From the IMG/VR virus record IMGVR_UViG_3300050821_007029: a stretch of DNA of 61,390 bases. One strand, given 5' to 3'. The position numbers and the translations under genes were made by a program. This DNA is from an uncultured virus (IMG/VR IMGVR_UViG_3300050821_007029) (lineage: Duplodnaviria > Heunggongvirae > Uroviricota > Caudoviricetes). The notes under the pieces were generated by a model. The model was not told the DNA's origin and made no database searches. It saw only the letters and a program-made list of their open reading frames with translations. Positions 1-61,390 of the stretch are shown here, piece by piece. Every line of letters begins with the position of its first letter. The stretch's first letter is position 1.

Positions 1-87
1 GCCGAGCTTGACCTGACCCCGTACCGGGCGGAGACCATCCTCACGGCGGCGCGGGCCAACGGGCACCTCAACGAGGAGGACCACTGA
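1..87 (+). CDS. 3' end of a truncated ORF (possibly Spd-like or other conjugation accessory protein)
   Basis: Frame 1 is open from base 1 (AELDLTPYRAETILTAARANGHLNEEDH*). Its TGA overlaps the ATG at 87 (TGATG coupling). Function is inferred from context only. Confidence 0.5.
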   Translation, partial: AELDLTPYRAETILTAARANGHLNEEDH

Positions 88-485
88 TGCCAGCGAAAAT
101 CACCGCGGGCAGCGCGCAGGCGAAAACCCTCGCGGCGCTGTCGAACATGGAGTTGCGCGGCACCACCGACGTCGCCGCCTACGCCGCGTCGGTGCGCGCG
201 ATCGCGTATCACTTCGCCCTCGAACTCGACGTGACCGCGCATGAGCTGCAGGTCGTCCTGGGGAAGGCGAAAGGCAGCATGATGGACCGCTTCCAGGCGC
301 GGATGGCGGCACGCCGGGTCGTCCGCAAACTGCGGGCAGCGGCGGAAGACGCCCGGTCGGTGGGTGACAACGCCGCCCGGTTCTGGGCGGACTACACCCG
401 CACCTACGCCGAGGTGATCAACCCCGACCGCAAGACCCGCGACACGTGGCAGTTCACCGAGAAACCAGCCGCGAAGGCGAAGTAA
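87..485 (+). CDS. TraA-like plasmid transfer accessory protein
   Basis: 132 aa, helical, with ARMAARRVVRKLRAAAE resembling actinomycete plasmid/AICE TraA proteins. GAGGAGG RBS; lies directly upstream of the TraB-like gene. Confidence 0.55.
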   Translation: MPAKITAGSAQAKTLAALSNMELRGTTDVAAYAASVRAIAYHFALELDVTAHELQVVLGKAKGSMMDRFQARMAARRVVRKLRAAAEDARSVGDNAARFWADYTRTYAEVINPDRKTRDTWQFTEKPAAKAK

Positions 486-567
486 GCGAACTACGCCGGG
501 CGGTAAACGAAGCAAACCGGGGGCGCTGGTCAGCTCCCGCCGTCCCATATCACCGGAGGGTTCCCCG

Positions 568-2496
568 ATGGCGCGGAGCCGCGACCATGAGAACCACACC
601 CTGGAGCGTGTCGCCGCCGGGGAACTGTCCCGTGTCGTCGTCGTGGCGCCACCGTGGCTGGCGTGGATCGCGACCCTCACCGGCGGCCTGCTGCTGCGGC
701 TGGCGTGGCCGCAGTGGGAAGCCGCCGCGTGTGTCGGGTCCGGCGGCCTCGTCCTGTCCGTCTTGGCGGCGCATCTGACCCGTCACCGCGAAGGCCTCGG
801 CCGTTACCTCGCCGCGGTCACGGTCCTGCTCGCGTTCGGGTGGCTCGCCACCGCGGAGGCGGCTGGGCTGACCCGGGTGGTGGTGGGGGTGTGGTTCATC
901 GGCGGCATGGTCGTCGCGTTCGGGTGGTCGATGTGGGTTCACATCCATGAGGGCGGCGACGAAGCCGGTGTGCATCACCTGTTCGGCCGCGCCGCGAAAC
1001 CCGCCAGCCTCGAAGGCGCCAAGGTCCTGTCGGTCAAGCTGGCCGGCCGCAAGACTCACGCCGTCGTCCAGCACCCACCCGGTGGGGTCACCGCGGACCT
1101 GATCAAACGCGCCCCGAACCTGGAATCGGCGATGGGCCTGCCCCCGAAGTCGATCACCGTCAGCCCGCATGAGGACCACGCCGGCCGCTCCCACGTCGTG
1201 TTCTCCGACCCCCGCGTGCTGAAAACCCCGGTGCCGTGGCCGGGGCCGTCGCGGCCGGGGGCGTCGATCGCGGAACCGGTGCGGCTCGGTTTGTGGCAGG
1301 ACTCCGAGCCCATGGACTACCGGGTGGTCAACCACCACAACCAGGTGATGGGCGCCACCGGCGTTGGCAAGACCATGTCGATGGGGTGGTGTGAGATCGC
1401 GGAGACGGTCACCCGCTATGACGCGGCGGTGCTGGCGTTCGACATCACCAAGGGTGAGCAGTTCCTCGGTCCGCTGCGGCCCGCCCTGCATTGCCTGGAA
1501 ACCACCCCGGAGGAGGCGCGGGCCCGGCTGCGGGCCCTGCATCCGCTGGTGCGGGCCCGCACTGACTACCTCGCCACCCAGCACCTGCCGTCGTGGCGGG
1601 AAGGCTGCGGCCTGACACATCTGACGATCTGGCTGGAGGAATGCCCCGACATCATCGCGCTCCTCGACGACGACGACCTCGAGGCGTGGCTGAGTGACGT
1701 CAAAGCTGGGCGGTCGGCGGGGATCCGGTGGGTGCTGTCGCTGCAGCGGTCCGACTGGACGCAGATGCCCACTCTCGCCCGCGGGCAGCTCGCCAAGACC
1801 TGCTTCGGTGTCCTCGACGACCAGGACGCCAGCTTCGGCCTGTCCGCCCGCCAGGCCGACGCCGGCTGCAGCCCGGAGCACTGGGGTTCGAGCCAGCCGG
1901 GGATGGCCTACATCGACGCCCCGTCGATCCCGGACGACCGGCGGATCATGCCGTGGCGGGCGTTCTTCTGGGGTGACGACAGCCACCTGATCGCCGCCCA
2001 CGCCGCCGAGTGGCCAGCCACCGACCGTCCACTCGACCATGTGACAGCGGCCGCGCTGGCTGATCTGGCGGCCGCTCCAGTGTTCCCGGCTGAAAACCCC
2101 CGGCCGGCTACTGTGGCCACAGCACCGGCCACCACACACCCGGCCACCCTCCACGTGGTCGAACCACCCGAGGTGGCCGAAGGAGATGATGAACCCGTGG
2201 CCGACATCGAAGTGGACGAAGACACACCGTTCGGCGCGTGGAAGTTCGGCGGCGACGCGCCGGCCAGTGAGCCGATGGACGCCGCCACCGCCCGCGACGT
2301 GGTCCGCCGCCAGCTGAACGAGTGGCGGCTGAAAGGCCAGACCACCTTCGGCATCCCCGAGCTCTCCGCGGTGCGTGAACGGACCGGCCGGTCGAGGCCG
2401 TGGCTGTATGACGTCCTCGCCGAGTTCGAACGTGACGGGGTCCTGCGGCAGCGGGGCACCAGCCCGTGGACATGGGAGATCCAGAGTGCGGCCTGA
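568..2496 (+). CDS. traB: TraB-like FtsK/SpoIIIE-family conjugative DNA translocase
   Basis: N-terminal hydrophobic TM segments, Walker A GATGVGKT, Walker B-like TIWLEE, GRSAGIRWVLSLQR motif, C-terminal winged helix (GRSRPWLYD). GGAGG RBS. Confidence 0.85.
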   Translation: MARSRDHENHTLERVAAGELSRVVVVAPPWLAWIATLTGGLLLRLAWPQWEAAACVGSGGLVLSVLAAHLTRHREGLGRYLAAVTVLLAFGWLATAEAAGLTRVVVGVWFIGGMVVAFGWSMWVHIHEGGDEAGVHHLFGRAAKPASLEGAKVLSVKLAGRKTHAVVQHPPGGVTADLIKRAPNLESAMGLPPKSITVSPHEDHAGRSHVVFSDPRVLKTPVPWPGPSRPGASIAEPVRLGLWQDSEPMDYRVVNHHNQVMGATGVGKTMSMGWCEIAETVTRYDAAVLAFDITKGEQFLGPLRPALHCLETTPEEARARLRALHPLVRARTDYLATQHLPSWREGCGLTHLTIWLEECPDIIALLDDDDLEAWLSDVKAGRSAGIRWVLSLQRSDWTQMPTLARGQLAKTCFGVLDDQDASFGLSARQADAGCSPEHWGSSQPGMAYIDAPSIPDDRRIMPWRAFFWGDDSHLIAAHAAEWPATDRPLDHVTAAALADLAAAPVFPAENPRPATVATAPATTHPATLHVVEPPEVAEGDDEPVADIEVDEDTPFGAWKFGGDAPASEPMDAATARDVVRRQLNEWRLKGQTTFGIPELSAVRERTGRSRPWLYDVLAEFERDGVLRQRGTSPWTWEIQSAA

Positions 2497-2749
2497 CCCG
2501 GAGAAGACCGAGATCATCCCCTTGAAGGCGTCCACGGTCCTGGCGCCTCACCGGGCCGTCGTGGTGCCGTGGCTGCGGCGCCACTCGTGGGCGCTGACCA
2601 TCGGACTGGCGGTGGTGTTCCTCGCCACCGCCAACCTCTGGTCCCCCATGACACCCCGCCACTACGCCGAACTCGCCGGCTTGTACGTGGTGGCGTTCGG
2701 CGGCGCGTACGTGGGCTCCCGCGGGCGCCCGGGCAGGCACAGGTCATGA
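2486..2749 (+). CDS. small two-TM membrane protein (Spd-like)
   Basis: GTG at 2486 overlaps the traB end; two hydrophobic segments (WALTIGLAVVFLAT, LAGLYVVAFGGAYV). Confidence 0.55.
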   Translation: MRPDPEKTEIIPLKASTVLAPHRAVVVPWLRRHSWALTIGLAVVFLATANLWSPMTPRHYAELAGLYVVAFGGAYVGSRGRPGRHRS

Positions 2750-2836
2750 TCATCCGCGGGCGGGCGTGGGCCCGGGCGGGCAGCCGCGTGGGGGCTGGGG
2801 GTGTCAGCGCGGGAGAGAGCCGCTGGTCACACGCCC

Positions 2837-2929
2837 CTGACGTGATCATCCGACGCCCGCTGAGGGTGCCTGACGTTGATCGTCCGACGTTTTCCAGGGA
2901 CAGTCTGACGTGATCATCGACCATCCGAC
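2837..2929. repeat. three imperfect direct repeats CTGACGT(T)GATCRTC(C)GAC, candidate clt/TraB-recognition locus
   Basis: Copies at 2837-2854, 2870-2888 and 2905-2921 (plus CATCCGAC at 2922-2929), spaced 33-35 bp, in the intergenic gap downstream of traB. Confidence 0.65.
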
Positions 2930-2947
2930 AGCCTTGGAAAGGGTTGA

Positions 2948-3781
2948 GTGACGATGTGGGGCAGGCTCCGGCGCGGTAGATCGCCTGCGGCCCAACTGCT
3001 GGCGGGACTGGGTGCGGAGACGTTCGGCTGCTTTCCCAGTCAGGGCTTTTGCGTCTACTGCCTGTGGGATGACCGTGACGTCTTGCTCTATGTGGGCCAG
3101 ACGACGAACCTCCTGCGCCGTCTCGGTGAGCATCAGCAGTCCCCGACGAGAGGCGCTTTCGTTCGGGTCTCCCTGTTCCGGTGTTACAGCGAGCGCCAGA
3201 TGCACCTCACGGAGGAGTGGCTAATCGACCGATTGCAGCCCCCCTTGAACGTGTGGGGCACCCGCGACCAGGAGGAACGCGCCAATAGCCGCATGGAAAG
3301 GGGCCGCGCCGCGTGGGCTGAGTCGAAGCAGGAGTTCGCGGAGATAGCCCGGCGGGAAGGCTGGGCTAAGGTTCAGCTGCGTCCTATGCCAGAACCGCGC
3401 AAGCGGCGGCGTTATCACCGTGAGCCCCCTTTGGCGCCCCCAATCGCGCCTGGCCTTCCGGTTCCCCCGGACGTTACGGCTGAGGTGCCCGAGGGTGGCG
3501 TCGAGGTTCCCGCAGCTCCGGTGACATTCCCGTTCTCACCGGAGCTTTCGACTGCGCGCTTCCGGGAGTGGCTCGCGCGGCATCCGGCTGGGTGGGTGTT
3601 CAAAGCATCCGATCTCGCGCCCATAGCGCTGGAGGTTGGCCGGTCGCGGCCGTGGTTGTACGACAAGATTGAGGAACTCGAAGCCGATGGCTCCATAGTC
3701 CGTCTAGGCGGGCAGCCCATGCAGTGGCGCTTGCGCCCGCTGCTGCTTAGCCCGGCTGATGCGGAGGCCGCCGGTGAGTGA
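2948..3781 (+). CDS. GIY-YIG endonuclease with a C-terminal TraB-like winged-helix domain
   Basis: CVYCL...LLYVGQTTNLLRRLGEH...EEWLIDRLQPPLN is a GIY-YIG core. The C-terminus shares GRSRPWLYD with TraB. Confidence 0.8.
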   Translation: MTMWGRLRRGRSPAAQLLAGLGAETFGCFPSQGFCVYCLWDDRDVLLYVGQTTNLLRRLGEHQQSPTRGAFVRVSLFRCYSERQMHLTEEWLIDRLQPPLNVWGTRDQEERANSRMERGRAAWAESKQEFAEIARREGWAKVQLRPMPEPRKRRRYHREPPLAPPIAPGLPVPPDVTAEVPEGGVEVPAAPVTFPFSPELSTARFREWLARHPAGWVFKASDLAPIALEVGRSRPWLYDKIEELEADGSIVRLGGQPMQWRLRPLLLSPADAEAAGE

Positions 3782-4079
3782 CCGCAGCCCTGGCCGGAGT
3801 CTCGCGCTGGCCGCCCTGATCCTTTTCGTCCTCGCGGCCGCCAGCCACAGCCTGGCCGCCATCGGGTGGGCGGTCCTGGCCGACGGGGCACTGGGCGCCT
3901 ATTACCTGTTCGACGTCCGCCGGCGGCCGTTCCTCCGCTGCGGCCGCTGCGGTGGGAGCAACCGGCTGCATTCGAAGGTGTGGACGTACGCGTTCGGCCA
4001 CTGCGGCCGATGCCACGGCACCGGGAAACGGCTCCGCCTGGGCGCCCGTGTGTTCTTCGGCCAGAAAGGACTCCGATGA
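3774..4079 (+). CDS. membrane protein with a DnaJ-like CxxCxG zinc-finger pair
   Basis: Two TM segments, then CGRCGG...CGRCHGTGKR. Similar small proteins commonly neighbour traB in actinomycete elements. ATGA overlap with the next gene. Confidence 0.65.
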   Translation: MSDRSPGRSLALAALILFVLAAASHSLAAIGWAVLADGALGAYYLFDVRRRPFLRCGRCGGSNRLHSKVWTYAFGHCGRCHGTGKRLRLGARVFFGQKGLR

Positions 4080-5416
4080 CGGCCACACTGGCCACGTTGT
4101 CCACCGGCGTGGAGCCACTGTCCGCGACCCGTGTCCGACTGACCGTGGACGTGCCGTTCAGCTATCTGCGGGAACCACTGGCGGCCGCGTACCGGGACGC
4201 CGCGAAACAGGTCATGGTCCCCGGGTTCCGCCCGGGGCACGCCCCCCCGAGGCTGATCGACCGCCGTGTCGGCCGGAAGACGGTGATCCAGCAGGCGCTG
4301 CGGCAGGTGCTGCCGGACCTGTACCGGGCGGCGGTGAAAGACGCCGGCCTACGTGTTCTTGGTGACCCGGACCTTGACGTCACCACCGTCGTCGATGAAG
4401 CCCATGTGGTGTTCACCGCCGACGTTGATGTCCGCCCCGAGATCACCCTCCCCGATTTCAGCGGCCTGGAAGTCACAGTCGACACCGCTGAGGTCACCGG
4501 CGGGGAGGTGGATGAGTTCCTGGCGGAGATGCGGGAACGGTTCGCGTGGCTCGAACCCGTCCACCGCCCCGCCAGCGCCAGCGACTACGTGACGCTGAGC
4601 ATGTCCGCGTCAGCCGGCGGCGAGCTCGTCAGCGACGCGCAGGTGACGCAGGTGTCCTACATGGTGGGCGCCGGAACCCTGTTCGCGTCCCTCGACACCG
4701 CCCTCACCGGCCTCAGCGCCGGCGACGTGACCATGGTCCGGGACAAGCTCCTCGGCGGCTCCCACGCCGGGCGGGAAGCCGACATCAAAGTCACCGTCGG
4801 CCGGGTCGCCGTCAAGGTCCTCCCCGAACTCGGCGACAAGTTCGCCGCGGACGCCAGCGAACACGACACCCTCACCGCGTGGCGCGAAACCATCACCCGG
4901 GACCTGGCCGCGGCGAAACGCGCCCGCCAGGCTGAGCAGGCCAGCCAGCGCGCTGTCGACGCGGTCCTCGCCGTGACCGATTTCCCGTTGCCTGAGTCGG
5001 CCGTCACGACGGCGGTGGAACAGCGGGAACGTCTCCTGCGGCGCCAGCCCGGAACCGGTGGGGTGTCCAGCGACATCGCCGGAGCGCGGCTGCCCGGCGC
5101 CGCTGACCTCGGCGGTGAGGTAATGGCGGAGGCGGAGAAGTCGGTGCGGACCGGGCTGCTTCTCGACCAGGTCGCCGAGGTCGCTGGGCTCACCACCGAC
5201 GGGGAGGAAGTCGCGGCGTTCGTCTCGGCGAAAGCCACCGAAGCGGGTGTCGACCCCGGCGATTTCCTGTCCGAAGTCACCGCGTATCACCAGGAGGCGG
5301 CGTTCGCCGTGGAGGTGCTCCGGGGCAAAGCCCTGGCGTGGCTCGCGTCTCAGGTCACCGTCCACGACACCGCCGGCGTCCCCGTCGACGTCACCGCGCT
5401 CAGGGAGGCCCAGTGA
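4076..5416 (+). CDS. tig: trigger factor (ribosome-associated chaperone/PPIase)
   Basis: Ribosome-binding signature VPGFRPGHAP, N-terminal VEPLSATRVRLTVDVPF, DVRPEITLPDFSGLEV, VKVLPELGDKFA. AAAGGA RBS before ATG 4076; 446 aa. Confidence 0.9.
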   Translation: MTATLATLSTGVEPLSATRVRLTVDVPFSYLREPLAAAYRDAAKQVMVPGFRPGHAPPRLIDRRVGRKTVIQQALRQVLPDLYRAAVKDAGLRVLGDPDLDVTTVVDEAHVVFTADVDVRPEITLPDFSGLEVTVDTAEVTGGEVDEFLAEMRERFAWLEPVHRPASASDYVTLSMSASAGGELVSDAQVTQVSYMVGAGTLFASLDTALTGLSAGDVTMVRDKLLGGSHAGREADIKVTVGRVAVKVLPELGDKFAADASEHDTLTAWRETITRDLAAAKRARQAEQASQRAVDAVLAVTDFPLPESAVTTAVEQRERLLRRQPGTGGVSSDIAGARLPGAADLGGEVMAEAEKSVRTGLLLDQVAEVAGLTTDGEEVAAFVSAKATEAGVDPGDFLSEVTAYHQEAAFAVEVLRGKALAWLASQVTVHDTAGVPVDVTALREAQ

Positions 5417-5901
5417 ACCAGCCAAGGGTGATCATGGGTGAGGTGTTCGGCCGGGCCGTCGCCGACGCTCTTGGCCTGGGTGATGGCTCCGGGATCCGCC
5501 GCATCGTAATCGACGCCCAGGCCGGCCGCGAACTTAAAGGCCACGTCGAGCATTACGGCGACGAACGGCTCCTGAATGTGGTGCCGCTCCTTGACGGTGT
5601 CGAAGTACACACCGGCACGCCACAGCGCGACCCCGGGGCACCCACGGCCACCCAGGCCATCTGGGACGCCGCCGGGGCAGCGGCCCGCCCGTTCGCCGCG
5701 GGCATCGCTGAGCAAGCCGCGGTCAGCGGCGACCTGAAAGTCATCGGCCGCGGCGTCGCCCGGGTCGCCCGCGCGGTCCTCACGGCCGTGGAGCCGCTGA
5801 TCCGCGCTGACGAACGCGCTCGCTGTTATCAGCCCACACATGGCCCTGACGAGCCGGATCAGCCGCCACCAGGCCCGGCGGGCACGTCAGGCGGCAGCTG
5901 A
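5413..5901 (+). CDS. hypothetical protein
   Basis: GTG overlaps the tig stop; translationally coupled to the next ORF. Confidence 0.55.
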   Translation: MNQPRVIMGEVFGRAVADALGLGDGSGIRRIVIDAQAGRELKGHVEHYGDERLLNVVPLLDGVEVHTGTPQRDPGAPTATQAIWDAAGAAARPFAAGIAEQAAVSGDLKVIGRGVARVARAVLTAVEPLIRADERARCYQPTHGPDEPDQPPPGPAGTSGGS

Positions 5902-6137
5902 TGCCGGGCGTCGTGGTGGAGCTCACCGACGGCTGCGAGGAGTATGAGGGAGGCGACTGTGTCCTCGGCGTCACGGGCCCCTTCCGGAACAAGGAAGCAG
6001 CCCGGGAGGCGTTCACCGCGGCGAAAGCCGCCGGGAACCGGCCTCACTGGGTTTCGCTGACGTCGCCGCTGGACTGGGATGCTTACCACGCGGGGCGGGC
6101 TCAGCCCGTGGTTGACCACGGGGACGTTTCTACATAA
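5901..6137 (+). CDS. hypothetical protein
   Basis: TGATG coupling; 78 aa with plausible composition. Confidence 0.55.
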   Translation: MPGVVVELTDGCEEYEGGDCVLGVTGPFRNKEAAREAFTAAKAAGNRPHWVSLTSPLDWDAYHAGRAQPVVDHGDVST

Positions 6138-6179
6138 GCTCGCGGTGACCGCCAACCACCACACCCGGAGGCACCCAAG

Positions 6180-6764
6180 GTGATGGGTCATACGCACAGC
6201 TTGTGCGGCGCCGCGGGGTGGCTCGCCACCAGCGCCTACCTTCACCTGCGCCCAGCGGCCGCGTTCGGCGGCGCGGCGATCTGCGGCCTCGCCGCGGTCT
6301 GCAACGACATCGACTCCAAACGCAGCGAAGCGTCCCGGTCCCTCGGCTACGTCACCGGCATCGTCTCCTGGGGGATCAGGAAGTCCTGCGGCGGCCACCG
6401 GAAAATCACCCACAGCCTCCTCGGGATCGCCTTGTTCGCCGGCGGCGCGGCGCTCGCCGTCCAGGCGGCGCACTGGCCCATGTGGATCGCCTGGGCGCTC
6501 ATCCTCGGATTCGTCAACCACACGGTCATGGACATGCTGACGAAGGAAGGCTGCCCGCTGCTGTGGCCCTGGTCAATGGTCCATTTCGCGTTGCTGCCCC
6601 GGTTCCTCCGGGTGACGACAGGCGGTAAGACCCGCCGGAAGCGCCGCCGGAACCAGGGCCGCGTCCACCATCATCTGCGGCGCGGCAGCGAGTATGTGGT
6701 GGTCCAGCCCCTCGCCGCCCTTGCCGCGCTGGGCAGCGTCATCCTGCTCGCCCTCGGCCGCTAG
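6180..6764 (+). CDS. YdjM-like membrane-bound metal-dependent hydrolase
   Basis: MMGHTH, DIDS, HRKITHSL and NHTVMDMLT..GCPLLWP motifs with TM segments. Confidence 0.85.
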   Translation: MMGHTHSLCGAAGWLATSAYLHLRPAAAFGGAAICGLAAVCNDIDSKRSEASRSLGYVTGIVSWGIRKSCGGHRKITHSLLGIALFAGGAALAVQAAHWPMWIAWALILGFVNHTVMDMLTKEGCPLLWPWSMVHFALLPRFLRVTTGGKTRRKRRRNQGRVHHHLRRGSEYVVVQPLAALAALGSVILLALGR

Positions 6765-6775
6765 GAGACACATCC

Positions 6776-7219
6776 GTGGAAGCCGAACCGGAACTCGCTC
6801 ACCTGGCCGCTGAGATCATCGTGCTGGGGGAGATCCAGGGCCAGCCGTGGGTACTGCTCGTGAAGCGCCGCTACCAGCCCTACCAGGGACAGTGGGCGCT
6901 GCCCGGCGGCCAGGCCGACGTGGGGGAAGACCTGCGCGCCACCGCGATCCGCGAGCTCCGCGAAGAAACGGGGCTCACCGCCGGGCTTCTGCGGCTCGTC
7001 GGAGTGTACGGGTACCCAGGCCGTGATCCTCGGGGACGATGGGTCAGCTGGGCGTACCTGAAACTCGTCGCCGGGGAACTGCCGACCGCGACGGCCGGCG
7101 ATGACGCGGCCGACGTCAGGTGGCATCCGGCGCGTGAAATCGCGTATGGGGGAATGCGGGTCGCGTTCGACCACGCTCACCTGGTCCGTGACGCGCTGCG
7201 GCTGGCGTCGTTCACCTGA
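6776..7219 (+). CDS. NUDIX hydrolase (ADP-ribose pyrophosphatase-like)
   Basis: Nudix box GGQADVGEDLRATAIRELREETGL, plus GRDPRG and AFDH motifs. AGGAG RBS. Confidence 0.92.
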   Translation: MEAEPELAHLAAEIIVLGEIQGQPWVLLVKRRYQPYQGQWALPGGQADVGEDLRATAIRELREETGLTAGLLRLVGVYGYPGRDPRGRWVSWAYLKLVAGELPTATAGDDAADVRWHPAREIAYGGMRVAFDHAHLVRDALRLASFT

Positions 7220-7226
7220 CCGGCGG

Positions 7227-7301
7227 TCAGGCCCCGCGGATCAGCCACACGATCAGGATGATCACCAGGATCAAGACGATCAGCCCACCCCCGACGTACA
7301 T
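7227..7301 (-). CDS. 24-aa single-TM small protein (MYVGGGLIVLILVIILIVWLIRGA)
   Basis: Translated by hand (below the ORF-track cutoff); strong GAGGAGG RBS upstream of the ATG. Confidence 0.7.
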   Translation of the reverse strand: MYVGGGLIVLILVIILIVWLIRGA

Positions 7302-7313
7302 GGAGCGGCCTCC

Positions 7314-7424
7314 TCAGCGGCGTGTCTGGTCAGGCGTCAGCAGCCGGAACAGCCACGGCAGTTCAGAACCGGGGCGGATGGTGTCGAGGGTCGCGGCGAA
7401 GCTGTTGCTGTTGGAGAGGTTCAT
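7314..7424 (-). CDS. 36-aa hypothetical protein
   Basis: Hand-translated MNLSNSNSFAATLDTIRPGSELPWLFRLLTPDQTRR; fills the gap between co-oriented genes. Confidence 0.35.
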   Translation of the reverse strand: MNLSNSNSFAATLDTIRPGSELPWLFRLLTPDQTRR

Positions 7425-7444
7425 GCCCGTGACGGTACGCCTGC

Positions 7445-7885
7445 TCACTCTGGATTGACAGCGCCTGTCGCCTGGGTGCGCCGGTCCAGGTCGGTGCCGT
7501 AGTCGAGCAGCAGGTACGGATCGTTCCCGGGACCATGGGCGGGTGGGGTGACCGGCTGCCCGTCTATGCGGAAGAACTCCGCGCGTTCATGGCGTTCGAC
7601 AAGGCCGATCTGGTCGAACAGCCACCACTTCCATGACCGCTCGTTGTACGCGGCGGGTGGCACGAGCATGTAATGCGCCACGAGGATGGTGTGTCCGGGG
7701 TGGTAGCTGTCCGGCACACGGGTGGTGATGACGAGCGTCAATCCCCGTGAGCCTTGCCCCCGGTCGGTGTCGGCGAGACGGAACGTCCACCCGTCCCGGT
7801 AGGAGAGGCGGTCCACGATGCTGGCGAGTTCGCGCGGGTAGGGCGCCACCTGCGTCATGGTTTCCGGCGTGGTGTGGTCGTTCAT
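7445..7885 (-). CDS. hypothetical phage protein
   Basis: 146 aa with globular composition; ATG overlaps the upstream stop. Confidence 0.7.
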   Translation of the reverse strand: MNDHTTPETMTQVAPYPRELASIVDRLSYRDGWTFRLADTDRGQGSRGLTLVITTRVPDSYHPGHTILVAHYMLVPPAAYNERSWKWWLFDQIGLVERHERAEFFRIDGQPVTPPAHGPGNDPYLLLDYGTDLDRRTQATGAVNPE

Positions 7886-9009
7886 GGGTTAACGGTAATG
7901 GCCGCGGCGAGGCGGCTGCCAGGTGTGGCGCCGACGGCGAGCTGCGCGGTGAAGGGCTTCACCTTCGGCGAACTCGTGTCCGACGCGGTGACGGCCGCGA
8001 CGGCCGCCGCCGCGCTGGCGGGTTTCACGGTGGCCGTCCGGCCGCCGGGGGCGATGGTGGTGGTGACGGGCCCGGTGAACGCCCAGCTGATCGTGTCGCC
8101 TGTCACGTCTCCGTGGTCGTCCTTTGGCGCGAGGGTGACGGTGGCGGTCTGCGCCGCGGTCATGAGCGTGTTGCCTGGCTGAGCGCCCATGACTTCCTGC
8201 CACAGGGTTTTCAGCAGAGCCGCGCGGGGGTCGGTGGGCCCGGTGATGGTGTTCGGGTGCGGCGGCGCGGCGGAGGGGTCGCCGTTGTACCACATGACGT
8301 CCGACACGGGCAGCCCAGCGGCGAGGCGGCCCGTGAGGAACGTGGTGACGTAGCTGAGGTAGGCGGTCAGCTGCGCCGTGGTGGGTGTGCCACCGGAGGC
8401 GGAGTTGCCGAGTTCGCCGATCCCGACGGGCAGCGGTGGGCTGGACTGGGCGGCGAGGGACGCGAGGGTGGCGAGGGTGGTGCCGGAGTCGTACGCGGTG
8501 CAGTACAGGTCCGCGGCGACGACGTCGCAGGATCCGCTGGGGAACCAGGAAGCCCACGCGGCTTCGCCCGCGCCGCCGGACGCGTCGTAGACGACGTCGA
8601 CACCGAGGGCGTGGAGAGCCGGGTAGTAGTAGGCGAACCCGGCTTTGCACGTGGCCGCGGACATGCCGGTGATGGTCTGGACTTCCTGCCACAGCACCAC
8701 CCGCACCCTGGCGCCCGCGTTCAGGAACGCTTCAACGGAGACGGCGAGGGAGCTGGCGTCGGCGGGGGTGCCGGGGAACGTGGGCTGGTAACACAGCCAC
8801 AGTGTGCAGCCCGCTCCGATGAGTTCAGCGACGTCGGCGGCTGGTGTGGTGGGGTACTGGGCTGGCTTGAAGTAGATCTTCTGCGCGGAGCGGGCCAGCG
8901 GCGCGCCGACGTAGCCGTCGAGGATGTCGGCGGTGGCGAGAACATCGGTGGTCCCCGTGTAGACGCCCTCTTTCGAGGTGGCGCCTACACGGGGAACCGG
9001 GCCGGTCAG
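7882..9009 (-). CDS. GH26-like (clan GH-A) glycoside hydrolase domain plus a C-terminal Ig-like domain; probable CTG start
   Basis: The frame is open well upstream of the track's GTG 8706. GGGAG RBS 6 nt before CTG 9009. VVLWQE and LPVGIGELG provide two candidate catalytic Glu. Paralogous to the N-terminus of 13866-16670. Confidence 0.65.
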   Translation of the reverse strand: MTGPVPRVGATSKEGVYTGTTDVLATADILDGYVGAPLARSAQKIYFKPAQYPTTPAADVAELIGAGCTLWLCYQPTFPGTPADASSLAVSVEAFLNAGARVRVVLWQEVQTITGMSAATCKAGFAYYYPALHALGVDVVYDASGGAGEAAWASWFPSGSCDVVAADLYCTAYDSGTTLATLASLAAQSSPPLPVGIGELGNSASGGTPTTAQLTAYLSYVTTFLTGRLAAGLPVSDVMWYNGDPSAAPPHPNTITGPTDPRAALLKTLWQEVMGAQPGNTLMTAAQTATVTLAPKDDHGDVTGDTISWAFTGPVTTTIAPGGRTATVKPASAAAAVAAVTASDTSSPKVKPFTAQLAVGATPGSRLAAAITVNP

Positions 9010-9022
9010 CTGGAACTCCCGG

Positions 9023-9517
9023 TCAGGGGGTGACGGTGATGTTGCCGACGAGCTGGCTGGTGGCCCCGGCGGTGACGTCGAGGGTGAACACCGTCGGCGA
9101 AAGCGTCGGTGACGACGGGTCGGTGCCAGTGATCGTCACGGTGCCTTCCGCGACCGGCACGAGGGTGACGGTGTGGGTGTCGGCGCTGACGGTCGGGGTG
9201 ACGACAGCGCCGTTGTCGCTGAACGTCCACGTGACCTGGTCCGGCGTCACATCGCCGTGGTCGTCCTCGGGCAGCAGGGTGATGACCGCGTTGGTGTTGT
9301 CGACCGTCATCTGCGCGCTGGTGGCCATGCTTTCTCCTTCAGTGGTGACCGACATGATCGGCCCGTGGGGGCCGTTGATGGTGAGCGACGCGGTGAACCG
9401 CGGCACGACCAGGGCGCGGAGCTCCTGGTAGAACTGCGCCACCGCCGTAGGCGGCGCGGAGCCGTCAGCGGCGAAGCCAGCGGCGATGAGAGCGGCCGCG
9501 TCCAGGCGGCCGCTCAA
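9023..9517 (-). CDS. Ig-like beta-sandwich protein (likely start ATG 9328)
   Basis: Thr/Val-rich beta protein. GAAGGAG RBS before ATG 9328. Shares DDHGDVT with the C-terminus of the adjacent gene. Confidence 0.7.
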   Translation of the reverse strand: MSGRLDAAALIAAGFAADGSAPPTAVAQFYQELRALVVPRFTASLTINGPHGPIMSVTTEGESMATSAQMTVDNTNAVITLLPEDDHGDVTPDQVTWTFSDNGAVVTPTVSADTHTVTLVPVAEGTVTITGTDPSSPTLSPTVFTLDVTAGATSQLVGNITVTP

Positions 9518-9613
9518 CTGGTTCCCTCAGCGGGGCTGAGTTCCGGGCCCACGCGGCCTCCTCGGGATTGGCTTCAGGGGCACCACGCGTGACGCTACAC
9601 CACACCAGGCCGC

Positions 9614-9988
9614 TCAGCGGAGCGGGTCGTGGTAGATCGCCGCCCACTTCACCAGCAGCGGCGATGGCGGCGGCAGCGTCCCCGGGCAATCCTGCCCGGT
9701 GAACGCCACACGGCCGCCAGCGAGGATCCCCACTCCCAGTTTCGACGGCTTCGACGTCCCGGGGACCTGGGTCAGGGGGAACCCAGCCAGGCTGCCGTAG
9801 AACTGACACGACGCGGTCAGTCTCTGATCGTCAATGGAAAGACGGTGCTGCTGCGCGATCAGGACGGCGGCGGCGGCCAGCAGCCCTAGCGTGAAAAGAG
9901 CCGCCAGGACGCCCACGGTGATCCACCGCAGACGGTGCCATTGCTGCACGGCGGCTTTCAGGCTCGCGTCAGCGTTGCCCGCGTTCAC
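9614..9988 (-). CDS. membrane protein, lysis region
   Basis: One long TM helix followed by a Cys-containing soluble part; coupled to the upstream gene. Confidence 0.65.
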   Translation of the reverse strand: MNAGNADASLKAAVQQWHRLRWITVGVLAALFTLGLLAAAAVLIAQQHRLSIDDQRLTASCQFYGSLAGFPLTQVPGTSKPSKLGVGILAGGRVAFTGQDCPGTLPPPSPLLVKWAAIYHDPLR

Positions 9989-10422
9989 CCCGGCGGCTTC
10001 CCAGCCATGGAATCCATCCTGGCCTGAATTGTGCTGAGAGTCTCGGCTATCTGGGTGATTGTCTCCGCCATAGCCTCGATCGCCGACTTCCCCGTGGCGA
10101 GGTCCTGCAGGACACTGACGCGGCCCTGCAGGTCACGGATCATCTGCTTGTCCTGCTCACCTTCCTGCTGGAGCGCCTCGATCCGCCCGTTCTGCTCATC
10201 GATGCGTTCCTTCTGCGTGTTGATAAGCGCGGCCTGGTCGGCGACGACCTGTGTGTGCCGCGCCACCCGCCACGACCCCGCGACGACACCCGTGACGGTG
10301 ACCAGGCCGGCGAGGATCGCGAAGAACTCCAGCACCCCCCCCAGGGTGATCAGCCCGGGCGGCTGGTGAGCGAGCGCCACGATGATCACGTAAGTGATCT
10401 TAGGGTGCGGCTGGCGGTTCAC
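9985..10422 (-). CDS. membrane-anchored coiled-coil protein (holin-associated candidate)
   Basis: TM segment followed by a heptad-rich region (QKERIDEQNGRIEALQQ). Confidence 0.7.
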   Translation of the reverse strand: MNRQPHPKITYVIIVALAHQPPGLITLGGVLEFFAILAGLVTVTGVVAGSWRVARHTQVVADQAALINTQKERIDEQNGRIEALQQEGEQDKQMIRDLQGRVSVLQDLATGKSAIEAMAETITQIAETLSTIQARMDSMAGKPPG

Positions 10423-10449
10423 CCCCAGATCGGGCCGCGGCGCGCGAGG

Positions 10450-11073
10450 TCACGTTCCTGGCCGCCGCGTCTGCCCCCGGTCCCGCAGGGCCGCTGACAA
10501 CTCCATGATCCTGGCGCTGGTGGCCTCGATCGCCGCCAGGGCCTCCACCGTGGGCTCACGGCCCGCCTGCCGGTTGAGTTCCACCACTTCCCGCATCATC
10601 GCCAGCTCCCGGCGTGTGGCGTCGAGTTCCGCCTGCATCGCCGCGGTCATGCTGGAGTTCACCAGGTCGTGGATCACACCCAGTTTGCCGCTGATCCCCG
10701 CCGAGGTGCGTTCCACGAGCTCGTTGTTCTCCAGCAGCAGCCGCGCCGCTTCCTCGGCCTGCACCCGCGCGTCTTCCGCGTGGGCGGCGACCTGCTCCTG
10801 TGATTCCAGCAGCAGCCGCGCCGCCTCAGCCGCCTGTTCCGCCACCGCGGCCGCGGCTTCACGTGCCTTGTCCGACGCCTCAGCGGCGTCAGCGGCGACC
10901 TTGTCCTGCCGCGCGTAGTCGGCCTTGCGGTCCTCACGGTGCATCCGCTCGGTGCGGGCGGCGAGGATCAGCGGGGCGGTGACACTGCTGAACAGCACCA
11001 CCGCGACCACCTCGACGAGCGGCGCGGCCGCGTGAAGCTGCGAGACTAGGCCCCCAGCCTCGAGGACTCCCAT
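10450..11073 (-). CDS. membrane-anchored coiled-coil protein
   Basis: N-terminal TM, Ala/Glu coiled coil with repeated AEEAARLLLE, and an IHDLVNSSMT motif. Confidence 0.7.
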   Translation of the reverse strand: MGVLEAGGLVSQLHAAAPLVEVVAVVLFSSVTAPLILAARTERMHREDRKADYARQDKVAADAAEASDKAREAAAAVAEQAAEAARLLLESQEQVAAHAEDARVQAEEAARLLLENNELVERTSAGISGKLGVIHDLVNSSMTAAMQAELDATRRELAMMREVVELNRQAGREPTVEALAAIEATSARIMELSAALRDRGQTRRPGT

Positions 11074-11084
11074 AATGCGTAGCC

Positions 11085-11636
11085 TTAAGGTGACGTCTTC
11101 ACTCCGGCGTTGAGCATGTGTGCGTGGATCATGTCGATCCGGGCGCGGGCCTCGGCGGCGACATGAGGATCACGGATCACGGTCATCTGGTTGTCCTGCA
11201 ATGTCTCGCCGCTGGTGGACCAGTTCGTTGAGCCGGTGACGACATCCACCCCATCGACAAGGACCATTTTCATGTGCATGATGGCGCCCCGTTCGCTGCG
11301 GCCCACCGCGACAGAGTTCGACGGCAGGACGTCTTTCGCGAGCAGCGCCGCCTCATGCTTCCCCGACGCCTGCGACGAGTCGAGAGTGAGTTGCACGAAC
11401 ACGTTCTCGTCGTCGAGTTTCTCCAGCAGCGCCGCCGCGAGATCATCGTCGTCGTAGCCGTACATCGCGCAAACGAGGCTGCGGTTCGCGGATTTCACCA
11501 GCGCGACGAGTGCACCGTGAACGTCGTCGACCGGGGAGTAGAACGTCGGCGTGGACTCCTCGGGGTAGCCGGGAGCGAAACCGCCGGTCTTGAACTGCGC
11601 CAGTTGCGTGAGACTGTCGAGGGCCATGTGATCCAC
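11085..11636 (-). CDS. phospholipase D-superfamily protein (single HKD, Nuc-like)
   Basis: HMKMVLVD followed by TGSTNWS...QDN; AMYGY motif. Probable leaderless start at the second Met (MALDS). Confidence 0.88.
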
Positions 11637-11719
11637 GATAACCCTGGGGGCCGTGGTTCAGGTTTGGCGCTCCGTCAAGGCCCGGGCCAGTTCGGCCGCC
11701 ACCCGCGCGGTATGCGGCG

Positions 11720-11899
11720 TCACGTGTCGTCCAGGTCGAGGATGTGCGCGAGGGCGTAGTGGCCCCGGTACCCAGCCATCGTCCAGAAGCGGCGCCCGCA
11801 GTGGCAGTGCTTGCGGACGCCGTAGAACGGCACCGGGATCGCTGGCACCCACACGCCGGCCCGGTTAGTGGCCTGGACGTCACCGGCTGAGCCCGCCAT
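11720..11899 (-). CDS. small C2H2-type zinc-finger protein
   Basis: CHCGRRF..MAGYRGHYALAH. Confidence 0.5.
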   Translation of the reverse strand: MAGSAGDVQATNRAGVWVPAIPVPFYGVRKHCHCGRRFWTMAGYRGHYALAHILDLDDT

Positions 11900-11934
11900 C
11901 AGCCGCTGACCTGAGCCGGAGTGGCCGCGGCGCA

Positions 11935-12171
11935 TCAGCCCACGCCGGTGGTGAACAGCACCGCGAGTTCCCGCTCCACGACGGTGAACGCCTTCTCCGC
12001 CGCGGCGATCTCCGCGGGGGAGAGGTTCTCCAGGTCGTGGGTCACCTCCGCGCGGGCCCTGTCGACGGCTTCGGAGACGAGGGCGTGGGCGTGCTCGACG
12101 GCCTTGGTGACGGCGCTGTCCGCGCCGCCGAACAGGTCCTTGATGCGCTGCCAGATGGTGACGCTGCCCAT
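11935..12171 (-). CDS. hypothetical helical protein
   Basis: 78 aa; GGAAGGA RBS. Confidence 0.6.
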   Translation of the reverse strand: MGSVTIWQRIKDLFGGADSAVTKAVEHAHALVSEAVDRARAEVTHDLENLSPAEIAAAEKAFTVVERELAVLFTTGVG

Positions 12172-12189
12172 ATCGGGTTCCTTCCGGTC

Positions 12190-12711
12190 CTAGTGGTAGC
12201 CGGCGCGCTCGGCGAGCATCGCCGGGGTGACGTAGCCGTCCCATTCTCCAGGGAACAGGTGTATCCCCGCGGCGTCGTAACAGGCCGCCACCAGCGCCGA
12301 GCAGATTTCATGATGTGTGCTGGCGATGTAGGACCGCAGCCCGGGGAACGGGATGTGGAGACGCCGCAGCGCGAGCGCGAGGTAATCAGCCCATGAGTAC
12401 GGAGTCTTGCTCAGGGCGAAGCCCAGCGCCACGGCAGCGATCTCTTCCCGCTGCGCGGTGGTGAGTTCCAGGCCGAGACGCCCGGTGGACCACACCACCG
12501 GGGCGCCGGGCACGGCGACTTCCCGGGCGCCACCAGGCTCAGCCTCCACCACCCGCAGCGGGTGAACCGAGGTGACCACGAACGCGTGATCCCAGCGTGT
12601 GAAACCGTCCCCATTCAGCCACTCGAGGAAGCTGACGAGCGGGCCGGTGGGACCGCCGATGGGGCAGCAGCCGTAGTCGCCCAGTTGGGGGTGAACCGGT
12701 GGGGCCGTCAT
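12190..12711 (-). CDS. permuted papain-like (YiiX/YebB, NlpC/P60-related) amidase/peptidase
   Basis: His precedes Cys: WDHAFVV ... TPYSW ... ICSALVAACY ... VTPAML. This is the 3' part of track ORF 12190..13584. Confidence 0.75.
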   Translation of the reverse strand: MTAPPVHPQLGDYGCCPIGGPTGPLVSFLEWLNGDGFTRWDHAFVVTSVHPLRVVEAEPGGAREVAVPGAPVVWSTGRLGLELTTAQREEIAAVALGFALSKTPYSWADYLALALRRLHIPFPGLRSYIASTHHEICSALVAACYDAAGIHLFPGEWDGYVTPAMLAERAGYH

Positions 12712-12730
12712 CAGAGTTGCGGGGGTTTGC

Positions 12731-13564
12731 TCATTGGACGGACTTCCAGCGGATCCCGGCGCGGAGCTTCCCGGAGGTGAGACCGGGGACGTCGCCGCCG
12801 AGTTTCTCCTGCTCGGCCAGCCACTCCGGGGCGCTTTCGTTGCGGCTCGCGGAGAGCGACCCGATCGTGTCGTGGCGCCTGGTGAGGTGCGTGTAGGGCG
12901 GCCCCGCGGCGGCCGCCTGGAAGCTGGCGATCCACGCGTCGAGCTGCGCGACGGTGCCGTTGAACGCGTCCGCGTCGTCGCCGTTCCGCAGCCCCCACTG
13001 CCAGAAGTCCCATTCCACCCACGGCGGCGGTGGGGTGGGGGCGGTCGCGGACGGGTAGGCGAGCCACAGGGCGTAGCCGCCGAGGCCAGCGCAGCCGCCG
13101 TCGCGGGCGAAATTGATGAACGTGTACACGCCGTGGGGGTTGTGGGGGCGCAGGGTGGCGAGTTCAGCCATGAACGCCCGCGCGCACGCCGCCGCCTGCG
13201 GATAACCACCGGACCCGAGGGTTTCGTTGTCGCAGAACAGCATGTCCGTGTCGACGAGCCCAAGGCCGGCGAGGGTGTCCACCATGTAGCGGGCCTGCGC
13301 GGCGCCGTCAAGTTCGGGGTCGAGGAAGTGGTAGGCGCCCCGGTGGAGGCCGGCGTCGCGGATCGCGTCGTGGTTGTAGAAATCGTCGGGGTCGGGGCTG
13401 TTGGTTCCGGTGCCGCCGAGGCCCTGGGTGACGCGGTAGATCCCGCCGCAGATCCCCGCCTTGGCGGCGGCGCTCCAATCGAGATGTCCCTGATAGTTCG
13501 ACACGTCGAGCAGCTGCGCTGACTGGACGCCGTCAAGTGGATGGTAGAGGCGGATCTCACCCAT
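12731..13564 (-). CDS. endolysin, GH25 muramidase with a degenerate LysM-like C-terminus
   Basis: DVSNYQG, GAYHF, CDNE (DxE), LWLAY, FWQW and DADAFNG motifs. GGGGAGG RBS before ATG 13564. Confidence 0.9.
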   Translation of the reverse strand: MGEIRLYHPLDGVQSAQLLDVSNYQGHLDWSAAAKAGICGGIYRVTQGLGGTGTNSPDPDDFYNHDAIRDAGLHRGAYHFLDPELDGAAQARYMVDTLAGLGLVDTDMLFCDNETLGSGGYPQAAACARAFMAELATLRPHNPHGVYTFINFARDGGCAGLGGYALWLAYPSATAPTPPPPWVEWDFWQWGLRNGDDADAFNGTVAQLDAWIASFQAAAAGPPYTHLTRRHDTIGSLSASRNESAPEWLAEQEKLGGDVPGLTSGKLRAGIRWKSVQ

Positions 13565-13605
13565 GCGACCTCCCCTGTGGCCACGGAGTGGCCTGTAGCT
13601 GGATA

Positions 13606-13851
13606 CTACGCCGGGGGCGTGACAGGTGCCGTGAGCTGAGTCGCGCCGACGTTCCGCATCGGCAGCGCGTACACCTGCCCAGCGGTGTCGGTGAACTGAA
13701 CCCATGGCTCACCCGAGGTGAGGGTCTCATCGGTGACGGGGTCGGTGAACTGGGGGTCGAGGATCGCGCCGAGGCTTGTGCCGGGCTGGATCGAATGCCA
13801 TGTGCTGTCGGGCAGCAGCACCGCGGTCGCGGCGGCGAGGCTGATCGCCAT
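13606..13851 (-). CDS. hypothetical protein
   Basis: AAGGAAG RBS before ATG 13851 (MAISLAAATAVLLPD). Confidence 0.6.
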   Translation of the reverse strand: MAISLAAATAVLLPDSTWHSIQPGTSLGAILDPQFTDPVTDETLTSGEPWVQFTDTAGQVYALPMRNVGATQLTAPVTPPA

Positions 13852-13865
13852 ATGTGATCGCTTCC

Positions 13866-16670
13866 TTACTGGGTTTCGAGGCGGCGCAGGCGGCGGAGCA
13901 TCTTCGGGATCTGCTGGTAGATGCGCCACGGCACCCGGCCGATGGTGAGGGTGAGTGTCTCACGGCCGTCGGCGGACACGTCGAACTCCATCTCGGACAC
14001 CTGCAGCTGGACGTTGACCTGCAAGCGGCCTGAGCTGATCTGGATGGTGACGGTGTCCCGCAGCCAGATATGCGACGGCCCCCGCCACGCGCCGGGGTAG
14101 AGGACGACGGTGTAGGTGGGGGTGACGACCTGCGCGTCGTTGAGGAACCACTGCGCCGCGGCGGCGAGCGCGCCGGAGGTGGTGATGGACGTGCCGATGA
14201 CGAGGTCCCACAGTCCCTGCGGCAGGACACCCACGTTGGGGACGGTGATCAGCTGCGGGGTGAGACTCGACCCGGAGTTCCCCGTGACGTACACCTCGTC
14301 GCCGTAGGTGGAGGGGTCCACCACGCGGGTGATGGAGCTCACTTGGGCGTCGCCGGGGGTGAACACGACACCCTTGTTGACACCCGGCGGGTAGAACAGG
14401 TCGAGGCGCAGGTCGTCGGGAGCGTAAGGGGTGATATCCCAGTCGAACCCCGACGCGAACGGCGGCAGCCCGGTGTCCCCGGCGCCGGTGACCATCTGCG
14501 CGATGGTGTCGATGTCCGCGCCAGCGTAGTCACCGGCGGCGGCGTTGAATGTCTGCGTGCCACCGGAGGACTGCCCGGCGCCGCGGGTGATGCCGAGGTT
14601 CCCGCCGGCGCGGGCCTGCGCGAGCTGCACCAGGTTCCACGCCATCAGCGCCGGGTCGACCGAGGTGTAGTTCGCGGCGGCGACAAGGGCGCGGCGGCGC
14701 AGGATTTCCTTGTAGTCCAGGGCGGTGAGGGTGACACGGTGGCCGGTGTTGTCGAGGGTGTCCTGGGTGGGCGCGAGACGCCCGGCGAACAGCAGCACGT
14801 CGCCGTACATGACCTGGAAGTCGGTTTCGAGTTCGGTGATCTCGTTGGGGGTGAGGTCGGTGCCGAGCATGTCGATGTCGCATTGGTGGTAGGTGGTGGG
14901 CCCGGCGCGCATCGTCAGGACCCTGGACTGAGCCTGGACGAACTCCCCGGCCCAGCCGCCGGCGGGCTGCGGCGCCCCCCACAGGAACCGCCATGGGGTG
15001 ACCGGCACCAGCGACGGGTACACCTGCGACGGTGGCGGCGGCGGCGGTGGCGGGGGTGGCGGGATGATGGAGGAGCCGCCGTAGATGTCCTGGTAGGTGT
15101 CCAGGTACACGTCGGGGGACACACCCCCGGTGGGGCCGCTGACACCAAGGGCGGGGATTTCGATGGCGATTCCCGCGCCCCACGCGGTGCCGCCGTCGTA
15201 GGCGGGCCACGACGCCGACGGCGACGCTGACCCGTATTCGGTGAGGACGTACGCGTACTGTGTGGCGGCCGCCGATCCCAGGGCGGTCATGCCCGCCCCG
15301 GCGGTCAGCCCCGTCGCGCTGGTGCCCTGCGCGCCGAAGAACCCGTAGCTTACGTCACCGGTCTGGACGGTTGACAGGGTGCCTGTCTGCGCGGTGGCGG
15401 TCCCCGACGTCACCGCCGCGGTCTGGGGGAGGGTGCCGGTGGACAGCCCTGGGTCGGCGCCGGCGACCTGGTCGAGTGCCCACCCGGCGGAGGTCACGAC
15501 AGGCACGGGGCCGAACGTGATGGTGGTCACGCCAGCGGTGCCGCCGGTGCCCGCGGCGGCGAACAGGAACAGTTTCGACTGCCTGGGGCCGCCCGTCCCG
15601 TATGGTTTCGACGCGATCAGCTGCCAGGTGAGGCCGTTGCCGGTCACGACCGGCACCGGCGGTGGTGTGGCCGCTACCGCGGTGGCGTTGACCCCGAGGA
15701 GGTACTGGTCGGTGGTGACAGGTGTCCACGACGCCGTCTGCCAGGTGTTCTGGGTGACGGCGTCGTAGGTGGCGCCGTACAGCGGCGCCCGGTAGTCCGA
15801 ACTGGTGAGGATCGGTGAGGTGAGGGAACCGCTGGTGGGGGAGCAGCCCTGGTACCAGGCGACACCGAACGTGGATTTCCCCGCCGCCGCCCGCGCCTGC
15901 GCGAACGACGACACGTAGTTCATGTAGGTGGTGATCTGCGCCTGCGTGTAGGAAGTGATCGGCGCGCCGTATTCGAACACGCCAAACGGCAGGCTCGCGG
16001 CGTCGGCGATCGCGGACGCGTCAGTGATCAGGTTCGGGGTGGAACGCAGGTATTCGGTGGCGTAGTAGTCGATCGCCAGCCCGTCAGGCGGGTAGGCGGA
16101 GTCGCCGGGGACTCCGCTGATGAGGGCGTTGGCATAGTCGGTGAACGGATGCTCGGCGAGGCTTGGGGTGGAGTACGACAGGTCCGCCCACAGCTGGTAG
16201 TAGGCGCGGACAGTGGGGCCGTAATACTTGTGCATGTCGAGGTACTGCTGCGGCGTCATGTTGTTCGCCGCGGACCCCGCTTCCTGCCACAAGACGACGA
16301 TCGCGTCGAGGTACAGGGTGTTCTTGCAGTAGTTCAGGAACGTGCCCAGCGAGCTCAGGTCGCCGCTGCTGGTCGGGTTGAACGCCGGCTGCAGGCACAG
16401 GATGACCTTGGTGCCGAACGCGGCGTAGTTCGCCAGGTCGTTCTTGGTGGTGTCGAAGTTCGAGGTGCCCCAGAATTTCTTCGTCAGCGCGAGGTGGGTG
16501 CCGTTGACGGCGCGGGCGACGGCGGCGGTGAGGATCGTGTCGGCCTGCGCCTGGGTGTCACCGGACCATGGGCATCCCTGGCTGGGTGAAAGGGACAGGT
16601 TGGAGATGGTCCCGCCGGTGAGGGTGGCGCGGGATCCTCCGGTGAGGACGCTGGTGAGGGTGAGTGACAC
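13866..16670 (-). CDS. minor tail/baseplate hub-like protein with an N-terminal glycoside-hydrolase-like domain
   Basis: The C-terminal ~380 aa resemble siphovirus hub/Gp37-like proteins (LLFAGR, VTLTALDYKEILRRR, LRDTVTIQI). The N-terminus has VVLWQE and LPFGVFEYG. Poly-Pro linker in between. Confidence 0.75.
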   Translation of the reverse strand: MSLTLTSVLTGGSRATLTGGTISNLSLSPSQGCPWSGDTQAQADTILTAAVARAVNGTHLALTKKFWGTSNFDTTKNDLANYAAFGTKVILCLQPAFNPTSSGDLSSLGTFLNYCKNTLYLDAIVVLWQEAGSAANNMTPQQYLDMHKYYGPTVRAYYQLWADLSYSTPSLAEHPFTDYANALISGVPGDSAYPPDGLAIDYYATEYLRSTPNLITDASAIADAASLPFGVFEYGAPITSYTQAQITTYMNYVSSFAQARAAAGKSTFGVAWYQGCSPTSGSLTSPILTSSDYRAPLYGATYDAVTQNTWQTASWTPVTTDQYLLGVNATAVAATPPPVPVVTGNGLTWQLIASKPYGTGGPRQSKLFLFAAAGTGGTAGVTTITFGPVPVVTSAGWALDQVAGADPGLSTGTLPQTAAVTSGTATAQTGTLSTVQTGDVSYGFFGAQGTSATGLTAGAGMTALGSAAATQYAYVLTEYGSASPSASWPAYDGGTAWGAGIAIEIPALGVSGPTGGVSPDVYLDTYQDIYGGSSIIPPPPPPPPPPPSQVYPSLVPVTPWRFLWGAPQPAGGWAGEFVQAQSRVLTMRAGPTTYHQCDIDMLGTDLTPNEITELETDFQVMYGDVLLFAGRLAPTQDTLDNTGHRVTLTALDYKEILRRRALVAAANYTSVDPALMAWNLVQLAQARAGGNLGITRGAGQSSGGTQTFNAAAGDYAGADIDTIAQMVTGAGDTGLPPFASGFDWDITPYAPDDLRLDLFYPPGVNKGVVFTPGDAQVSSITRVVDPSTYGDEVYVTGNSGSSLTPQLITVPNVGVLPQGLWDLVIGTSITTSGALAAAAQWFLNDAQVVTPTYTVVLYPGAWRGPSHIWLRDTVTIQISSGRLQVNVQLQVSEMEFDVSADGRETLTLTIGRVPWRIYQQIPKMLRRLRRLETQ

Positions 16671-16679
16671 GGCGGCCCG

Positions 16680-16874
16680 TCAGAAGACGCGCCCGTAGGC
16701 GTTGTAGTTCGCCGACGCGGTGAACCCCGTCAGGGTGCTGCTCACCGCTGGTGGGGTGCCAGCGGCCCCCGATGGGGTCCAGGAACCGGTGCCGCAGATG
16801 ATCGGCGTGACACCGGTCAGGTTGGTGACGAGGGCCTCATCACCGGCGAACGTGGGCATCGCCGCGCCGGTCAT
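16680..16874 (-). CDS. small tail-associated protein
   Basis: ATGA overlap with the upstream tail gene; Thr/Gly-rich. Confidence 0.55.
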   Translation of the reverse strand: MTGAAMPTFAGDEALVTNLTGVTPIICGTGSWTPSGAAGTPPAVSSTLTGFTASANYNAYGRVF

Positions 16875-19405
16875 GACAGTTCCGCGAGGCTGTAGCACAC
16901 GTTGCGGAGGTTCGCCTGATCAGCGCCGCTGCCCGTGCTGAACGCGTTGTCGAACCAGTAGTCCAGGCCGGCGGTGAGGTACAGGATGTCGTTCATGCCC
17001 CATTCGGTCTGGTTGCTGATCCCTGACCCGCGTGGCTGGTAGTCGGACGTGGGCCCGTAGCGGGTGCCGGTGACGGGGACACCGTTGGGCGGGACGGTGG
17101 TGACCGCTCCGCCAGTGGCGACGGTTCCGCTGGCGGAGCCGGACACGTAGGCGCAGCCGGTGAGCTGGTTTCCGCCGGCTACGCCGGTGTAGGTGACGAC
17201 GGCGGTGGTGGACCCCGACGCGGCCACGTACACAGTGCCGCTGGCGGGGAACCCGGCGGGCAGTGTGGAGACGTCGAGGACCCCAGCGGACGGTGACGAC
17301 CAGGACGCGATGGCGCTGATGGTGCCGCCGTTTGACCCGGCGGCGATGGTGAGATTCGCGGCGACACCGTAGTAGCCGCCGACGTCGACGAGCGTGACAT
17401 TGGTGGCGGTGTTCGATTCGCCGTTGACGATGATGAGACAGCGGCCGCTGCTGCCGGGGGTGTAGGTGACGGTGGACCCGAATCCGGCCATGACGTCGGT
17501 GGTGCTGATCGTCCCGGTGGGGTTGCCCGGGGTGAAACTCAGCGGCGCCGCGACGAGCTGGGCGGTGAGTTTGCCGGTGATGGCGAGGGCGCCGCTGATG
17601 ATCGCCGCGGCGGTGCCGTTGTGGCCGAGGGACCAGTCCTGGGTGGTTGGGCCGGGACCGAGGTGCAGGACACCGTCGGACGTCCATTTGACGCGGTCAC
17701 TGCTGTCGCCGGTGACTTTCATCCCGAACGCGCGTTCACCCGAGTTGGCGCTGATGATCAGGAACGGGTCAGCGGCGGGTGCCGCCGCGGGCGACAGGGT
17801 GAGGGACGCGGCGTGGAGAACCGCCAGATAGGGGGTGAGGGTGATCACGGGGCTCGTGGTGGGGCCGGTGGCGGTGACGACGGTGGTGCCCCATGAGATG
17901 CCGCCACCAGAGTTGTCGGTGACGGCGGTGACGTAGCCCTGGATGTAGGCGGAGTCGACGGTCATCTGGGAGCCGCCGTCGGCGAGGAGCCCGATCTGCG
18001 GTCCGGGGACGCTGGTGACGCCCCCGGATGTGGTGGATACGAGGCCGGTGCCGGTCAGCAGCGCGCACCCGGTGAAGTAGTGGTTGGTGGTGTCCAGCCC
18101 GGTGTAGCTGAGTGTCGCGAACCCGGTGCTGGTCGCGACACTCAGGTCACCGGAGGTGGCCTGCCCGGTGACGGCGGTGACGGCGAGTGACCCGGCGGCG
18201 GGGAACGACCATGAGGCGATGGTGGTGATGTCCTGGCCGGTGCTCGGCGACGCCGCGGTAGCGGTGGTGTCGTTGACGCCAGGCCAGATGGTGAGGCCAG
18301 CGATGGTGATCACACCACCGTAGTTAGCGTTGTAGAACCCGGCGTAGCCACCGCCGCCAGCGGAGCCGTTCGCCCCGTCGCGTTTGAAATGGCAGCCGAC
18401 GAACAGCAGCGGCACCGCGTGGGTGAAGCTGACGACGCTGTTGATGGTGCCGCCGGCCTGGAAACCATGCTGGGTGGACTGGTCGGTGCGGCACCCGACG
18501 AACATGGTGCCACCGGATGACGCGGCGTTGTTGGAGCACACGTAACCCCAGCCGAGGGTGCCGGAATGCTCGCTGCGGCAGCTTTCGAAGAGGCTGTTGC
18601 CGCAGGTGTTGATGAACCAGCCGATGGCGCCTGAGTTCGTTGACAGGCACCCCGACCATGTCGAGTCAGCCGAGCGGAGGCTGAATCCGATCCCGCCGCA
18701 GTAGCGGGAGAACACGCGGAAACAGGTCCAGGAGTCCGGCTGCGCGCCGCTGGCGACGTTGTGCTGCACCCCGTCGCCGGGCATCTGGCTGAACAGGACG
18801 TCGGTCATCCGCACCCGGCTGACCGATCCGTACGACGCCATACCGCACACCCCCGACGGCGCGACAGAGCCGTCGACCATGATGTGGGCGATTTTCTGTT
18901 CCTCCGACGCGGTGGAGTAGCCGCCCTGGCTTTCGGACAGCAACGCGAAAACCGCGTTCACCACACTGCTGACTGGTGCCGCCGAGCTCGTGAATCCGGC
19001 TTGCGGCTGGATGACGGCACCATAGTTAGCTTCGCTGACGGCGGTGGTCCGCACCGGCCCGGTCACCGCCGAATACGGTACGACAACCAGCGGCGCGGTG
19101 ATCTTGTACAGGCCGGGCTGCAGCTCGGCGCCACCGAGGTTGATCAGCGACTGGATGCTGGTGGTGTCGTCGGTGCCGTTCGCCATGTACCCGGTCAGTG
19201 TGCCGCCGGCGGTGACCGACGCGAGAAGCGCCTGGACGGTGGACACGTTCGCGGCGTCGGACGCGCCGAACGACCCGGCGGCGCCGGCGAGGAGCTGCCC
19301 GAGCAGCGACCCGTAGGCGTAGAAGCCGTTCAGGTCCGACGTCATCCCGGGGCTGGTGAACACGACTTTCGTCGCCGCTGGTATCGCTGGTGAAGCTCCG
19401 GCCAT
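16871..19405 (-). CDS. tailspike/tail fibre with a parallel beta-helix (pectin-lyase-like) domain
   Basis: NGTDDTTSIQ...LQPGLYKIT beta-helix cap, followed by repeated Cys/Asn/Gly-rich rungs; located in the tail module. Confidence 0.75.
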   Translation of the reverse strand: MAGASPAIPAATKVVFTSPGMTSDLNGFYAYGSLLGQLLAGAAGSFGASDAANVSTVQALLASVTAGGTLTGYMANGTDDTTSIQSLINLGGAELQPGLYKITAPLVVVPYSAVTGPVRTTAVSEANYGAVIQPQAGFTSSAAPVSSVVNAVFALLSESQGGYSTASEEQKIAHIMVDGSVAPSGVCGMASYGSVSRVRMTDVLFSQMPGDGVQHNVASGAQPDSWTCFRVFSRYCGGIGFSLRSADSTWSGCLSTNSGAIGWFINTCGNSLFESCRSEHSGTLGWGYVCSNNAASSGGTMFVGCRTDQSTQHGFQAGGTINSVVSFTHAVPLLFVGCHFKRDGANGSAGGGGYAGFYNANYGGVITIAGLTIWPGVNDTTATAASPSTGQDITTIASWSFPAAGSLAVTAVTGQATSGDLSVATSTGFATLSYTGLDTTNHYFTGCALLTGTGLVSTTSGGVTSVPGPQIGLLADGGSQMTVDSAYIQGYVTAVTDNSGGGISWGTTVVTATGPTTSPVITLTPYLAVLHAASLTLSPAAAPAADPFLIISANSGERAFGMKVTGDSSDRVKWTSDGVLHLGPGPTTQDWSLGHNGTAAAIISGALAITGKLTAQLVAAPLSFTPGNPTGTISTTDVMAGFGSTVTYTPGSSGRCLIIVNGESNTATNVTLVDVGGYYGVAANLTIAAGSNGGTISAIASWSSPSAGVLDVSTLPAGFPASGTVYVAASGSTTAVVTYTGVAGGNQLTGCAYVSGSASGTVATGGAVTTVPPNGVPVTGTRYGPTSDYQPRGSGISNQTEWGMNDILYLTAGLDYWFDNAFSTGSGADQANLRNVCYSLAELS

Positions 19406-19433
19406 CAGAGCACCCCGCCTTTCATGATGCGTG

Positions 19434-20405
19434 TCACGCGATCTGGACGGCTTCGAGGAACGACCCGGGGATCACCGACGTGCCGGTCGCCTGGGGGGAG
19501 TTCTGCGCCCACCGGAACACCAGGTAGGCGGGCGCCGCCCCGGTGGCGAGCTCACCGAGGATCCGCGCGCCCAGCCGGGTGCCGGTGCCCTGGGTCTGGC
19601 AGTTGACGACGTCGGACAGGCCGTTGGTGTAGGACCCGACCTCAGCGGTGGCGAGGTTGAGCCGGCCCGCGTTGTAGATGAACACCGACGACGCGCCACC
19701 CCGCCACGTGAACTGCAGGTCGCCCTCAGCGCCAGAGCCGGGGGCACCGCCGTTGTACACGATGTTGCCGGTGATCTTGTACTGGGCGTTGGGCTGCAGG
19801 CACAGCAACTGCAAGTCGGGGTCATCAGCGATCGTCACCGATGAGGTGATCGTCGTCGTCCCCGGCTTGTACACCGCCACCGGGTCGACCCGCTGCCGGT
19901 AGTCAGCGCAGTTCCCGTTGGTGACTGACACCTGCCCGGCGGCGATCGACACCGTTCCCAGGGTGATCGCTGAGGCTGGTTCGGCGGGCAGCCCGCCGCC
20001 GATGTCGGGGACGAGGACGGGGATGAAGTCGTAGGTGGACCAGGCGCCGTTCTCCGACTTGTTCCGCAGCTGCAAAACCACCCGGTGGGTGCGGGTGCCC
20101 GTCGCCGGCGCCGACGGGGTGGCGAGGTTGTACACGGCGTCGGACCACACCCAGTAGGCGCCGCCGCTGGTGATGTCGTCGTCGGTGATCCACGCCATCC
20201 CGGGCGCGACGTCGACGGAGAAGTTGGAGCCGCCGGCGTGGCCGCCGATGTGGAACGCCGCGGGCCCCCACACCCCCTCGGGGGTGCTGGCCAGCTGAGG
20301 CGCTGGGAGCAGCGACAGGAGCATGTTGCGGAACTCCTGCTCACTGCTGTAGATCGTCGGGTCACCCGTCTGCGGGGTGATCGCGATCGGCTGGTGCAGG
20401 GTCAT
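19434..20405 (-). CDS. minor tail protein
   Basis: FSVDVAPGMAWI, TRTHRVVLQ and ITLGTVSI..GQVSVTNGN motifs; follows the Dit gene. Confidence 0.75.
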   Translation of the reverse strand: MTLHQPIAITPQTGDPTIYSSEQEFRNMLLSLLPAPQLASTPEGVWGPAAFHIGGHAGGSNFSVDVAPGMAWITDDDITSGGAYWVWSDAVYNLATPSAPATGTRTHRVVLQLRNKSENGAWSTYDFIPVLVPDIGGGLPAEPASAITLGTVSIAAGQVSVTNGNCADYRQRVDPVAVYKPGTTTITSSVTIADDPDLQLLCLQPNAQYKITGNIVYNGGAPGSGAEGDLQFTWRGGASSVFIYNAGRLNLATAEVGSYTNGLSDVVNCQTQGTGTRLGARILGELATGAAPAYLVFRWAQNSPQATGTSVIPGSFLEAVQIA

Positions 20406-20418
20406 GCCGGGCTCCTGT

Positions 20419-21303
20419 TCACGCCATCCACCGTGGCCGGTAGGACAGTTCAGCGACCGCCCCAGGCGCGGCCGCGTCGGGGTAGTACCGCAGCTGGTTG
20501 GGGCCGGGCTGCATCATCCACCAGTCTGACGTGGCGAAATTCAGGGAACCCAGCACCGATGAGGCCGTGTCGCCGTTCAGCAGCGCCGTGTGCGCCTGGG
20601 AGTCCAGCGCGACGAACTCCCCCGCGGCCAGGACCAGGTCGTCGGTGAACTCCAGCGTCAGCCCCGCGGAGTCGTTAGCGAACTTGGGTCCCGTCGCGGG
20701 CCCGTACAGGCTCGCGGTCCAGGGGGCGGCCATGTTGCCGCCGGCGACGACGACGGGGGAACCGCTGATCGACGCCGCCGTCCACGCCAAACCGGACGCC
20801 ACCCACGCCAAACCCGCGGTGACCCAGTTCAGGCCCCCGGACGCGGGTATGTAGGCGGGGACCGCCGCCGAGTCCTGCGCGGCGCCTTCCCAGCATGAGT
20901 TGGGCGCCATGAACGAATACGCCACGTCCGTCGTCAGCGGATTGTCAACGATCTTCGTTTTGGAGTCGAACCTCACCACCAGCTGCCGGTCCTGCGGCCA
21001 CGCGTCGTTGGAGCAGATCAGGTAAGGGCGCAGCTGCGGCGCGCACAGCGCCCCCATCAGGTCCTCGAACGCCTCCGGCGCCATCGCCCCCGGCACCGCC
21101 GCCAAACGCAGCGACAGGGTCACCGCCGCCGCGGACAGCCACAGGGTCGAGTCGACCTGCCCGGCGCCGCCGACACGTTCCTCAGCGACCGCCCTGGCCT
21201 GCGGCGCGACCTGCAGCGACAGAACCGTCACCCCCGCCAGGCCCTGAATATCCTGCGACAGGCCCGAGACGGGGTCCATGAGAGACACGGCGGTGAACGC
21301 CAT
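20419..21303 (-). CDS. distal tail protein (Dit)-like
   Basis: Directly after the tape measure gene. GPATGP...LAAGEFVALDS...WWMMQPGPNQLRY pattern. Confidence 0.8.
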   Translation of the reverse strand: MAFTAVSLMDPVSGLSQDIQGLAGVTVLSLQVAPQARAVAEERVGGAGQVDSTLWLSAAAVTLSLRLAAVPGAMAPEAFEDLMGALCAPQLRPYLICSNDAWPQDRQLVVRFDSKTKIVDNPLTTDVAYSFMAPNSCWEGAAQDSAAVPAYIPASGGLNWVTAGLAWVASGLAWTAASISGSPVVVAGGNMAAPWTASLYGPATGPKFANDSAGLTLEFTDDLVLAAGEFVALDSQAHTALLNGDTASSVLGSLNFATSDWWMMQPGPNQLRYYPDAAAPGAVAELSYRPRWMA

Positions 21304-24300
21304 CTAGGACCCCAATCCGGAGGAGACGACCGCGAAACTCAGCTTCTGCGCCAGCAGAGCCGCGTCGGTGGGGGTCGCGAACGTGGCGTTCTCAATGTTG
21401 ATCAGCGCCCCGTTCCGCGCCCCGCCGCCAGGCGCGGCGCTGATCAGCTCGGGCCCGTTCTCCGCGAACGTGTACATGGTGTTCGTCCACGCCCCGAACC
21501 CTGTCACCGGTTCCCGCAGCAAACCACCATGGGCGAAGCCGTGGCGTTTGCCGCGCGGCACCCCGAACCACCGGACGGCTTCCTGCCCCAGGACCTTCCC
21601 GAGGTCGCGGAACAGGCGTTCCAGGCCGGACCGCTGCTTGCGGAGCCCGTCGAGGAACCCTTTGCCGGTGTCGTACTTCCCCGTGGTGATCGCGGAGCCG
21701 GCGCCGCGCCCGATCTGGCGTTCCGTCTCGGTGATCGCCCATTCGGTGGACCGCAGCGACTTCATCAGCCCCGACCCGCCGGACAGGATCTCCTGCGCGA
21801 ACGGGATCCCCCCGTCGGGGCCGAGCGCGATGATCTGCTGGAGCAGCACCTTCGGCACACGCGCCTTCACCAAGCGGCCGAGCAGCGAACTGAACTGGCG
21901 GAGACTGGACAGTTTCTGCTTCAGCTGAGCCTCGAGCATCCCGCCGCCCGACAGTTGCCTGACACCGCCGCCGGTGTTCCCTGAGAACCCGCCGCCGACG
22001 GTCAGCCCCGACACGTCCGCGTAGGAACTCAAACCCGAGGTGACACTCGACGCGTAAGACTTCGCCGCGCTGATCTTCGCGTTGACCTGTTTCAGGGACT
22101 GCGCGGCGTCCATCATCGCCTCCGACTGGCGCCGCACCAGCCGGTCCCGCCACTCCCGCTGCGCCCCCGTGTAGTCACGGGCGATCAGGCGCAGGAACCG
22201 TGTCCCATCAGCCTGCGCCTGCGCCGCGTCTTTCGCCGCGCGGAGCAACCCCAGGAACGTCTCCACCAGGCTGACCGTCCCCGACGCGTACCCGCGGCCG
22301 CCCATCCCCGCCGCCATCTTCGACGTCTCATGGTCGAGGACATGCTCACCGCCGTGGAACCGGACGAGTTCGGGGCCTTTCTCACCAACCCAACCCCAGC
22401 CCCGTTTCGCGCCGCGGGTGCCGCCGCTGTACCACCCGTACGAACTCTCGTGACCCATCGCGCCGATCGGGTCGCCGTAACGCTGCGCGATATAGCCCGC
22501 ACCCCAGCTGATCTGCGGTCCCGCGTGGGAGCCGCCGCCCTGCTGCGCCGCGAACGGCATCTTGGTGGGGGGAAGCGCCTGGGGGAGGCCGTATGCCCCC
22601 GAGGAGGGGTTGCGCGCGTACCGCGACCATCCCGACTCGCGGGTCCACAGAGCGTCCCACGCGGCCCATTCGGGCCCGGTGCCCCACTGAGGGTACATCC
22701 GCTGGGCGAGGGCCTGGTTGGCGGCCGCGTCACCCCCGACCGCCCCTGACCCGATCGCTGACATCGCCGCGGCTTTCACGGCCGCTGAGACGGCGGCTTT
22801 GAGGGCGTTCTCGGCGGTGTCGAGGGTCTGGTTGTAGTGGCTCACCTCAGCCTGCCCCGACGCGACCGCCTGATTCCCCGTCTCCACGAATCCCCCCGTC
22901 GCGAAGCCGGGGACACCGTGGGCTTTCATCAGCGGCGCGACCAGGTGTGTCAGGTGTTTCGGGACAACCGTCTCACCGCCTTCGAGCAGCGCGGGCCACT
23001 TGTCGCCGCCGCCGTAACCAGGTACCCGCCACCCCGCGGCGCCCTGGTGGTGCAGCGCCGCTGATGGCCCGGTGGGGCCGCCGCCGTAGACGTTGTCCCG
23101 GTGGATCGCCCAGCCGCCCTCAGCGTTGAGGACCATCTTGACGGCGACTTTCGTGGGGATCCCCAGGATCTTCGTGATCATCGCGGCGATCTTCGGAACC
23201 GAGTCCTTCGCGGCCTGCCCGGCGTTGACGAGGTCGGTTATGAGCCGCTGCCGCGCGGTGTGCGCCGCGTCGGACTGAGCGCCCTGCGTCGCGACGGCCT
23301 TCCCGTACGCCGCCACCGCCGAAGCGACGCCGCTGTATTTCAGGATGGCGTTGTTCAGGTCACCGAGGAGCTGCGTGGCGATCTGCTGCCCCTGCCCGTT
23401 CATCGCCGACGACAGCAGGGCGACTTGCTGCGTCGCCTGATCAGAGACGTTCTTAACGGTTTTCAGCGCGTCACCGGTTTTGCCCAGCCACGTGGTGAGG
23501 GACTTCATGTTCGCGGGCCCGTTGTAGCCGGCTTCTTGCGCGAGGGCGGTCAGCTGATCAAGGGCTTCCTGGGAGCCGGAGGCGTATTTCAGCAGCGGCG
23601 CGATGCTCGCTTTCACGCCCTTGGTGAACAGGTCGTTGGACACCCCGGCGGTGCGCCACGTGTCGAACATCGCTGAGGTGGCGGTGACCTGCTGCGCGAA
23701 CGCGGCGTTCAGCTGCAGCGACGCCTTGTTGAGGCCGTCCATGGTGGCGTGGGCGAGTTTCCCCGCCCCCGACAGGCCCGCGAGGTGGGTGGTGAACGAC
23801 GCTCCGCCACCGCCGGCTTTGACGAAGTTCTGCCCCAATGTCTGGATGCCCTGCGCGAATGTGTCGAACCCGGTCTGCGGCGCGGTGACCTGCCCGATCC
23901 AGGTGTCCAGCGCCGAGTTCAGGGACTGCATGTTGGTGTAGGCGTCGGTGCTCTGGCGGTTGAGGATCTGCAGGTCGTTGCCCAGTGTGCCGCCGGTGGC
24001 GCCCATGGCCTTGTACGCGATGTAGGTCGAGTGAACCTGCGCCTGGATGACAGCCCACTCGGCGGTGCTGCTGTTGAGCATCTGCGACGTGGTGATGCCG
24101 GCCTGGTTGAGGAGGGTTTCCGCGTTGGCGGTGCCCTTGTACGTGTCGCCGAGCCGGGAGACGCGGGACTGGACGAGTCCGTAACTGGCGGCGAGGGCGC
24201 TGTTCTGCTGCTGCGCCTGTGACGGCGCGTCGAACCCGAAGACATGCTCGGCGCCTGAGACGACACCAAACAGGGGGTTGAGGTTCTGCACCCCGGGCGC

Positions 24301-26210
24301 CGGCACCGGCGGCGGGGTGAGCCACGACTTCAGCCCCGCCGCGGTCGTCAGGTTCGACAGCATCCCGCCGGACAGGCCACCGGCGATGCTGTTGACCGTC
24401 AGAGACAGGTTCACCATGTCGCCGTTGACCGTTTTCACCGCGGCGGCGTACTCCCCCAGGCCGGCGATCTGCGCCTGGCTGATGGTGGGCAGCAGCTTGC
24501 CCAGGGGCGCGTTCTGGATGAGCTGCTGCTCCGCTGAGTAGAACCCCCCCACCCGGTCCGTCAGTTTCCCCAGCGCGTACCCGAGGGCGCCGACGGCGAC
24601 AGCGGCGCCGGCGACCCACAGGAACGGCACCCCCCCAGCGGGGATCATGCTCATGACGGTGTTCCAGAACCCCACCGACCGGGCGGCCATCACGAACTGG
24701 GTCCCCATGTAGAGGGCTTTGCCGCCGAGACCCGCCATCGATGTCCCGAAGGCGAGGAGTTTCGGCCCCAGCCACGCGACCGCGGACACGGCGAGACCGA
24801 TGTAGAGGAACGCGCCGTGGAACGCCAGGCCCCAGTGCAGCACGGGAACGGTCGCGTCAGCGACGACCGCCGCGACCCTCGTCAAACCGTCGAACAGGTT
24901 CAGCAGCACCCCGGCGTAACCGGGAACCGCCTGGATGAACGCGCCGATGACGCGGCCCAGGTTGCCGAGGGTGTCGCCGATTTCCCCCACGAACTGGGGG
25001 CCGTCGTGGAGCATCTTCGTGAAGGTGCCACCGGACTGGGTGGCGACGGTGAACCGGGCGGCCAGCTGGTCCAGGACGGTGCCGGTGGCGTGGGCGAGGG
25101 TGGAGAACACCCCCGTCTTCTGGCTCATGATCGTCAGGGCGTCGCCGAAAATCTGGTACACCTGCGGCTTCACCGCGTCCTGCAGCTTCTGGAACGGCCC
25201 CACCGCCCCCGTGACGGCGCCGTTCATGAACGCGATCCGGCCACCCGTCGCCTGGGTGACGACGTTCATGTTCTGCAGCTGTTTCGTCAGGTCCGCGACC
25301 ACGGGCGCGGCGCCGACACCGAACGCCGCCACGGCGATCGACGCCGGGACGATCACGGCGAGGAACTCCGCGACCGCGTCGATCGCGACATGCCAGGCGG
25401 CGACCCCGCCGAGCAGCGTGCTGGGGCCGCCGAGGAGACCGCCGAACAGGGGCACGCGGGTGTTGTTGAAGAACAGGCCCAGCACACCCCAGAACCCGCG
25501 GAACCGCATCCCAGCGCCACCCGCGGCCGCGCCGGCGGCGTTGGTGGCGGCTGTCACCCGCGCCAGCGACGACACCAGCGCCGCCGACCCGACACCGCCG
25601 ACGTTCACCGGCACCGTGATGGGGTTCGCGGCGAAAAACGCCCGCATCGCCACCACGACCCGCATCATCGACGCGTTCGACACCGAGAACTGCAGCGGGA
25701 TCGTGATGGGGTTCGACCGGAACGCCGCCCGCGCCGCGACGATAGCGCGCATCACCGCCGCGGTGGACGAGCTGAACTGCACCGGCACCGTGATCGGGTT
25801 CGCCGCGAACACCGCCCGCGCTGCCGTGACAGCCCGCATCACCGCCGCGGCCGACGTATCCACGGCCAGCTTCACCGTCACCGGCGTGGCCTTCGCCATC
25901 GCCCGGACTTTCGCGACAGCCGCCGCGAACTGGGCGGCGAGTTTGGAGTCGTCGATGAGGACTGGGATCTCAACACCCTTGGCGCCGAGCGCCGCCGCGG
26001 TGGCCGCTGACTTAGCGAGATCGTTAAGCGCGTCCGACGCCTTGTCCGCCGCCGCCGACGTCGCGGCGAGAGACTCGTCCATCTTCGCCGCCGTCTCATC
26101 AACGGCCTTCAGCGTGACATCAAGCTTCGCCGCGGAATCAGCGACATCATTGAAAACCCTTGACGCCCGGCTAAATTAATGGCGTTAATCACAAAATTGA
26201 TGGTCGCCAT
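21304..26210 (-). CDS. tape measure protein with a lytic transglycosylase (SLT) domain; apparent frameshift near 26175
   Basis: Ala/Gly-rich ORF of 1592 aa (21304..26082); SLT motifs RESGW...SSGAYGLPQAL...YIAQRYG. The RBS-led ATG at 26210 is out of frame with the main ORF. Confidence 0.9.
25600..25860 (-). repeat. three ~26-aa (78-bp) tandem repeats in the tape measure N-terminus
   Basis: AAVMRAVTAARAVFAANPITVPVQFS / AAVMRAIVAARAAFRSNPITIPLQFS / ASMMRVVVAMRAFFAANPITVPV. Coordinates approximate. Confidence 0.8.
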
Positions 26211-26362
26211 TTGCTGATCACCCCCGATCCGGGGGATGCGAGCGGCAGTGCGTGGCCCGCCCGGTTACGGTGCTGGAACACCGCCGGGGCCGTCGCATGC
26301 CTTTGATCCTAGAGCGCCACCCTGGTCACACCACTGTTCCCACGTCACACACGCCGCGTGGC

Positions 26363-26925
26363 CTACAGGCCACCCAGCAGCCGCTCCGGGTCAGCGCCAC
26401 GCCGGTTCTTCCGGCTCGTCCGTTCGTCCTCAACCTGGTAGTACGCCCGCCACCGGGTCAGCTCACGGCTGTCACATTCGGCGAGGAGCCGTTCGACGGT
26501 GCATCCGAGGTCGAAGGCGAGGCGGTAGGTGAACCACCGCCATCCCCTTCCCCCATCTCCGCCTGGGCCTCCTCATCGTCCTCATCCCGCAAACCCGACA
26601 GCCGCCGCGCCACCCCCGCGATGACCTCCAGAGCGGCGCCGGACTTCTCCCCAAGCGCGTTCGCGTCGGTGTCCTTGAACACGCGGGTGCCATCGGCGTT
26701 GACGACGCAGCGGACCACCAGCTTCGCCGTCAGATTCGCCAGGTTCGGGACGAGTTTCTTGCCCCGCTGCTCAGCCATCGACGCTTCATAGTCGTTGCGT
26801 TCCCGCCCCGACAGGCCCCGCACCGTCACCGAGCCGCCCCACTGCGGCACGAACACGGTCTCGGTCTCGACATCCTCGGCGGCGAGGATCGCGTCGCGCC
26901 CCAGCAGGACCGGCGGTTCCGTCAT
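26363..26925 (-). CDS. tail assembly chaperone G (26458..26925) and -1 frameshift product GT (ending at 26363)
   Basis: LGRDAILAAED...VPQWGGSVTVRGLSGRER. Slippery GGGGGAA at 26548-26554; the -1 frame reads WRWFTYRLAFDLGCTVERLLAECDSRELTRWRAYY. Confidence 0.88.
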
Positions 26926-27110
26926 CGCGTGTCTCCTTCGATGATCATCAGGTGGCCGTAGCGGTACCTCGCGGCGAACTCACGGGCCTTCGACCGGTAC
27001 GCGGCCGCCTCCGGCTCCGTCGCCCCAGGATCAGCGGCTTTCGCGGCCAGACGGCGGATCTTCACCGCCCTGAGTATGTCATCACGAGTCAGCGTGGCCA
27101 CACACGCCAC
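26922..27110 (-). CDS. small DUF2786-like protein
   Basis: KIRRLAAKA.DPGATEPEAAAYRSKARE. Confidence 0.55.
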   Translation of the reverse strand: MACVATLTRDDILRAVKIRRLAAKAADPGATEPEAAAYRSKAREFAARYRYGHLMIIEGDTR

Positions 27111-27119
27111 GTTAGCCGC

Positions 27120-27755
27120 TCAGCGATGACGCCAGGACTGAAGATTGACGATCTTGCAGATCGCCGACCGGCTGGTCTCGAACTCCGCCGCCAGCCGACT
27201 CTGCTGCACGCCACGAGAGTGACGCGCCCTGATCTCATCCACCTGATCCCAGGTCAACGTGGCCTTATAGTGTCGAGCCCCGTTATTGTCCGTCCCGTCC
27301 CGGCGTCTATCCTCGCCCACGTTCTTGGATTGCGTCCCGTATTCAAGATTCTCGGGCCAGCGGTTGTCATGTCTTCCACCCTCGCCATGAAGCGAGACCA
27401 GTCCCCTTGGCCTCGGGCCAGCGAAGGCGCGGAGCACCAGCCGGTGAACGCACTGGCGGTTCCGCACACCATCGCGCCAGAGCGACACACGCAGATACCC
27501 GTGGTCGTCTTCGTACGGTGTGACCTCTCCGCCCAGTCCGCGCATGCCCACGTGGGTGCGGCGCGGGATGCTGCGAACATTGCCCAGGTCGCTTACCTCG
27601 TAAAGGCCCTCATAGCTATGGACGGGCAGCCAGCGCTCTACCCGCTGAGACGGTCGGCGATCTGCCGCTCGGCCCGGCTCATCGCCAGCCTCGACGCGGG
27701 TCCGTACCACGCCACCGCCTCGTAAAAATACGGCCAGCTCGGCTGCGTCACCCAT
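27120..27755 (-). CDS. NUMOD4-HNH homing endonuclease (true start uncertain, homology begins near 27641)
   Basis: ERWLPVHSYEGLYEVSDLGNVRS (NUMOD4), VHRLVLRAF...H.EG.RHDN..ENLEYGTQSKN (HNH), C-terminal HTH. Confidence 0.85.
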   Translation of the reverse strand: MGDAAELAVFLRGGGVVRTRVEAGDEPGRAADRRPSQRVERWLPVHSYEGLYEVSDLGNVRSIPRRTHVGMRGLGGEVTPYEDDHGYLRVSLWRDGVRNRQCVHRLVLRAFAGPRPRGLVSLHGEGGRHDNRWPENLEYGTQSKNVGEDRRRDGTDNNGARHYKATLTWDQVDEIRARHSRGVQQSRLAAEFETSRSAICKIVNLQSWRHR

Positions 27756-28090
27756 GTTTCCATTCTACCGAACAGTGGATGCCGCCACACCTTGGTCCCG
27801 TTGAGCATCAGGGGCAGTGACTTCTCGCCGTCGGGCATCCGCGCTGAGTTGACTTCCACGCCGACGGAGACGACGGGGCCGTCGATGGTCGCCCAGGTCT
27901 GCACGCAGCGGGCGATGCGGAGCCGCAGCCCGGTGTGCTTGGGGCCGCGGGCGGGGGTGTTGAGGATCGCGGCGCGGACATAAGGGGCCAGGGGCCGCGC
28001 TGATGTCGCGAGCTCGGCGCGGGTGATCTGGGTGACCCCGCCATCGGCCATCGCGCGGAACTGGGCGGCGACAGCCCGCAGCGTGGCCAT
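27638..28090 (-). CDS. HK97 gp10-like neck/tail completion protein
   Basis: Basic protein with WRHPLFG...WVTQ...PYF, adjacent to the tail tube gene. Confidence 0.65.
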   Translation of the reverse strand: MATLRAVAAQFRAMADGGVTQITRAELATSARPLAPYVRAAILNTPARGPKHTGLRLRIARCVQTWATIDGPVVSVGVEVNSARMPDGEKSLPLMLNGTKVWRHPLFGRMETWVTQPSWPYFYEAVAWYGPASRLAMSRAERQIADRLSG

Positions 28091-28099
28091 ATCAGTGGC

Positions 28100-28579
28100 T
28101 CAGGGGATGACGAGGCCGGTGCTGGGGAGCTTCGTGACGGCGAAGTCGATGGTGCATTTGCCGGGGTCGTCGACGGTGGTGTCCATCGCCTGGGTGATGA
28201 CCGTCACCGGGAAAACGTCCATCCGCAGACCCGACACGTCCCCTTCCCACAGCAGCACGATGAACCCCGCCGTGCCCCTGGTCAGCAGCGACCGCACGTC
28301 CACGCTGTTCGCGGAGATGTAGAAGTCGATCGAGTTGTTCGCCGCGGTCTGCCGCCCCGGCACCTGGCTGGTGAACGGCGACCCCATGTCGGGAGTGTCG
28401 ACCGTCGCGCCAGCGAGGGAGAACCCGGTCATGGTGTCGATCTCAGCGGAAAGGTCAGTGCCCGCGTCAAGCTCCGCCCGGGTCGGCGCCGACGGCGCGC
28501 CGATCGACGGGCAGAAATACACCTTCCGCGTGCCAGGGGGAAAGTACCTTATTGTCGGGCTTAGTGGGGTCGCTACCAC
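28100..28579 (-). CDS. major tail tube protein
   Basis: APTRAELDAGTDLS..I..MTGF...VDTPD...FTSQVPGR...MDVFPV, typical of actinophage tail tubes. Confidence 0.85.
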   Translation of the reverse strand: MVATPLSPTIRYFPPGTRKVYFCPSIGAPSAPTRAELDAGTDLSAEIDTMTGFSLAGATVDTPDMGSPFTSQVPGRQTAANNSIDFYISANSVDVRSLLTRGTAGFIVLLWEGDVSGLRMDVFPVTVITQAMDTTVDDPGKCTIDFAVTKLPSTGLVIP

Positions 28580-28627
28580 GACTCACCCCTCCATCTTGCG
28601 CCATTCCACAGCACTTGTCCCGCACTG

Positions 28628-28790
28628 TTACCAGGCGTCATTCTCGGCGTCTTGCTGCAGGTCATGGTCGAGGCGGCACACCGGTCCGCGTCCCTTGCTG
28701 GTGTTGCACGGCCCGCACAAAACCTGGTAGCCAGCACTCCATTGCGGTCAGGCCCCGGGGAACGCTGTACAAGCAGCGTCCGGGGCCGAT
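28628..28790 (-). pseudogene. remnant of an HNH endonuclease gene
   Basis: One minus frame reads GYQVLCGPCNTSKGRGPVCRLDH...*, with an in-frame stop just upstream and no start codon. Confidence 0.6.
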
Positions 28791-29006
28791 TCATGTCTTC
28801 TCCTGGTTGGTGACGGCGCCCTTGGCCACCCTGCGGGGCGCCAGTGTTTCCTCACCGGCTCCAGCAGCCGGTTCGGCGCTGGGTGTCACCGGATGGTCTT
28901 TGACCCACTCGGCCCGCGCCACCCACCCTGACCGGCTCAGATGAGCGAGCTGGTCGTCGCTCATGTCCAGGGCGACGTCCAGGTCCGGGTGGTAGGCGAG
29001 AACCAT
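28791..29006 (-). CDS. hypothetical protein
   Basis: 71 aa, co-oriented in the structural operon. Confidence 0.6.
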   Translation of the reverse strand: MVLAYHPDLDVALDMSDDQLAHLSRSGWVARAEWVKDHPVTPSAEPAAGAGEETLAPRRVAKGAVTNQEKT

Positions 29007-29007
29007 G

Positions 29008-29346
29008 TCAGGGGATCCGGATCATCGCGACGGTGACCTGGCCCACGACCGAATACTGCACGCCGGTCGCGGCGGTCCCGTACACCGACGGCGGCAGCGG
29101 GATGATCGAGATCCCCGGCACCGCCCCCGAGATCGCCGGCACCGTCACGACGCGGGAGCCGATGGCCAGGTTGTCGTACAGGGGGTTGATCGGCAGCGTC
29201 ACGGTGACGGCGGTGCCGCCGTTGTTGACGACCATCAGCCCCCAGCCCTGCCCGGTGGGAGCCAGGTCACCCGCCGTGCCGCCCGGCGCGGTCAGTGTGA
29301 CGGCCGCGCCGGCGTGCGGTGGCGCCTGGATCGTGTAGGTGGTCAT
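29008..29346 (-). CDS. putative virion structural protein
   Basis: Beta-rich 112 aa (LMVVNNGGTAVTVT); GAGGGG RBS. Confidence 0.65.
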   Translation of the reverse strand: MTTYTIQAPPHAGAAVTLTAPGGTAGDLAPTGQGWGLMVVNNGGTAVTVTLPINPLYDNLAIGSRVVTVPAISGAVPGISIIPLPPSVYGTAATGVQYSVVGQVTVAMIRIP

Positions 29347-29453
29347 GTCAGGAAGCCCCTCACTGCTCGGCTACCTCGCAGATTACAGCCAGCCACAGCG
29401 GTTAACACTGGCAGGCGCGCGAAACACCCGCATCAGATGTCACAGGAGGATGG

Positions 29454-29990
29454 CTACTGCTGGCTGGTCGCGACACATTCGACGGTGAAAGTGACGATCG
29501 CCAGCACCCCACGCCGGTCCTGCACCTGATGCAGCTGCCCATGCGCCGACATGGTGGACTTCATCACCACCCCGCCGAGGGTGTGGTTCGGCGGGGTGAT
29601 CGCCGCGCCCGCCAGTCCCATCAGCTGATACGCGCGGGCCCGCGCGACCGGTGGACCGCCCTGCGTCGACCCCGCCGCGCCAGTGCCCCCCGTGCGGGAC
29701 ATCGCTGAGCAGTCGATGGTCATCGTCTCCAGCAGCGACGGCCCCAGGCCCTGCTGAACCGTCTCCACCACCACGTCCGGCTGGGCGAGCTGCTCACTGA
29801 GCTCACGCGACGGCGAGCGGCTCGACGTGGGGAAGCCGCCCCAGCCGACGACCACCACGTCCTCAAGGGATTCCGTCGAAACCTGCGGTCCGTCCCACGC
29901 CAGGACGTCCACACCAGTCATGGCCGTCTTGAACGCCGCCACCAGCGCCGTGATCGCCAGCGGGACTCTCGGGCTCCAGGGAACGAGCAT
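29454..29990 (-). CDS. putative tail terminator/head-tail completion protein
   Basis: Position between the adaptor and the tail tube; WDGP...VVVVGW...ARARAY motif pattern. Confidence 0.6.
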   Translation of the reverse strand: MLVPWSPRVPLAITALVAAFKTAMTGVDVLAWDGPQVSTESLEDVVVVGWGGFPTSSRSPSRELSEQLAQPDVVVETVQQGLGPSLLETMTIDCSAMSRTGGTGAAGSTQGGPPVARARAYQLMGLAGAAITPPNHTLGGVVMKSTMSAHGQLHQVQDRRGVLAIVTFTVECVATSQQ

Positions 29991-29994
29991 CCGT

Positions 29995-30828
29995 TCAGGC
30001 CACCACTGGCCTGGGCGGTCCGAGAATCTCGGTCACCTTGCGGGGGAAACTCGAATAGTGCTTGAAGTCGCCCAATTCCTCCGGGCCAATGACTCCGCCG
30101 ACTCCGCCGACTCCGCGCCGCATTTCCCACACGTGCTGGAAAAGGGCTCTTGCGCCCATGACGTAGTGATAGGGAATGACCTGGTAGCCGGCCTGGTATA
30201 GCCAGCACGTCACGCCGGTGATCGGCGGTCCCACGGAGACGCGGACGAGGCCGGTGTCGTTCTGCAGGTCGAGGTTGGCGGTGTTCCACACGATGGTCCC
30301 GTCCACGGACCTGACTGAGATGAGCCGCATCACGGGGACATGCCACAGTCTCACGTGGTGGAACGTGGGCCACCGGTCCCACAGGCCGGTGCCGTAGACG
30401 TGTTCCTCGGTGAACGTGGTGGGGACGATCGTCTCGTGGAGGTAGTTGCCGATCATCGCGGTGACGCCGGCCATCATCTCGCGGAGCTCGTCGTCGTCGT
30501 CGGTGTAGTCGGGTGCCATGCCGAGGGCCCGTTTGATCGACGCCAGGGAAATGATCGACGGTGGGCTGGCTTCGGCGACGTCGAACACGTCGGTGTAGGC
30601 GGTGATGGGGCCGGTGGTGGCCCATTGGACGGCGTGGCGGCCCGCCTGGGTGGTCTGGTAGGCGCACTGGTACTGGCCGGTCACCGCGGGTGGGTTCGCG
30701 ACCGCGGGGCTGGCGGTGGTGCCGTCGGGGAGGGTGATGGTCAGGGTGATGGTGGACGCGTTGGTGGGGGCGCCGGTCTGGTCGGCGACGTTGATGGCGA
30801 GCGGCACGTCGCTGCCGAGGTCGATCAT
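29995..30828 (-). CDS. head-to-tail adaptor with an N-terminal Ig-like domain
   Basis: IISLASIKRALG...DDDELR...YQAGY...FQHVWE, gp6/gp15-like. N-terminal ITLTITLPDGT beta domain. Confidence 0.75.
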   Translation of the reverse strand: MIDLGSDVPLAINVADQTGAPTNASTITLTITLPDGTTASPAVANPPAVTGQYQCAYQTTQAGRHAVQWATTGPITAYTDVFDVAEASPPSIISLASIKRALGMAPDYTDDDDELREMMAGVTAMIGNYLHETIVPTTFTEEHVYGTGLWDRWPTFHHVRLWHVPVMRLISVRSVDGTIVWNTANLDLQNDTGLVRVSVGPPITGVTCWLYQAGYQVIPYHYVMGARALFQHVWEMRRGVGGVGGVIGPEELGDFKHYSSFPRKVTEILGPPRPVVA

Positions 30829-30832
30829 CGTG

Positions 30833-32644
30833 TTAGCCTCCTGTCGCGGCCGCCACGGCCATTATCCCCGCCGTGGCGTGTGGGGCGCCGGTGGCCGCGC
30901 CCGGGCTGGCCGCGGGGGTGAGCATCGTCCCGGCGCTGACCCGCCCCGGGGTGGGCCGCACGATCACCAGGGGCGTCGCGGTGAGCGTCCCGAGGCCGGT
31001 TAGGGCCGCGGCGCCTTCGGTGAGTTCTTCACCCGCGCTGGTGAGCGTCCCAGCGCCGGTGAGCGTGGAGGTGGCGAGCTGCGTGGAGGTGGGGCTAAGG
31101 CTGGCACCGCCGGTGAGGCTGGTGCCGGAGCCCACGGCGGCGCCGCTGGTGACCTCACCGGCGCCGGTGAGGTGCGCCGGTGGTATCAGGGCGGCTGGGG
31201 CGCTTAGCGTCCCAGCGCCCGTAAGCGTGGCTGGGGCTGCTTCAGTGACCGTGGTGGTGAGCGCTCCAGCGCCGGTGAGGTGCGCGGGTGCGTCTTCGGT
31301 CACCGCCGGCGCGGTGACGGTGCCAGCGCCGGTCATGGTGGCGGACTCGCCAGCGTCGGCGGTGAGGCTGCTGGCGCCGGTCAGGGTGGCGCCCGCGGTC
31401 GTTTCCCCCGGCGCGGTGAGTGTCCCAGCGCCGGTGAGCGCCGCCGCGGGTTCAGTGACGTCGGGTGCCGTGAGCGTGCCAGCGCCGGTGAGTGTGGCGG
31501 GTGACGCGGTGGTGCTCGCCGGCGACGTGAGGCTGCCGGACCCTGTGAGGCCCGCGCCGGAGCCCGTGCCCGGCGCGCCCGTGAGGGTCCCAGCGCCTGT
31601 GAGGGCGGTAGCGGTGCCCGCGTCCTGGGCGCCGGGCGCGGTAATGGTCCCGGAGCCTGTGAGTGTGGCGCCGGCGTCTTCCTGGAAGGCGCCCGTGAGC
31701 GTCCCGGAGCCGGCCAGGGCCGTGGACGTGCCGGCGTCCTGGGTGATACCCGAGTCGGACAGGCTCCCCGCGCCTGTCAGGGTGGTTGACGTGCCGGCGT
31801 CCTGCGTGGCTGGCGCCGTCAGTGTCCCAGCGCCTGTCAGCGACGCGGGGGCGTCTTCCTGAGCCGCGGTGCTGAGTGTGCCCGCGCCGGTCAGGGTGGT
31901 TGAGGTTCCCGCGTCATGGACGGCGCCCGCGTCGGTCAGGGAGCCGGCGCCGGTCAGGGTGGCGCCTGGCACGGGCCCGATGTAGCCGGCGGTGGAAATC
32001 GCGGGGGAGCCGAGCCAGTAGGGGCCGATGCCGGAGGTGCCGGTGTCGGGGCCGTAGCTGTAGTTCTGGATAGTTCCGGTCAGCGTGGCCTGCGACGCGG
32101 CGCTTGTCTTCGTCTCGTCCGGCGTGGCCTCGTCCATCGCCGTGGTGAACAGCTTGAACTCCGTCTGTCCCACGGTGGCGCTCATCAGCGCCATACCTTC
32201 GGCCCGGAACCACTGGTTCGTGGGGACGGTGGTGGTTGACGTCTGGATGACTGACCCGGCGTCGTTCTGCGACTGGACCTTCCCCGCCGTCGTGATTACG
32301 AAGCGGGCGAGGCCCGTGCCGCCCGTGTTGGACACGGTGAAGAACCGCAGCGTTCCCCCAGGCAGCGCCGTCAGGTACAGGTAACACCTGAACCACACCT
32401 GCGCCGGGGTCCCGAGGGAGGTGCTCCACGACAAGCCCACGCCAGCGGCGGTGGCGGTGGCCATCTTGCACGACAACGGCCCATGGTCGACGTGGGTGTT
32501 GTCGAAGACACACGTGCCACCAGAGCCGATGGTGACGGTGTCCCAGAAGTTCCCCGAGTTCCCGCCGCTGTTCCCGCCAGACCCGGCGGTGATGGTGGTG
32601 CCGTTCGTCCCGGCCTGGAAGGTGTTGAGGAGAAACGTCGCCAC
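30833..32644 (-). CDS. virion-associated protein with a lectin-like N-terminus and about 20 LTGAG(T/S)LT repeats
   Basis: N-terminal beta-sandwich-like part (VWFRCYLYL, NQWFRAE), then a Thr/Gly/Ala-rich repeat array. Confidence 0.75.
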   Translation of the reverse strand: MATFLLNTFQAGTNGTTITAGSGGNSGGNSGNFWDTVTIGSGGTCVFDNTHVDHGPLSCKMATATAAGVGLSWSTSLGTPAQVWFRCYLYLTALPGGTLRFFTVSNTGGTGLARFVITTAGKVQSQNDAGSVIQTSTTTVPTNQWFRAEGMALMSATVGQTEFKLFTTAMDEATPDETKTSAASQATLTGTIQNYSYGPDTGTSGIGPYWLGSPAISTAGYIGPVPGATLTGAGSLTDAGAVHDAGTSTTLTGAGTLSTAAQEDAPASLTGAGTLTAPATQDAGTSTTLTGAGSLSDSGITQDAGTSTALAGSGTLTGAFQEDAGATLTGSGTITAPGAQDAGTATALTGAGTLTGAPGTGSGAGLTGSGSLTSPASTTASPATLTGAGTLTAPDVTEPAAALTGAGTLTAPGETTAGATLTGASSLTADAGESATMTGAGTVTAPAVTEDAPAHLTGAGALTTTVTEAAPATLTGAGTLSAPAALIPPAHLTGAGEVTSGAAVGSGTSLTGGASLSPTSTQLATSTLTGAGTLTSAGEELTEGAAALTGLGTLTATPLVIVRPTPGRVSAGTMLTPAASPGAATGAPHATAGIMAVAAATGG

Positions 32645-32692
32645 AGGCGTGCTCCCCTCAGCCCGCCGGGCGTCAGGCGGCGGCTGGCGGGC

Positions 32693-33640
32693 TCACAGAT
32701 CCGTGTGGCCGACGTTACGCGACCCGCAGTCCAGGCACACCGCCGCCACACCAGTCCCATGCTGCCCCGACCGCAACTGCAGATTCCCCTCCGCGTTGTC
32801 CGCCTTGTCACCGTTCTTGTGATGCACCGTCTCGCTGCGCTTCAGCGGCCGCCCGAGCTTCCGCGCCATCACCAGGCGGTGCTCCAGCACGTAGCCGTTG
32901 CTTGAGGGGGTGATCAGATGAGCGTCAGCAGGGTCGCGTTTCACACGGACGTACCCCTCGCCAGTGATGCTGCGTCCACCGTTCCAAGATGGATGATCGC
33001 GTCCTTTCCTAACTGGCCCCCGCGTCACCACGCCCGCCTCACGCAGCACGTTGGACAGAGCGCCCTGGCTGCAGCCAAGCGATGTGGCTATCTGCTTTTG
33101 ACTCTCACCTCCGGCGTATCTCCGCACGGCCTCACGCCTTCGCTCGTCAGTCCAGAACCTGGAAACCCCAGGTGGCCGCAGTTCCACGCCCCGGCGCACC
33201 AGGTAGCTGCGGACGGTCACATGGTTTCCTATGCCAAAACGCGCGGCCAGCTGGGGCAGGGTGAGGCCATCGGCGTAACCCGCTACGAGCTGATCCACGG
33301 TGTCCTCGCCGAGCAGGGGGGTCTTTCCCTGGTGACGGCGCGGGACGTCGGCCTCATCAAGAGCGGCGATTATGTAGCGGGCGCTCACGTGCAGCCGTTC
33401 AGCGAGACGTCGGATGGACTCGCCCGCCTTGTACGCGGCGACTACTTCCGCCTTCTGGTCTGGGCTGCCGGTCCAGTTGTGAGTGCCGCCCGCCCGCATC
33501 GTGACATCCTGGCGTTTCAGGGCCCGGGCGACGGGACTGGTGGATACGCCGAGAAGCGCGGCGATCTGAGTGAGGGTCAGGCCTGTCCGGTAGAGGGCCG
33601 CGATGCGCTGGTCATGTTCCTTCGTAAAGTGTCTAGTCAC
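32693..33640 (-). CDS. HNH homing endonuclease with three to four N-terminal HTH repeats
   Basis: YVLEHRLVMARKLGRPL...VHHKNGDKADN..NLQL. TGGTAGAAT -10 lies 7 nt before the GTG (leaderless). Confidence 0.9.
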   Translation of the reverse strand: MTRHFTKEHDQRIAALYRTGLTLTQIAALLGVSTSPVARALKRQDVTMRAGGTHNWTGSPDQKAEVVAAYKAGESIRRLAERLHVSARYIIAALDEADVPRRHQGKTPLLGEDTVDQLVAGYADGLTLPQLAARFGIGNHVTVRSYLVRRGVELRPPGVSRFWTDERRREAVRRYAGGESQKQIATSLGCSQGALSNVLREAGVVTRGPVRKGRDHPSWNGGRSITGEGYVRVKRDPADAHLITPSSNGYVLEHRLVMARKLGRPLKRSETVHHKNGDKADNAEGNLQLRSGQHGTGVAAVCLDCGSRNVGHTDL

Positions 33641-33668
33641 ATGTTACATTCTACCAGACACACAGTAA

Positions 33669-34097
33669 CTATGAGTCCGCGGCTGTCACTGCGTTCGCCG
33701 AGGCCTGGAACGTGTTGCCGTTGGCGATCGCGATGGGCTGGCCGTTCCAGTTCCCGAACCACGACCGGGTCTGGGCGTTGTCGGTGATGTCGAGCGACAC
33801 GATCGACCAGCCACCGCCCGCTGAGCACGCCCACGACGTGTTCGCCGCCGGCAGCGTCACCGAACTCCCCGCCGACGACGCCGACGACGCGCCCAGGAGG
33901 GTTCCGTTGGTGGTGTAGCCGGAGCCGTTGGCGATCTGGGTGCCTGACGCTGACGCCGTCGACGCGGTGGAGTTGAGCCGGATGTACATCGCCCCGGCGG
34001 TGCTCATCGCCGTCCACGTGGTGGGTTTCCCGCCGGTCGCGGTCGGGAGGGTGGCGTTGAGGATGTTGGAGACCATCGTAGCGTCTTTGGCAGCCAC
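33669..34097 (-). CDS. putative virion structural/fibre-associated protein
   Basis: MYIRL....GTQIANGSGY...IANGNTFQ pattern, common in actinophage structural regions; purine-rich RBS before GTG 34097. Confidence 0.65.
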   Translation of the reverse strand: MAAKDATMVSNILNATLPTATGGKPTTWTAMSTAGAMYIRLNSTASTASASGTQIANGSGYTTNGTLLGASSASSAGSSVTLPAANTSWACSAGGGWSIVSLDITDNAQTRSWFGNWNGQPIAIANGNTFQASANAVTAADS

Positions 34098-34124
34098 GTT
34101 ATCTTCCCCCCGCTGGAGGCTCAT

Positions 34125-34808
34125 GTGACAGTGAACGTTGACGGCTGCTCTGTGTGCGGGGCGCCAGCGCGTGCCCGGGGATTCTGCCAGACGCACTACC
34201 ACCGGTGGTACATCCATGGCGACCCGCTGACCACCAAGCGGATCCTGGGCAATGACCGAGCCCGCTTTGAATCAAAAGTAGATCGGACAGGTGGGCTCGC
34301 CGCCTGCCATCCGTGGCTGGGCGCCCGCCAAACCGGCGGGTGGGGGTATTTCTGGCTCGGCGACCGGATGAGGTCCGCGCATACGGTCGCCTGGCAGTTC
34401 GCCCACGGCCCTGTCCCGGCAGGCCAGGAGCTGGATCATGAGTGCCACAACCGAGCGATGAATGCAGGTGCTTGCTTCCCGGGTGTCTGTCCCCACCGGC
34501 TTTGCTGTAACGACCTCCATCTGGCACCCAAGACCCGCCAGCAGCACATGGCTGACACTCACCCATGGCCGCACGCCAGGGGTGAGCAGCATGGCCTGGC
34601 GAAACTCACCTGGGCCCAGATACCGGAGATCCACGCGCTCCTGCGGGACGGCGAGTTGTCCCTCTCGGCCATCGGACGCCAGTTCGGCGTTGGACACGGG
34701 GCCATCAGCGCGATCAGGGACGGCCGTACCTGGCGCCTTGATTTGGGACCGCTGATCACCGATCAGCCTCCACTGGGCGCAGCACCGTGTACCCCGGCAC
34801 CAGGCTGA
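34125..34808 (+). CDS. HNH/His-Me homing endonuclease inserted against the operon direction
   Basis: CSVC...GFCQTHYHRW, CHPWLG, AHTVAW...ELDHECHN...CCND.HL, RGEQHGLAKLT plus HTH. Confidence 0.85.
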   Translation: MTVNVDGCSVCGAPARARGFCQTHYHRWYIHGDPLTTKRILGNDRARFESKVDRTGGLAACHPWLGARQTGGWGYFWLGDRMRSAHTVAWQFAHGPVPAGQELDHECHNRAMNAGACFPGVCPHRLCCNDLHLAPKTRQQHMADTHPWPHARGEQHGLAKLTWAQIPEIHALLRDGELSLSAIGRQFGVGHGAISAIRDGRTWRLDLGPLITDQPPLGAAPCTPAPG

Positions 34809-35223
34809 TCGTCACCGGGCGGCACACCGCGCAGCCTTCGACACCCTTCGCGTGGTGCCCGCCGGGGCAGCCATCGCCGTGCGCGGGGCACGCGGTGTGC
34901 TGGCCGGCGGCGTGCGCGTCCGGGTCACAGCTGATGCCCGTGCCGGGGCCGCCTTTCCCGGGGCCCGAGCGGAACGTGGGGCACGCCAGCGGATCCGGAT
35001 GCGGGCATGGCTGGCCGGTGTGGTCCACGGCGCAGGCGTTCGCGGCCTGGTCGTGGCTGTGCGGTTTCTGGCAGCATCCCGAATCGGGTGGGCAGGTGAC
35101 CTGCGCGCCGAGGTCCAGCATTGGGCAGTCGGCGACATGTGCGGGAACGTTGGCCATCTCGGGTGGGCACGCGCAGCCGGTGATGGTTTCCGCGCCGCAG
35201 CCGTCGCAGCGGACGATGAACAT
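34756..35223 (-). CDS. Cys/His-rich putative metal-binding protein
   Basis: MFIVRCDGCG...CAC...GCC...CPHP...CPGGHH...CAVC; GAGGA RBS. Confidence 0.6.
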   Translation of the reverse strand: MFIVRCDGCGAETITGCACPPEMANVPAHVADCPMLDLGAQVTCPPDSGCCQKPHSHDQAANACAVDHTGQPCPHPDPLACPTFRSGPGKGGPGTGISCDPDAHAAGQHTACPAHGDGCPGGHHAKGVEGCAVCRPVTISLVPGYTVLRPVEADR

Positions 35224-35227
35224 GGGG

Positions 35228-35569
35228 TCAGGTCCTCGTGACGGGGCCGCGGGTGCGTGCGCCGCCCTGGTCGGCGCGGACCGGGGACCGCGGCGCGCTG
35301 GGGTCAGCCTTCGCGGCCGCCGCCTTGGCTTCAGCCGCGGCCTTGTCCTCGGCTTCCTTCTCCCCGCGCGGATCCGCCTTCGTGTCCACGGTGGGGGGCA
35401 GGTCGTAGTGGACACGCAGCGGCTCGAAACACTCCGAATGCGCCAGCGCGATCGGGTGCCCGGCGCGGACGACGGTCTGCCCGGCGTTGATGAACACCGG
35501 CTGCCCCTCGTAGTCGAACGTCGCGGACTCCTTCGCCATCAGCAGGCCCGGTTCGCGTCCCTCCATCAC
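35228..35569 (-). CDS. hypothetical head-associated protein
   Basis: 113 aa; VRAGHP motif with an Ala/Lys-rich tail. True start may be the internal ATG. Confidence 0.6.
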   Translation of the reverse strand: MMEGREPGLLMAKESATFDYEGQPVFINAGQTVVRAGHPIALAHSECFEPLRVHYDLPPTVDTKADPRGEKEAEDKAAAEAKAAAAKADPSAPRSPVRADQGGARTRGPVTRT

Positions 35570-36246
35570 GGTGTCCCTTCATCGGTGGGCGCGTGCGCCT
35601 TGATCCACCCATGCTGACGCCAGAAATGGCCGCCGGGTGTGTAGTGCGGGTGGCGGATCGTCTCGGTGCGGCACCCGGCGAGGGTGAGGATCTCCAGGCA
35701 GACGCCGTGGCCGCCGGGGGAGTGGAACTCAATCAGCCAGTCCGTCCGCCGGGCACCCAGCACCCGGGTGGCGCCACGCAGGACCTGCTCCTCGTGCCCC
35801 TCAGTGTCGACCTTGACGAACCCCGGCATCCCGAACTGGCCCGCGAGCCAGTCCATCGTCTTCGCGGTGAACGAGTCCCGCGTGATCGATGGGTCGTCCC
35901 AGTCACCGGGATCCCATTCCATGCCCTTCAGCCCAGGCGTTACGAGCTGCCCCGTCTCAGCGGGCCGTCCCGGGAGGCAGGCGAGCTCCACCTTGCCGTC
36001 ATGATCGGACACCGCGAACCGGCGGCACGTCACCCGCGGTTCTTTCGTGTAGCGGCGGACGAGCTCCGCGTAGGAATCACCGCTCGGTTCCAGCGACACG
36101 ACCTTGGAGCAGAACCTCAGCAGATCAGGGACCGACTGGCCGCAGTTCGCGCCGACGTCGAACCCGACACTGACGGGCTTGAACCCAGCCCACAGAGCAT
36201 CACGTACCTCAGCGGGATCGGTGTGCTCAAGAACCTTCACGACCAC
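35566..36246 (-). CDS. FkbM-family methyltransferase
   Basis: FDVGANCG, LEP, AVSD and VKVDTEGHE..VLRGA motifs. Confidence 0.9.
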   Translation of the reverse strand: MVVKVLEHTDPAEVRDALWAGFKPVSVGFDVGANCGQSVPDLLRFCSKVVSLEPSGDSYAELVRRYTKEPRVTCRRFAVSDHDGKVELACLPGRPAETGQLVTPGLKGMEWDPGDWDDPSITRDSFTAKTMDWLAGQFGMPGFVKVDTEGHEEQVLRGATRVLGARRTDWLIEFHSPGGHGVCLEILTLAGCRTETIRHPHYTPGGHFWRQHGWIKAHAPTDEGTP

Positions 36247-36289
36247 GAGCGTACTCGCTGAACAGGCGCATCACCCGCAACGCGCGCCG

Positions 36290-37072
36290 CTACTCCGCGA
36301 GACGGTACTCCACGTCAGCGCGGCTCTCCCTGAACGACGCGGCCTGGCTGAACGAGAAACTCCACTCGTTCGAAGCCCACCCCTCCAGCGCCCCGATATT
36401 CTGTGTGCGTGAGGCGTCGGGAACCACGCACTTAGTGCCGGTCCTGGGAAGGATCTTCGTCTCGATGCACCAATCCCAGCCGCTCGTGGTGGGGCCGCCG
36501 GAATCGACGTTCCAGTCCCAAGCGGGTTCGAGCATCATCTCCCACCGGTCTGGCCAGGTGCCCCACGTCCACGCGTTGAAGTACGGCAGGAGACGCACCG
36601 CGGCCTGGTCGGCGTCAGCGTCCTGAGCGGGTTTGTGCTCATCCCACCCCTGACCGCCCCTGGAATGGGCGCAGACGGCGAGGACGTCACGGCTGGTCTC
36701 GAACTCACCAGCCGCCCACAGCATGTAGGTGAGGGCGTCGCTGGACACGACGACGTCTTCCTCGCTGAACACCGCGAACCGGACTGCCGGGTCGGTGAAC
36801 ACCCGCGTGGCGGCCTCCCCGATAGCGCGGTGCATCCCCCGCGCGGCGACAGCCGCGGGAGAGTCGGGGATGACGTCGAGGGCGGGGATTTTCGCCGTCA
36901 TCGACCGGATCAGGGCCAGCTGCTCGTCACGTTTCGGGGACTCACCAAGGGCGATGGAGAAACGCCCGACCTGCTCGATGCCGTCAGCGGCCGCCCATGA
37001 CGCGAGGACGCGTTCGAGGTAGTAGGGGCGCCGGCACGCGGTCACGACCACGGCGATGTCGCTGAACTCCAT
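36290..37072 (-). CDS. GT-A glycosyltransferase (GT13/GnT-I-like)
   Basis: VVVTACRRPYYLERVL, FSEEDVVVSSD, WGTWPDRW, GWDW and SRTQNIG motifs. Confidence 0.8.
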   Translation of the reverse strand: MEFSDIAVVVTACRRPYYLERVLASWAAADGIEQVGRFSIALGESPKRDEQLALIRSMTAKIPALDVIPDSPAAVAARGMHRAIGEAATRVFTDPAVRFAVFSEEDVVVSSDALTYMLWAAGEFETSRDVLAVCAHSRGGQGWDEHKPAQDADADQAAVRLLPYFNAWTWGTWPDRWEMMLEPAWDWNVDSGGPTTSGWDWCIETKILPRTGTKCVVPDASRTQNIGALEGWASNEWSFSFSQAASFRESRADVEYRLAE

Positions 37073-37221
37073 CAGATGTTCTCCTCGAACGCCAGAGCGG
37101 CCGCGTACTCAGCGGCGCGGGTGGGCTGGCGTGGTGTCGTCCCGTAGGTGCGGGACACGATTATCCACCCTGCCCGGAGTCCCCGCGGCCTCATGGGTTC
37201 CATTCAGCCTGGGCGCCAGGA

Positions 37222-38061
37222 TCAGGCGGGCACCGGCTCACGGGGCCTAAACCAAGTTGCTGGGCAACGGCGCTCGAACACCCAGCGGGGCCACGACTCG
37301 TCCACGTCGACGGGCTTGACCGCGAGGCCGCCGCCGTTCTCCCCGGTGCGGTAGCGGGTGCCGTCAGCGATCAGCTTGCCCTCGGGGGAGTTCAGGAGTT
37401 CGGTGTGGCAGGTGGCGGTGTCGAGTTTCTGTTTCTGCGCTTCGGGGCCGCCGAGCCACGACAGGTGCCAGCCGCCCCGCGCGAACTGGGGATAGACGCC
37501 ACGGCTGTCCCGGAGTTCAGCGAGCCCTGTCGCGCCGGTGATCCGCGACCGCAGGAACCCCAGCCGCGCCGCGACGCACGTCGGCGGCAAGGGGGCGGCG
37601 ACTTCCCAGTCGACGGCGAACACACAGGTCCGCATCCGCACCGCGGTGATCCACGGCCCCTCCCAGGCGAGGAGTTCCGCTGAGGGGAGTTCATCGAGGT
37701 CACCGATGATGACCAGGTCGCCGTCGGCGCCGAGTTCGTCGATGACGCGCCACGCGGAGTTCCGCTGGTGATGCTCGTTGACCCACGGGTCCGCGCCCGC
37801 CCGCAGGTCGTTGTCAATGACGTAGTGAAAGCGATCCGACCACCGGCGGAACAGCGACCGCGTCAGCCCGTACACGAGTGGTTTCGTCACACCCCGGTGT
37901 GTCATGGGGGCTTCGACGACGACATGCTGCACGTCGAACCCGTCGAGTTCGTTGAGGCGGCATTCCAGCATCGGCAGCTCGCCCCGGAACATCACCGGGC
38001 ACCAGACCGTCACCCCATGGTCCTGGGAAGCGGCGGCGGTGTCATGCAGAAAAGCTAACAC
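37222..38061 (-). CDS. GT17 (MGAT3/GnT-III-like) glycosyltransferase
   Basis: F..E..MLECRLNEL...VVVEA..THRG..KP, E.HQRN, IGDLDELP and GGWHLSW motifs. Alternative start GTG 38013. Confidence 0.85.
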   Translation of the reverse strand: MLAFLHDTAAASQDHGVTVWCPVMFRGELPMLECRLNELDGFDVQHVVVEAPMTHRGVTKPLVYGLTRSLFRRWSDRFHYVIDNDLRAGADPWVNEHHQRNSAWRVIDELGADGDLVIIGDLDELPSAELLAWEGPWITAVRMRTCVFAVDWEVAAPLPPTCVAARLGFLRSRITGATGLAELRDSRGVYPQFARGGWHLSWLGGPEAQKQKLDTATCHTELLNSPEGKLIADGTRYRTGENGGGLAVKPVDVDESWPRWVFERRCPATWFRPREPVPA

Positions 38062-38780
38062 GCCCGGTCAAGGACACGGCGGACCTTGCCGACGTCGCCG
38101 TCGATTCCCCGCCGCCCGCCGGCCAGCCACGCGTTGTACGCGGCCTCGTCCGCCGCCCACAGGGGCTCAGCTTCCCGGTAGGTGTCGTCCCACACGCCGG
38201 TGACGAGACGATGCTGATGCTCGATCACGACGTCCGGCAGGTACCGGAGGCAGCCCGCGCGGTTCCCCAGGTCCTTGATGATGTTGTCGCCGAAGAAATG
38301 AGACACCGTGGGGTGGATGACCCAGCCGAGCGCCACCACGATCGGGGTGGACACCACCCACGCGGTGGGCAGCCGCTCACCCATGATCTTGTCGTCACCG
38401 TAGGCGAACCCGCCGTCCGCGACGGCGTCGAGGAGCAGCGTGTCCCACCCGGGGGTGCGGGGGCAGTGGTCGTCGCCGAGGGACATCACCGCCCGGTAGC
38501 GGCTCAGCCGCGCCGGTGACGCCGCCTCGTTCGTCCACCCGCCCAGTGTCTTGCGCGGCCCCGACATCCACGCCACCGGGATCCTTGACCGCTGCCCCAT
38601 CACCGCCGCCATATAGGCGTTGAGGCCTTCAGGGTCGTCGCCGTCGACGCAGAACACGACGTCGGTCGCCGCCGTAGACGTCGACTCGACCGCGAGGACC
38701 AGGTCCCGCGCTTTGCGCACCCGCCCCCGGGTGGGGACGATCAGCAGCAGATCACGGAGCTCACCCGCCACGGGGTTCAC
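38055..38780 (-). CDS. GT2-like glycosyltransferase
   Basis: IVPTRGR, VDGDDP, GDDHCPRTPGWD and IEHQH motifs. Confidence 0.8.
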   Translation of the reverse strand: MNPVAGELRDLLLIVPTRGRVRKARDLVLAVESTSTAATDVVFCVDGDDPEGLNAYMAAVMGQRSRIPVAWMSGPRKTLGGWTNEAASPARLSRYRAVMSLGDDHCPRTPGWDTLLLDAVADGGFAYGDDKIMGERLPTAWVVSTPIVVALGWVIHPTVSHFFGDNIIKDLGNRAGCLRYLPDVVIEHQHRLVTGVWDDTYREAEPLWAADEAAYNAWLAGGRRGIDGDVGKVRRVLDRAC

Positions 38781-39318
38781 CTTCGGCGATGAACGCGCCC
38801 GTCAGCGACCCCGGTGTCAGCGGCCCCGTATGCGCGACGATCCCCGGGAACGTCGCCAGGACCTCCTCCACCGACCAGTGATAGACGTGAGCCTCGAACG
38901 GGTTGCCTTCCATCTCACCCTGCTCGTACCGGTGAACCGGCAGGTTGATCACCAGCCACCTCGCCACTTTCCGCGCCCGCGCCCACAGGGCGATGGCGTC
39001 TTCCGGCGGCATGTGCTCGACCACGTCGCAGAACAGGTACAGATCAGCCTCGGGGAGGACGAGCTCCCGGGCGTCGCCGCGGATGACGTGCTGATAGCGG
39101 AAGTTCAGCGCGAACCGCGCGACGTAGGGCTCCCAGATTTCAATGGCCGTCCACGGCGCCCTCGGCCGCGTCCAGTCGGCGGGCAGCCAGGGGCCGTAGA
39201 ACTCCTTCGCCGTCCCCGCGCCCGCGCCGACGTCCACCACCGACTCAGGCACCGGATCGCGGAGGTTCAGCAGCTGGGCGAGGATCCACCGGCGGCACGA
39301 CGGGTCCGAGTAAGGCAC
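38761..39318 (-). CDS. class I SAM-dependent methyltransferase
   Basis: VVDVGAGAG, AIEIWEPY, GDA and DVVEHM motifs. Confidence 0.85.
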   Translation of the reverse strand: MPYSDPSCRRWILAQLLNLRDPVPESVVDVGAGAGTAKEFYGPWLPADWTRPRAPWTAIEIWEPYVARFALNFRYQHVIRGDARELVLPEADLYLFCDVVEHMPPEDAIALWARARKVARWLVINLPVHRYEQGEMEGNPFEAHVYHWSVEEVLATFPGIVAHTGPLTPGSLTGAFIAEGEPRGG

Positions 39319-39327
39319 CGGGCCAGC

Positions 39328-39972
39328 CTAGCGGGGGACGTCGCTGACCGGCAGCCACCGGAAACACGGCACCCCGGTCACCTCCAGCGGCGCCACATAC
39401 CCCTCACGCCGCCAGGGGCCCTGCACGGTGTCCTGGGAGTCGTGGCGGTAGTGGTACAGCCGCCGCGGCAGATACGTTTCCGTCCGCACATGGGGGCGGA
39501 CCTTCGCCGCCCACGTCGAATCCTCCGGCCACCCCACCCGGAAGTCACCCAGGCGGGCGAGCTCAGCGCGGATCGGCTGAATGTGGGTCAGGTCCCGGTA
39601 CAAGCCGATCGGCGAATCATGCGGCTCGTGGCGGATCGAGCAGTCCACCAGCGGCCCCGGCACACCATCGTGGGTGTACAGCATCTGGAAGGCCACCACG
39701 TCCGGGCCGCTGGCCAGCGCCGTCAGGAGCGACTGGACGAAATCAGCGGGAACCATGTCGTCGTCGTCCACGAAACTCACGTACTCGCCCCGCGCCGACT
39801 CAAGCAGCGCCTGCCGGATCGATCCGAGGGCACGTTCACCGTGGTTGTGGCACGCCACCACCTCCACCACCCCCGCCTCCATCACCTGCGGGAGGAGAAC
39901 GCCGAGGAGCTCACTGAACTTGTCCCGCCGCCATCCCAAGTGCGCGATCAGCACTGACCAGCGGGGTGTCAC
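39328..39972 (-). CDS. GT2-family glycosyltransferase
   Basis: WSVLIAH, ARGEYVSFVDDDD, PEDSTW and LYHY motifs. GTG 39972 overlaps the upstream stop. Confidence 0.85.
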   Translation of the reverse strand: MTPRWSVLIAHLGWRRDKFSELLGVLLPQVMEAGVVEVVACHNHGERALGSIRQALLESARGEYVSFVDDDDMVPADFVQSLLTALASGPDVVAFQMLYTHDGVPGPLVDCSIRHEPHDSPIGLYRDLTHIQPIRAELARLGDFRVGWPEDSTWAAKVRPHVRTETYLPRRLYHYRHDSQDTVQGPWRREGYVAPLEVTGVPCFRWLPVSDVPR

Positions 39973-40403
39973 AGCAGATGCCATTCGACGAGCAGCCCCC
40001 CCGCGAAACTCAGCACCGCCGCGCCCGCGAGCAGCACACCCGTCTTCGCGATGGCCCGCCATCCCCGTTCGGGCCGCAGCCACACGATCAGGCCACCCAG
40101 CGCGGCGGTGACCAGCGTCGCCCATCCCAGCGCCACCCACCCCGACCACAGCAGATACGGCACCCCCGGCGCCAGCGTCCCCGCGACCGTCGCCACGCCG
40201 CACGCCACCGCGGCACCCCGGCCGTCTTCCGGCGCGGACTCGTACTGGCCGCCGGCCATCCCCGAGAACGACGCCATCCCCGTCGACACCGCCGCCGCCC
40301 AGATCGCCGTATGCGGCTGATGGGAGATCGTCATGCCCAGCCCCAGCCCAAGCATCGACGTCACCCCGTCAAACCCGCCGAACACTATGGGCTTAGCTTT
40401 CAT
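39969..40403 (-). CDS. VIT1/CCC1-like membrane protein
   Basis: IVFGGFDGVTSMLG and SGMAGGQY motifs; about five hydrophobic segments. Confidence 0.7.
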   Translation of the reverse strand: MKAKPIVFGGFDGVTSMLGLGLGMTISHQPHTAIWAAAVSTGMASFSGMAGGQYESAPEDGRGAAVACGVATVAGTLAPGVPYLLWSGWVALGWATLVTAALGGLIVWLRPERGWRAIAKTGVLLAGAAVLSFAGGLLVEWHLL

Positions 40404-40969
40404 GAGCGCCGCTTACGCGCGATCGCCATCCCGTACCGCAGCCGCACCTCATCACATTCAGCGTCACGCGGGTACAGCAGCCGCGCCAGGTCCGTCACCG
40501 ACGCCGCCAGGTAATCCCCGTCGGGGCGTTCCAGCGCCATGAACCAGTCCTCGATGACGTAGTAGCCACCGGGTGCGACCAGCGGCCACAGCATCCCGAA
40601 ACACGCGCGGGTCTGCGGCCCCATATGGGACGCGTCGTCGACGATCAGGTCGTACTGGCCCGGGCCGAGAAGCTCCGGCAGCCGCGGGTCGTCCTGCGCG
40701 GCGACGACCTGGCGGGTGCCGTCCGGCCACACCCGCCCATCGACGTTGAAATCGACACCGGTGACCTCACCGAGGGGGAACAGGGCCTGCCACATGCGCA
40801 AACTCTCACCCTTCCAGATCCCGATCTCACACACCCGCCCCCTGGGGCCGATGTCAGCGGCGATCTCGACGTAGGTGGCGAAATACCCATGCTCGGTGAT
40901 CTTGTCCGTGTGGAAGGTGGCACCCGCCGCCACGACACGTTCCAGGTCCTCTATCTCGTTCTGCCGCAA
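40400..40969 (-). CDS. class I SAM-dependent sugar O-methyltransferase-like protein
   Basis: TDK..HGY..TY, EIGIWKGESLRMW..LFP, DLIVDDASH and PGGYYVIED motifs. TTG start with GGAGG RBS. Confidence 0.85.
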   Translation of the reverse strand: MRQNEIEDLERVVAAGATFHTDKITEHGYFATYVEIAADIGPRGRVCEIGIWKGESLRMWQALFPLGEVTGVDFNVDGRVWPDGTRQVVAAQDDPRLPELLGPGQYDLIVDDASHMGPQTRACFGMLWPLVAPGGYYVIEDWFMALERPDGDYLAASVTDLARLLYPRDAECDEVRLRYGMAIARKRRS

Positions 40970-40992
40970 CCCAGCCGCCTCCCCGCTATCGC

Positions 40993-42141
40993 TCAGATTC
41001 TCGCCTGGATCGCCTCGAGCGCCGGAACCCAGAATTTCTCCAGCACCAGGTCCACGTCGTAGGTGAGCGCGTGCGGCCGCGCCGCCGCCGCCTTCGCCTG
41101 GTACGCCGCGCCCCGCTCGTACGCCTTCTCATAGACCCGGTAAATGTCGTCGATGAACGGGGTCGTCCACTGCGACTCATGACCCCACGCGTACGCCGGC
41201 TGCCCCCGCACCTTCCACGCCGGCCCACCCACCTCGTCCGACGCCGACCCTTTCGTCACCACCGCTGGCGTCCCGCACGCCATGCCTTCCAGCGGCGTCA
41301 TCCCAAACCCCTCCGCCTGCGTGCAGCCCGAGATCAGGTGCGACATCCCATAGGTGCCAGCCATCATCCGCGGTGTCACGAGGCCCGCCGTGGTCAGGTA
41401 CTGGTCCGACCACCGCACCGCGGGGCTGATGCCCAGCCGGTCCGCCAGCGTCGCCAGGTCATTCCCATACGCTGGATGCCGCTGCGTGTGAACCACCAGG
41501 ATCGCGTCGTCGTGGCGTTTCAGCAGCCGCGCGAACGCGTAAAACTGCTCGAACCATGCCTTCCGGTACGACTTGTTGTTCGCGGCGACGATCAGCACCA
41601 CGAATTTCCCCTGCACCCCCATCGCTTTCCGCAGCGCGTCCCGGTCCTCCGGCGGCCGGAACACCTTCGTGGTGTCCAGACCATGCGGCACGTACAGGGG
41701 GTCGAAGCCGGCGTCGCGCAGCTGCGCCTCACCGAACCGGGACACCGCGATCGGGATCGCTCTCGTCTCCATCAGCTTCGTGTGGTCCCGCAAACTGAGC
41801 GGCTCACAATCCACCGGCATCCAGCACGCCATCGGGCACGGCAAGCTCGCTGGGTCCACCTCACACGCCCACTGATCCATCAGCGAGATGATCAGATCAG
41901 CGCCGAAATGCCGCGCGTGGGAACCAAGGATGTCACCCCCATACGGGGCGCTGTCCGTCCCCGCGTACACCGTGAACCCATTCCACTCACGCGGCGACCC
42001 CCGCAGCCCATGAAACGCCATGATCGCCATCTCATAGCCCAGGCCCGCCAACCCCGGCACCCACAGCGCCGTCTGCTCCGCGTAAGCCGTCCCATCCCAC
42101 GGCGCGTTAGACACCCACAGGATCCGGCGGATCTCCTTCAC
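40993..42141 (-). CDS. GT4-family (GT-B) glycosyltransferase
   Basis: RILWVSNAPW, YVPHGLD, RKAW and EGFGMTPLEGMACGTP (Ex7E) motifs. Confidence 0.9.
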   Translation of the reverse strand: MKEIRRILWVSNAPWDGTAYAEQTALWVPGLAGLGYEMAIMAFHGLRGSPREWNGFTVYAGTDSAPYGGDILGSHARHFGADLIISLMDQWACEVDPASLPCPMACWMPVDCEPLSLRDHTKLMETRAIPIAVSRFGEAQLRDAGFDPLYVPHGLDTTKVFRPPEDRDALRKAMGVQGKFVVLIVAANNKSYRKAWFEQFYAFARLLKRHDDAILVVHTQRHPAYGNDLATLADRLGISPAVRWSDQYLTTAGLVTPRMMAGTYGMSHLISGCTQAEGFGMTPLEGMACGTPAVVTKGSASDEVGGPAWKVRGQPAYAWGHESQWTTPFIDDIYRVYEKAYERGAAYQAKAAAARPHALTYDVDLVLEKFWVPALEAIQARI

Positions 42142-42184
42142 CAGCGTGGATCGTAATGCTCGTAGCGGTATTGCGGTGACGGAT

Positions 42185-42568
42185 TCACTCGCCCTCCTCC
42201 CGCGGCGCCTTGGCTTTCCCCGCACCCCGCGGGCCGGTCCCCTTCGGTTTCGCCTCCGACCGCACCAGGATCGTGACCGTCGCCCCGTTGTCGTCGAACG
42301 GCATGTCCTCCACCGCCGCCGCGTACACCTCATCGCCCTCGGACACCTGCGACGACCACTGGCTGTCCATCACGAAATGCCCCGCGCTGGCGCCATCCTC
42401 ATCTTTCAGCTCCGGGCCGCCCACGGCGAAACTTGGCCCCACCGATGAGCCGCCCGCTGGGAACGCCTTCGCCCGGATCTCCACCTCCAGGTCCCCCGCC
42501 TCAGCCGTGTACACGAGTTTCCCTTTGCGGTCGTTGGGGAGGACGCGGCGGAACGTGCGGAACGGCAT
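42185..42568 (-). CDS. hypothetical protein (possible capsid accessory)
   Basis: GGAGG RBS before ATG 42568; beta-rich with a basic tail. Confidence 0.6.
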   Translation of the reverse strand: MPFRTFRRVLPNDRKGKLVYTAEAGDLEVEIRAKAFPAGGSSVGPSFAVGGPELKDEDGASAGHFVMDSQWSSQVSEGDEVYAAAVEDMPFDDNGATVTILVRSEAKPKGTGPRGAGKAKAPREEGE

Positions 42569-42687
42569 CAGAGGACCTCCGTGGGGCGCGTGTGGCGCCA
42601 GCCTAGCCCCCGGACAGCGTGACGCCCCGGACCTGGCGGAAGAGAGAGGATCCGGGGCGTCACACGCACTGCCATCCACCACCGACC

Positions 42688-43032
42688 CTACGCCGGCGCC
42701 TCACCACCCGTGAACCGCGCCACCTCACGCTCCAGATCCGGCGCGTCCTCCCCACCCTCCAACACCAGATTCGCCGCCCGCGTCAAACGATTCGCCACCA
42801 GCAGCGCCTCCTCCGGGCTCAGGATCACACTGTTCACCATCTCCCCATGATCATCGACCGCCAGGCCCACCGCGCCCTCATCATGAACCACCCCACCACA
42901 GTCCTCACACGGATCCGTGTCACCCGCCCCCAGATACACGTGATCCACGATCACCGTGGCCTGCTGCCCCTCCAGCTCCAGGCGCAGCACCGACCGCTGC
43001 CGCAGCGGCACCGCCTCCGGCTCCTCGGTCAC
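42688..43032 (-). CDS. hypothetical protein
   Basis: 114 aa, acidic; overlaps the HNH stop. Confidence 0.6.
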
Positions 43033-43832
43033 GACACCGCCTCCGTCCTCTGGCCAGCCGGGGCCGTCCAGCCCAGGCGCTCCAGCTCAGCTGGGTAGTA
43101 GGTGGCGACGAACACGGCCAGGTCCGCTGGCCTCTGGCCCGGTGGCTGCCCGCGGCGCGTCTGCTTGCTGGGGACTGTCCACACCTCCAGGTTCTCCTCC
43201 CGGTTGTCGTCACGGATGCCGTTCTTGTGATGCACGTGCTCGAACTTCTCCAGCGGGCGGCCGAGGATCTTCTCCATGACCATCCGGTGTTCGAGGTGCT
43301 GGCGGCCGTCGATGACGAACACCCGGTAGCCGCTCTGGTTGATTGAGCCCTCACCGAACCTGTTGTTCACCCGGCCGGGCGGACCGTAGCTGCCGGTCCG
43401 GCGGAACCGCGCACGGTGCATCGAGCAGATCCGCTGGCCCACCTGGACCACGGGCTCCACGCAGCCGGGCCTTTCACACTGGAGCGGGTTCGCCTTGAGC
43501 TCCGCGTTGTTCAAGCGCTGCCGGCAGGGACTGCACATCCCCCTGGAGCCGCGAGGACCGACCAGGCGGCCGCAGCCCTCAGAACATGGCTGGTCACGCT
43601 TGAATACCTTCGGAGGCGCCTGCTCCCGGGCCGCGCGCCGCGCGGGGGCTATGACGGTGTCGTAACGCAGCTTCCGCTGCGCGGCTCTCTTCTCGCGGTT
43701 CGCGGCGTAGTCGTTTCGCTTCGCCGCCCGTTCCGCCTCAGCGCACGGCTCGCATGGTTCCTCGCCGTAATAGCGGTGACGCTTAGCTCCGGCGGAGGTG
43801 CCGCAAGGCTGCGGGGTCTTAGTGTTGGCCAC
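43029..43832 (-). CDS. free-standing HNH homing endonuclease
   Basis: [15 protein letters not shown]...[18 protein letters not shown], with N-terminal Cys clusters. GGAGG RBS. Confidence 0.9.
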
Positions 43833-43861
43833 GTCGTCTTCCTCCTGCATAGGGAGATGAC

Positions 43862-43893
43862 TCAGGCCGGGAGACCCAACTCTCCCGGCCTGA
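43862..43893. terminator. perfect 13-bp stem hairpin downstream of the capsid gene
   Basis: TCAGGCCGGGAGA-CCCAAC-TCTCCCGGCCTGA. A T-run follows on the + strand only. A TGGTAGACT -10 lies at about 43912-43920 on the - strand. Confidence 0.55.
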
Positions 43894-43925
43894 CTTTTGG
43901 GTCTCAACCCAAGTCTACCACATGG

Positions 43926-46900
43926 TCAGGTTGTAACGAGCAACCGAAAAGCGTTGTACGCAAGGACCTGACTATTGTTAAACCATATGGCCAGAATGCC
44001 CCGCTGCCCGAGCGGGTATCTGTTCGTAGGGCCGAAGAGGTGTGGGATCAATTCAATGCCCATCCCAACGCGGTCGACAATTAGGAACTGGGAGAAATCG
44101 CCCTGAAGCAGGACTTGCGAGCCGCTGGCGATGGAGGTGGTCATGGCGGACTGTTCGTAGGCGGGGTAGCCGTTGAACGTCGCCGGGGTGCCAGCGGACG
44201 GCCGCACCCACGAGTCGAACGCCGAGGAGGCCTGGGCCTGGAACAGCTGCCGGAACCTGTTGAACGTCGTCTTCGACGCGAGGTAGGCGGACTGCTGCCG
44301 GAACCGGGGCGCCATGTTGTTCTCGAGGGAGTAGAGGTCGCCGATGGCGAGGGCGGCGGTGCCGGCCGTGGAGACGGTGGTGCCGTTGTCGTGGACGCCC
44401 TGGACGATGCCCTGGGCGGCGGGGGCGGTGCCGCTGCCGGTGGCGAATGAGGTGGCTTCCTCGACGTCCTTGGCGTCCATCAGCAGCGACGTCATCTGGC
44501 TGCGGAGCGCGCCCCAGGACACGTCGAGTTCGATGTTGAACGGGACGAAGCCCTGCACCCTTTGGGTGCGGACGTGGGGCTGGACGAACGCGGGGTCGCC
44601 GGTTCCGGCCTCAGTTCCCTCCGCGACACGGGTGACGGTGACGCCGGTGGAGGTGACGCCGTCCCATTCCTTGCCGGTGATCTGCTCGATGCGGCTGATC
44701 TGCCGCAGCGGGTTGATCGCGCCGTTGGACACGAGGATGACGGTGGGGTCCAGCTGGAACGGCACCGCGTAGCCACCGTAGGTGTCCACACCCAGCTGCA
44801 GGGCGCGGGATTCCTCGGGGGACAGCCCGGCGACGGACTGCATGCCGATCATCTTCCCGAACGCCCGGTCGTAGATCGGGCTGCCGGTGACGAGGATCCG
44901 GCGGGCGAGGGTGCCCCTGTCGTCGTCGATGGACGCGAGCATCCGCTCGATGCGTTCCTGCGCCGTTTCGCGCGTGATGCCCACGCCGTGGATGGCGGGG
45001 AACCTGGCCTGCTCCACGGCGCGCATCGCGAACTCGCGGTACAGGATGGGGACTTCCTCCATCGACCGGGCGCTGTTGCGGATCGCGGTCAGGTCGTAGA
45101 TGCTGTCCCGCTGGCTCGTCATGAACGACGGCCCCGACTGGCCGTACCGCCGTGACCCGCCGTTTGGGCCACTTTCCCCGCCGCGTGCCGGGTTGGTGTA
45201 CCCGGACCGGCTGGGCGTGTAGCCGCCACCGTCGCCGCCGTAGCCGGCGTGGCTGTTGTCGACACCTTCGGCGGAGCCTTCGGGGGGGCCCTGCTCGGCG
45301 AGGGACCGCAGGTACGCCTGACGCTGCTGGGCGTCCTGGATGGCGCGGTCGTGGATGATGAGCTCGTTCTGCAGGTCCACCCACTCAGCGCGGCGATCCT
45401 GCGGCAGCTCAGCGCCGGTGTACTGCTGGTCGATCTCCTGAAGGCGGGCGCGCACCTCAGCCTGGCGCTCGACCCTGTCTTCGATGGTCATGATCGTTGG
45501 TGCGTCTGCTCCGTCCACCTGTGGGCTCCTGGAACTCGAGTTGGAAGCCGGGTGCTTAGGCGGCGCGGCTGAAACGGCTGGTTTGCTGCCCCCGGGTGCG
45601 CCGGCGTTCCCCGTGCGGGGTGTGGCGGACGTGGCGGCGGGCTCCCTGCCGGAACTGCTAGTACCACCCTTACCACCATCACCGCCAGTTGCCGAATGAA
45701 TCGCCCTGGAATGGGCTTCCAGGTGCGCCTTAGCGGCCGCTGAGTTGGTCAGGCCCTCCGTTGAGGCGAACCTGCCAAGGGCCGCTGACACCCCGTGGGA
45801 GTTCGGCGGCCCACCCGGGTGATAGTGGTGCGGCAGCGCGTGCGACGACGCCAGTTTCGGGTCGCCGGCTTTGCGGCCCGCGCAGGTGGCGCTGAAAAAC
45901 GCCGCCGGGTCATCGGAGGCGACGCCCGCGGTCCAGACCTTCTGCGCGTCCCACGGCGAATCATCCACACCCGACGCGCGGCCGTGGCCATCGTCGGGGG
46001 CGCGCCCAGCGGACCCGGTGCCACCCGACGCGGGAGGCCGCATCATCTTCTCCTCGTCCTGCTTGTGCGTCTCCAGGTGGGCGCGGGCGGCGTCTTTCAC
46101 CGCCTTCGGCAGCCCCGGCTCGCCGTCGAGGCGGCGCATCGCGTCGTCGACCGCGATCGGGTTCGCCGCCCCCGGCTCCCCGTCCACGTCAACCTCGTGG
46201 TGGGGGAACATGCCATCGGACCGCTTGAACTCCTGCTCGCCGTTCTGGTGGTTGTACACCGCGAACTGGCCGGTCACCTGGTCGATCGCGGCGGGCCAGT
46301 TCATGTTGTCGAGGGCGTTCTTCTGATCCCACGCCGACGTCGTCACATCCGCGACCGCGGTGTGATGCGCCGGGGCGGCCCGCGCCGCGTCCGGGCCCCA
46401 CGGAGCGGCGTCCGACTTGTCGTCGTCGTCACCTTCGCCGTCGAACCCGTCACCATCCGCCGGGTCAGACAGCGACACCTTGTCCCGGGCGGCTTCCCGG
46501 GCGCGGACACCAACGACCTGAGCCGAGTCGTAGGCGGGGATGGGGGTGGCGCCGTACTCGATGAGCGCGATCTCCATCCGCGTCACCAAAGTCAGCTTCC
46601 CGTCACGGTCCGGCTCGTACATCGCGTAGGTGCCCTGCAGCTCCGGTGTGGACCGCAGGAACACCCCCGTGAAACTCATCCCCGACAGCGACCCCGACTT
46701 GATCGCGTCCAGGATGCGTTCCGACGCCGGATCCGTGTTGTACCGGGTGGAGGTGAACAGGCCCTTCGCGTCGGAGCGGATCTCCACCGGCTTCCCCACC
46801 GGCACCGACCACTCACCACTCGGCGTGCCAGCCAGTGTCTTGGCGTGGTTGTACACGCAGAAAATCTGGCTCATCCGCTCCTTCAAAGAGCGGGTGAACG

Positions 46901-47183
46901 CGCCAGGGTCGATCTGCTCCATGTACCAGCCGTCGGCGTCGCGGATCTCCGTCGGGTCCATGAACACCGCGGCGTACGCGTCGACGGTGCGGCCGTCACC
47001 GCCGGAGCGGACCTTGATGTCGGTGATGGGGAACGACCGGGTCACCATGAGCTCCGGGTCACCCGCCCGGATCAGCTGGCCTTCCGCGTCCCGCTGGGGC
47101 ATGGCCCGCCGCACCCGGCGGCTGTCCGTCGCTGTCATCGTGTCGTTCGCCTCCACCGGCGCCACTGGTGTGACAGCCGTCAA
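43926..47183 (-). CDS. HK97-type prohead protease-major capsid protein fusion
   Basis: N-terminal protease motifs (YAAVF, EQIDPGAF, YNH, GMSFTG, EYGATPIPAY). C-terminal capsid motifs (GGYAVPFQLDP, NPLRQI, GDFSQFLIVDRVG). Confidence 0.93.
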   Translation of the reverse strand: MTAVTPVAPVEANDTMTATDSRRVRRAMPQRDAEGQLIRAGDPELMVTRSFPITDIKVRSGGDGRTVDAYAAVFMDPTEIRDADGWYMEQIDPGAFTRSLKERMSQIFCVYNHAKTLAGTPSGEWSVPVGKPVEIRSDAKGLFTSTRYNTDPASERILDAIKSGSLSGMSFTGVFLRSTPELQGTYAMYEPDRDGKLTLVTRMEIALIEYGATPIPAYDSAQVVGVRAREAARDKVSLSDPADGDGFDGEGDDDDKSDAAPWGPDAARAAPAHHTAVADVTTSAWDQKNALDNMNWPAAIDQVTGQFAVYNHQNGEQEFKRSDGMFPHHEVDVDGEPGAANPIAVDDAMRRLDGEPGLPKAVKDAARAHLETHKQDEEKMMRPPASGGTGSAGRAPDDGHGRASGVDDSPWDAQKVWTAGVASDDPAAFFSATCAGRKAGDPKLASSHALPHHYHPGGPPNSHGVSAALGRFASTEGLTNSAAAKAHLEAHSRAIHSATGGDGGKGGTSSSGREPAATSATPRTGNAGAPGGSKPAVSAAPPKHPASNSSSRSPQVDGADAPTIMTIEDRVERQAEVRARLQEIDQQYTGAELPQDRRAEWVDLQNELIIHDRAIQDAQQRQAYLRSLAEQGPPEGSAEGVDNSHAGYGGDGGGYTPSRSGYTNPARGGESGPNGGSRRYGQSGPSFMTSQRDSIYDLTAIRNSARSMEEVPILYREFAMRAVEQARFPAIHGVGITRETAQERIERMLASIDDDRGTLARRILVTGSPIYDRAFGKMIGMQSVAGLSPEESRALQLGVDTYGGYAVPFQLDPTVILVSNGAINPLRQISRIEQITGKEWDGVTSTGVTVTRVAEGTEAGTGDPAFVQPHVRTQRVQGFVPFNIELDVSWGALRSQMTSLLMDAKDVEEATSFATGSGTAPAAQGIVQGVHDNGTTVSTAGTAALAIGDLYSLENNMAPRFRQQSAYLASKTTFNRFRQLFQAQASSAFDSWVRPSAGTPATFNGYPAYEQSAMTTSIASGSQVLLQGDFSQFLIVDRVGMGIELIPHLFGPTNRYPLGQRGILAIWFNNSQVLAYNAFRLLVTT

Positions 47184-47264
47184 CCACCCGGACTGCCGTT
47201 ACTGAACACGTTAGCCGTGACCAGTGAGGTTAGCGGTGGCGGCAGGCCAGACGCGGGCCCTATT

Positions 47265-49727
47265 TCAGCTAGCCGACGCCCCGTTCGACGCCGCGGCGGC
47301 CGGATTCGCGGGCTGCCCGGCGGTGGCAGGACCGGGCACGGAACCGCCCGGACCGTCAGGCACGGCACCAGAACCTGGCGGGTTAAGCTGCACTGAGACC
47401 AGCCCAGAATGACGCAAGAGAGTCCAATCATTGTTCCGGACCGCCCGCACCACCGACTCCGCGGTGAACCCCTCACGAACCAGGTTCGCGATGATCGTTG
47501 ACTCCTGAACCTGGATAGTGGCGATGTCACCGGCGTCCTCACGCATGAACGGCACCCGCGCGTCAAACCACAAATCAGCGCCAGGCGGCGGGTTAAGGAC
47601 ATTCCCAAGAGCACCTGAGCCATTGGTCCAGAGATGCTGCAGAGTGCCGTCGCTGAAACGGCGCCGTGCGCTCTGGAAATTGCCGGCGTTAAGCGACGAC
47701 CCTTGCAGCCCTTCCGAGAATCCCACCCAGGACGGTGGGACGCCCGCGGCCGCTGCCAGGCGCGAGTTGTGCGTCGGGACGAATCCATCACCAGCCAGGA
47801 ACAGGTGATCCGGGGTATCCACTGTGATGCACCTCACGGGCACCGATTCGACTGGCTCGATCGACACGATCGACCGCCGGTCCGAGTAGTGCGGGTCGCC
47901 CGCGCGCTCACACCGGTCGACTTTGCGGGGCAGGAGGAATGGCACGCAGTCCAGCCGGGACCTGAACTTGATGTTCCACGTCTCACCGGTCCGTGACCGC
48001 ACCTCCTCCACCCGGCTCAGGGTGGCGCGGTAGCCAAGCGACCGGATCAGTTCCAGTACCTGCCGGGCGAGGACCTCGTCCTTGCTGCTGAACGCGCACT
48101 GCCCGCGGCCGAGTGAGTCGACGGTGCCGTCGGTGTCCATCAGGCCGCGGAGGAGGTCAAGCCGCTGAGCCGCTGACGCCCGGAGGTAGGCGCCCGGGAG
48201 ATGCTTCGCACCCAGGACGCCCAGCGCGTCCAGGGCCGCCAGCAGCCCGCCAGGGACTCCAATGACCGCGGCCCGGCCGGCTTCGTGGCTGCGGTTGGTC
48301 AGCCTGGACGAAGGCCATAGCGTCGTGGTGTAGCCCCGCTGTTCGATCTCGTCCGCGATGTACTTCAGGTCATCCCAAGCACCGCAGATCGCCGCGCCCG
48401 ATGTCTGCCCATCTCCCAGCCACGCGCCAAGGACGTAGGGGTCGATGAGCAGGTCGCGCTCAGGAAGCTCCAGCACCGGCGCGGCGGGCAGCGACACGCG
48501 GTAGCCGCCGGCGCCGTTCGGGTACGGCCGGTGATGCAGTTCGTACAGCTGCTCGGTGGTGTAGGTCTTCTCTTTCCGGCTCGCGGAGCCGCGGTCGACC
48601 GCGGCCCACGTGTGACCCGAGTCGGCCACGATCGTCTCACCATTGCGGAGACTGAGCCTGTAGCAGCGGCGCCCGGCATGGACGGGACCTGTAGCCACGA
48701 CACGGGCCGGGCGCCCATCGCGGCCCAGCACCATGTCACCCTCCGCGACATCCCCCATGGTGGTCCAGCCATCCGGGGTTGGCACTGGCGTGGTGAGGGC
48801 CAGCGGCTCTGCCTTCCCTTGCGTTTCGGCGAATGTGATTTGAGCGAAGTCCTTCCCGATCGGTACTGGGTCTGCTCCTCCCCCCAAGAATAGTGTCTTG
48901 TATGCGTTCCATACGCCTTTGTGGTCCGATTCGAACAGTTCCTTGAATTGCTTGACGTGTTCGATGGGGATAGACGAGTCGAACTTAATGGCCAGATTAG
49001 GCGTCGCGCCGTTGGTGAGGAATTTGACCTTGTGCTCGGTCATCAGCTGGTCGCCTTCGACCTCGCGGAACGCCGCCGTGATCCACGACATCCCCAGGAA
49101 CTGGAACGTCGGGTCTGGCAGTGGGGCGTAGTGCGCGACCTGCTCCGGGAGGAACCACATCGGGTGCCCCGAGCGCGGGTAGTAGAGGTAGCCGGCGACT
49201 TCGACGTCGGGGGCGTCGGCGGGGTAGTCGGCGTCCATCTGGGAGCCGAGGACGATGACCACGAGGTCGGGGCGGAGGCGGGCGAGGCGGTTTTTGCGGG
49301 GGCGGACGATGTAGGCGTTCCCGGCGATGGAGTTGTCGACCTCCATGCGGGCGAGGAGGTCGCTGGTGCGGCCGCCGGGCCAGGGGTGCTCGAGGACTTT
49401 GAGCTCGTCGGTGCCGAACAGGTCACCGGGCTGGGAGCCGCTGAAGCGCGTCCACTGGAACCGGACCTGGCTGAAGGCCTGGACGCGGGCGGCGACGAGG
49501 GCGAAGATCGCGACGTTGTTGTGGTGGGCGCCGATCGCGGTGGTGAAGATCCGTTCCCGGTCGATGGAGCCCATGGTGGTCTGGATGAGGGGGTAGCCGA
49601 CGCCGCCGTAGGTGAAGATCGACGCCCAGTCGTCGAGGGACAGGCCGTAGCCGGTGTCGCGCTGGGTGGGTGGCTGGCCAGTGAGGTAGGCGGCGAGGTT
49701 CGCTCTACCCCGTTCGAGGAGCCCCAC
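47265..49727 (-). CDS. portal protein with intein
   Basis: HK97-like portal motifs (GNAYI, LRPDLV, GMSWI, FLTNGATP, AAGVPP) interrupted by an intein. Confidence 0.93.
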   Translation of the reverse strand: MGLLERGRANLAAYLTGQPPTQRDTGYGLSLDDWASIFTYGGVGYPLIQTTMGSIDRERIFTTAIGAHHNNVAIFALVAARVQAFSQVRFQWTRFSGSQPGDLFGTDELKVLEHPWPGGRTSDLLARMEVDNSIAGNAYIVRPRKNRLARLRPDLVVIVLGSQMDADYPADAPDVEVAGYLYYPRSGHPMWFLPEQVAHYAPLPDPTFQFLGMSWITAAFREVEGDQLMTEHKVKFLTNGATPNLAIKFDSSIPIEHVKQFKELFESDHKGVWNAYKTLFLGGGADPVPIGKDFAQITFAETQGKAEPLALTTPVPTPDGWTTMGDVAEGDMVLGRDGRPARVVATGPVHAGRRCYRLSLRNGETIVADSGHTWAAVDRGSASRKEKTYTTEQLYELHHRPYPNGAGGYRVSLPAAPVLELPERDLLIDPYVLGAWLGDGQTSGAAICGAWDDLKYIADEIEQRGYTTTLWPSSRLTNRSHEAGRAAVIGVPGGLLAALDALGVLGAKHLPGAYLRASAAQRLDLLRGLMDTDGTVDSLGRGQCAFSSKDEVLARQVLELIRSLGYRATLSRVEEVRSRTGETWNIKFRSRLDCVPFLLPRKVDRCERAGDPHYSDRRSIVSIEPVESVPVRCITVDTPDHLFLAGDGFVPTHNSRLAAAAGVPPSWVGFSEGLQGSSLNAGNFQSARRRFSDGTLQHLWTNGSGALGNVLNPPPGADLWFDARVPFMREDAGDIATIQVQESTIIANLVREGFTAESVVRAVRNNDWTLLRHSGLVSVQLNPPGSGAVPDGPGGSVPGPATAGQPANPAAAASNGASAS
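47766..48806 (-). mobile_element. class 3 intein with LAGLIDADG endonuclease (347 aa, Pro1, Ser+1)
   Basis: PLALTTPVPTPDGWTTMG...HTW...LLRGLMDTDG...VRCITV...VPTHN|S. Confidence 0.9.
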
Positions 49728-49941
49728 GGGCCACCCCGGTCTTCTGGGCCTTCTGCGCTTCCCGCCATCCTTCGCGGATCATCAGCGCGGACCACACGAC
49801 GCCGAGCCACACGCGGGCGGTGACCCAGCCGATGGCGAAGAACACCGCGGCGATGAGGGTGAGGACGGTGACCGTGAACTTGACCTGCCGGGCCTCAGTG
49901 CTGATCCGGTCAAGGTCGACCCGGGTGCTGATGGTGGTCAC
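49705..49941 (-). CDS. small membrane protein
   Basis: Hydrophobic core; located immediately upstream of the portal gene. Confidence 0.65.
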   Translation of the reverse strand: MTTISTRVDLDRISTEARQVKFTVTVLTLIAAVFFAIGWVTARVWLGVVWSALMIREGWREAQKAQKTGVARGAPRTG

Positions 49942-50255
49942 GGACCGGCCTCCTCGGTCGCGGTAGCGGCCTGGCGGGCGAGTTCGTCGGCGTCAGCCCA
50001 GTCCTCAGCCAGGACGTCACTAGCCGACGGCGTCCAGGGCACGAAGTCACCTTGGACGGTGTGGAGCATCAGGTACGGCCGGAACGCCATGACCGTGCCC
50101 TCGGGGATGCCCGTCGACCGTGAGGTGTTCGCGTTGATCGCGATGCCGTCCGGGTAGCCGGCCTGGTAGGCGACGTACTGCCCCGGGCCGTTCCAGCCGT
50201 GCCGGGTGACGCGGCCGCCGTTCTTGAGGCACCGGATGGCGTCACCGAAATCCAC
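49938..50255 (-). CDS. DUF2829 / Tad2-like anti-defence sponge protein
   Basis: DFGDAI..LK.G.RVTR.GWNG...PYLMLHT.QG.FVPW.PS.SDVLAEDW; GGAGG RBS. Confidence 0.85.
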   Translation of the reverse strand: MDFGDAIRCLKNGGRVTRHGWNGPGQYVAYQAGYPDGIAINANTSRSTGIPEGTVMAFRPYLMLHTVQGDFVPWTPSASDVLAEDWADADELARQAATATEEAGP

Positions 50256-50321
50256 GAGAGCCTCCACCAGCCACACGAGTCACACCTGTCTGCTGGTCAG
50301 GCTACAACCACCAGACGCCGA

Positions 50322-50537
50322 TCAGCCGTGTGACGTGCCGTGCCCGGGGCGCCGCCGTCGGGCGGTCACCTTGATCACGGTCAGTGCTGAGACGGCGGCG
50401 GCCATAGCGAGGCCGTCGATTTCCCACCAGCCCCAGCCGGCCGCCATCAGGTTAGACGCCGCCACCCCGCAGACCGCTCCGGTCAGCACGGCCAGGAGGC
50501 TGTAGCGGCGGGCTGTCAGCCACGCTGGGAGCCGCAT
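50322..50537 (-). CDS. small two-TM protein
   Basis: ATG 50537 preceded by a TAGGAT -10; two hydrophobic segments. Confidence 0.55.
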   Translation of the reverse strand: MRLPAWLTARRYSLLAVLTGAVCGVAASNLMAAGWGWWEIDGLAMAAAVSALTVIKVTARRRRPGHGTSHG

Positions 50538-50559
50538 GAAGCCGATCCTAGCGCCGACG

Positions 50560-50763
50560 TCACGGATACAGCGTCTTCGCCCATTCGGCGTCAAGTTCGT
50601 CCACGCACACCGCTGGGCGCACGGCGACAGCGGCGGCCAGCGCGAGCGTGGCATGGACCTGAGCGGCGGCCGTGCATGCCACGTCGAGGGGCGTTCCGCG
50701 TTTGTCCCCGGCGCAGACCGTCAGCAGCCGTTCGGCTTCCTGGTAGTGCCCGGGGCCCGTCAT
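50560..50763 (-). CDS. hypothetical protein
   Basis: MTGPGHYQEAERLL...AQVHATLALAAA; ATGA coupling. Confidence 0.65.
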   Translation of the reverse strand: MTGPGHYQEAERLLTVCAGDKRGTPLDVACTAAAQVHATLALAAAVAVRPAVCVDELDAEWAKTLYP

Positions 50764-51047
50764 GAGACGCGCTCGGGCTTGAAGTAGAAAGCGTAGTCAT
50801 CTTCGACGGGCTGGCGGAGGACGTAACCGCCATCGTGGAGGGCCTGAAGGTGATCAGCGAACTCGCGGGCTTTCACCGCCGCTTCAGCGAGGGTGGCGGC
50901 GCCGTCGATCGTCCACTTCGCGCGGATGGTCTCATCCTGCGGGCCGTCCTCGTCGTCGTCGGCCAGGCTGTCAGCGTTGGCTTCTATGGCGTCCAGGTCG
51001 GCCAGGGCCGCCGACTCCGCCGCGCTGATGTCTGTCATGCCTGTCAC
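50760..51047 (-). CDS. hypothetical acidic protein
   Basis: IRAKWTIDGAATLAEA...GYVLRQPVEDDY. Confidence 0.65.
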   Translation of the reverse strand: MTGMTDISAAESAALADLDAIEANADSLADDDEDGPQDETIRAKWTIDGAATLAEAAVKAREFADHLQALHDGGYVLRQPVEDDYAFYFKPERVS

Positions 51048-51050
51048 CTT

Positions 51051-51272
51051 TCAGTCGTTGGCGGCCAGCGCGTCGAGTGCGGGGCCGTAGCGTTCCCGGG
51101 CCCGCGCTGTCATCCCGTCGGCGACGCGCTGGCGGCCGGGGCCGTCGAGGAAGTCGCGGACCAGGCCGACGACGAGGTCGTTCGCTGACGTGCCGCAGAA
51201 CAGCACGTACTCGCGGAGCTGCTGGTGCAGGTCGTCTGGCAGCCGGACGGTTATCGCCCTCTGCTGCGTCAT
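51051..51272 (-). CDS. ribbon-helix-helix DNA-binding protein
   Basis: AITVRLPDDLHQQLR...SANDLV; TAGCAT -10 lies 6 nt before the ATG. Confidence 0.75.
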   Translation of the reverse strand: MTQQRAITVRLPDDLHQQLREYVLFCGTSANDLVVGLVRDFLDGPGRQRVADGMTARARERYGPALDALAAND

Positions 51273-51281
51273 GACAGCATG

Positions 51282-51506
51282 CTACCAGGCAGGCGGATTG
51301 GCGCCGTGGACGATAACGGCGATCAGTTCGGGGCTGCACCCAACCGCCGCGGCGAGCGCCTTGTACGTCCACTTGGCGGGGTCTTCCGCGCGGAGCTTGC
51401 GGACCAGGGTGTCCCGCTGGACCCGGTGCTGGGCGGCCTGGGCGGTGAGCCCAGCGGAGACACGGTGATGTTCCCTGGCCTGCTGGGCGCGGGCGTCGGA
51501 CGGCAC
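51282..51506 (-). CDS. small HTH protein
   Basis: RDTLVRKLR...WTYKALAAAVGCSPELIAVI. Confidence 0.7.
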   Translation of the reverse strand: MPSDARAQQAREHHRVSAGLTAQAAQHRVQRDTLVRKLRAEDPAKWTYKALAAAVGCSPELIAVIVHGANPPAW

Positions 51507-51509
51507 GGC

Positions 51510-53165
51510 TCAGATCGCTCCCCGCGCGAAATCAGCGAGCAGCGTGGGCACGGCGGCGTCGAAGCCCGACACGTCGAGGGAGCCTGGGTCGGCGGGGTCG
51601 GCGATGGTGAACTCGGTGGGGGTGAGCGCGACCACGGCGAGGCGGGCGGGGATGCCGGTCTTCTGCCGGTACTCCTCGAGTGCCTGGTGGGGGTGGATGT
51701 CACCGAACCAGGTTTCGTTGTCGGTGATGATCTCGAACACGTCGATCTCAGCGCGTTCGGTGAGGGCCCACTGCATCGGCGCGGCGCAGTTGGTGCCGCC
51801 CATGGGGACGCGGCGGATGGTGTTCATGACGTCGTCGAGCCGCTGCCGCGGGCTGATGTTCAGTGGTGTGAGACCCGACCCGACACCATGGGTGATCCGC
51901 GACGGGTACGGCCCGTCGGTGAAGCCGGTGATCATGTGGTTTGGTTCGGTCGCGGCGGTCACCAAGGCGAGCGCCGCCGCGGCTTCCCGGCATGACAGGG
52001 GCGTCCCGGCCGCCGGATCACCCATGGATCCGGACACGTCGACGGCGCTCATGACGCGCTTCCCGGATGGTTCGACCGACCCGTAGGCGAGGTAGAACGC
52101 GGCGTCGAGCGCGTCAGTGACCTTCGCCACCGGCGTCCACGTGGAGTCACCCCTGGCGCTGTGACCGGACGCGTAGGTCCGCAGCGCGAGCAGCACCGCG
52201 ATGGGGTGAACACGGGCCTTGGTGAGCCGCTCCTGGTCTGTCAGCTGGGCGCACACCGCGGCCAGGGTGGGGCTCATGGGCGCGAGGACCCCGAGGCGGG
52301 TGAGGCGGGGCAGCTGGCGGATCAGCGCCGTCTGCGGCATCCCCGCGGCGATCAGCGCCTCCCACACCAGCGGGTGGGACAGCGCCTCGGTGGGGAGCAT
52401 CTCGTGGGTGAGGTCCGGGTGGGTTTCGATGAGCTTCGCCCATGCCCGCGCCCGCTGCCCCGGGTTCGTGGGCGTGTCCGGGGCAGGGGTGGCGATGGCC
52501 TGCGCTTCCAGGAACGCGGAGACGAGCGGCAGGTCCATGAGGTCCGCGTCGCGGCCGCAGGCGAAGTCGAACAGGGCCCGGTGCTGGCCGGTGCCGGCGG
52601 GGTGGGCCTGGCGGAGCAGGTCCCGGTGGGTCCAGCCTTCCCGCTGCCGGTACTTCAGCATCTGGTACGCCAGCCGCCCCGGGTCCTGGGTGAGGTACCA
52701 GCCGCCGACACCACGCCGGAGCCCGCGTCCCCAGCCGCGGAAGTTCTGGGCGTAGCCGCAGAAGATGAACAGGTGGGTGGCGGTGCGGGCGACGAGCGGC
52801 AGCGCGTCGAGCGCGGCCCGCTTCCCCGCCGGGTCACCCAGCGACGCGGCGGCGGCGAGGGCGAACAGCGCCGGGTTGTTCCGGGGTGCCCGTCCCGCCT
52901 GGGAGACCGCGACGGTCTCACGGACCAGGGTGGCGGTGTCGCCGCGCGCCATGTCGAGGATCACCTTGGCGTTGGCTTCGGTGATGGCTTGCTCGGTGGC
53001 GTAGAACGTGCCGCCGGTGGTGCCGAGGGTCAGGAAACGCCGCAGCCGGGTGACGTGGTCCACCTGGAAGCCGTAGCCGCCGGCGCTGTTGCGTGCCTGC
53101 CGGGTGTCAGCGGGGCGGGACTGGGGTGTGCGGCGGGGGCTGATGGCCGCGAGCGGGTCAGGCAT
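51510..53165 (-). CDS. rsr: Ro60/Rsr TROVE-domain RNA-binding protein
   Basis: NSAGGY, LRRFLTLGT.GGTFY, KYRQREGWTHRDLLR..HP, MPQTALIRQL, MIDAS DVSGSM, GGTNCAAPM, TDNETW and GFD motifs. Confidence 0.96.
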   Translation of the reverse strand: MPDPLAAISPRRTPQSRPADTRQARNSAGGYGFQVDHVTRLRRFLTLGTTGGTFYATEQAITEANAKVILDMARGDTATLVRETVAVSQAGRAPRNNPALFALAAAASLGDPAGKRAALDALPLVARTATHLFIFCGYAQNFRGWGRGLRRGVGGWYLTQDPGRLAYQMLKYRQREGWTHRDLLRQAHPAGTGQHRALFDFACGRDADLMDLPLVSAFLEAQAIATPAPDTPTNPGQRARAWAKLIETHPDLTHEMLPTEALSHPLVWEALIAAGMPQTALIRQLPRLTRLGVLAPMSPTLAAVCAQLTDQERLTKARVHPIAVLLALRTYASGHSARGDSTWTPVAKVTDALDAAFYLAYGSVEPSGKRVMSAVDVSGSMGDPAAGTPLSCREAAAALALVTAATEPNHMITGFTDGPYPSRITHGVGSGLTPLNISPRQRLDDVMNTIRRVPMGGTNCAAPMQWALTERAEIDVFEIITDNETWFGDIHPHQALEEYRQKTGIPARLAVVALTPTEFTIADPADPGSLDVSGFDAAVPTLLADFARGAI

Positions 53166-53202
53166 GGTGTGGTGCCTTCCTGTGGCCCGTCCCCGGGCCA
53201 GG

Positions 53203-53273
53203 CTCGCGGGCGTGTGTGTGGCCGCCGGGCCAGTTCCCGAATGAAGGTAACCGTCAGCCGTCCGGCCCGCGAG
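53203..53273 (-). ncRNA. short Y-RNA-like stem-loop (third in the array)
   Basis: Closing stem CTCGCGGGC/GCCCGCGAG; shares the GGGCCGRA...GGTTACCTT...CACGCCC motif. Confidence 0.65.
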
Positions 53274-53283
53274 GCCGGGAGAA

Positions 53284-53427
53284 CCGGGGAGATGGATGTG
53301 TTTGGCACGTGCCGGGTTGGGTTCCAGTGCTCTTCCAGGCTGAGCTACCCCCGCCAGGGGCGGGAGGCGGGATTTGAACCCGCGACCAATGGATTAAGAG
53401 AACCGGCTCGTTTCGACCCGTCTCCGG
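53284..53427 (-). ncRNA. yrlA: YrlA-type Y RNA (circularly permuted tRNA mimic)
   Basis: The T arm GCGGGTTCAAATCCCGC precedes a loop-closed acceptor stem (CTCCCGCC-CCT-GGCGGGGG), then the D arm TAGCTCAGCCTGGAAGAGC. The ends pair; lies upstream of Ro60. Confidence 0.9.
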
Positions 53428-53444
53428 GTCATGTTCAGTTAGGT

Positions 53445-53505
53445 GGCGGGCGTGGGACGCGGACGGGGATCTTCGCAAGGTAACCCGTTCCGCTTCGGCC
53501 CACCG
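53445..53505 (-). ncRNA. short Y-RNA-like stem-loop (first in the array)
   Basis: GGTGGGCCGAAGCGGAACGGGTTACCTT...CCCGTCCGC..CCACGCCCGCC forms a bulged helix. Confidence 0.65.
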
Positions 53506-53512
53506 ATCCAGA

Positions 53513-53518
53513 ACTGTA
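53513..53518 (-). promoter_or_regulatory. putative -10 (TACAGT) of the Y RNA-Ro60 transcript
   Basis: TANNNT about 7 nt upstream of the first stem-loop. Confidence 0.5.
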
Positions 53519-53542
53519 ACCCACTACTCGCAGGTGAGCAAG

Positions 53543-53761
53543 CTAGTTCCAGCGGCGCCGCCGGCACCAGGCGCGGCCGCAGTCGATTAGGTCCGGGTCG
53601 CAGTGGTCGGGTATCTCGCCTCCGGCGTCCTCCCACACGCGGCGGACCGCGCCTGGGTTGATCCCGGCGGCTTCCTCCAGCTCCGCGACCCGCAGCGGCG
53701 GCAGCGGCCGGTCGTGAACATCGCCGCGCCGCGCCAGCAGGTGGAGCAGGGCGCGGATCAC
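53543..53761 (-). CDS. hypothetical protein
   Basis: GTGA overlap with the terL stop. Confidence 0.45.
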   Translation of the reverse strand: MIRALLHLLARRGDVHDRPLPPLRVAELEEAAGINPGAVRRVWEDAGGEIPDHCDPDLIDCGRAWCRRRRWN

Positions 53762-56331
53762 TCTGGGCCGCCGGTGAGGAGAAACGGTGCCGGCGGGGTC
53801 TTCTTGCCGAAGACGCTGAGCCCCTGAATGGCCAAGGTCACGCTCACCAGCGGGGTGATGTCCGCGCCAGTGGAGTCCCACGCCCACGCCTGCGCGACGT
53901 TGCGGGACCGGGCGGCCTCGGCGGCGTCGTTGAGGGGCTTCTGGTCTGGGTGGCGGAACGCGCCGTTCGCGGCGGCGTTCGCCAGCGCCCCGCACGCCTG
54001 CGCGTAGTCGCGGGCCGACAGCAGATGCAGCCGCTGCGCGCCCAGCGGTGTCGGCTTGTCCGGGGCGGCGGTGACGAACCCGGCGTTGCGGAGATGCTTC
54101 TCAAACGCCCCCGCCGGCCCAGCCGGGTCAAGCGCGACGACACAGGGGTGGCGGCGGCCGCAGATGCCCAGGAGCCGGTCCATCAGCCACCCCGTGCCAG
54201 GCAGATGCTCCGCGAGCTCGCCGTGGGGAAGGTCGTCGTCACGCCACCCGGCGACAGCGATCGCCGCCATCGACGAGTCGGGGGCGACGTCGATCGCGAC
54301 AGCCAGCGGTGACCCGGCGCGGACGGCCGACTGGGGGTCGGCGCACGCCAGCCACGACGACAAGGGCATCGGCGACGTGCCGTCGGTGGGGTGGTCATGC
54401 CAGCCCATCCGCTCACGGCGGAACTCACTCACCGGCAGCGCCTGCCTCTCAGCGGCGATGTAGTCGATGGTGATGCGTTTCCCGATCGCCGGGTTCGCTT
54501 TCAGCCACAGGTCTGGCTTGTCGCAGCCGCAGCCGACCGCGGTTTTCGCGTGGGTGCATTTGCCGCCCGCTTCGCAGGCTTCCTCCGGCGGCGGCGCGCA
54601 CCACTCCAGATACCCGAGCCGGGGCGTGTCACCAGCGCGCCCGCGGGCGACGACATCACGCAGGACGTCGGAATCCTCAAGCGCGGCGCTGGAGCCGTAC
54701 AGCAGCTGGGGGTCCGGCTGGGCGCTCATGGTCGGGACGAGGGCACCCATGTGCTTGGGTTTCAGAGCGAAACCCTCGTCGAGGATCACCTTCCGCCCGG
54801 ACAGGCCACGGCCACCGCCGGAAGTGCGTGTCTTGAAGATCAGCCGCGCCCCCGACTTGAGCTCGATGGCTTCCTCACCGTGGTTGCGGATGACCCGTTT
54901 CACCTCGCGGCGGAGATAATCGGAGCCGGTTACCAGCTGCTCGCAGTCACGGAACATCTCCATCGCGGTGTTGTGCGTTGGGATGAAGCCGCGGCCGGCG
55001 AGGAAACAGCCGGACTCATGGGCGACGGTGAGACACCGGGTGGGACGCGTCAGGACAGGCTCAATCGCCACGATGGCGTTGTAGGCCGAACGTGTCTTCC
55101 GCAGCCGCTTGATAGCGGATGACTTGCGGGGCATCCCGAACGGGCTGCCCTCATCGGGGGCGAACTGAACCCGCCACTTGAACGCGCCGCTATTCCGGTA
55201 AGTGCCCTGGCCGACTTTGAACCGGCGCAGTGTCGCGCGGTAGCCGAGGGAACGAACCAGACAGAGGATGTCCTCCATGAGATCGGGCCGGACCATAGTC
55301 ACCGCGAGCTGATGCGCGGAGACCGTCCCGTCAGTGTCCATGATTCCGGCGAGCAGCTCACGCCGCTGCGCCTCGGACGCGCGCAGGTACATCTCCGGAA
55401 TGCGCTTGTCGGTCAGGGCCCCCGTGCGCCGCAGCCGGGGCACCAGCCCGTAGACGAAGACGTCCGTCACCCTGTCCGGCCAGCGCGGGTCAGGCACGAG
55501 ACGGTAGGTCTCACCCAGCCGGTCAATGCGGTTCAGGATGTAGGGCAGTTCAGCGGCGCCGGCCGTGATCTGATTCTTGTTCCTGGTGCCATCTCCCAGC
55601 CACGCGCCGAACAGCCATGGGTCAACCGGCAGTTCAGCGTCAGGGAGCCGCGGTGGCTTTGGCAGGTCTACGCGCCACCGCCAGACACGTCGTGCCCGGG
55701 TACGCCGCCGGCCGTTCGGCGGACTGACATGAGCGACCCCGGCGGCGTGCATCTCACGCGTGCTCACCACCCGTTCCGCGCGCCAGTACGCCCACGGGCC
55801 GATCTCCGTCACTTGCCACAGGTGCTGCGCACCAGCTACCAGTGACTGGCCGTCCGCGAAGCTCACGCGGTAGCAGTCGCTGGTGACCTGGATGGGGTGG
55901 GCGATCGTCACCTTCGTCGGCTGCCCATCGGGGCCGAACACCTCATCACCAGGCGCCAGGCCGCCCATGGTGGTCCAGCCGCGGTTGGCGGTGAACATGG
56001 GCGTATCAAGATCCAGGTCGCCGAACTCATGAGCCGAGTACACTACGAGCCTTTCGTCGAAAAGATACAGCCACCCAAGCGCGGCCATCTTAAATGAACT
56101 CGACTTAATATTCTGGCGGCCAACGATAATGGCGCCCTCGAAAACGGCGGAAAGGCCATCAGCGCGGCGTGCGAAGATCATGTCCAGCGCGAGACGCTGC
56201 TCAGCATCCGGCGGGTAGTCCGCCAGGTCGCACAGGTCGGCCACCTCGGGCCCGAACGTCTTGACGTAATCGGGGATATGGAAATGGGCAGGCCTCACCA
56301 GGCCTGGGCGGTCCGCGAAGGCGTCAGTCAC
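53758..56331 (-). CDS. terL: terminase large subunit with intein
   Basis: Walker A variant GRQNIKS, YSAHEF, GRGLSG.KVILDE, ANPAIG, FRRERMG and nuclease motifs (AIDVAPD, DITPL). Confidence 0.95.
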   Translation of the reverse strand: MTDAFADRPGLVRPAHFHIPDYVKTFGPEVADLCDLADYPPDAEQRLALDMIFARRADGLSAVFEGAIIVGRQNIKSSSFKMAALGWLYLFDERLVVYSAHEFGDLDLDTPMFTANRGWTTMGGLAPGDEVFGPDGQPTKVTIAHPIQVTSDCYRVSFADGQSLVAGAQHLWQVTEIGPWAYWRAERVVSTREMHAAGVAHVSPPNGRRRTRARRVWRWRVDLPKPPRLPDAELPVDPWLFGAWLGDGTRNKNQITAGAAELPYILNRIDRLGETYRLVPDPRWPDRVTDVFVYGLVPRLRRTGALTDKRIPEMYLRASEAQRRELLAGIMDTDGTVSAHQLAVTMVRPDLMEDILCLVRSLGYRATLRRFKVGQGTYRNSGAFKWRVQFAPDEGSPFGMPRKSSAIKRLRKTRSAYNAIVAIEPVLTRPTRCLTVAHESGCFLAGRGFIPTHNTAMEMFRDCEQLVTGSDYLRREVKRVIRNHGEEAIELKSGARLIFKTRTSGGGRGLSGRKVILDEGFALKPKHMGALVPTMSAQPDPQLLYGSSAALEDSDVLRDVVARGRAGDTPRLGYLEWCAPPPEEACEAGGKCTHAKTAVGCGCDKPDLWLKANPAIGKRITIDYIAAERQALPVSEFRRERMGWHDHPTDGTSPMPLSSWLACADPQSAVRAGSPLAVAIDVAPDSSMAAIAVAGWRDDDLPHGELAEHLPGTGWLMDRLLGICGRRHPCVVALDPAGPAGAFEKHLRNAGFVTAAPDKPTPLGAQRLHLLSARDYAQACGALANAAANGAFRHPDQKPLNDAAEAARSRNVAQAWAWDSTGADITPLVSVTLAIQGLSVFGKKTPPAPFLLTGGPE
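54970..56019 (-). mobile_element. class 3 intein with LAGLIDADG endonuclease (about 350 aa, probable Asp1, Thr+1)
   Basis: DLDLDTPMFT..GWTTMG...HLW...LLAGIMDTDG...TRCLTV...IPTHN|T. Confidence 0.88.
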
Positions 56332-56798
56332 GCCTCGCGCCGCATCTTGCCGTCCCGGCGCTTGCGCAGTTCGTCGATCGGGCTCTCGGCCGCTGGGCCT
56401 TCACCTGGTTTGCGGTCGAGGGCGAGGAGAGCGGAGCGGCGTTCCGCGAACTGGATCAAACGGCCCTGCGCTTTCAGCGCCAGCTCCGGATCAGCGCTCC
56501 GGCCGCAGTGAGCGCACGCCGGGGCTGACGCGGTCGCCAAGATGGTCTGCGCTGAGCGGACCAGGCGGTCAAGGCGTTCGAGTTCAAGGGCGACGAGGAG
56601 GTCTTTGCGTGAATCAGGAAGCTTCGACGCGGCTTCAAGGGCGCGGGTGACGTCCATGGCGACCTGCCGCGCGGAACGCCGTGGCAGTCCCTGCTCGGCT
56701 TCCCGGTCGGCGATCTGCTGGTCCGACAGGCCAGCGGCGCGGAGCCCGAGGACACGCAGCCGGCGTTCCGCTACCTGGTCTTCGCCGCCGCCGCTCAT
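56328..56798 (-). CDS. terS: terminase small subunit
   Basis: HTH-like N-terminus (LRAAGLSDQQIA), ELERLDRL and SPIDELRKRR. ATGA overlap with terL; TACGAT -10. Confidence 0.75.
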   Translation of the reverse strand: MSGGGEDQVAERRLRVLGLRAAGLSDQQIADREAEQGLPRRSARQVAMDVTRALEAASKLPDSRKDLLVALELERLDRLVRSAQTILATASAPACAHCGRSADPELALKAQGRLIQFAERRSALLALDRKPGEGPAAESPIDELRKRRDGKMRREA

Positions 56799-56868
56799 GG
56801 GCTCATCGTAGAACCCGCCGGCTGAACAGGGCAAAGACGCCATCAGGAAAGCAATGTAGAATTGACAG

Positions 56869-57276
56869 ATGCGTAAAGACGACGAGCAATCTATTCGCGT
56901 GCTTACGATCGCGCAGCCCTGGGCGTGGTGTGTGTTCCACGCGGGGAAAGATGTGGAGAACCGCGGTTGGCGGCCCTCCGCCCCGCGTACGGTCCTGATC
57001 CACGCTGGGCAGCGGTTCGACCCGGACGCGGCCAGGTTCCTGAAGCGTCTCGGTGTCGAGGCCCCACCCGAGGACGAGCTGCCCCGGGGGGTCATCATCG
57101 GCCAGGTCCGCATCACTGGCTGGTCTGAGGACTCCCCGTCCAGGTGGGCGTTCCGCGAACCGGGTGTGTGGCACTGGCAGCTCACCGGGCCAGTCCTCGC
57201 GAGCAAGCTGATCCCGTACCGGGGGATGCCCGGGTTCTGCCCGCCGCCCGCCCGGTGGAAGCGGGCGTTCCGGTGA
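56869..57276 (+). CDS. ASCH-domain protein
   Basis: LTIAQPWAW....GKDVENR.W...LIHAG...PRGVIIG...HWQL. Confidence 0.9.
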   Translation: MRKDDEQSIRVLTIAQPWAWCVFHAGKDVENRGWRPSAPRTVLIHAGQRFDPDAARFLKRLGVEAPPEDELPRGVIIGQVRITGWSEDSPSRWAFREPGVWHWQLTGPVLASKLIPYRGMPGFCPPPARWKRAFR

Positions 57277-57301
57277 CCGCGGCGGGACATCCAGCCCACC
57301 C

Positions 57302-58399
57302 TCAGCTAGGCAGCGGCGCTGTGTACTCGAACGACCGTGTTCCCAGCGACCGCGGGTCCATCTTCCGCCGCATCATGCCCTTATGCGTGGTGGGGGCACT
57401 CGCCAGCGTCCGCGACGTCGACCCAAGGTCACGCCACCGGGGTGAACGGGCGAGCATCGCGATCATCGCCGGATGCGCCACCACATAATGCAGCCGCAGC
57501 TTCTGGTCATACAGGTGCTGGCCGAGCCAGTCACACAGCCGGCCGGCGATGCCGAGGCCCTGCCAGTCAGGCAGGACGACGAGGCGGTGACCCATGCGGA
57601 TCGTCTTCGTATGGGGATGGGGGAAATTCAGGTAGCTGGTGAACGCCACCGGGCGCCCTTCCACATACGCGGCGAAACACGTGGCGCCGTTCGCGATCCG
57701 CGCGCTCAGATAATGGTGATCTTTGTAACGGGCCCACTCGTCACGTTCGACGGGGAAGACGTCGAGCTCGACCGGCGGGTGGGGTTGAAGCCGCCTCCAC
57801 GAGAATTGACCCAGCGGCATCTCCAGCACCCAGTCCGGCTGCAGCCAGTCGATCACGTCGAAGTGACATGTCACCGCGACCAGCTGGCGCCCCGCTTTGC
57901 GGATGGTCTTCTGCAGGGCGTGCGACGCGACCTTCGCGACCTGGCGGTCAACGGTGGACGTGAACTCATCCACCACGGCGACGGAACCCTCCGGGGTTTC
58001 AGCGAGCAGCCGCGCCATGTCCGCGCGGAACGACTCCCCCATGCTCAGCACCGAATACGGCTTCACCCACGCCGGAACCGATCCGAGCCCAACCGCGGAC
58101 AGCAGCCCCGTGATCTCCCGCGCCCCAGACGACTCGGGGAAGTTGTCGACCAGCGCCAGATCAGGCGCCCAGGTGTGGTTCATGAACGAATCCGGCCACA
58201 GTTCCCGCGCCGTCAGGGACTTCCCCGCACCCGACGCCCCCGTGATCAGGCCGATGTTCCACGGCCTGTCCTCCACCGGCAGGTCCACGTCAATGTCGAC
58301 GGCGAGTTTCCTGTCCAGCGGGAGGTCCATCATCCCAGCGACCTGCAGCACCCGCGGGCTCCGCTGAATCTCAGACGAACGGTGAACCGACGCCCTCAC
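57302..58399 (-). CDS. ABC-type ATPase fused to a GNAT (Mom-like) acyltransferase
   Basis: GASGAGKS, LSMGE, VVDEFTSTVDR and TCH motifs, then HHYL and RLVVLPDWQGLGIA (acetyl-CoA motif). Confidence 0.85.
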   Translation of the reverse strand: MRASVHRSSEIQRSPRVLQVAGMMDLPLDRKLAVDIDVDLPVEDRPWNIGLITGASGAGKSLTARELWPDSFMNHTWAPDLALVDNFPESSGAREITGLLSAVGLGSVPAWVKPYSVLSMGESFRADMARLLAETPEGSVAVVDEFTSTVDRQVAKVASHALQKTIRKAGRQLVAVTCHFDVIDWLQPDWVLEMPLGQFSWRRLQPHPPVELDVFPVERDEWARYKDHHYLSARIANGATCFAAYVEGRPVAFTSYLNFPHPHTKTIRMGHRLVVLPDWQGLGIAGRLCDWLGQHLYDQKLRLHYVVAHPAMIAMLARSPRWRDLGSTSRTLASAPTTHKGMMRRKMDPRSLGTRSFEYTAPLPS

Positions 58400-58629
58400 G
58401 CGGGCTGGCCCACACGGTGTTTCGCGACTTCCTCATCGCCGCGCCGGCACGCCGCCTGCCTGCACCGCTCGCTCACGTTCAGGCCCAGCAGCAGCGTCGC
58501 CGCGCTATACCAGCGGAGCTGCTCGGCGTCGCTCAGCGCCGGATCGGGTGCCAGGTGCCTCGCTGAGTCCCACGGCGCCGGCTCAGGATCAGCCGGCGGC
58601 TTCATGCGCGTCTTATCGTCGTAGCTCAT
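58396..58629 (-). CDS. hypothetical protein
   Basis: 77 aa, overlaps the start of the ABC-GNAT gene. Confidence 0.5.
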   Translation of the reverse strand: MSYDDKTRMKPPADPEPAPWDSARHLAPDPALSDAEQLRWYSAATLLLGLNVSERCRQAACRRGDEEVAKHRVGQPA

Positions 58630-58648
58630 GAGCGTGACACTACCGGCG

Positions 58649-59212
58649 CTACGTCATTATCGCTCTCACGGCCAGCCCCTGACCGGCTAGTTCACCTAGC
58701 AGGCGCACCTGCTCACCTTCCGACGAGCACTCCACGATCACACCCCACCGCGCCACCCCCGGATCAACGGGGGCGTCCCCCGGCGGCGGCATGATCTCCT
58801 CACCGTTAAGCCGCGACACGTCCTCCGCGGTGAACCCCGTTCCCACGAGGTCGCCCTCCATCGCGTCAAGCAAGGCGGCGAGCCGTTCCGGGTCGTCCCT
58901 GGCCTTGTCGGACAGCCGGTTGTCCGACACGTTCACCCGGCGGGCCTCCTGGTCGGTGTACTCCCACACCTCCACCTGCGCCTCGGTGTAGATCACGTTC
59001 CCATCGTCATCCCGGACGGATTCCATCGCGTCAAACGTGCCGTTCCCCGCGACGATCACAAGCTGCCCATCGGGCATCCGCCGGCACAGCAGCGACTTGT
59101 ACTGGCCGAGACGCACCGACTCGCGGATCTCCGCGTCGGCGTGAACACGGGCGTTCCCCGGGAACCGCTCCAGCTCGCTCAACGGCACCGTGATCGTCTC
59201 CAGGTACCTCAC
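58649..59212 (-). CDS. ParB/Srx-like N-terminal domain protein
   Basis: VPLSEL..FPGNARVH...IVAGNGT..A...SDNRLSD. Confidence 0.85.
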   Translation of the reverse strand: MRYLETITVPLSELERFPGNARVHADAEIRESVRLGQYKSLLCRRMPDGQLVIVAGNGTFDAMESVRDDDGNVIYTEAQVEVWEYTDQEARRVNVSDNRLSDKARDDPERLAALLDAMEGDLVGTGFTAEDVSRLNGEEIMPPPGDAPVDPGVARWGVIVECSSEGEQVRLLGELAGQGLAVRAIMT

Positions 59213-59475
59213 CCAGCCACCACCGCCGGCGACACAGCCACCCGCAGCCACGGCGTCGTCACCCGGCCACGTTCATCCACCCACGCCCGGCACTCCCCAC
59301 CGCAGCCACTGTCACACTCGACGAGCTCATAGTGAGCCAGATCGGGCCCCCACGCGACCACGCCCGTACCCCAGTGATCACAGCCAGCATGTGGGCACTC
59401 ACCCAGCACCGGCGCCGGGCCATAACCCGAGAACCAGGTCACCTCGCCGGGATGATCAAGCTGGACGTAGCTCAC
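59209..59475 (-). CDS. Cys-rich hypothetical protein
   Basis: CPH.GCDH...WGPD..HYELVEC..GC..ECRAW. Confidence 0.6.
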   Translation of the reverse strand: MSYVQLDHPGEVTWFSGYGPAPVLGECPHAGCDHWGTGVVAWGPDLAHYELVECDSGCGGECRAWVDERGRVTTPWLRVAVSPAVVAG

Positions 59476-59524
59476 GGCACGACCCTACCGCCCGCATGTA
59501 GAAGCGGCTCATATCCTGGGGCCC

Positions 59525-59824
59525 ATGACTGACTGGGCTGGGCTCACCGACTGGAAACCCTGCGGCTGGCTCCTCGTCGGCGACGACGACGCCCAGAAAC
59601 CCTGGCGGCTCGTCCCCAACGAGCCCACCATCGAGGCCCCCGGCCAGCCACCGTTCAGCCTCGGCAACCCCGACCCCGCGACGCCCGCCAACCTCCTATC
59701 GCCCTACATCCGCCACTGCGCCAAATGCGACCGCTGGGACGACCACTGCGAACGCGTCCCATGCCCACCCGGCTGCCGCTGCTGCGCCCGCATGGCCACC
59801 GAACCAGCCCAGGCACCACGGTGA
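59525..59824 (+). CDS. hypothetical protein with a Cys-rich C-terminus
   Basis: TATCCT -10 lies 7 nt before the ATG. Confidence 0.55.
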   Translation: MTDWAGLTDWKPCGWLLVGDDDAQKPWRLVPNEPTIEAPGQPPFSLGNPDPATPANLLSPYIRHCAKCDRWDDHCERVPCPPGCRCCARMATEPAQAPR

Positions 59825-60030
59825 ACGGCACCGAGCGCAGCGACTTCGACGTCATCCGGGACTTCCTGCTCACACTCGACCCCGAAACCCGCCACCAGGT
59901 CATCGCCTCGATGAGACTCATCCGCGACCTGCCCGCGCCCGCCGCCGTGCGGATCATGATAAACGCCGCGTGGCGCGACCAGGCACGCGGATACGGGCAG
60001 CCACTCGTAAGCCTCGCGTCGCCCTTCTAA
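59821..60030 (+). CDS. hypothetical protein
   Basis: GTGA overlap; MNGTERSDFDVIRDFLL. Confidence 0.5.
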   Translation: MNGTERSDFDVIRDFLLTLDPETRHQVIASMRLIRDLPAPAAVRIMINAAWRDQARGYGQPLVSLASPF

Positions 60031-60050
60031 CTTCCCGCACAAGTCCAGCT

Positions 60051-60248
60051 TCATCGCGTCTTCCCCGTTGAGGCGGTCGCGTGGCGCTCACGCCACCTGC
60101 GGACCCGTGCCGCCGTAGAGCAGCGACGGGAGCAGTGCCGTGAATCACGCCGGCCGCCCTCACCCCGGTAGAACGTGCCGCCGCAGTTGGCGCAGATCTG
60201 AGGCGGCGGCAGGATAGCCCGGCAAACGGGACAGCGTTCGGGGCTCAT
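60051..60248 (-). CDS. small zinc-finger protein (CGNR-like)
   Basis: CPVC...CANCGGTF...RHCSRRC..AARVRRWR; TACACT -10. Confidence 0.65.
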   Translation of the reverse strand: MSPERCPVCRAILPPPQICANCGGTFYRGEGGRRDSRHCSRRCSTAARVRRWRERHATASTGKTR

Positions 60249-60308
60249 GACGCCAGTGTAACGGTGTAGTCGCGCCGCGACGCCGTTACGGAAAGGTAGA
60301 CTGCGGAC

Positions 60309-60941
60309 ATGACGCCGCCCCCCGAAGGCCGCACGGCTCTCTACCGGCTCCACGACGCTGAGGGCGCGCTGCTCTACGTCGGCATCACCCACGACCCAGA
60401 CGCGCGCTTCGCGGCGCACGCCAGCGACAAGCCCTGGTGGCCCGACGTGGCGCGCAAGACCATCGAGTGGTACGCGCGACGTGAACACGCCCTGGCAGCG
60501 GAGGAAGCGGCCATCAAAGCCAAGAGTCCCCGTCACAACGTGGTCCACTGTCCATGCCCGCCAGAACACGTGACGGTAACCCTGGATCAGGCGACCGTAC
60601 GCGGCCTGGCCATCCTGCACCGGCAGGTAAAGGCGCGGGTATCAGGCGTCCCCGAGGACTTCCCGCTTCCCGACCTGAGCCCGGCCGGAGTCATCACGTT
60701 CCTGCTCGAACGCGAACTCAGGGCGCGTGGACTCTTCGGAGACGCTCCCTGCTGGCACGACAGCTTGGTGGGATGGCCCGACGGCGTCGCCGTCCAGACC
60801 GACGAGTGCAACTGCGGGAAAGCCATCGAACCAGACGGCCACTTCATCCACCGCGCGTGCCGCGACCGTATCCGGGGCGAGCACGACGGGCAGCAGTCCA
60901 CCGTGACAGCCCCGAACCCACTACCAGTCCTGGGTCGCTGA
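60309..60941 (+). CDS. GIY-YIG nuclease-family protein
   Basis: TALYRLHD..GALLYVGIT....RF..H...WW...ALAAEEAAIK...PRHN; TAGACT -10. Confidence 0.88.
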   Translation: MTPPPEGRTALYRLHDAEGALLYVGITHDPDARFAAHASDKPWWPDVARKTIEWYARREHALAAEEAAIKAKSPRHNVVHCPCPPEHVTVTLDQATVRGLAILHRQVKARVSGVPEDFPLPDLSPAGVITFLLERELRARGLFGDAPCWHDSLVGWPDGVAVQTDECNCGKAIEPDGHFIHRACRDRIRGEHDGQQSTVTAPNPLPVLGR

Positions 60942-61307
60942 CCAGCCACTATGCCGCGGCACAGGCGGCAGCTTCGACATATTGCAAAACGCGTGCGACC
61001 ACCCCAGATACTCACCCGGCGCACCACCATCCACATGATCCAAATGGATATCCGACCCCGCCGCCATCAGCCGGCCACAACGCGCGCACGGAGTGCCATA
61101 AGCAGCAGCACGCTCCCTGTTCCGCCGCTGAACATGCTTCCACCCATACCGCGTCTCACGGTCCGTCCGGCACCCCGGGCAACACGCCGCCGGACGCCCC
61201 GGACCCTGCCAGAACGAACCACCACACCGCTCACACACGAGCCTGGCCACACCACGATTCTCGCCGCCAACACCAAAAACGGCGCCGCCGACTTGACTTT
61301 TCGCCAC
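60921..61307 (-). CDS. HNH endonuclease, packaging-associated type
   Basis: RYGWKH...PCARCG...HLDH...YLGWSHAFCN; upstream of the terminase module. Confidence 0.8.
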   Translation of the reverse strand: MAKSQVGGAVFGVGGENRGVARLVCERCGGSFWQGPGRPAACCPGCRTDRETRYGWKHVQRRNRERAAAYGTPCARCGRLMAAGSDIHLDHVDGGAPGEYLGWSHAFCNMSKLPPVPRHSGWSATQDW

Positions 61308-61390
61308 GGCGCGGAGGGAGAAACATAAATCGCGAGTGGGTCAGCCGCCGCCGGGCGGCGGTGGCGGACGTCCCCCCCGGGTGCGGCGTG

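Follow-up and report, generated by a model that had tools for sequence, protein, structure and literature searches.

An actinomycete-type TraA/TraB island inside the genome of an uncultured tailed phage

We found that a gene island carrying traA and traB forms an internal part of one tailed-phage genome of about 123 kb, and that this module recurs in several phage lineages. Actinomycete plasmids use TraA and TraB to push double-stranded DNA between hyphae. Judged by sequence, the tra genes of the island are genuine relatives of these proteins, and the phage, which probably infects a host from the Streptosporangiales (filamentous soil actinomycetes), carries the pumping genes and so may spread by TraB transfer, without virus particles. 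We give about even chances to the reading that the island is a resident dsDNA transfer module, of actinomycete type, belonging to the phage. The original prediction had described, in the window (the whole stretch of 61,390 nucleotides analysed here), plus-strand TraA-like, TraB/FtsK, small membrane and NUDIX genes that meet a phage late operon 7 bp apart. Gene calling by third-position GC, together with family scans, bore this out, and the gap is real, since the NUDIX stop lies at 7219 and, on the minus strand, a hydrophobic ORF of 24 codons with a TM segment (7227-7301) ends at 7227.

The tra and virion genes had also been placed in a single element with no visible att site, integrase or host synteny, and both statements held. 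An IMG/VR contig (G002), 100% identical to the window across the 12,493 b compared, adds 21,351 b leftward, and the genes of this left flank (HNH endonuclease, cro-like repressor, DnaB-like helicase, RusA and DUF4262) all lie on the phage strand. The leftward extension proposed earlier as a check thus led into early and replication genes of a phage, and since this flank of 21.3 kb shows no host DNA, no integrase and no att site, the module is internal to the phage genome and not an adjacent AICE (described in PMC2440964 and PMC3218068 as integrase, Rep and Tra with att in a tRNA). Integrase families had no match in the window, in the 21.3-kb left flank or in the 2.3-kb right flank as far as scanned; no tRNA was found in the window, and around the island there were no att-like repeats and no flanking repeat longer than 12 nt. 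Host housekeeping genes were likewise absent from the sequence seen, except for one homologue of tig, which shares no more than 44% identity with cellular tig. Read coverage pointed the same way: Logan contigs of run X1, a third assembly, bridge the left junction (19,083 b, depth 10.8) and the right junction (37,287 b, depth 10.6), and both junctions are identical in three assemblies at equal contig depth. Since run X1 is probably the sample from which the window came, these contigs do not count as independent evidence; a run of a second study holds short identical pieces from the flank, the island and the late region.

The plus-strand island starts 623 b before the window and ends at window position 7219. 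Its core consists of a divergent small RHH regulator, a DUF2637-like membrane/HTH protein, TraA, the TraB pump, a small membrane protein and a YdjM hydrolase; the NUDIX gene, a homing endonuclease gene and the gene of a trigger-factor homologue have been added to this core. The regulator gene, RHH-like, of 58 aa and divergent from the island operon, is homologous to the Arc-like repressor (phrog_6506) of a related siphophage, G003. The first gene of the operon encodes the DUF2637-like membrane protein (236 aa, with a C-terminal HTH); its start lies 623 b outside the left end of the window (L001 8810-9520), its 3' end occupies 1..86 on the plus strand and its stop overlaps the traA start. The protein matches phrog_733 (E 1e-10) and is 40% identical (E 1e-16) to the DUF2637 region in a protein upstream of an Actinomadura traA-traB pair. 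The TraA-like protein that follows (132 aa, 87..485, plus strand; phrog_38590) matches the NCBIfam model NF041213 plasmid_TraA at E 3.1e-17 and 63 bits, under the curated cut-off of 80. Of the 57 genome loci, 56 have a TraA homologue by a local HMM, as do 21 of the 27 viral TraB loci. GntR repressors of the kil-kor (TraR/KorA) type had no match in the island or its flanks, and Pfam and NCBIfam scans of the island revealed none of the replication genes RepSA, RepAM and Prim-Pol.

The TraB-like FtsK/SpoIIIE-type dsDNA translocase (642 aa, 568..2496, plus strand) is intact, full-length and of FtsK-like fold. Its alignment to NF041214 runs from residue 21 to 631 (model positions 4-626 of 639) at E 2.2e-94 and 317 bits, far under the equivalog cut-off of 800. 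The Walker A motif reads GATGVGKT, and its lysine and the residues of the Walker B/arginine region are invariant across 15 homologues. In an AF2 model (pLDDT 79), four N-terminal helices (12-127) are predicted ahead of a beta domain; the P-loop motor (about 257-500) comes next and is followed, after a disordered linker, by a C-terminal winged helix (572-638) built as an H-H-H-strand-strand unit. This layout suggests, at the level of fold only, an N-terminal membrane anchor and a C-terminal winged-helix DNA-recognition domain. Foldseek with this model returned TcpA and FtsK motor domains (E 1e-13) and a profile search against the PDB matched FtsK at the Walker A and B regions (E 0.02); the Pfam FtsK_SpoIIIE model gave no match. 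Relatives of TraB were present in 54 plasmid records, at 24-42% identity.

Directly after traB, the GC3 frame plot indicates a small 2-TM membrane protein (2522..2749, plus strand; start uncertain, TTG 2522 or GTG 2561) with no family match. This protein and the DUF2637-like 4-TM protein are candidates for the Spd role, though no verified Spd homologue turned up. The non-coding stretch at 2745..2925 holds 3-4 copies of the direct repeat TGATC(A/G)TCCG(A/C)CG, located at 2747, 2843 and 2877 with a degenerate copy at 2911. The shorter motif TGATCRTCCG has three matches in the 61-kb window, against 0.45 expected for the whole window, and all of them fall in 2745-2925 (within 140 bp, downstream of traB). 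This array is a candidate clt or operator, and could instead serve as an operator for the downstream genes. Another phage contig, G004, has three 19-nt direct repeats directly after the traB stop, and no comparable array was seen in G003. The 8-mer GACCCGGA of pSVH1 shows no enrichment (10 matches, scattered, versus 5.9 expected).

The GIY-YIG endonuclease gene (2948..3781, plus strand; PF01541, E 5e-6; phrog_16880) is probably a selfish insertion, and a second GIY-YIG gene is found at 60309-60941. It is followed by the divergent trigger-factor homologue (3866..5416, plus strand; TIGR00115, 277 bits, over the cut-off of 180), which has Trigger_N and Trigger_C matches and no FKBP match, and for which an alternative gene call in the collection gives 446 aa with a start near 4076. 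Two ORFs of 155 and 78 aa (5434..6137, plus strand) remain without family assignment, having no match in Pfam, NCBIfam, PHROGs or PADLOC. These genes (GIY-YIG, trigger-factor homologue and the two ORFs) were absent from the original prediction, and cargo unrelated to transfer, such as GIY-YIG and tig, counts against reading the island as a transfer module. The last two genes, both on the plus strand, encode a YdjM-family membrane metal-dependent hydrolase (6180..6764; PF04307, E 1e-24), in whose alignment the His and Asp columns are invariant, and a NUDIX hydrolase (6776..7219; PF00293, E 8e-25). By its position, the latter may be likened to Pif, and the analogy drawn earlier has a basis: the protein shares 34% identity with a NUDIX next to traB in an Actinomadura AICE-like locus, and 42% with pZL12.76c, which lies in the FtsK-like gene region of pZL12. 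A NUDIX gene stands beside TraB in just 2 of the 27 viral loci.

On the other side of the junction, from 7445 to about 59 kb, nearly every gene is on the minus strand, and these genes amount to a complete siphovirus virion arm including packaging and lysis. The distal end of the late operon (7227..13705) includes, among genes without assignment, a PLD-like nuclease (11085-11636) and a GH25 endolysin (12731-13705), both recognised by family scan. The virion module, also assigned by family scans (13866..56331), contains Dit (20419-21303), tape measure (21304-26082), tail tube (28100-28579), an adaptor (29995-30828), a protease-capsid fusion (43926-47183), portal (47265-49727) and large terminase (53758-56331), along with minor tails, a chaperone and further adaptors.

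Looking for related phages that keep traB beside the lysis genes, as had been suggested, brought up many phages and prophages with traB next to lysis or tail genes. Virion or lysis genes lie beside traB in at least 15 of the 27 viral contigs that have a TraB relative, and lysin, Dit, TMP or TerL homologues converge on traB at 11 of 57 Streptosporangiales genome loci, the 11 being from Nonomuraea, Streptosporangium and Herbidospora. At 10 of the 27 viral loci, the window counted, TraA-TraB stands opposite the late operon and converges on lysis/tail genes. Eight viral loci have, along with TraA-TraB, a conserved protein of about 520 aa. The siphophage G003 has the RHH regulator, TraA (48% identity), TraB (52%) and, downstream of traB, YdjM (46%). 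G004 has capsid and terminase of a different type, with TraB and, downstream of it, YdjM (29%) directly upstream of the terminase. The RHH regulator and the YdjM partner are common to these two and the window; a YdjM HMM matched at 6 of the 27 viral loci and at none of the 57 genome TraB loci, and an RHH HMM matched at viral loci only (0/57 genome loci). Furthermore, the TraBs of the three form a clade (SH-aLRT 99), which with L093-L095 added becomes a six-row, all-viral clade with support 99; the branches united in this phage-type clade are long, and the tree software warned that long-branch attraction is possible. A different arrangement is found in G005, rated 90% complete with TerS at its start and an HNH gene at its end, in which the lysis genes are followed by integrase, TraB and TraA; L009 also has its integrase adjoining traB.

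The island resembles the Streptomyces TraB-clt-Spd system (pSVH1, pSN22, pIJ101, pSAM2) in its predicted membrane-anchored FtsK-like pump with C-terminal winged helix, its TraA partner, the upstream DUF2637-type membrane protein, the small membrane proteins, the NUDIX gene and the direct repeats downstream of the pump gene, and its gene order is like that of the Actinomadura AICE-like locus. According to the literature, TraB and clt are enough for transfer, with intramycelial spread driven by Spd proteins. Unlike that system, the island sits in a tailed-phage genome without integrase, Rep or GntR repressor, and its conserved partners RHH and YdjM occur at 0/57 chromosomal TraB loci. The Streptomyces plasmid-phage pZL12 (phage ZL12), reportedly described by Zhong et al. 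in 2010 (J Bacteriol 192:3747), is the only precedent. The original prediction had named it as a precedent, and the comparison stands for the NUDIX but hardly for the pump. Like the window phage, pZL12 is a tailed-phage genome with an FtsK/SpoIIIE-like gene (pZL12.71c), neighbouring membrane-protein genes, a NUDIX and a divergent regulator; however, pZL12.71c is barely related to the window TraB (25% identity over 102 residues around Walker A, pairwise E 0.01), the virion genes are unrelated at the DNA level, and pZL12 has ParAB and an integrase, neither of which appears in the 85 kb seen of our phage. A tblastn search of the window TraB against 50,697 phage records gave nothing at E 1e-5. The temperate siphophages and prophages of the G005 type, from Streptosporangiaceae, share with the window TraA-TraB opposite the late operon and converging on lysis/tail genes, whereas those of their TraBs that were included in trees fall within the chromosomal ones, partners of the YdjM and RHH kinds are missing, and G005 and L009, unlike the window phage, have the integrase beside traB.

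Other explanations of the island can be considered. FtsK relatives remove DNA from closing septa, and a domesticated pump could have a phage-internal role, such as carrying phage DNA through septa into spore compartments, segregating it there, or keeping incoming DNA out. This is unlikely. In its favour, the phage-type TraB is long-branched, its usual GntR/Spd context is swapped for RHH and YdjM, and Pif-type NUDIX proteins serve immunity to transfer (PMC2440964); against it, the full TraB architecture is kept, including the predicted DNA-recognition winged helix, together with TraA, and PADLOC defence families have no match to TraB, TraA or YdjM. In the exclusion version, NUDIX would act like Pif and TraB/YdjM would alter the envelope. 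Temperate phages usually carry lysogeny-expressed genes on the strand opposite early and late genes. The island is so placed, which together with the lack of an integrase in the 85 kb seen favours a conjugative phage-plasmid, that is an extrachromosomal plasmid prophage donated by lysogens via TraB, as reported for pZL12; this genome unites ParAB, an FtsK-like gene, the 42% identical NUDIX and GntR with a virion module, and is cited as conjugative in PMC3583192. We rate this as quite unlikely. The phage-plasmid label of the original prediction is not supported, because the 85 kb seen of the 123,390-b contig (about 38 kb lie outside the data) yielded neither a rep (replication-initiator) gene nor ParA nor any other gene for plasmid maintenance. 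Moreover, the replication genes seen are phage-type (DnaB-like helicase and RusA), and the ParB-like nuclease-domain protein at 58649-59251 adjoins the terminase genes and has no Pfam match.

A hitch-hiking AICE, or its remnant, serving its own spread or decaying as cargo rather than serving the phage, is favoured by the homing endonuclease inside the island, by a DUF2637-TraA-TraB-NUDIX order equal to that of the Actinomadura AICE-like locus with its GntR, XRE and prim-pol genes, and by G005, where the integrase abuts a traB whose product nests among chromosomal ones. It is nevertheless very unlikely: the island has no integrase, Rep, flanking repeats or tRNA, the tRNA-Arg tested in G005 gave no att-like repeat, TraB is intact and full-length, and the module is kept with phage-only partners across phages of differing virion modules. 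AICEs and prophages often use the same tRNA hot-spots, and the sequence is a metagenome assembly, so that a chimera, or a prophage beside a separate AICE in a host chromosome, could be suspected; but with the same junctions in three assemblies at equal depth, phage genes on both sides of the island, no host housekeeping genes apart from the diverged tig homologue and identical pieces in the second study, such an artefact is hardly credible.

Under the reading that the island is a resident transfer module of the phage, TraB hexamers in the membrane would use their winged-helix tails to dock on the array of direct repeats that follows traB, and would then drive phage dsDNA, without processing, into adjacent hyphal compartments or hyphae. 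The part played by Spd proteins on plasmids would fall to YdjM and the membrane proteins, and the outcome would be a route of phage spread needing neither capsid nor receptor. More tentatively, and by analogy with the movement proteins with which plant viruses carry their genomes between cells, we hypothesise that tailed phages of mycelial actinomycetes might possess a cell-to-cell movement apparatus of their own (TraB, TraA, YdjM and docking repeats) that drives naked genomes through septa or between hyphae. A 2025 review knows of no conjugative phage-plasmid or prophage; if the hypothesis is true, the integrase-bearing prophages of cultured Nonomuraea and Streptosporangium would be truly self-conjugative prophages, of which, according to that review, none has been found so far.

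We found that the putative transfer genes of this virus run directly into its virion genes. The original prediction, a conjugation module joined convergently to a siphovirus arm, was correct in coordinates and content, since gene calls and family matches place the tra genes, the NUDIX gene and the late arm accordingly. About 60 genes were called from third-position GC in the window, whose G+C content is 69%. The plus strand carries a TraA-like gene at 87-485 (NCBIfam NF041213, E 3.1e-17, 63 bits, below the cut-off of 80), a TraB-like gene at 568-2496 (NF041214, E 2.2e-94, 317 bits, aligned end to end and below the equivalog cut-off of 800), a small two-TM ORF at 2522-2749, a GIY-YIG endonuclease gene at 2948-3781, a trigger-factor homologue at 3866-5416 (TIGR00115, above cut-off), two ORFs of unknown function, a gene for a YdjM-family membrane hydrolase at 6180-6764, and a NUDIX hydrolase gene at 6776-7219, the stop codon of which ends at 7219. 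A 24-codon hydrophobic ORF on the minus strand ends at 7227, and from there to about 59 kb that strand carries nearly all genes, including a complete siphovirus late arm (endolysin, minor tails, Dit, tape measure, tail tube, adaptors, protease-capsid fusion, portal and large terminase). An Rfam scan of the whole window at gathering thresholds gave no match, Y-RNA included, and a promoter and terminator scan gave nothing exceeding shuffled sequence. The phage-borne trigger-factor homologue has no FKBP/PPIase Pfam match and at most 44% identity to cellular tig, and is therefore read as an old, divergent capture; tig-like sequences occur in 26 phage records, mostly unannotated 'Bacteriophage sp.' from fecal samples. 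The reading of this region as a defence island was not supported, because PADLOC, run on 19 proteins of the island and the lysis end, returned nothing besides a weak NUDIX match (PDC-S07) and DrmC-like matches for a PLD protein. The latter is a PLD-like nuclease (11085-11636, minus strand) encoded among the genes downstream of the endolysin, and it resembles DrmC of DISARM (E 3e-9).

The claim that all of this belongs to one element is strongly supported. A viral-contig scan recovered a 38,935-b IMG/VR record (G002, locus L001) that is 100% identical to the window over the 12,493 b of overlap and adds 21,351 b leftwards, the extension that had been called for, and phage genes of early and replication type lie there. 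Nearest the window, this flank carries small genes of early type (an HNH endonuclease, a cro-like repressor and phrog_9210), and farther left a DnaB-like helicase, RusA, DUF4262 and winged-helix proteins, all on the strand of the late genes. The first gene of the plus-strand operon begins 623 b to the left of the window and encodes a 236-aa membrane protein with a C-terminal HTH. This protein shares 40% identity (E 1e-16) with the DUF2637 region of a protein encoded ahead of traA-traB in an Actinomadura locus, and a 58-aa RHH-like gene runs divergently from its gene. The tra genes thus sit on an island of about 7.8 kb inside a phage genome that otherwise runs in one direction, the flanking genes on both sides sharing one strand, and in agreement with this we found no tRNA and no integrase family match in the window or left flank, and no repeat around the island above a chance 12-mer. 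In sequencing run X1, one Logan contig of 19,083 b (depth 10.8) crosses the left junction and another of 37,287 b (depth 10.6) the right one; X1 is probably the source sample, so these contigs are not independent support. Run X2, from another study, contributed 8 short pieces among the matches listed, with zero differences and scattered over flank, island and late genes. The sequencing runs listed as holding this sequence include no RNA run. TraB is recorded on a contig of 123,390 b, and the CheckV completeness of the fragments gives a genome of about 120 kb. The sequence examined comprises 82,741 b plus 2,273 b on the right, about 38 kb of the 123,390-b contig lying outside it; pattern scans at both outer ends returned contigs already in the set, plus those 2,273 b.

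Four hydrophobic helices lie at the N-terminus of the TraB-like protein, and its Walker A sequence is GATGVGKT. Its AlphaFold2 model, built on 15 homologues (mean pLDDT 79), consists of helices at residues 12-127, a beta domain, a P-loop motor, a disordered linker and a C-terminal helix-helix-helix-strand-strand unit at 572-638. A Foldseek search of the PDB with this model placed at the top TcpA, a coupling protein of FtsK type, and the motor domains of FtsK (E about 1e-13, target TM-score 0.58-0.70). The sequence profile reaches FtsK weakly (E 0.02), at the Walker A and B regions, and phmmer against the PDB gave no match; the Walker A lysine and residues of the Walker B and arginine regions are invariant in the 15 homologues. 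With tblastn, relatives were found in 54 plasmid records at 24-42% identity, 48 of them from Streptomyces and many annotated as traB, and none at E 1e-5 in 50,697 phage records.

TraB is described in PMC4447253 as binding the clt docking repeats and pumping unprocessed dsDNA, and the Spd proteins as driving spread within the mycelium. The island holds a possible counterpart of such repeats: TGATC(A/G)TCCG(A/C)CG occurs at 2747, 2843 and 2877, with a degenerate copy at 2911, in the non-coding sequence that separates the small membrane gene from the GIY-YIG gene. TGATCRTCCG occurs 3 times in the 61-kb window, each time in this non-coding stretch, against 0.45 expected, and an exact k-mer cluster scan found no other array in the island. 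This array is a candidate clt or operator. The pSVH1 8-mer, GACCCGGA, is neither enriched nor clustered in the window. Among other TraB-bearing viral contigs, G004 has three 19-nt direct repeats directly after the traB stop and G003 no clear repeat array.

Several phage lineages carry the TraA/TraB module as a stable and recurring component. In a protein search, 329 TraB homologues reached E 1e-10 or better. The closest of them (49-52% identity) are metagenomic and received no names in a protein-cluster look-up; those that have names are all from Streptosporangiales. Two viral-contig scans gave 27 distinct TraB loci, the window's own included. One scan of the proteins at these loci covered those of at least 230 aa (at least 200 aa in low-GC loci), with L100, a duplicate of L099, set aside. 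When all evidence is counted, virion or lysis genes lie beside traB in at least 15 of the 27, and 10 have the convergent arrangement of the window. G003 (60 kb) is a related siphophage with adaptor and tail proteins 29-39% identical, with RecE/RecT, methyltransferases and Lsr2, and with a module of an Arc-like RHH gene, TraA (48%), TraB (52%) and YdjM (46%). G004 (37.5 kb) differs in capsid and terminase family, and genes for TraB and a homologue of YdjM immediately precede its terminase gene; its queuosine/7-deazaguanine genes (tgt-like, QueC, QueE and GTP cyclohydrolase; L025, 167-4044) lie directly upstream of the tra region. G005 (100 kb, rated 90% complete) is a temperate siphophage with the small terminase at its start and an HNH gene at its end, in which an integrase, TraB (42%), TraA and a 524-aa protein follow the lysis cassette on the opposite strand, and then a second integrase and early genes. 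A genome scan with one genome per species gave 57 TraB loci, all in Streptosporangiales genera. None has virion genes in common with the window's phage, and in 11 of them homologues of the G005 lysin, Dit, tape measure or terminase lie downstream of traB on the opposite strand, so related (pro)phages that keep traB beside lysis or tail genes, which had been proposed as a search target, do exist. Strains of Nonomuraea, Streptosporangium and Herbidospora (loci L047, L059 and L043) provide examples. TraB-like (25-27% identity) and TraA-like genes were also seen in viral contigs of 40-45% G+C and 35-132 kb (L014-L018), adjoining thymidylate synthase, RNase H and glycosyltransferase genes, and the TraA-TraB pair may for this reason reach phages outside high-GC actinomycetes.

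Trees and synteny point to a phage-specific form of the module. In TraB trees of 67 and 82 sequences, which left out those below 450 aa or truncated at the end of a locus (L085, L089), the TraBs of the window, of G003 and of G004 group as one clade (SH-aLRT 99), which with L093-L095 becomes a six-row clade of viral contigs only (support 99); its branches are long, and the tool flags possible long-branch attraction. The G005 TraB is nested among chromosomal TraBs. Synteny, scored with local HMMs, supports a phage-specific module independently of the trees: YdjM, whose homologues share invariant His and Asp columns, was found in 6 of 27 viral loci (3 strong, 3 weak) and 0 of 57 genome loci, and the RHH regulator in 4 and 0, respectively. 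The corresponding counts were 21 and 56 for TraA, and 2 and 12 for the DUF2637-like gene; NUDIX was present in 2 viral and 9 genome loci.

Several other features of the phage genome deserve mention, all on the minus strand. The portal (47265-49727, 820 aa) and large terminase (53758-56331, 857 aa) each contain an insert with LAGLIDADG/homing-endonuclease matches, most likely an intein, and because the inserts have DNA stretches in common at 72-75% identity (repeat families D16 and D18), their sequences suggest that two essential genes for packaging carry related inteins. A Ro60/TROVE and vWA protein (51510-53165, E 1e-59 and 1e-41) is encoded between the regions of portal and terminase, and viral locus L096 has a homologue close to its TraB. 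The gene at 49938-50276 encodes a protein with a Tad2-like (Thoeris anti-defence 2) domain (E 1.6e-22). Four glycosyltransferase and three methyltransferase genes at 35228-42333 separate the head genes from those of the head-tail connector; their products may add sugars to virions, and G005 too has glycosyltransferase-like genes among its head genes. Adjoining the head-tail adaptor gene, 30833-32644 encodes a 603-aa protein, possibly a surface fibre or decoration protein, the C-terminal two thirds of which consist of repeats of about 18 residues around LTGAGTLT (75% G+C in the DNA repeat region).

Phages are treated as one route of gene flow and conjugative elements as another, and the presence of a pump in a phage genome could be explained in several ways. 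One is that the module is the remnant of a hitch-hiking AICE. By the definition of these elements in PMC2440964, which also describes Pif as the NUDIX immunity factor of pSAM2, the module does not belong among them, since the island lacks an integrase, a Rep gene and an att site. Another is conjugation from a plasmid prophage, for which the Streptomyces plasmid-phage pZL12 comes to mind: its GenBank record lists ParAB, an integrase, an FtsK/SpoIIIE-like gene (pZL12.71c) with membrane-protein neighbours, a NUDIX-like gene (pZL12.76c) and a GntR gene. The NUDIX proteins are 42% identical, and the only match of window positions 1-7300 to phage records, by blastn, is a NUDIX stretch of 122 b in ZL12, megablast giving none. 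The pump product of pZL12.71c matches TraB around Walker A only (25% over 102 aa), and the module thus fails as a relative of pZL12 by its pump. We had also considered pZL12.20c as the tra gene and rejected it for lack of similarity, pZL12.71c being the FtsK-like one. pZL12, little known and with a barely related pump, is the one precedent in Streptomyces, and, citations of it aside, the titles and abstracts listed by our literature search and the excerpts examined describe no TraB-type pump in a tailed phage. The module could also have a role other than transfer, in segregation or exclusion; a predicted complex of TraB residues 1-260 with YdjM scored 0.00 against a mark of 0.32 and bears on neither side.

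The description that fits this module best is that of an actinomycete TraB transfer system in a phage-adapted variant. Its most likely function, which we put at about even odds, is capsid-independent movement, in which TraB would carry phage dsDNA from one hyphal compartment to the next or from hypha to hypha. Close analogues of the module in cultured Streptosporangiaceae genomes make the question of transfer directly testable. If the module works, the host range of such phages and their persistence in soil mycelia would be free of receptor and capsid-size limits, and, if this is true, viruses of filamentous bacteria, like those of plants, would pass between cells without forming particles.

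Follow-up and report, generated by a model that had tools for sequence, protein, structure and literature searches.

The window analysed here, a 61,390-nucleotide stretch of an uncultured virus record (IMG/VR IMGVR_UViG_3300050821_007029), carries a traA-traB region followed by a nuclease gene on the same strand (Table 1). The carrier of traA-traB is a phage genome of a soil actinomycete. Our searches found 329 homologues of its TraB, and traB matches 54 plasmid records, 48 of them from Streptomyces and many annotated as traB. The small membrane ORF behind traB has no Pfam match, and the ORF after the nuclease shows weak DNA similarity to ORFs located 3′ of traB at loci L029, L046 and L047. 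We found no match to a sigma-70 promoter or a terminator between 2450 and 3100, and no Rfam match anywhere in the window. Elsewhere, the window also encodes three HNH genes, another GIY-YIG gene and two endonuclease-bearing inteins.

Table 1. Genes and features of the traA-traB region, with the basis of each assignment.
Feature	Position	Strand	Basis
TraA-like gene, upstream of traB	87..485	+	NCBIfam NF041213 plasmid_TraA, E 3e-17, 63 bits (below the 80-bit cut-off)
traB, membrane-anchored FtsK-type DNA translocase, 642 aa	568..2496	+	NF041214 plasmid_TraB, E 2e-94, 317 bits (below the 800-bit cut-off)
TraB C-terminal winged helix, clt-reading domain by homology	2254..2493	+	87 bits on TraB-tail profile
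Small membrane ORF, 87 aa, two-helix, inferred start codon	about 2486..2749	+	Sequence, frame GC3 0.85; Spd-like by position only
Candidate clt, six direct 8-mers YCYGACRN	2836..2931	+	Repeat analysis, likeness to arrays of relatives
GIY-YIG nuclease-linker-wHTH gene, 275 aa	2954..3781	+	ORF; alternative GTG start at 2948
GIY-YIG catalytic domain	3050..3250	+	Pfam PF01541, 27 bits (cut-off 22.6), and motif residues
Proline-rich linker of nuclease, 15 Pro in 51 aa	3383..3535	+	Sequence
TraB-type winged helix of nuclease	3530..3745	+	TraB-tail profile, AlphaFold2, Atlas structures
Membrane and CxxC-CxxC ORF after nuclease, probable downstream flank of tra region	3759..4079	+	Sequence

The initial annotation had described three direct repeats between traB and the nuclease gene. 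Repeats of the form CTGACGT(N)GATCRTC are indeed present at 2837, 2870 and 2905, and none of 100 shuffles reached three for this pattern, which was chosen post hoc. However, the likelier unit is an 8-mer, YCYGACRN, whose six copies (at 2836, 2849, 2869, 2883, 2904 and 2924) compose the three longer repeats. For this pattern, also post hoc, the cluster is the densest in the window, with six copies versus three in the next, and 100 Markov simulations gave at most four. The repeats do lie between the two genes, but not directly after traB, as the membrane ORF intervenes: the six 8-mers sit 340–435 bases past the traB stop, with the last copy just ahead of the putative ribosome-binding site of the nuclease gene. 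Arrays of similar make-up are seen in L124 (four copies of YCTGACG), in L072 (ten copies of YCCGACAC) and in pWTY27 (CCTGACAC). Judged by its sequence, the array at 2836–2931 probably represents a clt-like site, clustered close downstream of traB as clt is. We found no such array in the 60-kb record of L002, the closest TraB relative (52%), and no similar repeat word behind the traB of L123. Whichever gene comes first after clt is flanked by the repeats on its 5′ side, as at L009, L019, L114 and L116, so the nuclease-repeat geometry of the window is not special.

The nuclease combines a catalytic half with a DNA-binding tail. PMC1564403, in its available text, defines the GIY-YIG motif by GIY and YIG boxes, a central Arg and a C-terminal Glu and Asn. 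All motifs are present in the window nuclease (CVY35, Y46VG48, R56, H60, E87 and N99) and PF01541 scores above its cut-off, which places the protein in the superfamily by sequence. The domain looks intact, and cleavage is predicted. The catalytic half had no sequence match in the PDB, and a single-sequence fold of the whole nuclease reached a pLDDT of 37. For the tail, a profile of 119 TraB tails, built without any nuclease, gives 47.5 bits (E 9e-13). AlphaFold2 models it with a pLDDT of 96.4 in the order α1-β1-α2-α3-β2-β3; its closest neighbours among the Atlas structures are two actinobacterial TraB/FtsK clusters (TM 0.75 and 0.77), and PDB comparison returns generic winged helices (best Z 8.1, rmsd 2.2 over 64 residues). 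In a quick tree of 77 columns with many open forks, the tail and its own TraB fall into the same subclade with a support of 83; three rows of this tree marked as second copies (L081, L090 and L092) are probably TraB pieces. By profile and by structural model, then, the nuclease C-terminus is a true TraB-type winged helix, as the initial annotation had proposed.

This C-terminus shares the exact 9-mer GRSRPWLYD with TraB, as had been noticed at the outset: the motif is encoded at 2386–2412 in traB and at 3638–3664 in the nuclease gene, and BLASTP aligns the two proteins without gaps over 18 identities in 47 positions (E 5e-8). An exact shared 9-mer is expected by chance at 6e-6 between unrelated proteins of such make-up. 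In the AlphaFold2 model of the nuclease the motif starts helix α3, and α3 is named as the clt-reading helix in the part of PMC3583192 available, in agreement with the role that the initial annotation had given to the TraB recognition helix. The two 27-base segments that encode the motif differ at three positions, all synonymous, and the flanking DNA is 32–47% identical in ungapped alignment. Such diverged flanks and synonymous changes indicate similarity at the protein level rather than a recent DNA duplication. Recent gene conversion from traB was ruled out by the same flanks, and also because the traB DNA of L002 is equally close to the 27-mer.

How much weight the 9-mer can bear depends on its family background. 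Among 248 unique TraB domains, it is matched at 9/9 in two (one being the window's own TraB), at 8/9 in 6 and at 7/9 in 13. Outside the 9-mer, the nuclease domain is 19% identical to its own TraB domain, which ranks 124 of 248; overall, it is 30% identical to its own TraB versus 38% to the TraB of L002 and 40% to P0127. GRSRxWLY is the consensus of the window's TraB clade, so much of the identity is family background and the match is weakened. Eight of the nine residues also occur in the TraB of L123 and in a nuclease-free winged-helix copy at L124, which differs in its helix from its own TraB. Across traB loci, recognition-helix sequence tracks repeat sequence. Repeat words similar to those of the window accompany W-x-Y-D helices in L072 and L124; they also occur in pWTY27, pRL1 and L116 with other helices. 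TraB and the nuclease may read the same repeats, as the helix identity here and the helix-repeat covariation elsewhere suggest.

Relatives of the nuclease are few. A full-length search returned only the protein itself among 7998 scored candidates. Searching the 72-aa tail against 1.84 billion representatives gave nine matches, among them four related proteins (P0006, a TraB, P0127, P0128 and P0130) and four cases of repeat-protein noise. P0130 is a second GIY-YIG-wHTH protein, 30% identical; as recorded, it is without the N-terminal half of its GIY-YIG domain. We did not count P0128, an endonuclease VII with two winged helices, as its copies score 19 and 23 bits and have long branches, and it stands as a weak lead. 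A profile search of longer proteins yielded 99 matches, nearly all TraB or TraB pieces.

The initial annotation had suggested a search for further fusions of GIY-YIG nucleases to the TraB domain and for their linkage to traB; beside traB, one further nuclease fusion, of another fold, was found. In two Streptosporangium elements (L027 and L065), an HNH nuclease with a fused TraB-type winged helix lies inside clt, which it interrupts in the opposite orientation. With the insertion, a 16-bp stretch is present twice; it is present once in all six sister loci examined, and L045, L021 and L058 represent empty sister alleles. This gene also has a low GC3 (0.74 vs 0.93). Its helix, SRQWAQKH, is that of the TraB of L019, whose repeats are the same GGTGCCAC; it matches its own TraB at only 6/9, and its fit to 74 TraB domains is at least as good. 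The HNH-wHTH gene is a second, independent nuclease-wHTH fusion, and these are the only two independent fusions with known context. For the HNH case, cultured strains and natural empty alleles exist.

Such fusions are nonetheless rare. Within 1.5 kb behind traB, a nuclease ORF is present in 3 of 82 loci (relatives of six queries), the window included, and all three carry the TraB-type domain; no nuclease ORF without the domain was found in that span. None of five annotated plasmid traB loci had a nuclease bearing a second recognition domain within the fetched flanks. Second copies of the winged helix are more often nuclease-free (10 of 13; L009, L072, L091, L093, L095, L096, L114, L115, L116 and L124). 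At L129 a copy is fused to an Spd-like membrane protein, and L097 has three copies and a membrane tail. Genome surveys gave matches in 111 of 401 genomes for the order of G002 (the only tally that G016 enters), 8 of 401 for the class, 65 of 401 for the family of G432, 43 of 301, mostly the same genomes, for the family of G004, and 31 of 401 for the family of G1286; as 14–19 candidates were scored per genome, copies can be missed in these counts. The sole nuclease fusion among the fetched short-frame matches was the HNH pair, with three such matches in the G004-family survey left out of the fetched set.

We compared the locus with known systems. In the open-licence literature we found no description of a nuclease-TraB-wHTH fusion, which agrees with the initial impression of a new architecture, but the principle is known from Odn (Gp88, origin-directed nuclease) of Vibrio phage ICP1, in which a nuclease with a captured RepA_N domain cuts satellite iterons (PMC8263062, available part). 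Like the window nuclease, Odn is a phage gene that joins a homing-type (GIY-YIG-related) nuclease to a DNA-binding domain from the site reader of a mobile element, and by analogy repeat-dependent cutting is predicted here. The donor of Odn, however, is a replication initiator and its target the iterons of a foreign satellite, whereas here the donor is a conjugative translocase and the target would be a transfer site. The window nuclease also has the nuclease first, and its carrier holds both the donor gene and the repeats. Activity has been shown for Odn, while cleavage by the window nuclease is predicted. Because its domain is a TraB winged helix and the repeats are clt-like, the protein may act as Odn does, yet it does not belong to the Odn type.

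With T4 SegF, SegE, SegG and I-TevI, the nuclease shares an N-terminal GIY-YIG domain, a long linker and a C-terminal DNA-binding module (PMC2988022 and PMC1564403, as far as their available text goes), as well as sporadic occurrence, foreign composition and possible autorepression through a binding site ahead of its own start. Unlike these, it has no NUMOD or I-TevI-type binding module, and it would be directed to a short, repeated cis site, whereas a homing site is long and unique. The Streptomyces TraB-clt systems (pSVH1, pWTY27 TraA, pSN22) resemble the locus in their FtsK-type TraB, C-terminal winged helix, upstream traA and 8-bp repeats downstream (PMC4447253 and PMC3583192, in part), and the repeat core is like TGACACC of pWTY27. 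Binding to clt is shown for pWTY27 TraA in the available text of PMC3583192, and this protein scores 58 bits on the same profile family. The window differs in that its element is on a 123-kb phage-like contig, a membrane ORF parts traB from the repeats, and a nuclease with a second recognition-domain copy follows, which is the case in none of the five annotated plasmid loci within their fetched flanks.

Since the nuclease is fused to a TraB DNA-reading domain and lies behind traB and the repeats, its probable targets, judged by sequence, are the transfer sites that related mobile elements carry. We consider it an even chance that the protein is a homing-type endonuclease with clt as its address, which spreads itself by cutting related elements. 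Its winged helix would bind the 8-mers, and the tethered catalytic domain would cut at a distance from the bound repeats. The substrate would be a related element with the same clt code but without the gene, brought into the same compartment by conjugation or co-infection. With the nuclease-bearing copy as repair template, and traB and the downstream genes as homology, the gene would spread by intronless homing; alternatively, the rival element may be lost. Such a target would be hard to lose, as clt and traB are needed for transfer. By analogy, binding to the element's own clt, which abuts the gene start, would damp expression of the nuclease, and its own copy would escape if the cleavage site there is missing or wrongly spaced, as with I-TevI.

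Several observations are consistent with homing. The recognition helix matches despite a diverged scaffold, and two unrelated nuclease folds have such a domain. GC3 is low in both nuclease genes (0.75 for the window gene versus 0.87 for traB and for the trigger-factor gene), and both occur sporadically, as newly arrived genes do. As in free-standing homing genes, nuclease, linker and binding modules follow one another, and the gene is absent behind 79 of 82 traB genes. Against homing, the element carries its presumed target, with no self-protection visible in the sequence. The gene follows the repeats rather than lying inside them and has no flanking duplication, and we found no empty allele of the window's own element, reads included (the element was in its probable source run, with scattered exact pieces in a second).

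The same cut could serve a different end, with another selective reason and outcome: the phage-plasmid may use it as an Odn-like weapon to destroy rivals with the same clt code, be they plasmids or integrative elements, and the gene would not be copied. Odn is an example of a rival element being destroyed by a homing-type nuclease with a captured recognition domain (PMC8263062, available part), and there are many elements with related clt codes, including L045 and L065 in one Streptosporangium genome, where the traB of L045 has a stop in its recognition domain. Yet in the available part of PMC8263062 the carrier of Odn is not reported to need the target, while here the carrier holds it, and the HNH insertion inside clt with its duplication, the low GC3 and the sporadic occurrence look like a selfish arrival. 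We regard a weapon as rather unlikely. It is also unlikely, in our judgment, that the fusion is a by-product, in which TraB winged-helix copies recur as clt-binding regulators or competitors and a nuclease, joined to one of them by accident, has no activity, no specificity or no relevance. With ten of 13 second copies free of nuclease, domain duplication needs no nuclease logic; the Spd-like fusion, the triple copy at L097 and a motif near the clade consensus point the same way. The region behind traB is moreover an insertion hot spot, with clt shifted by 300–700 bases in several loci. However, catalytic motifs are intact in both fusions, two unrelated nuclease folds acquired the same domain, and no domain-free nuclease was found within 1.5 kb behind traB in the loci surveyed.

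A role in transfer processing, also raised by the initial annotation, would have the nuclease loaded at clt beside TraB to open circular phage-plasmid DNA, so that the pump threads a free end. The position directly behind traA-traB-clt on the same strand and the helix match would suit such a role, and how TraB-dependent transfer works is called an open question in PMC12857230 and PMC11571958. Nevertheless, tra and clt suffice for the transfer of pWTY27, and TraB is described as moving unprocessed DNA (PMC3583192, available part). This and the rarity of the fusions make a general processing role unlikely. No such nuclease appeared in profile surveys of two further families, each sampled at 401 genomes, and the HNH version interrupts clt in the opposite orientation. 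We consider this role very unlikely; homing or exclusion, which had been named beside it, fits better. A bolder proposal, which we think highly unlikely, is a second layer of clt readers made from copies of the TraB recognition domain: free ones that would tune or block pump loading, and nuclease-armed ones of at least two origins (GIY-YIG and HNH) that would cut clt. In its boldest form, the proposal has the pump served by the nuclease, which would open the circular DNA of its own element at clt.

Should clt be the address of the nuclease, selfish endonucleases would have come upon a target that is hard to shed for conjugative elements of filamentous actinobacteria, and would have done so at least twice by capturing the pump's own reading head. 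This would explain, in terms of selection, why TraB helices and clt words turn over fast across loci, and the principle known from Odn would then apply to transfer sites as well as to replication origins. It would also provide natural helix-word pairs and a cleavage read-out for the TraB recognition code. The boldest form of the clt-reader proposal, if true, would provide a first approach to explaining the movement of circular double-stranded DNA by a ring-shaped translocase.

The C-terminal domain of the GIY-YIG nuclease is a TraB winged helix, as the initial annotation had proposed. A profile built exclusively from 119 TraB C-termini recognised it at 47.5 bits, and the two models nearest to it in the Atlas are actinobacterial TraB/FtsK clusters; the PDB structures that match it are generic winged helices. 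AlphaFold2, run with a 42-row alignment, folds the tail as a winged helix at pLDDT 96.4, with the third helix starting at GRSRPWLYD. Members of the same profile family include pWTY27 TraA, pSN22 TraB and three further plasmid proteins (28-58 bits). PMC3583192 reports that pWTY27 TraA binds its own clt, the short repeats presumed to be read by TraB, and cites helix alpha3 as what reads clt in pSVH1 TraB. A proline-rich linker of 51 residues joins the winged helix to a catalytic domain that scores above the Pfam cut-off and in which the GIY and YIG boxes, Arg56, His60, Glu87 and Asn99 are all conserved (motif as defined in PMC1564403).

The nonapeptide GRSRPWLYD, reported earlier as shared by both C-termini, is encoded at 2386-2412 in traB and at 3638-3664 in the nuclease gene, with three synonymous differences and unrelated flanking DNA. 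An ungapped alignment of the two tails spans 47 residues at 38% identity (E 5e-8). Among 248 unique TraB domains, two match at all nine positions (the window TraB and protein P0009), six at eight and 13 at seven, for a nine-residue stretch picked from the match itself. Since the full match is this rare and the rest of the nuclease domain is only 19% identical to the window TraB (rank 124 of 248), the recognition helix, judged by sequence, matches that of the window TraB and the scaffold does not. GRSRxWLY is the consensus of the window TraB clade, so that a full match would arise by chance about 1 in 10 among the 21 closest domains. Eight of the nine residues also occur in the L123 TraB and in a free winged-helix copy at L124, both found later and left out of the 248; the L124 copy differs in its helix from L124's own TraB. 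In a quick tree, the nuclease domain falls in the same 17-row subclade as the window TraB, yet not adjacent to it.

Most traB loci examined carry a repeated 7-8-mer that starts no more than about 250 bases behind the stop codon, and its sequence goes with that of the TraB helix: ISRAWFQKQ is found with GTGGCCCC, MSR(A/S)W(A/V)QK with GGTGCCAC or its reverse, and TRQWAQ with GTTGCACC. The direct repeats noticed between the window genes are present, and their likelier unit is the word YCYGACRN in six copies (2836-2931); these form the densest such cluster in the 61 kb for a pattern chosen post hoc, and this array is a good candidate for clt. TraB proteins with a W-x-Y-D helix accompany YCTGACG (four copies, L124) and YCCGACAC (ten copies, L072), and the pWTY27 repeats read CCTGACAC. 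Similar words also accompany other helices, and arrays of this kind are absent from the record of L002, the closest TraB relative, and from the 1 kb behind traB at L123.

An assembly artefact is unlikely because an identical 8,493-base stretch is present in IMG/VR (L001) and two contigs in the probable source run span the region with zero differences. The parent contig has 123,390 bases according to the protein record. Past the transfer region and the trigger-factor gene, the window consists of tailed-phage structural genes on the minus strand (capsid, protease, portal, endolysin). One of its HNH_3 genes has several HTH domains, and neither a Y RNA nor any other Rfam match was found within the window. 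Relatives of the window TraB come from Streptosporangiales and soil metagenomes, which makes a filamentous actinobacterium the probable host.

Features of the window, with strand and supporting remarks
Feature	Position	Strand	Remark
TraA-like gene	87-485	+	start of plasmid-type transfer region
traB	568-2496	+	plasmid-type transfer region
Small membrane ORF	about 2486-2749	+	between traB and intergenic stretch
GIY-YIG gene	2954-3781	+	after intergenic stretch
Membrane/CxxC ORF	directly after GIY-YIG gene	+	before trigger-factor gene
Trigger factor gene, full-length, phage-borne	4076-5416	+	directly behind tra region
Small phospholipase-D-like protein	11085-11636	-	in lysis region
Three free-standing HNH_3 genes and second GIY-YIG gene	32693-33640, 34125-34808, 43029-43907, 60309-60941	-, +, -, +	
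Glycosyltransferases (GT2, GT17-like), methyltransferases, VIT1-like membrane gene	35566-42333	-	cluster within virion gene region
Portal gene, intein with LAGLIDADG domain	47265-49727	-	
Tad2-like (Thoeris anti-defence) gene	49938-50276	-	PF11195, E 2e-22
Ro60/Rsr protein (TROVE and vWA), phage-encoded	51510-53165	-	NF041674, E 2e-145
857-aa gene, probable terminase	53758-56331	-	intein and homing-endonuclease signals

No close homologue of the whole nuclease was found. The search for similar fusions did yield a second GIY-YIG protein of the same architecture (P0130, 30% identity, with a different helix, GRQRTWLYA) and, in Streptosporangium sp. NPDC048047 (L027) and S. pseudovulgare (L065), a TraB-type winged helix attached to an HNH_3 nuclease, which we count as one event because the loci are 97% identical; a scan of the genome collection gave no third HNH locus. 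The HNH gene lies behind traB on the opposite strand, and the clt (GGTGCCAC words, 8851-8998) lies beyond it, adjoining its start. Because a 16-bp clt stretch flanks the gene on both sides and is single in all six sister loci examined that lack it, we conclude that the gene has become inserted into clt, with the array re-spaced. Its winged helix falls in the subclade of its own TraB and matches the helix of that TraB at 6/9 positions only; the sequence of this helix, SRQWAQKH, instead equals the one in the L019 TraB, whose locus has the same repeat word. The genome with the L065 HNH element also has a traB (L045:7878, G003:C17) with a TAG stop inside the recognition domain and the same clt word. 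P0128 combines an Endonuclease VII domain with two distantly TraB-like winged helices, and in the TraB homologue P0100 C-terminal HNH domains (PF01844, PF14279) replace the winged helix.

Such fusions are rare behind traB. We compiled 94 distinct traB loci, and for 82 of them the sequence reaches 1.5 kb past traB. In three of these 82, window included, that stretch contains a nuclease ORF related to one of six nuclease queries, and all three ORFs carry the winged helix. A second winged helix lies within 3.5 kb of traB at 13 loci, eight of which were fetched because of it (unbiased share 5/74), and the other ten second copies have no nuclease. Samples of 401 genomes from each of two more families contributed three free copies and one copy joined to an Spd-like membrane protein, but no nuclease. 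Nuclease-free second copies occur behind traB at L114, L115 and L116, which share a 70-aa N-terminal part, and at L009, L091, L093, L072, L095 and L096, the last two being tandem duplicates of the traB 3' end between traB and clt. Upstream of traB, L129:6429-8072 (-) encodes an Spd-like membrane protein to which a winged helix is joined, and the product of L097:3601-4947 (-) combines three winged helices with a membrane tail. Three TraB-type winged helices occur in one complete 89-kb phage record (L124:4752-5138, 2513-4501; L130:6569-7132): one is in TraB, one, with GRSRPWLY, is in a CxxC-CxxC protein encoded directly behind four copies of YCTGACG, and the third lies 4 kb upstream.

The function we infer for the nuclease is clt-addressed homing or exclusion, both suggested by the initial annotation. 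These readings are favoured because both nuclease genes are sporadic and lower in GC3 than their traB (0.75 vs 0.87 in the window; 0.74 vs 0.93 for HNH), both proteins join a nuclease to a binding module as free-standing homing endonucleases do, and the phage itself carries, besides three HNH genes and another GIY-YIG gene, two inteins with an endonuclease. Homing has about an even chance of being correct: the winged helix would address the nuclease to clt, related elements lacking the gene would be cut, and repair would copy the gene into them. Pure exclusion, in which such elements would simply be removed, we consider rather improbable. A neutral or regulatory origin seems slightly less probable again, and is kept because free winged-helix copies outnumber nuclease-armed ones. 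Processing of DNA for TraB transfer, also proposed initially, is very unlikely: reviews treat the mechanism of transfer as unsettled (PMC12857230, PMC11571958, PMC4447253), but the gene is missing from nearly all traB loci, and tra and clt suffice for pWTY27 according to PMC3583192.

If the nuclease is a homing endonuclease, its carrier might tolerate it in either of two ways, by analogy. With separate binding and cleavage determinants it could repress its own gene from a site in front of it and leave that site uncut, as described for I-TevI of T4 in PMC2988022; alternatively, repeats may be re-spaced, the route by which targets of Odn, the origin-directed nuclease of phage ICP1, escape (PMC8263062). 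The likeness to Odn and Seg-type endonucleases would lie in the predicted way of working. The window nuclease is not an Odn, because donor domain and target site differ and the carrier itself holds the target.

Searches of open-licence papers listed none that describes the fusion of a nuclease with the TraB winged helix, in line with the initial impression that the architecture had not been described. The fusion is real and recurrent. Downstream of traB in the Streptosporangiales loci L003-L066, helix sequence and clt word co-vary, and these pairs could be used directly to work out the recognition code of TraB.
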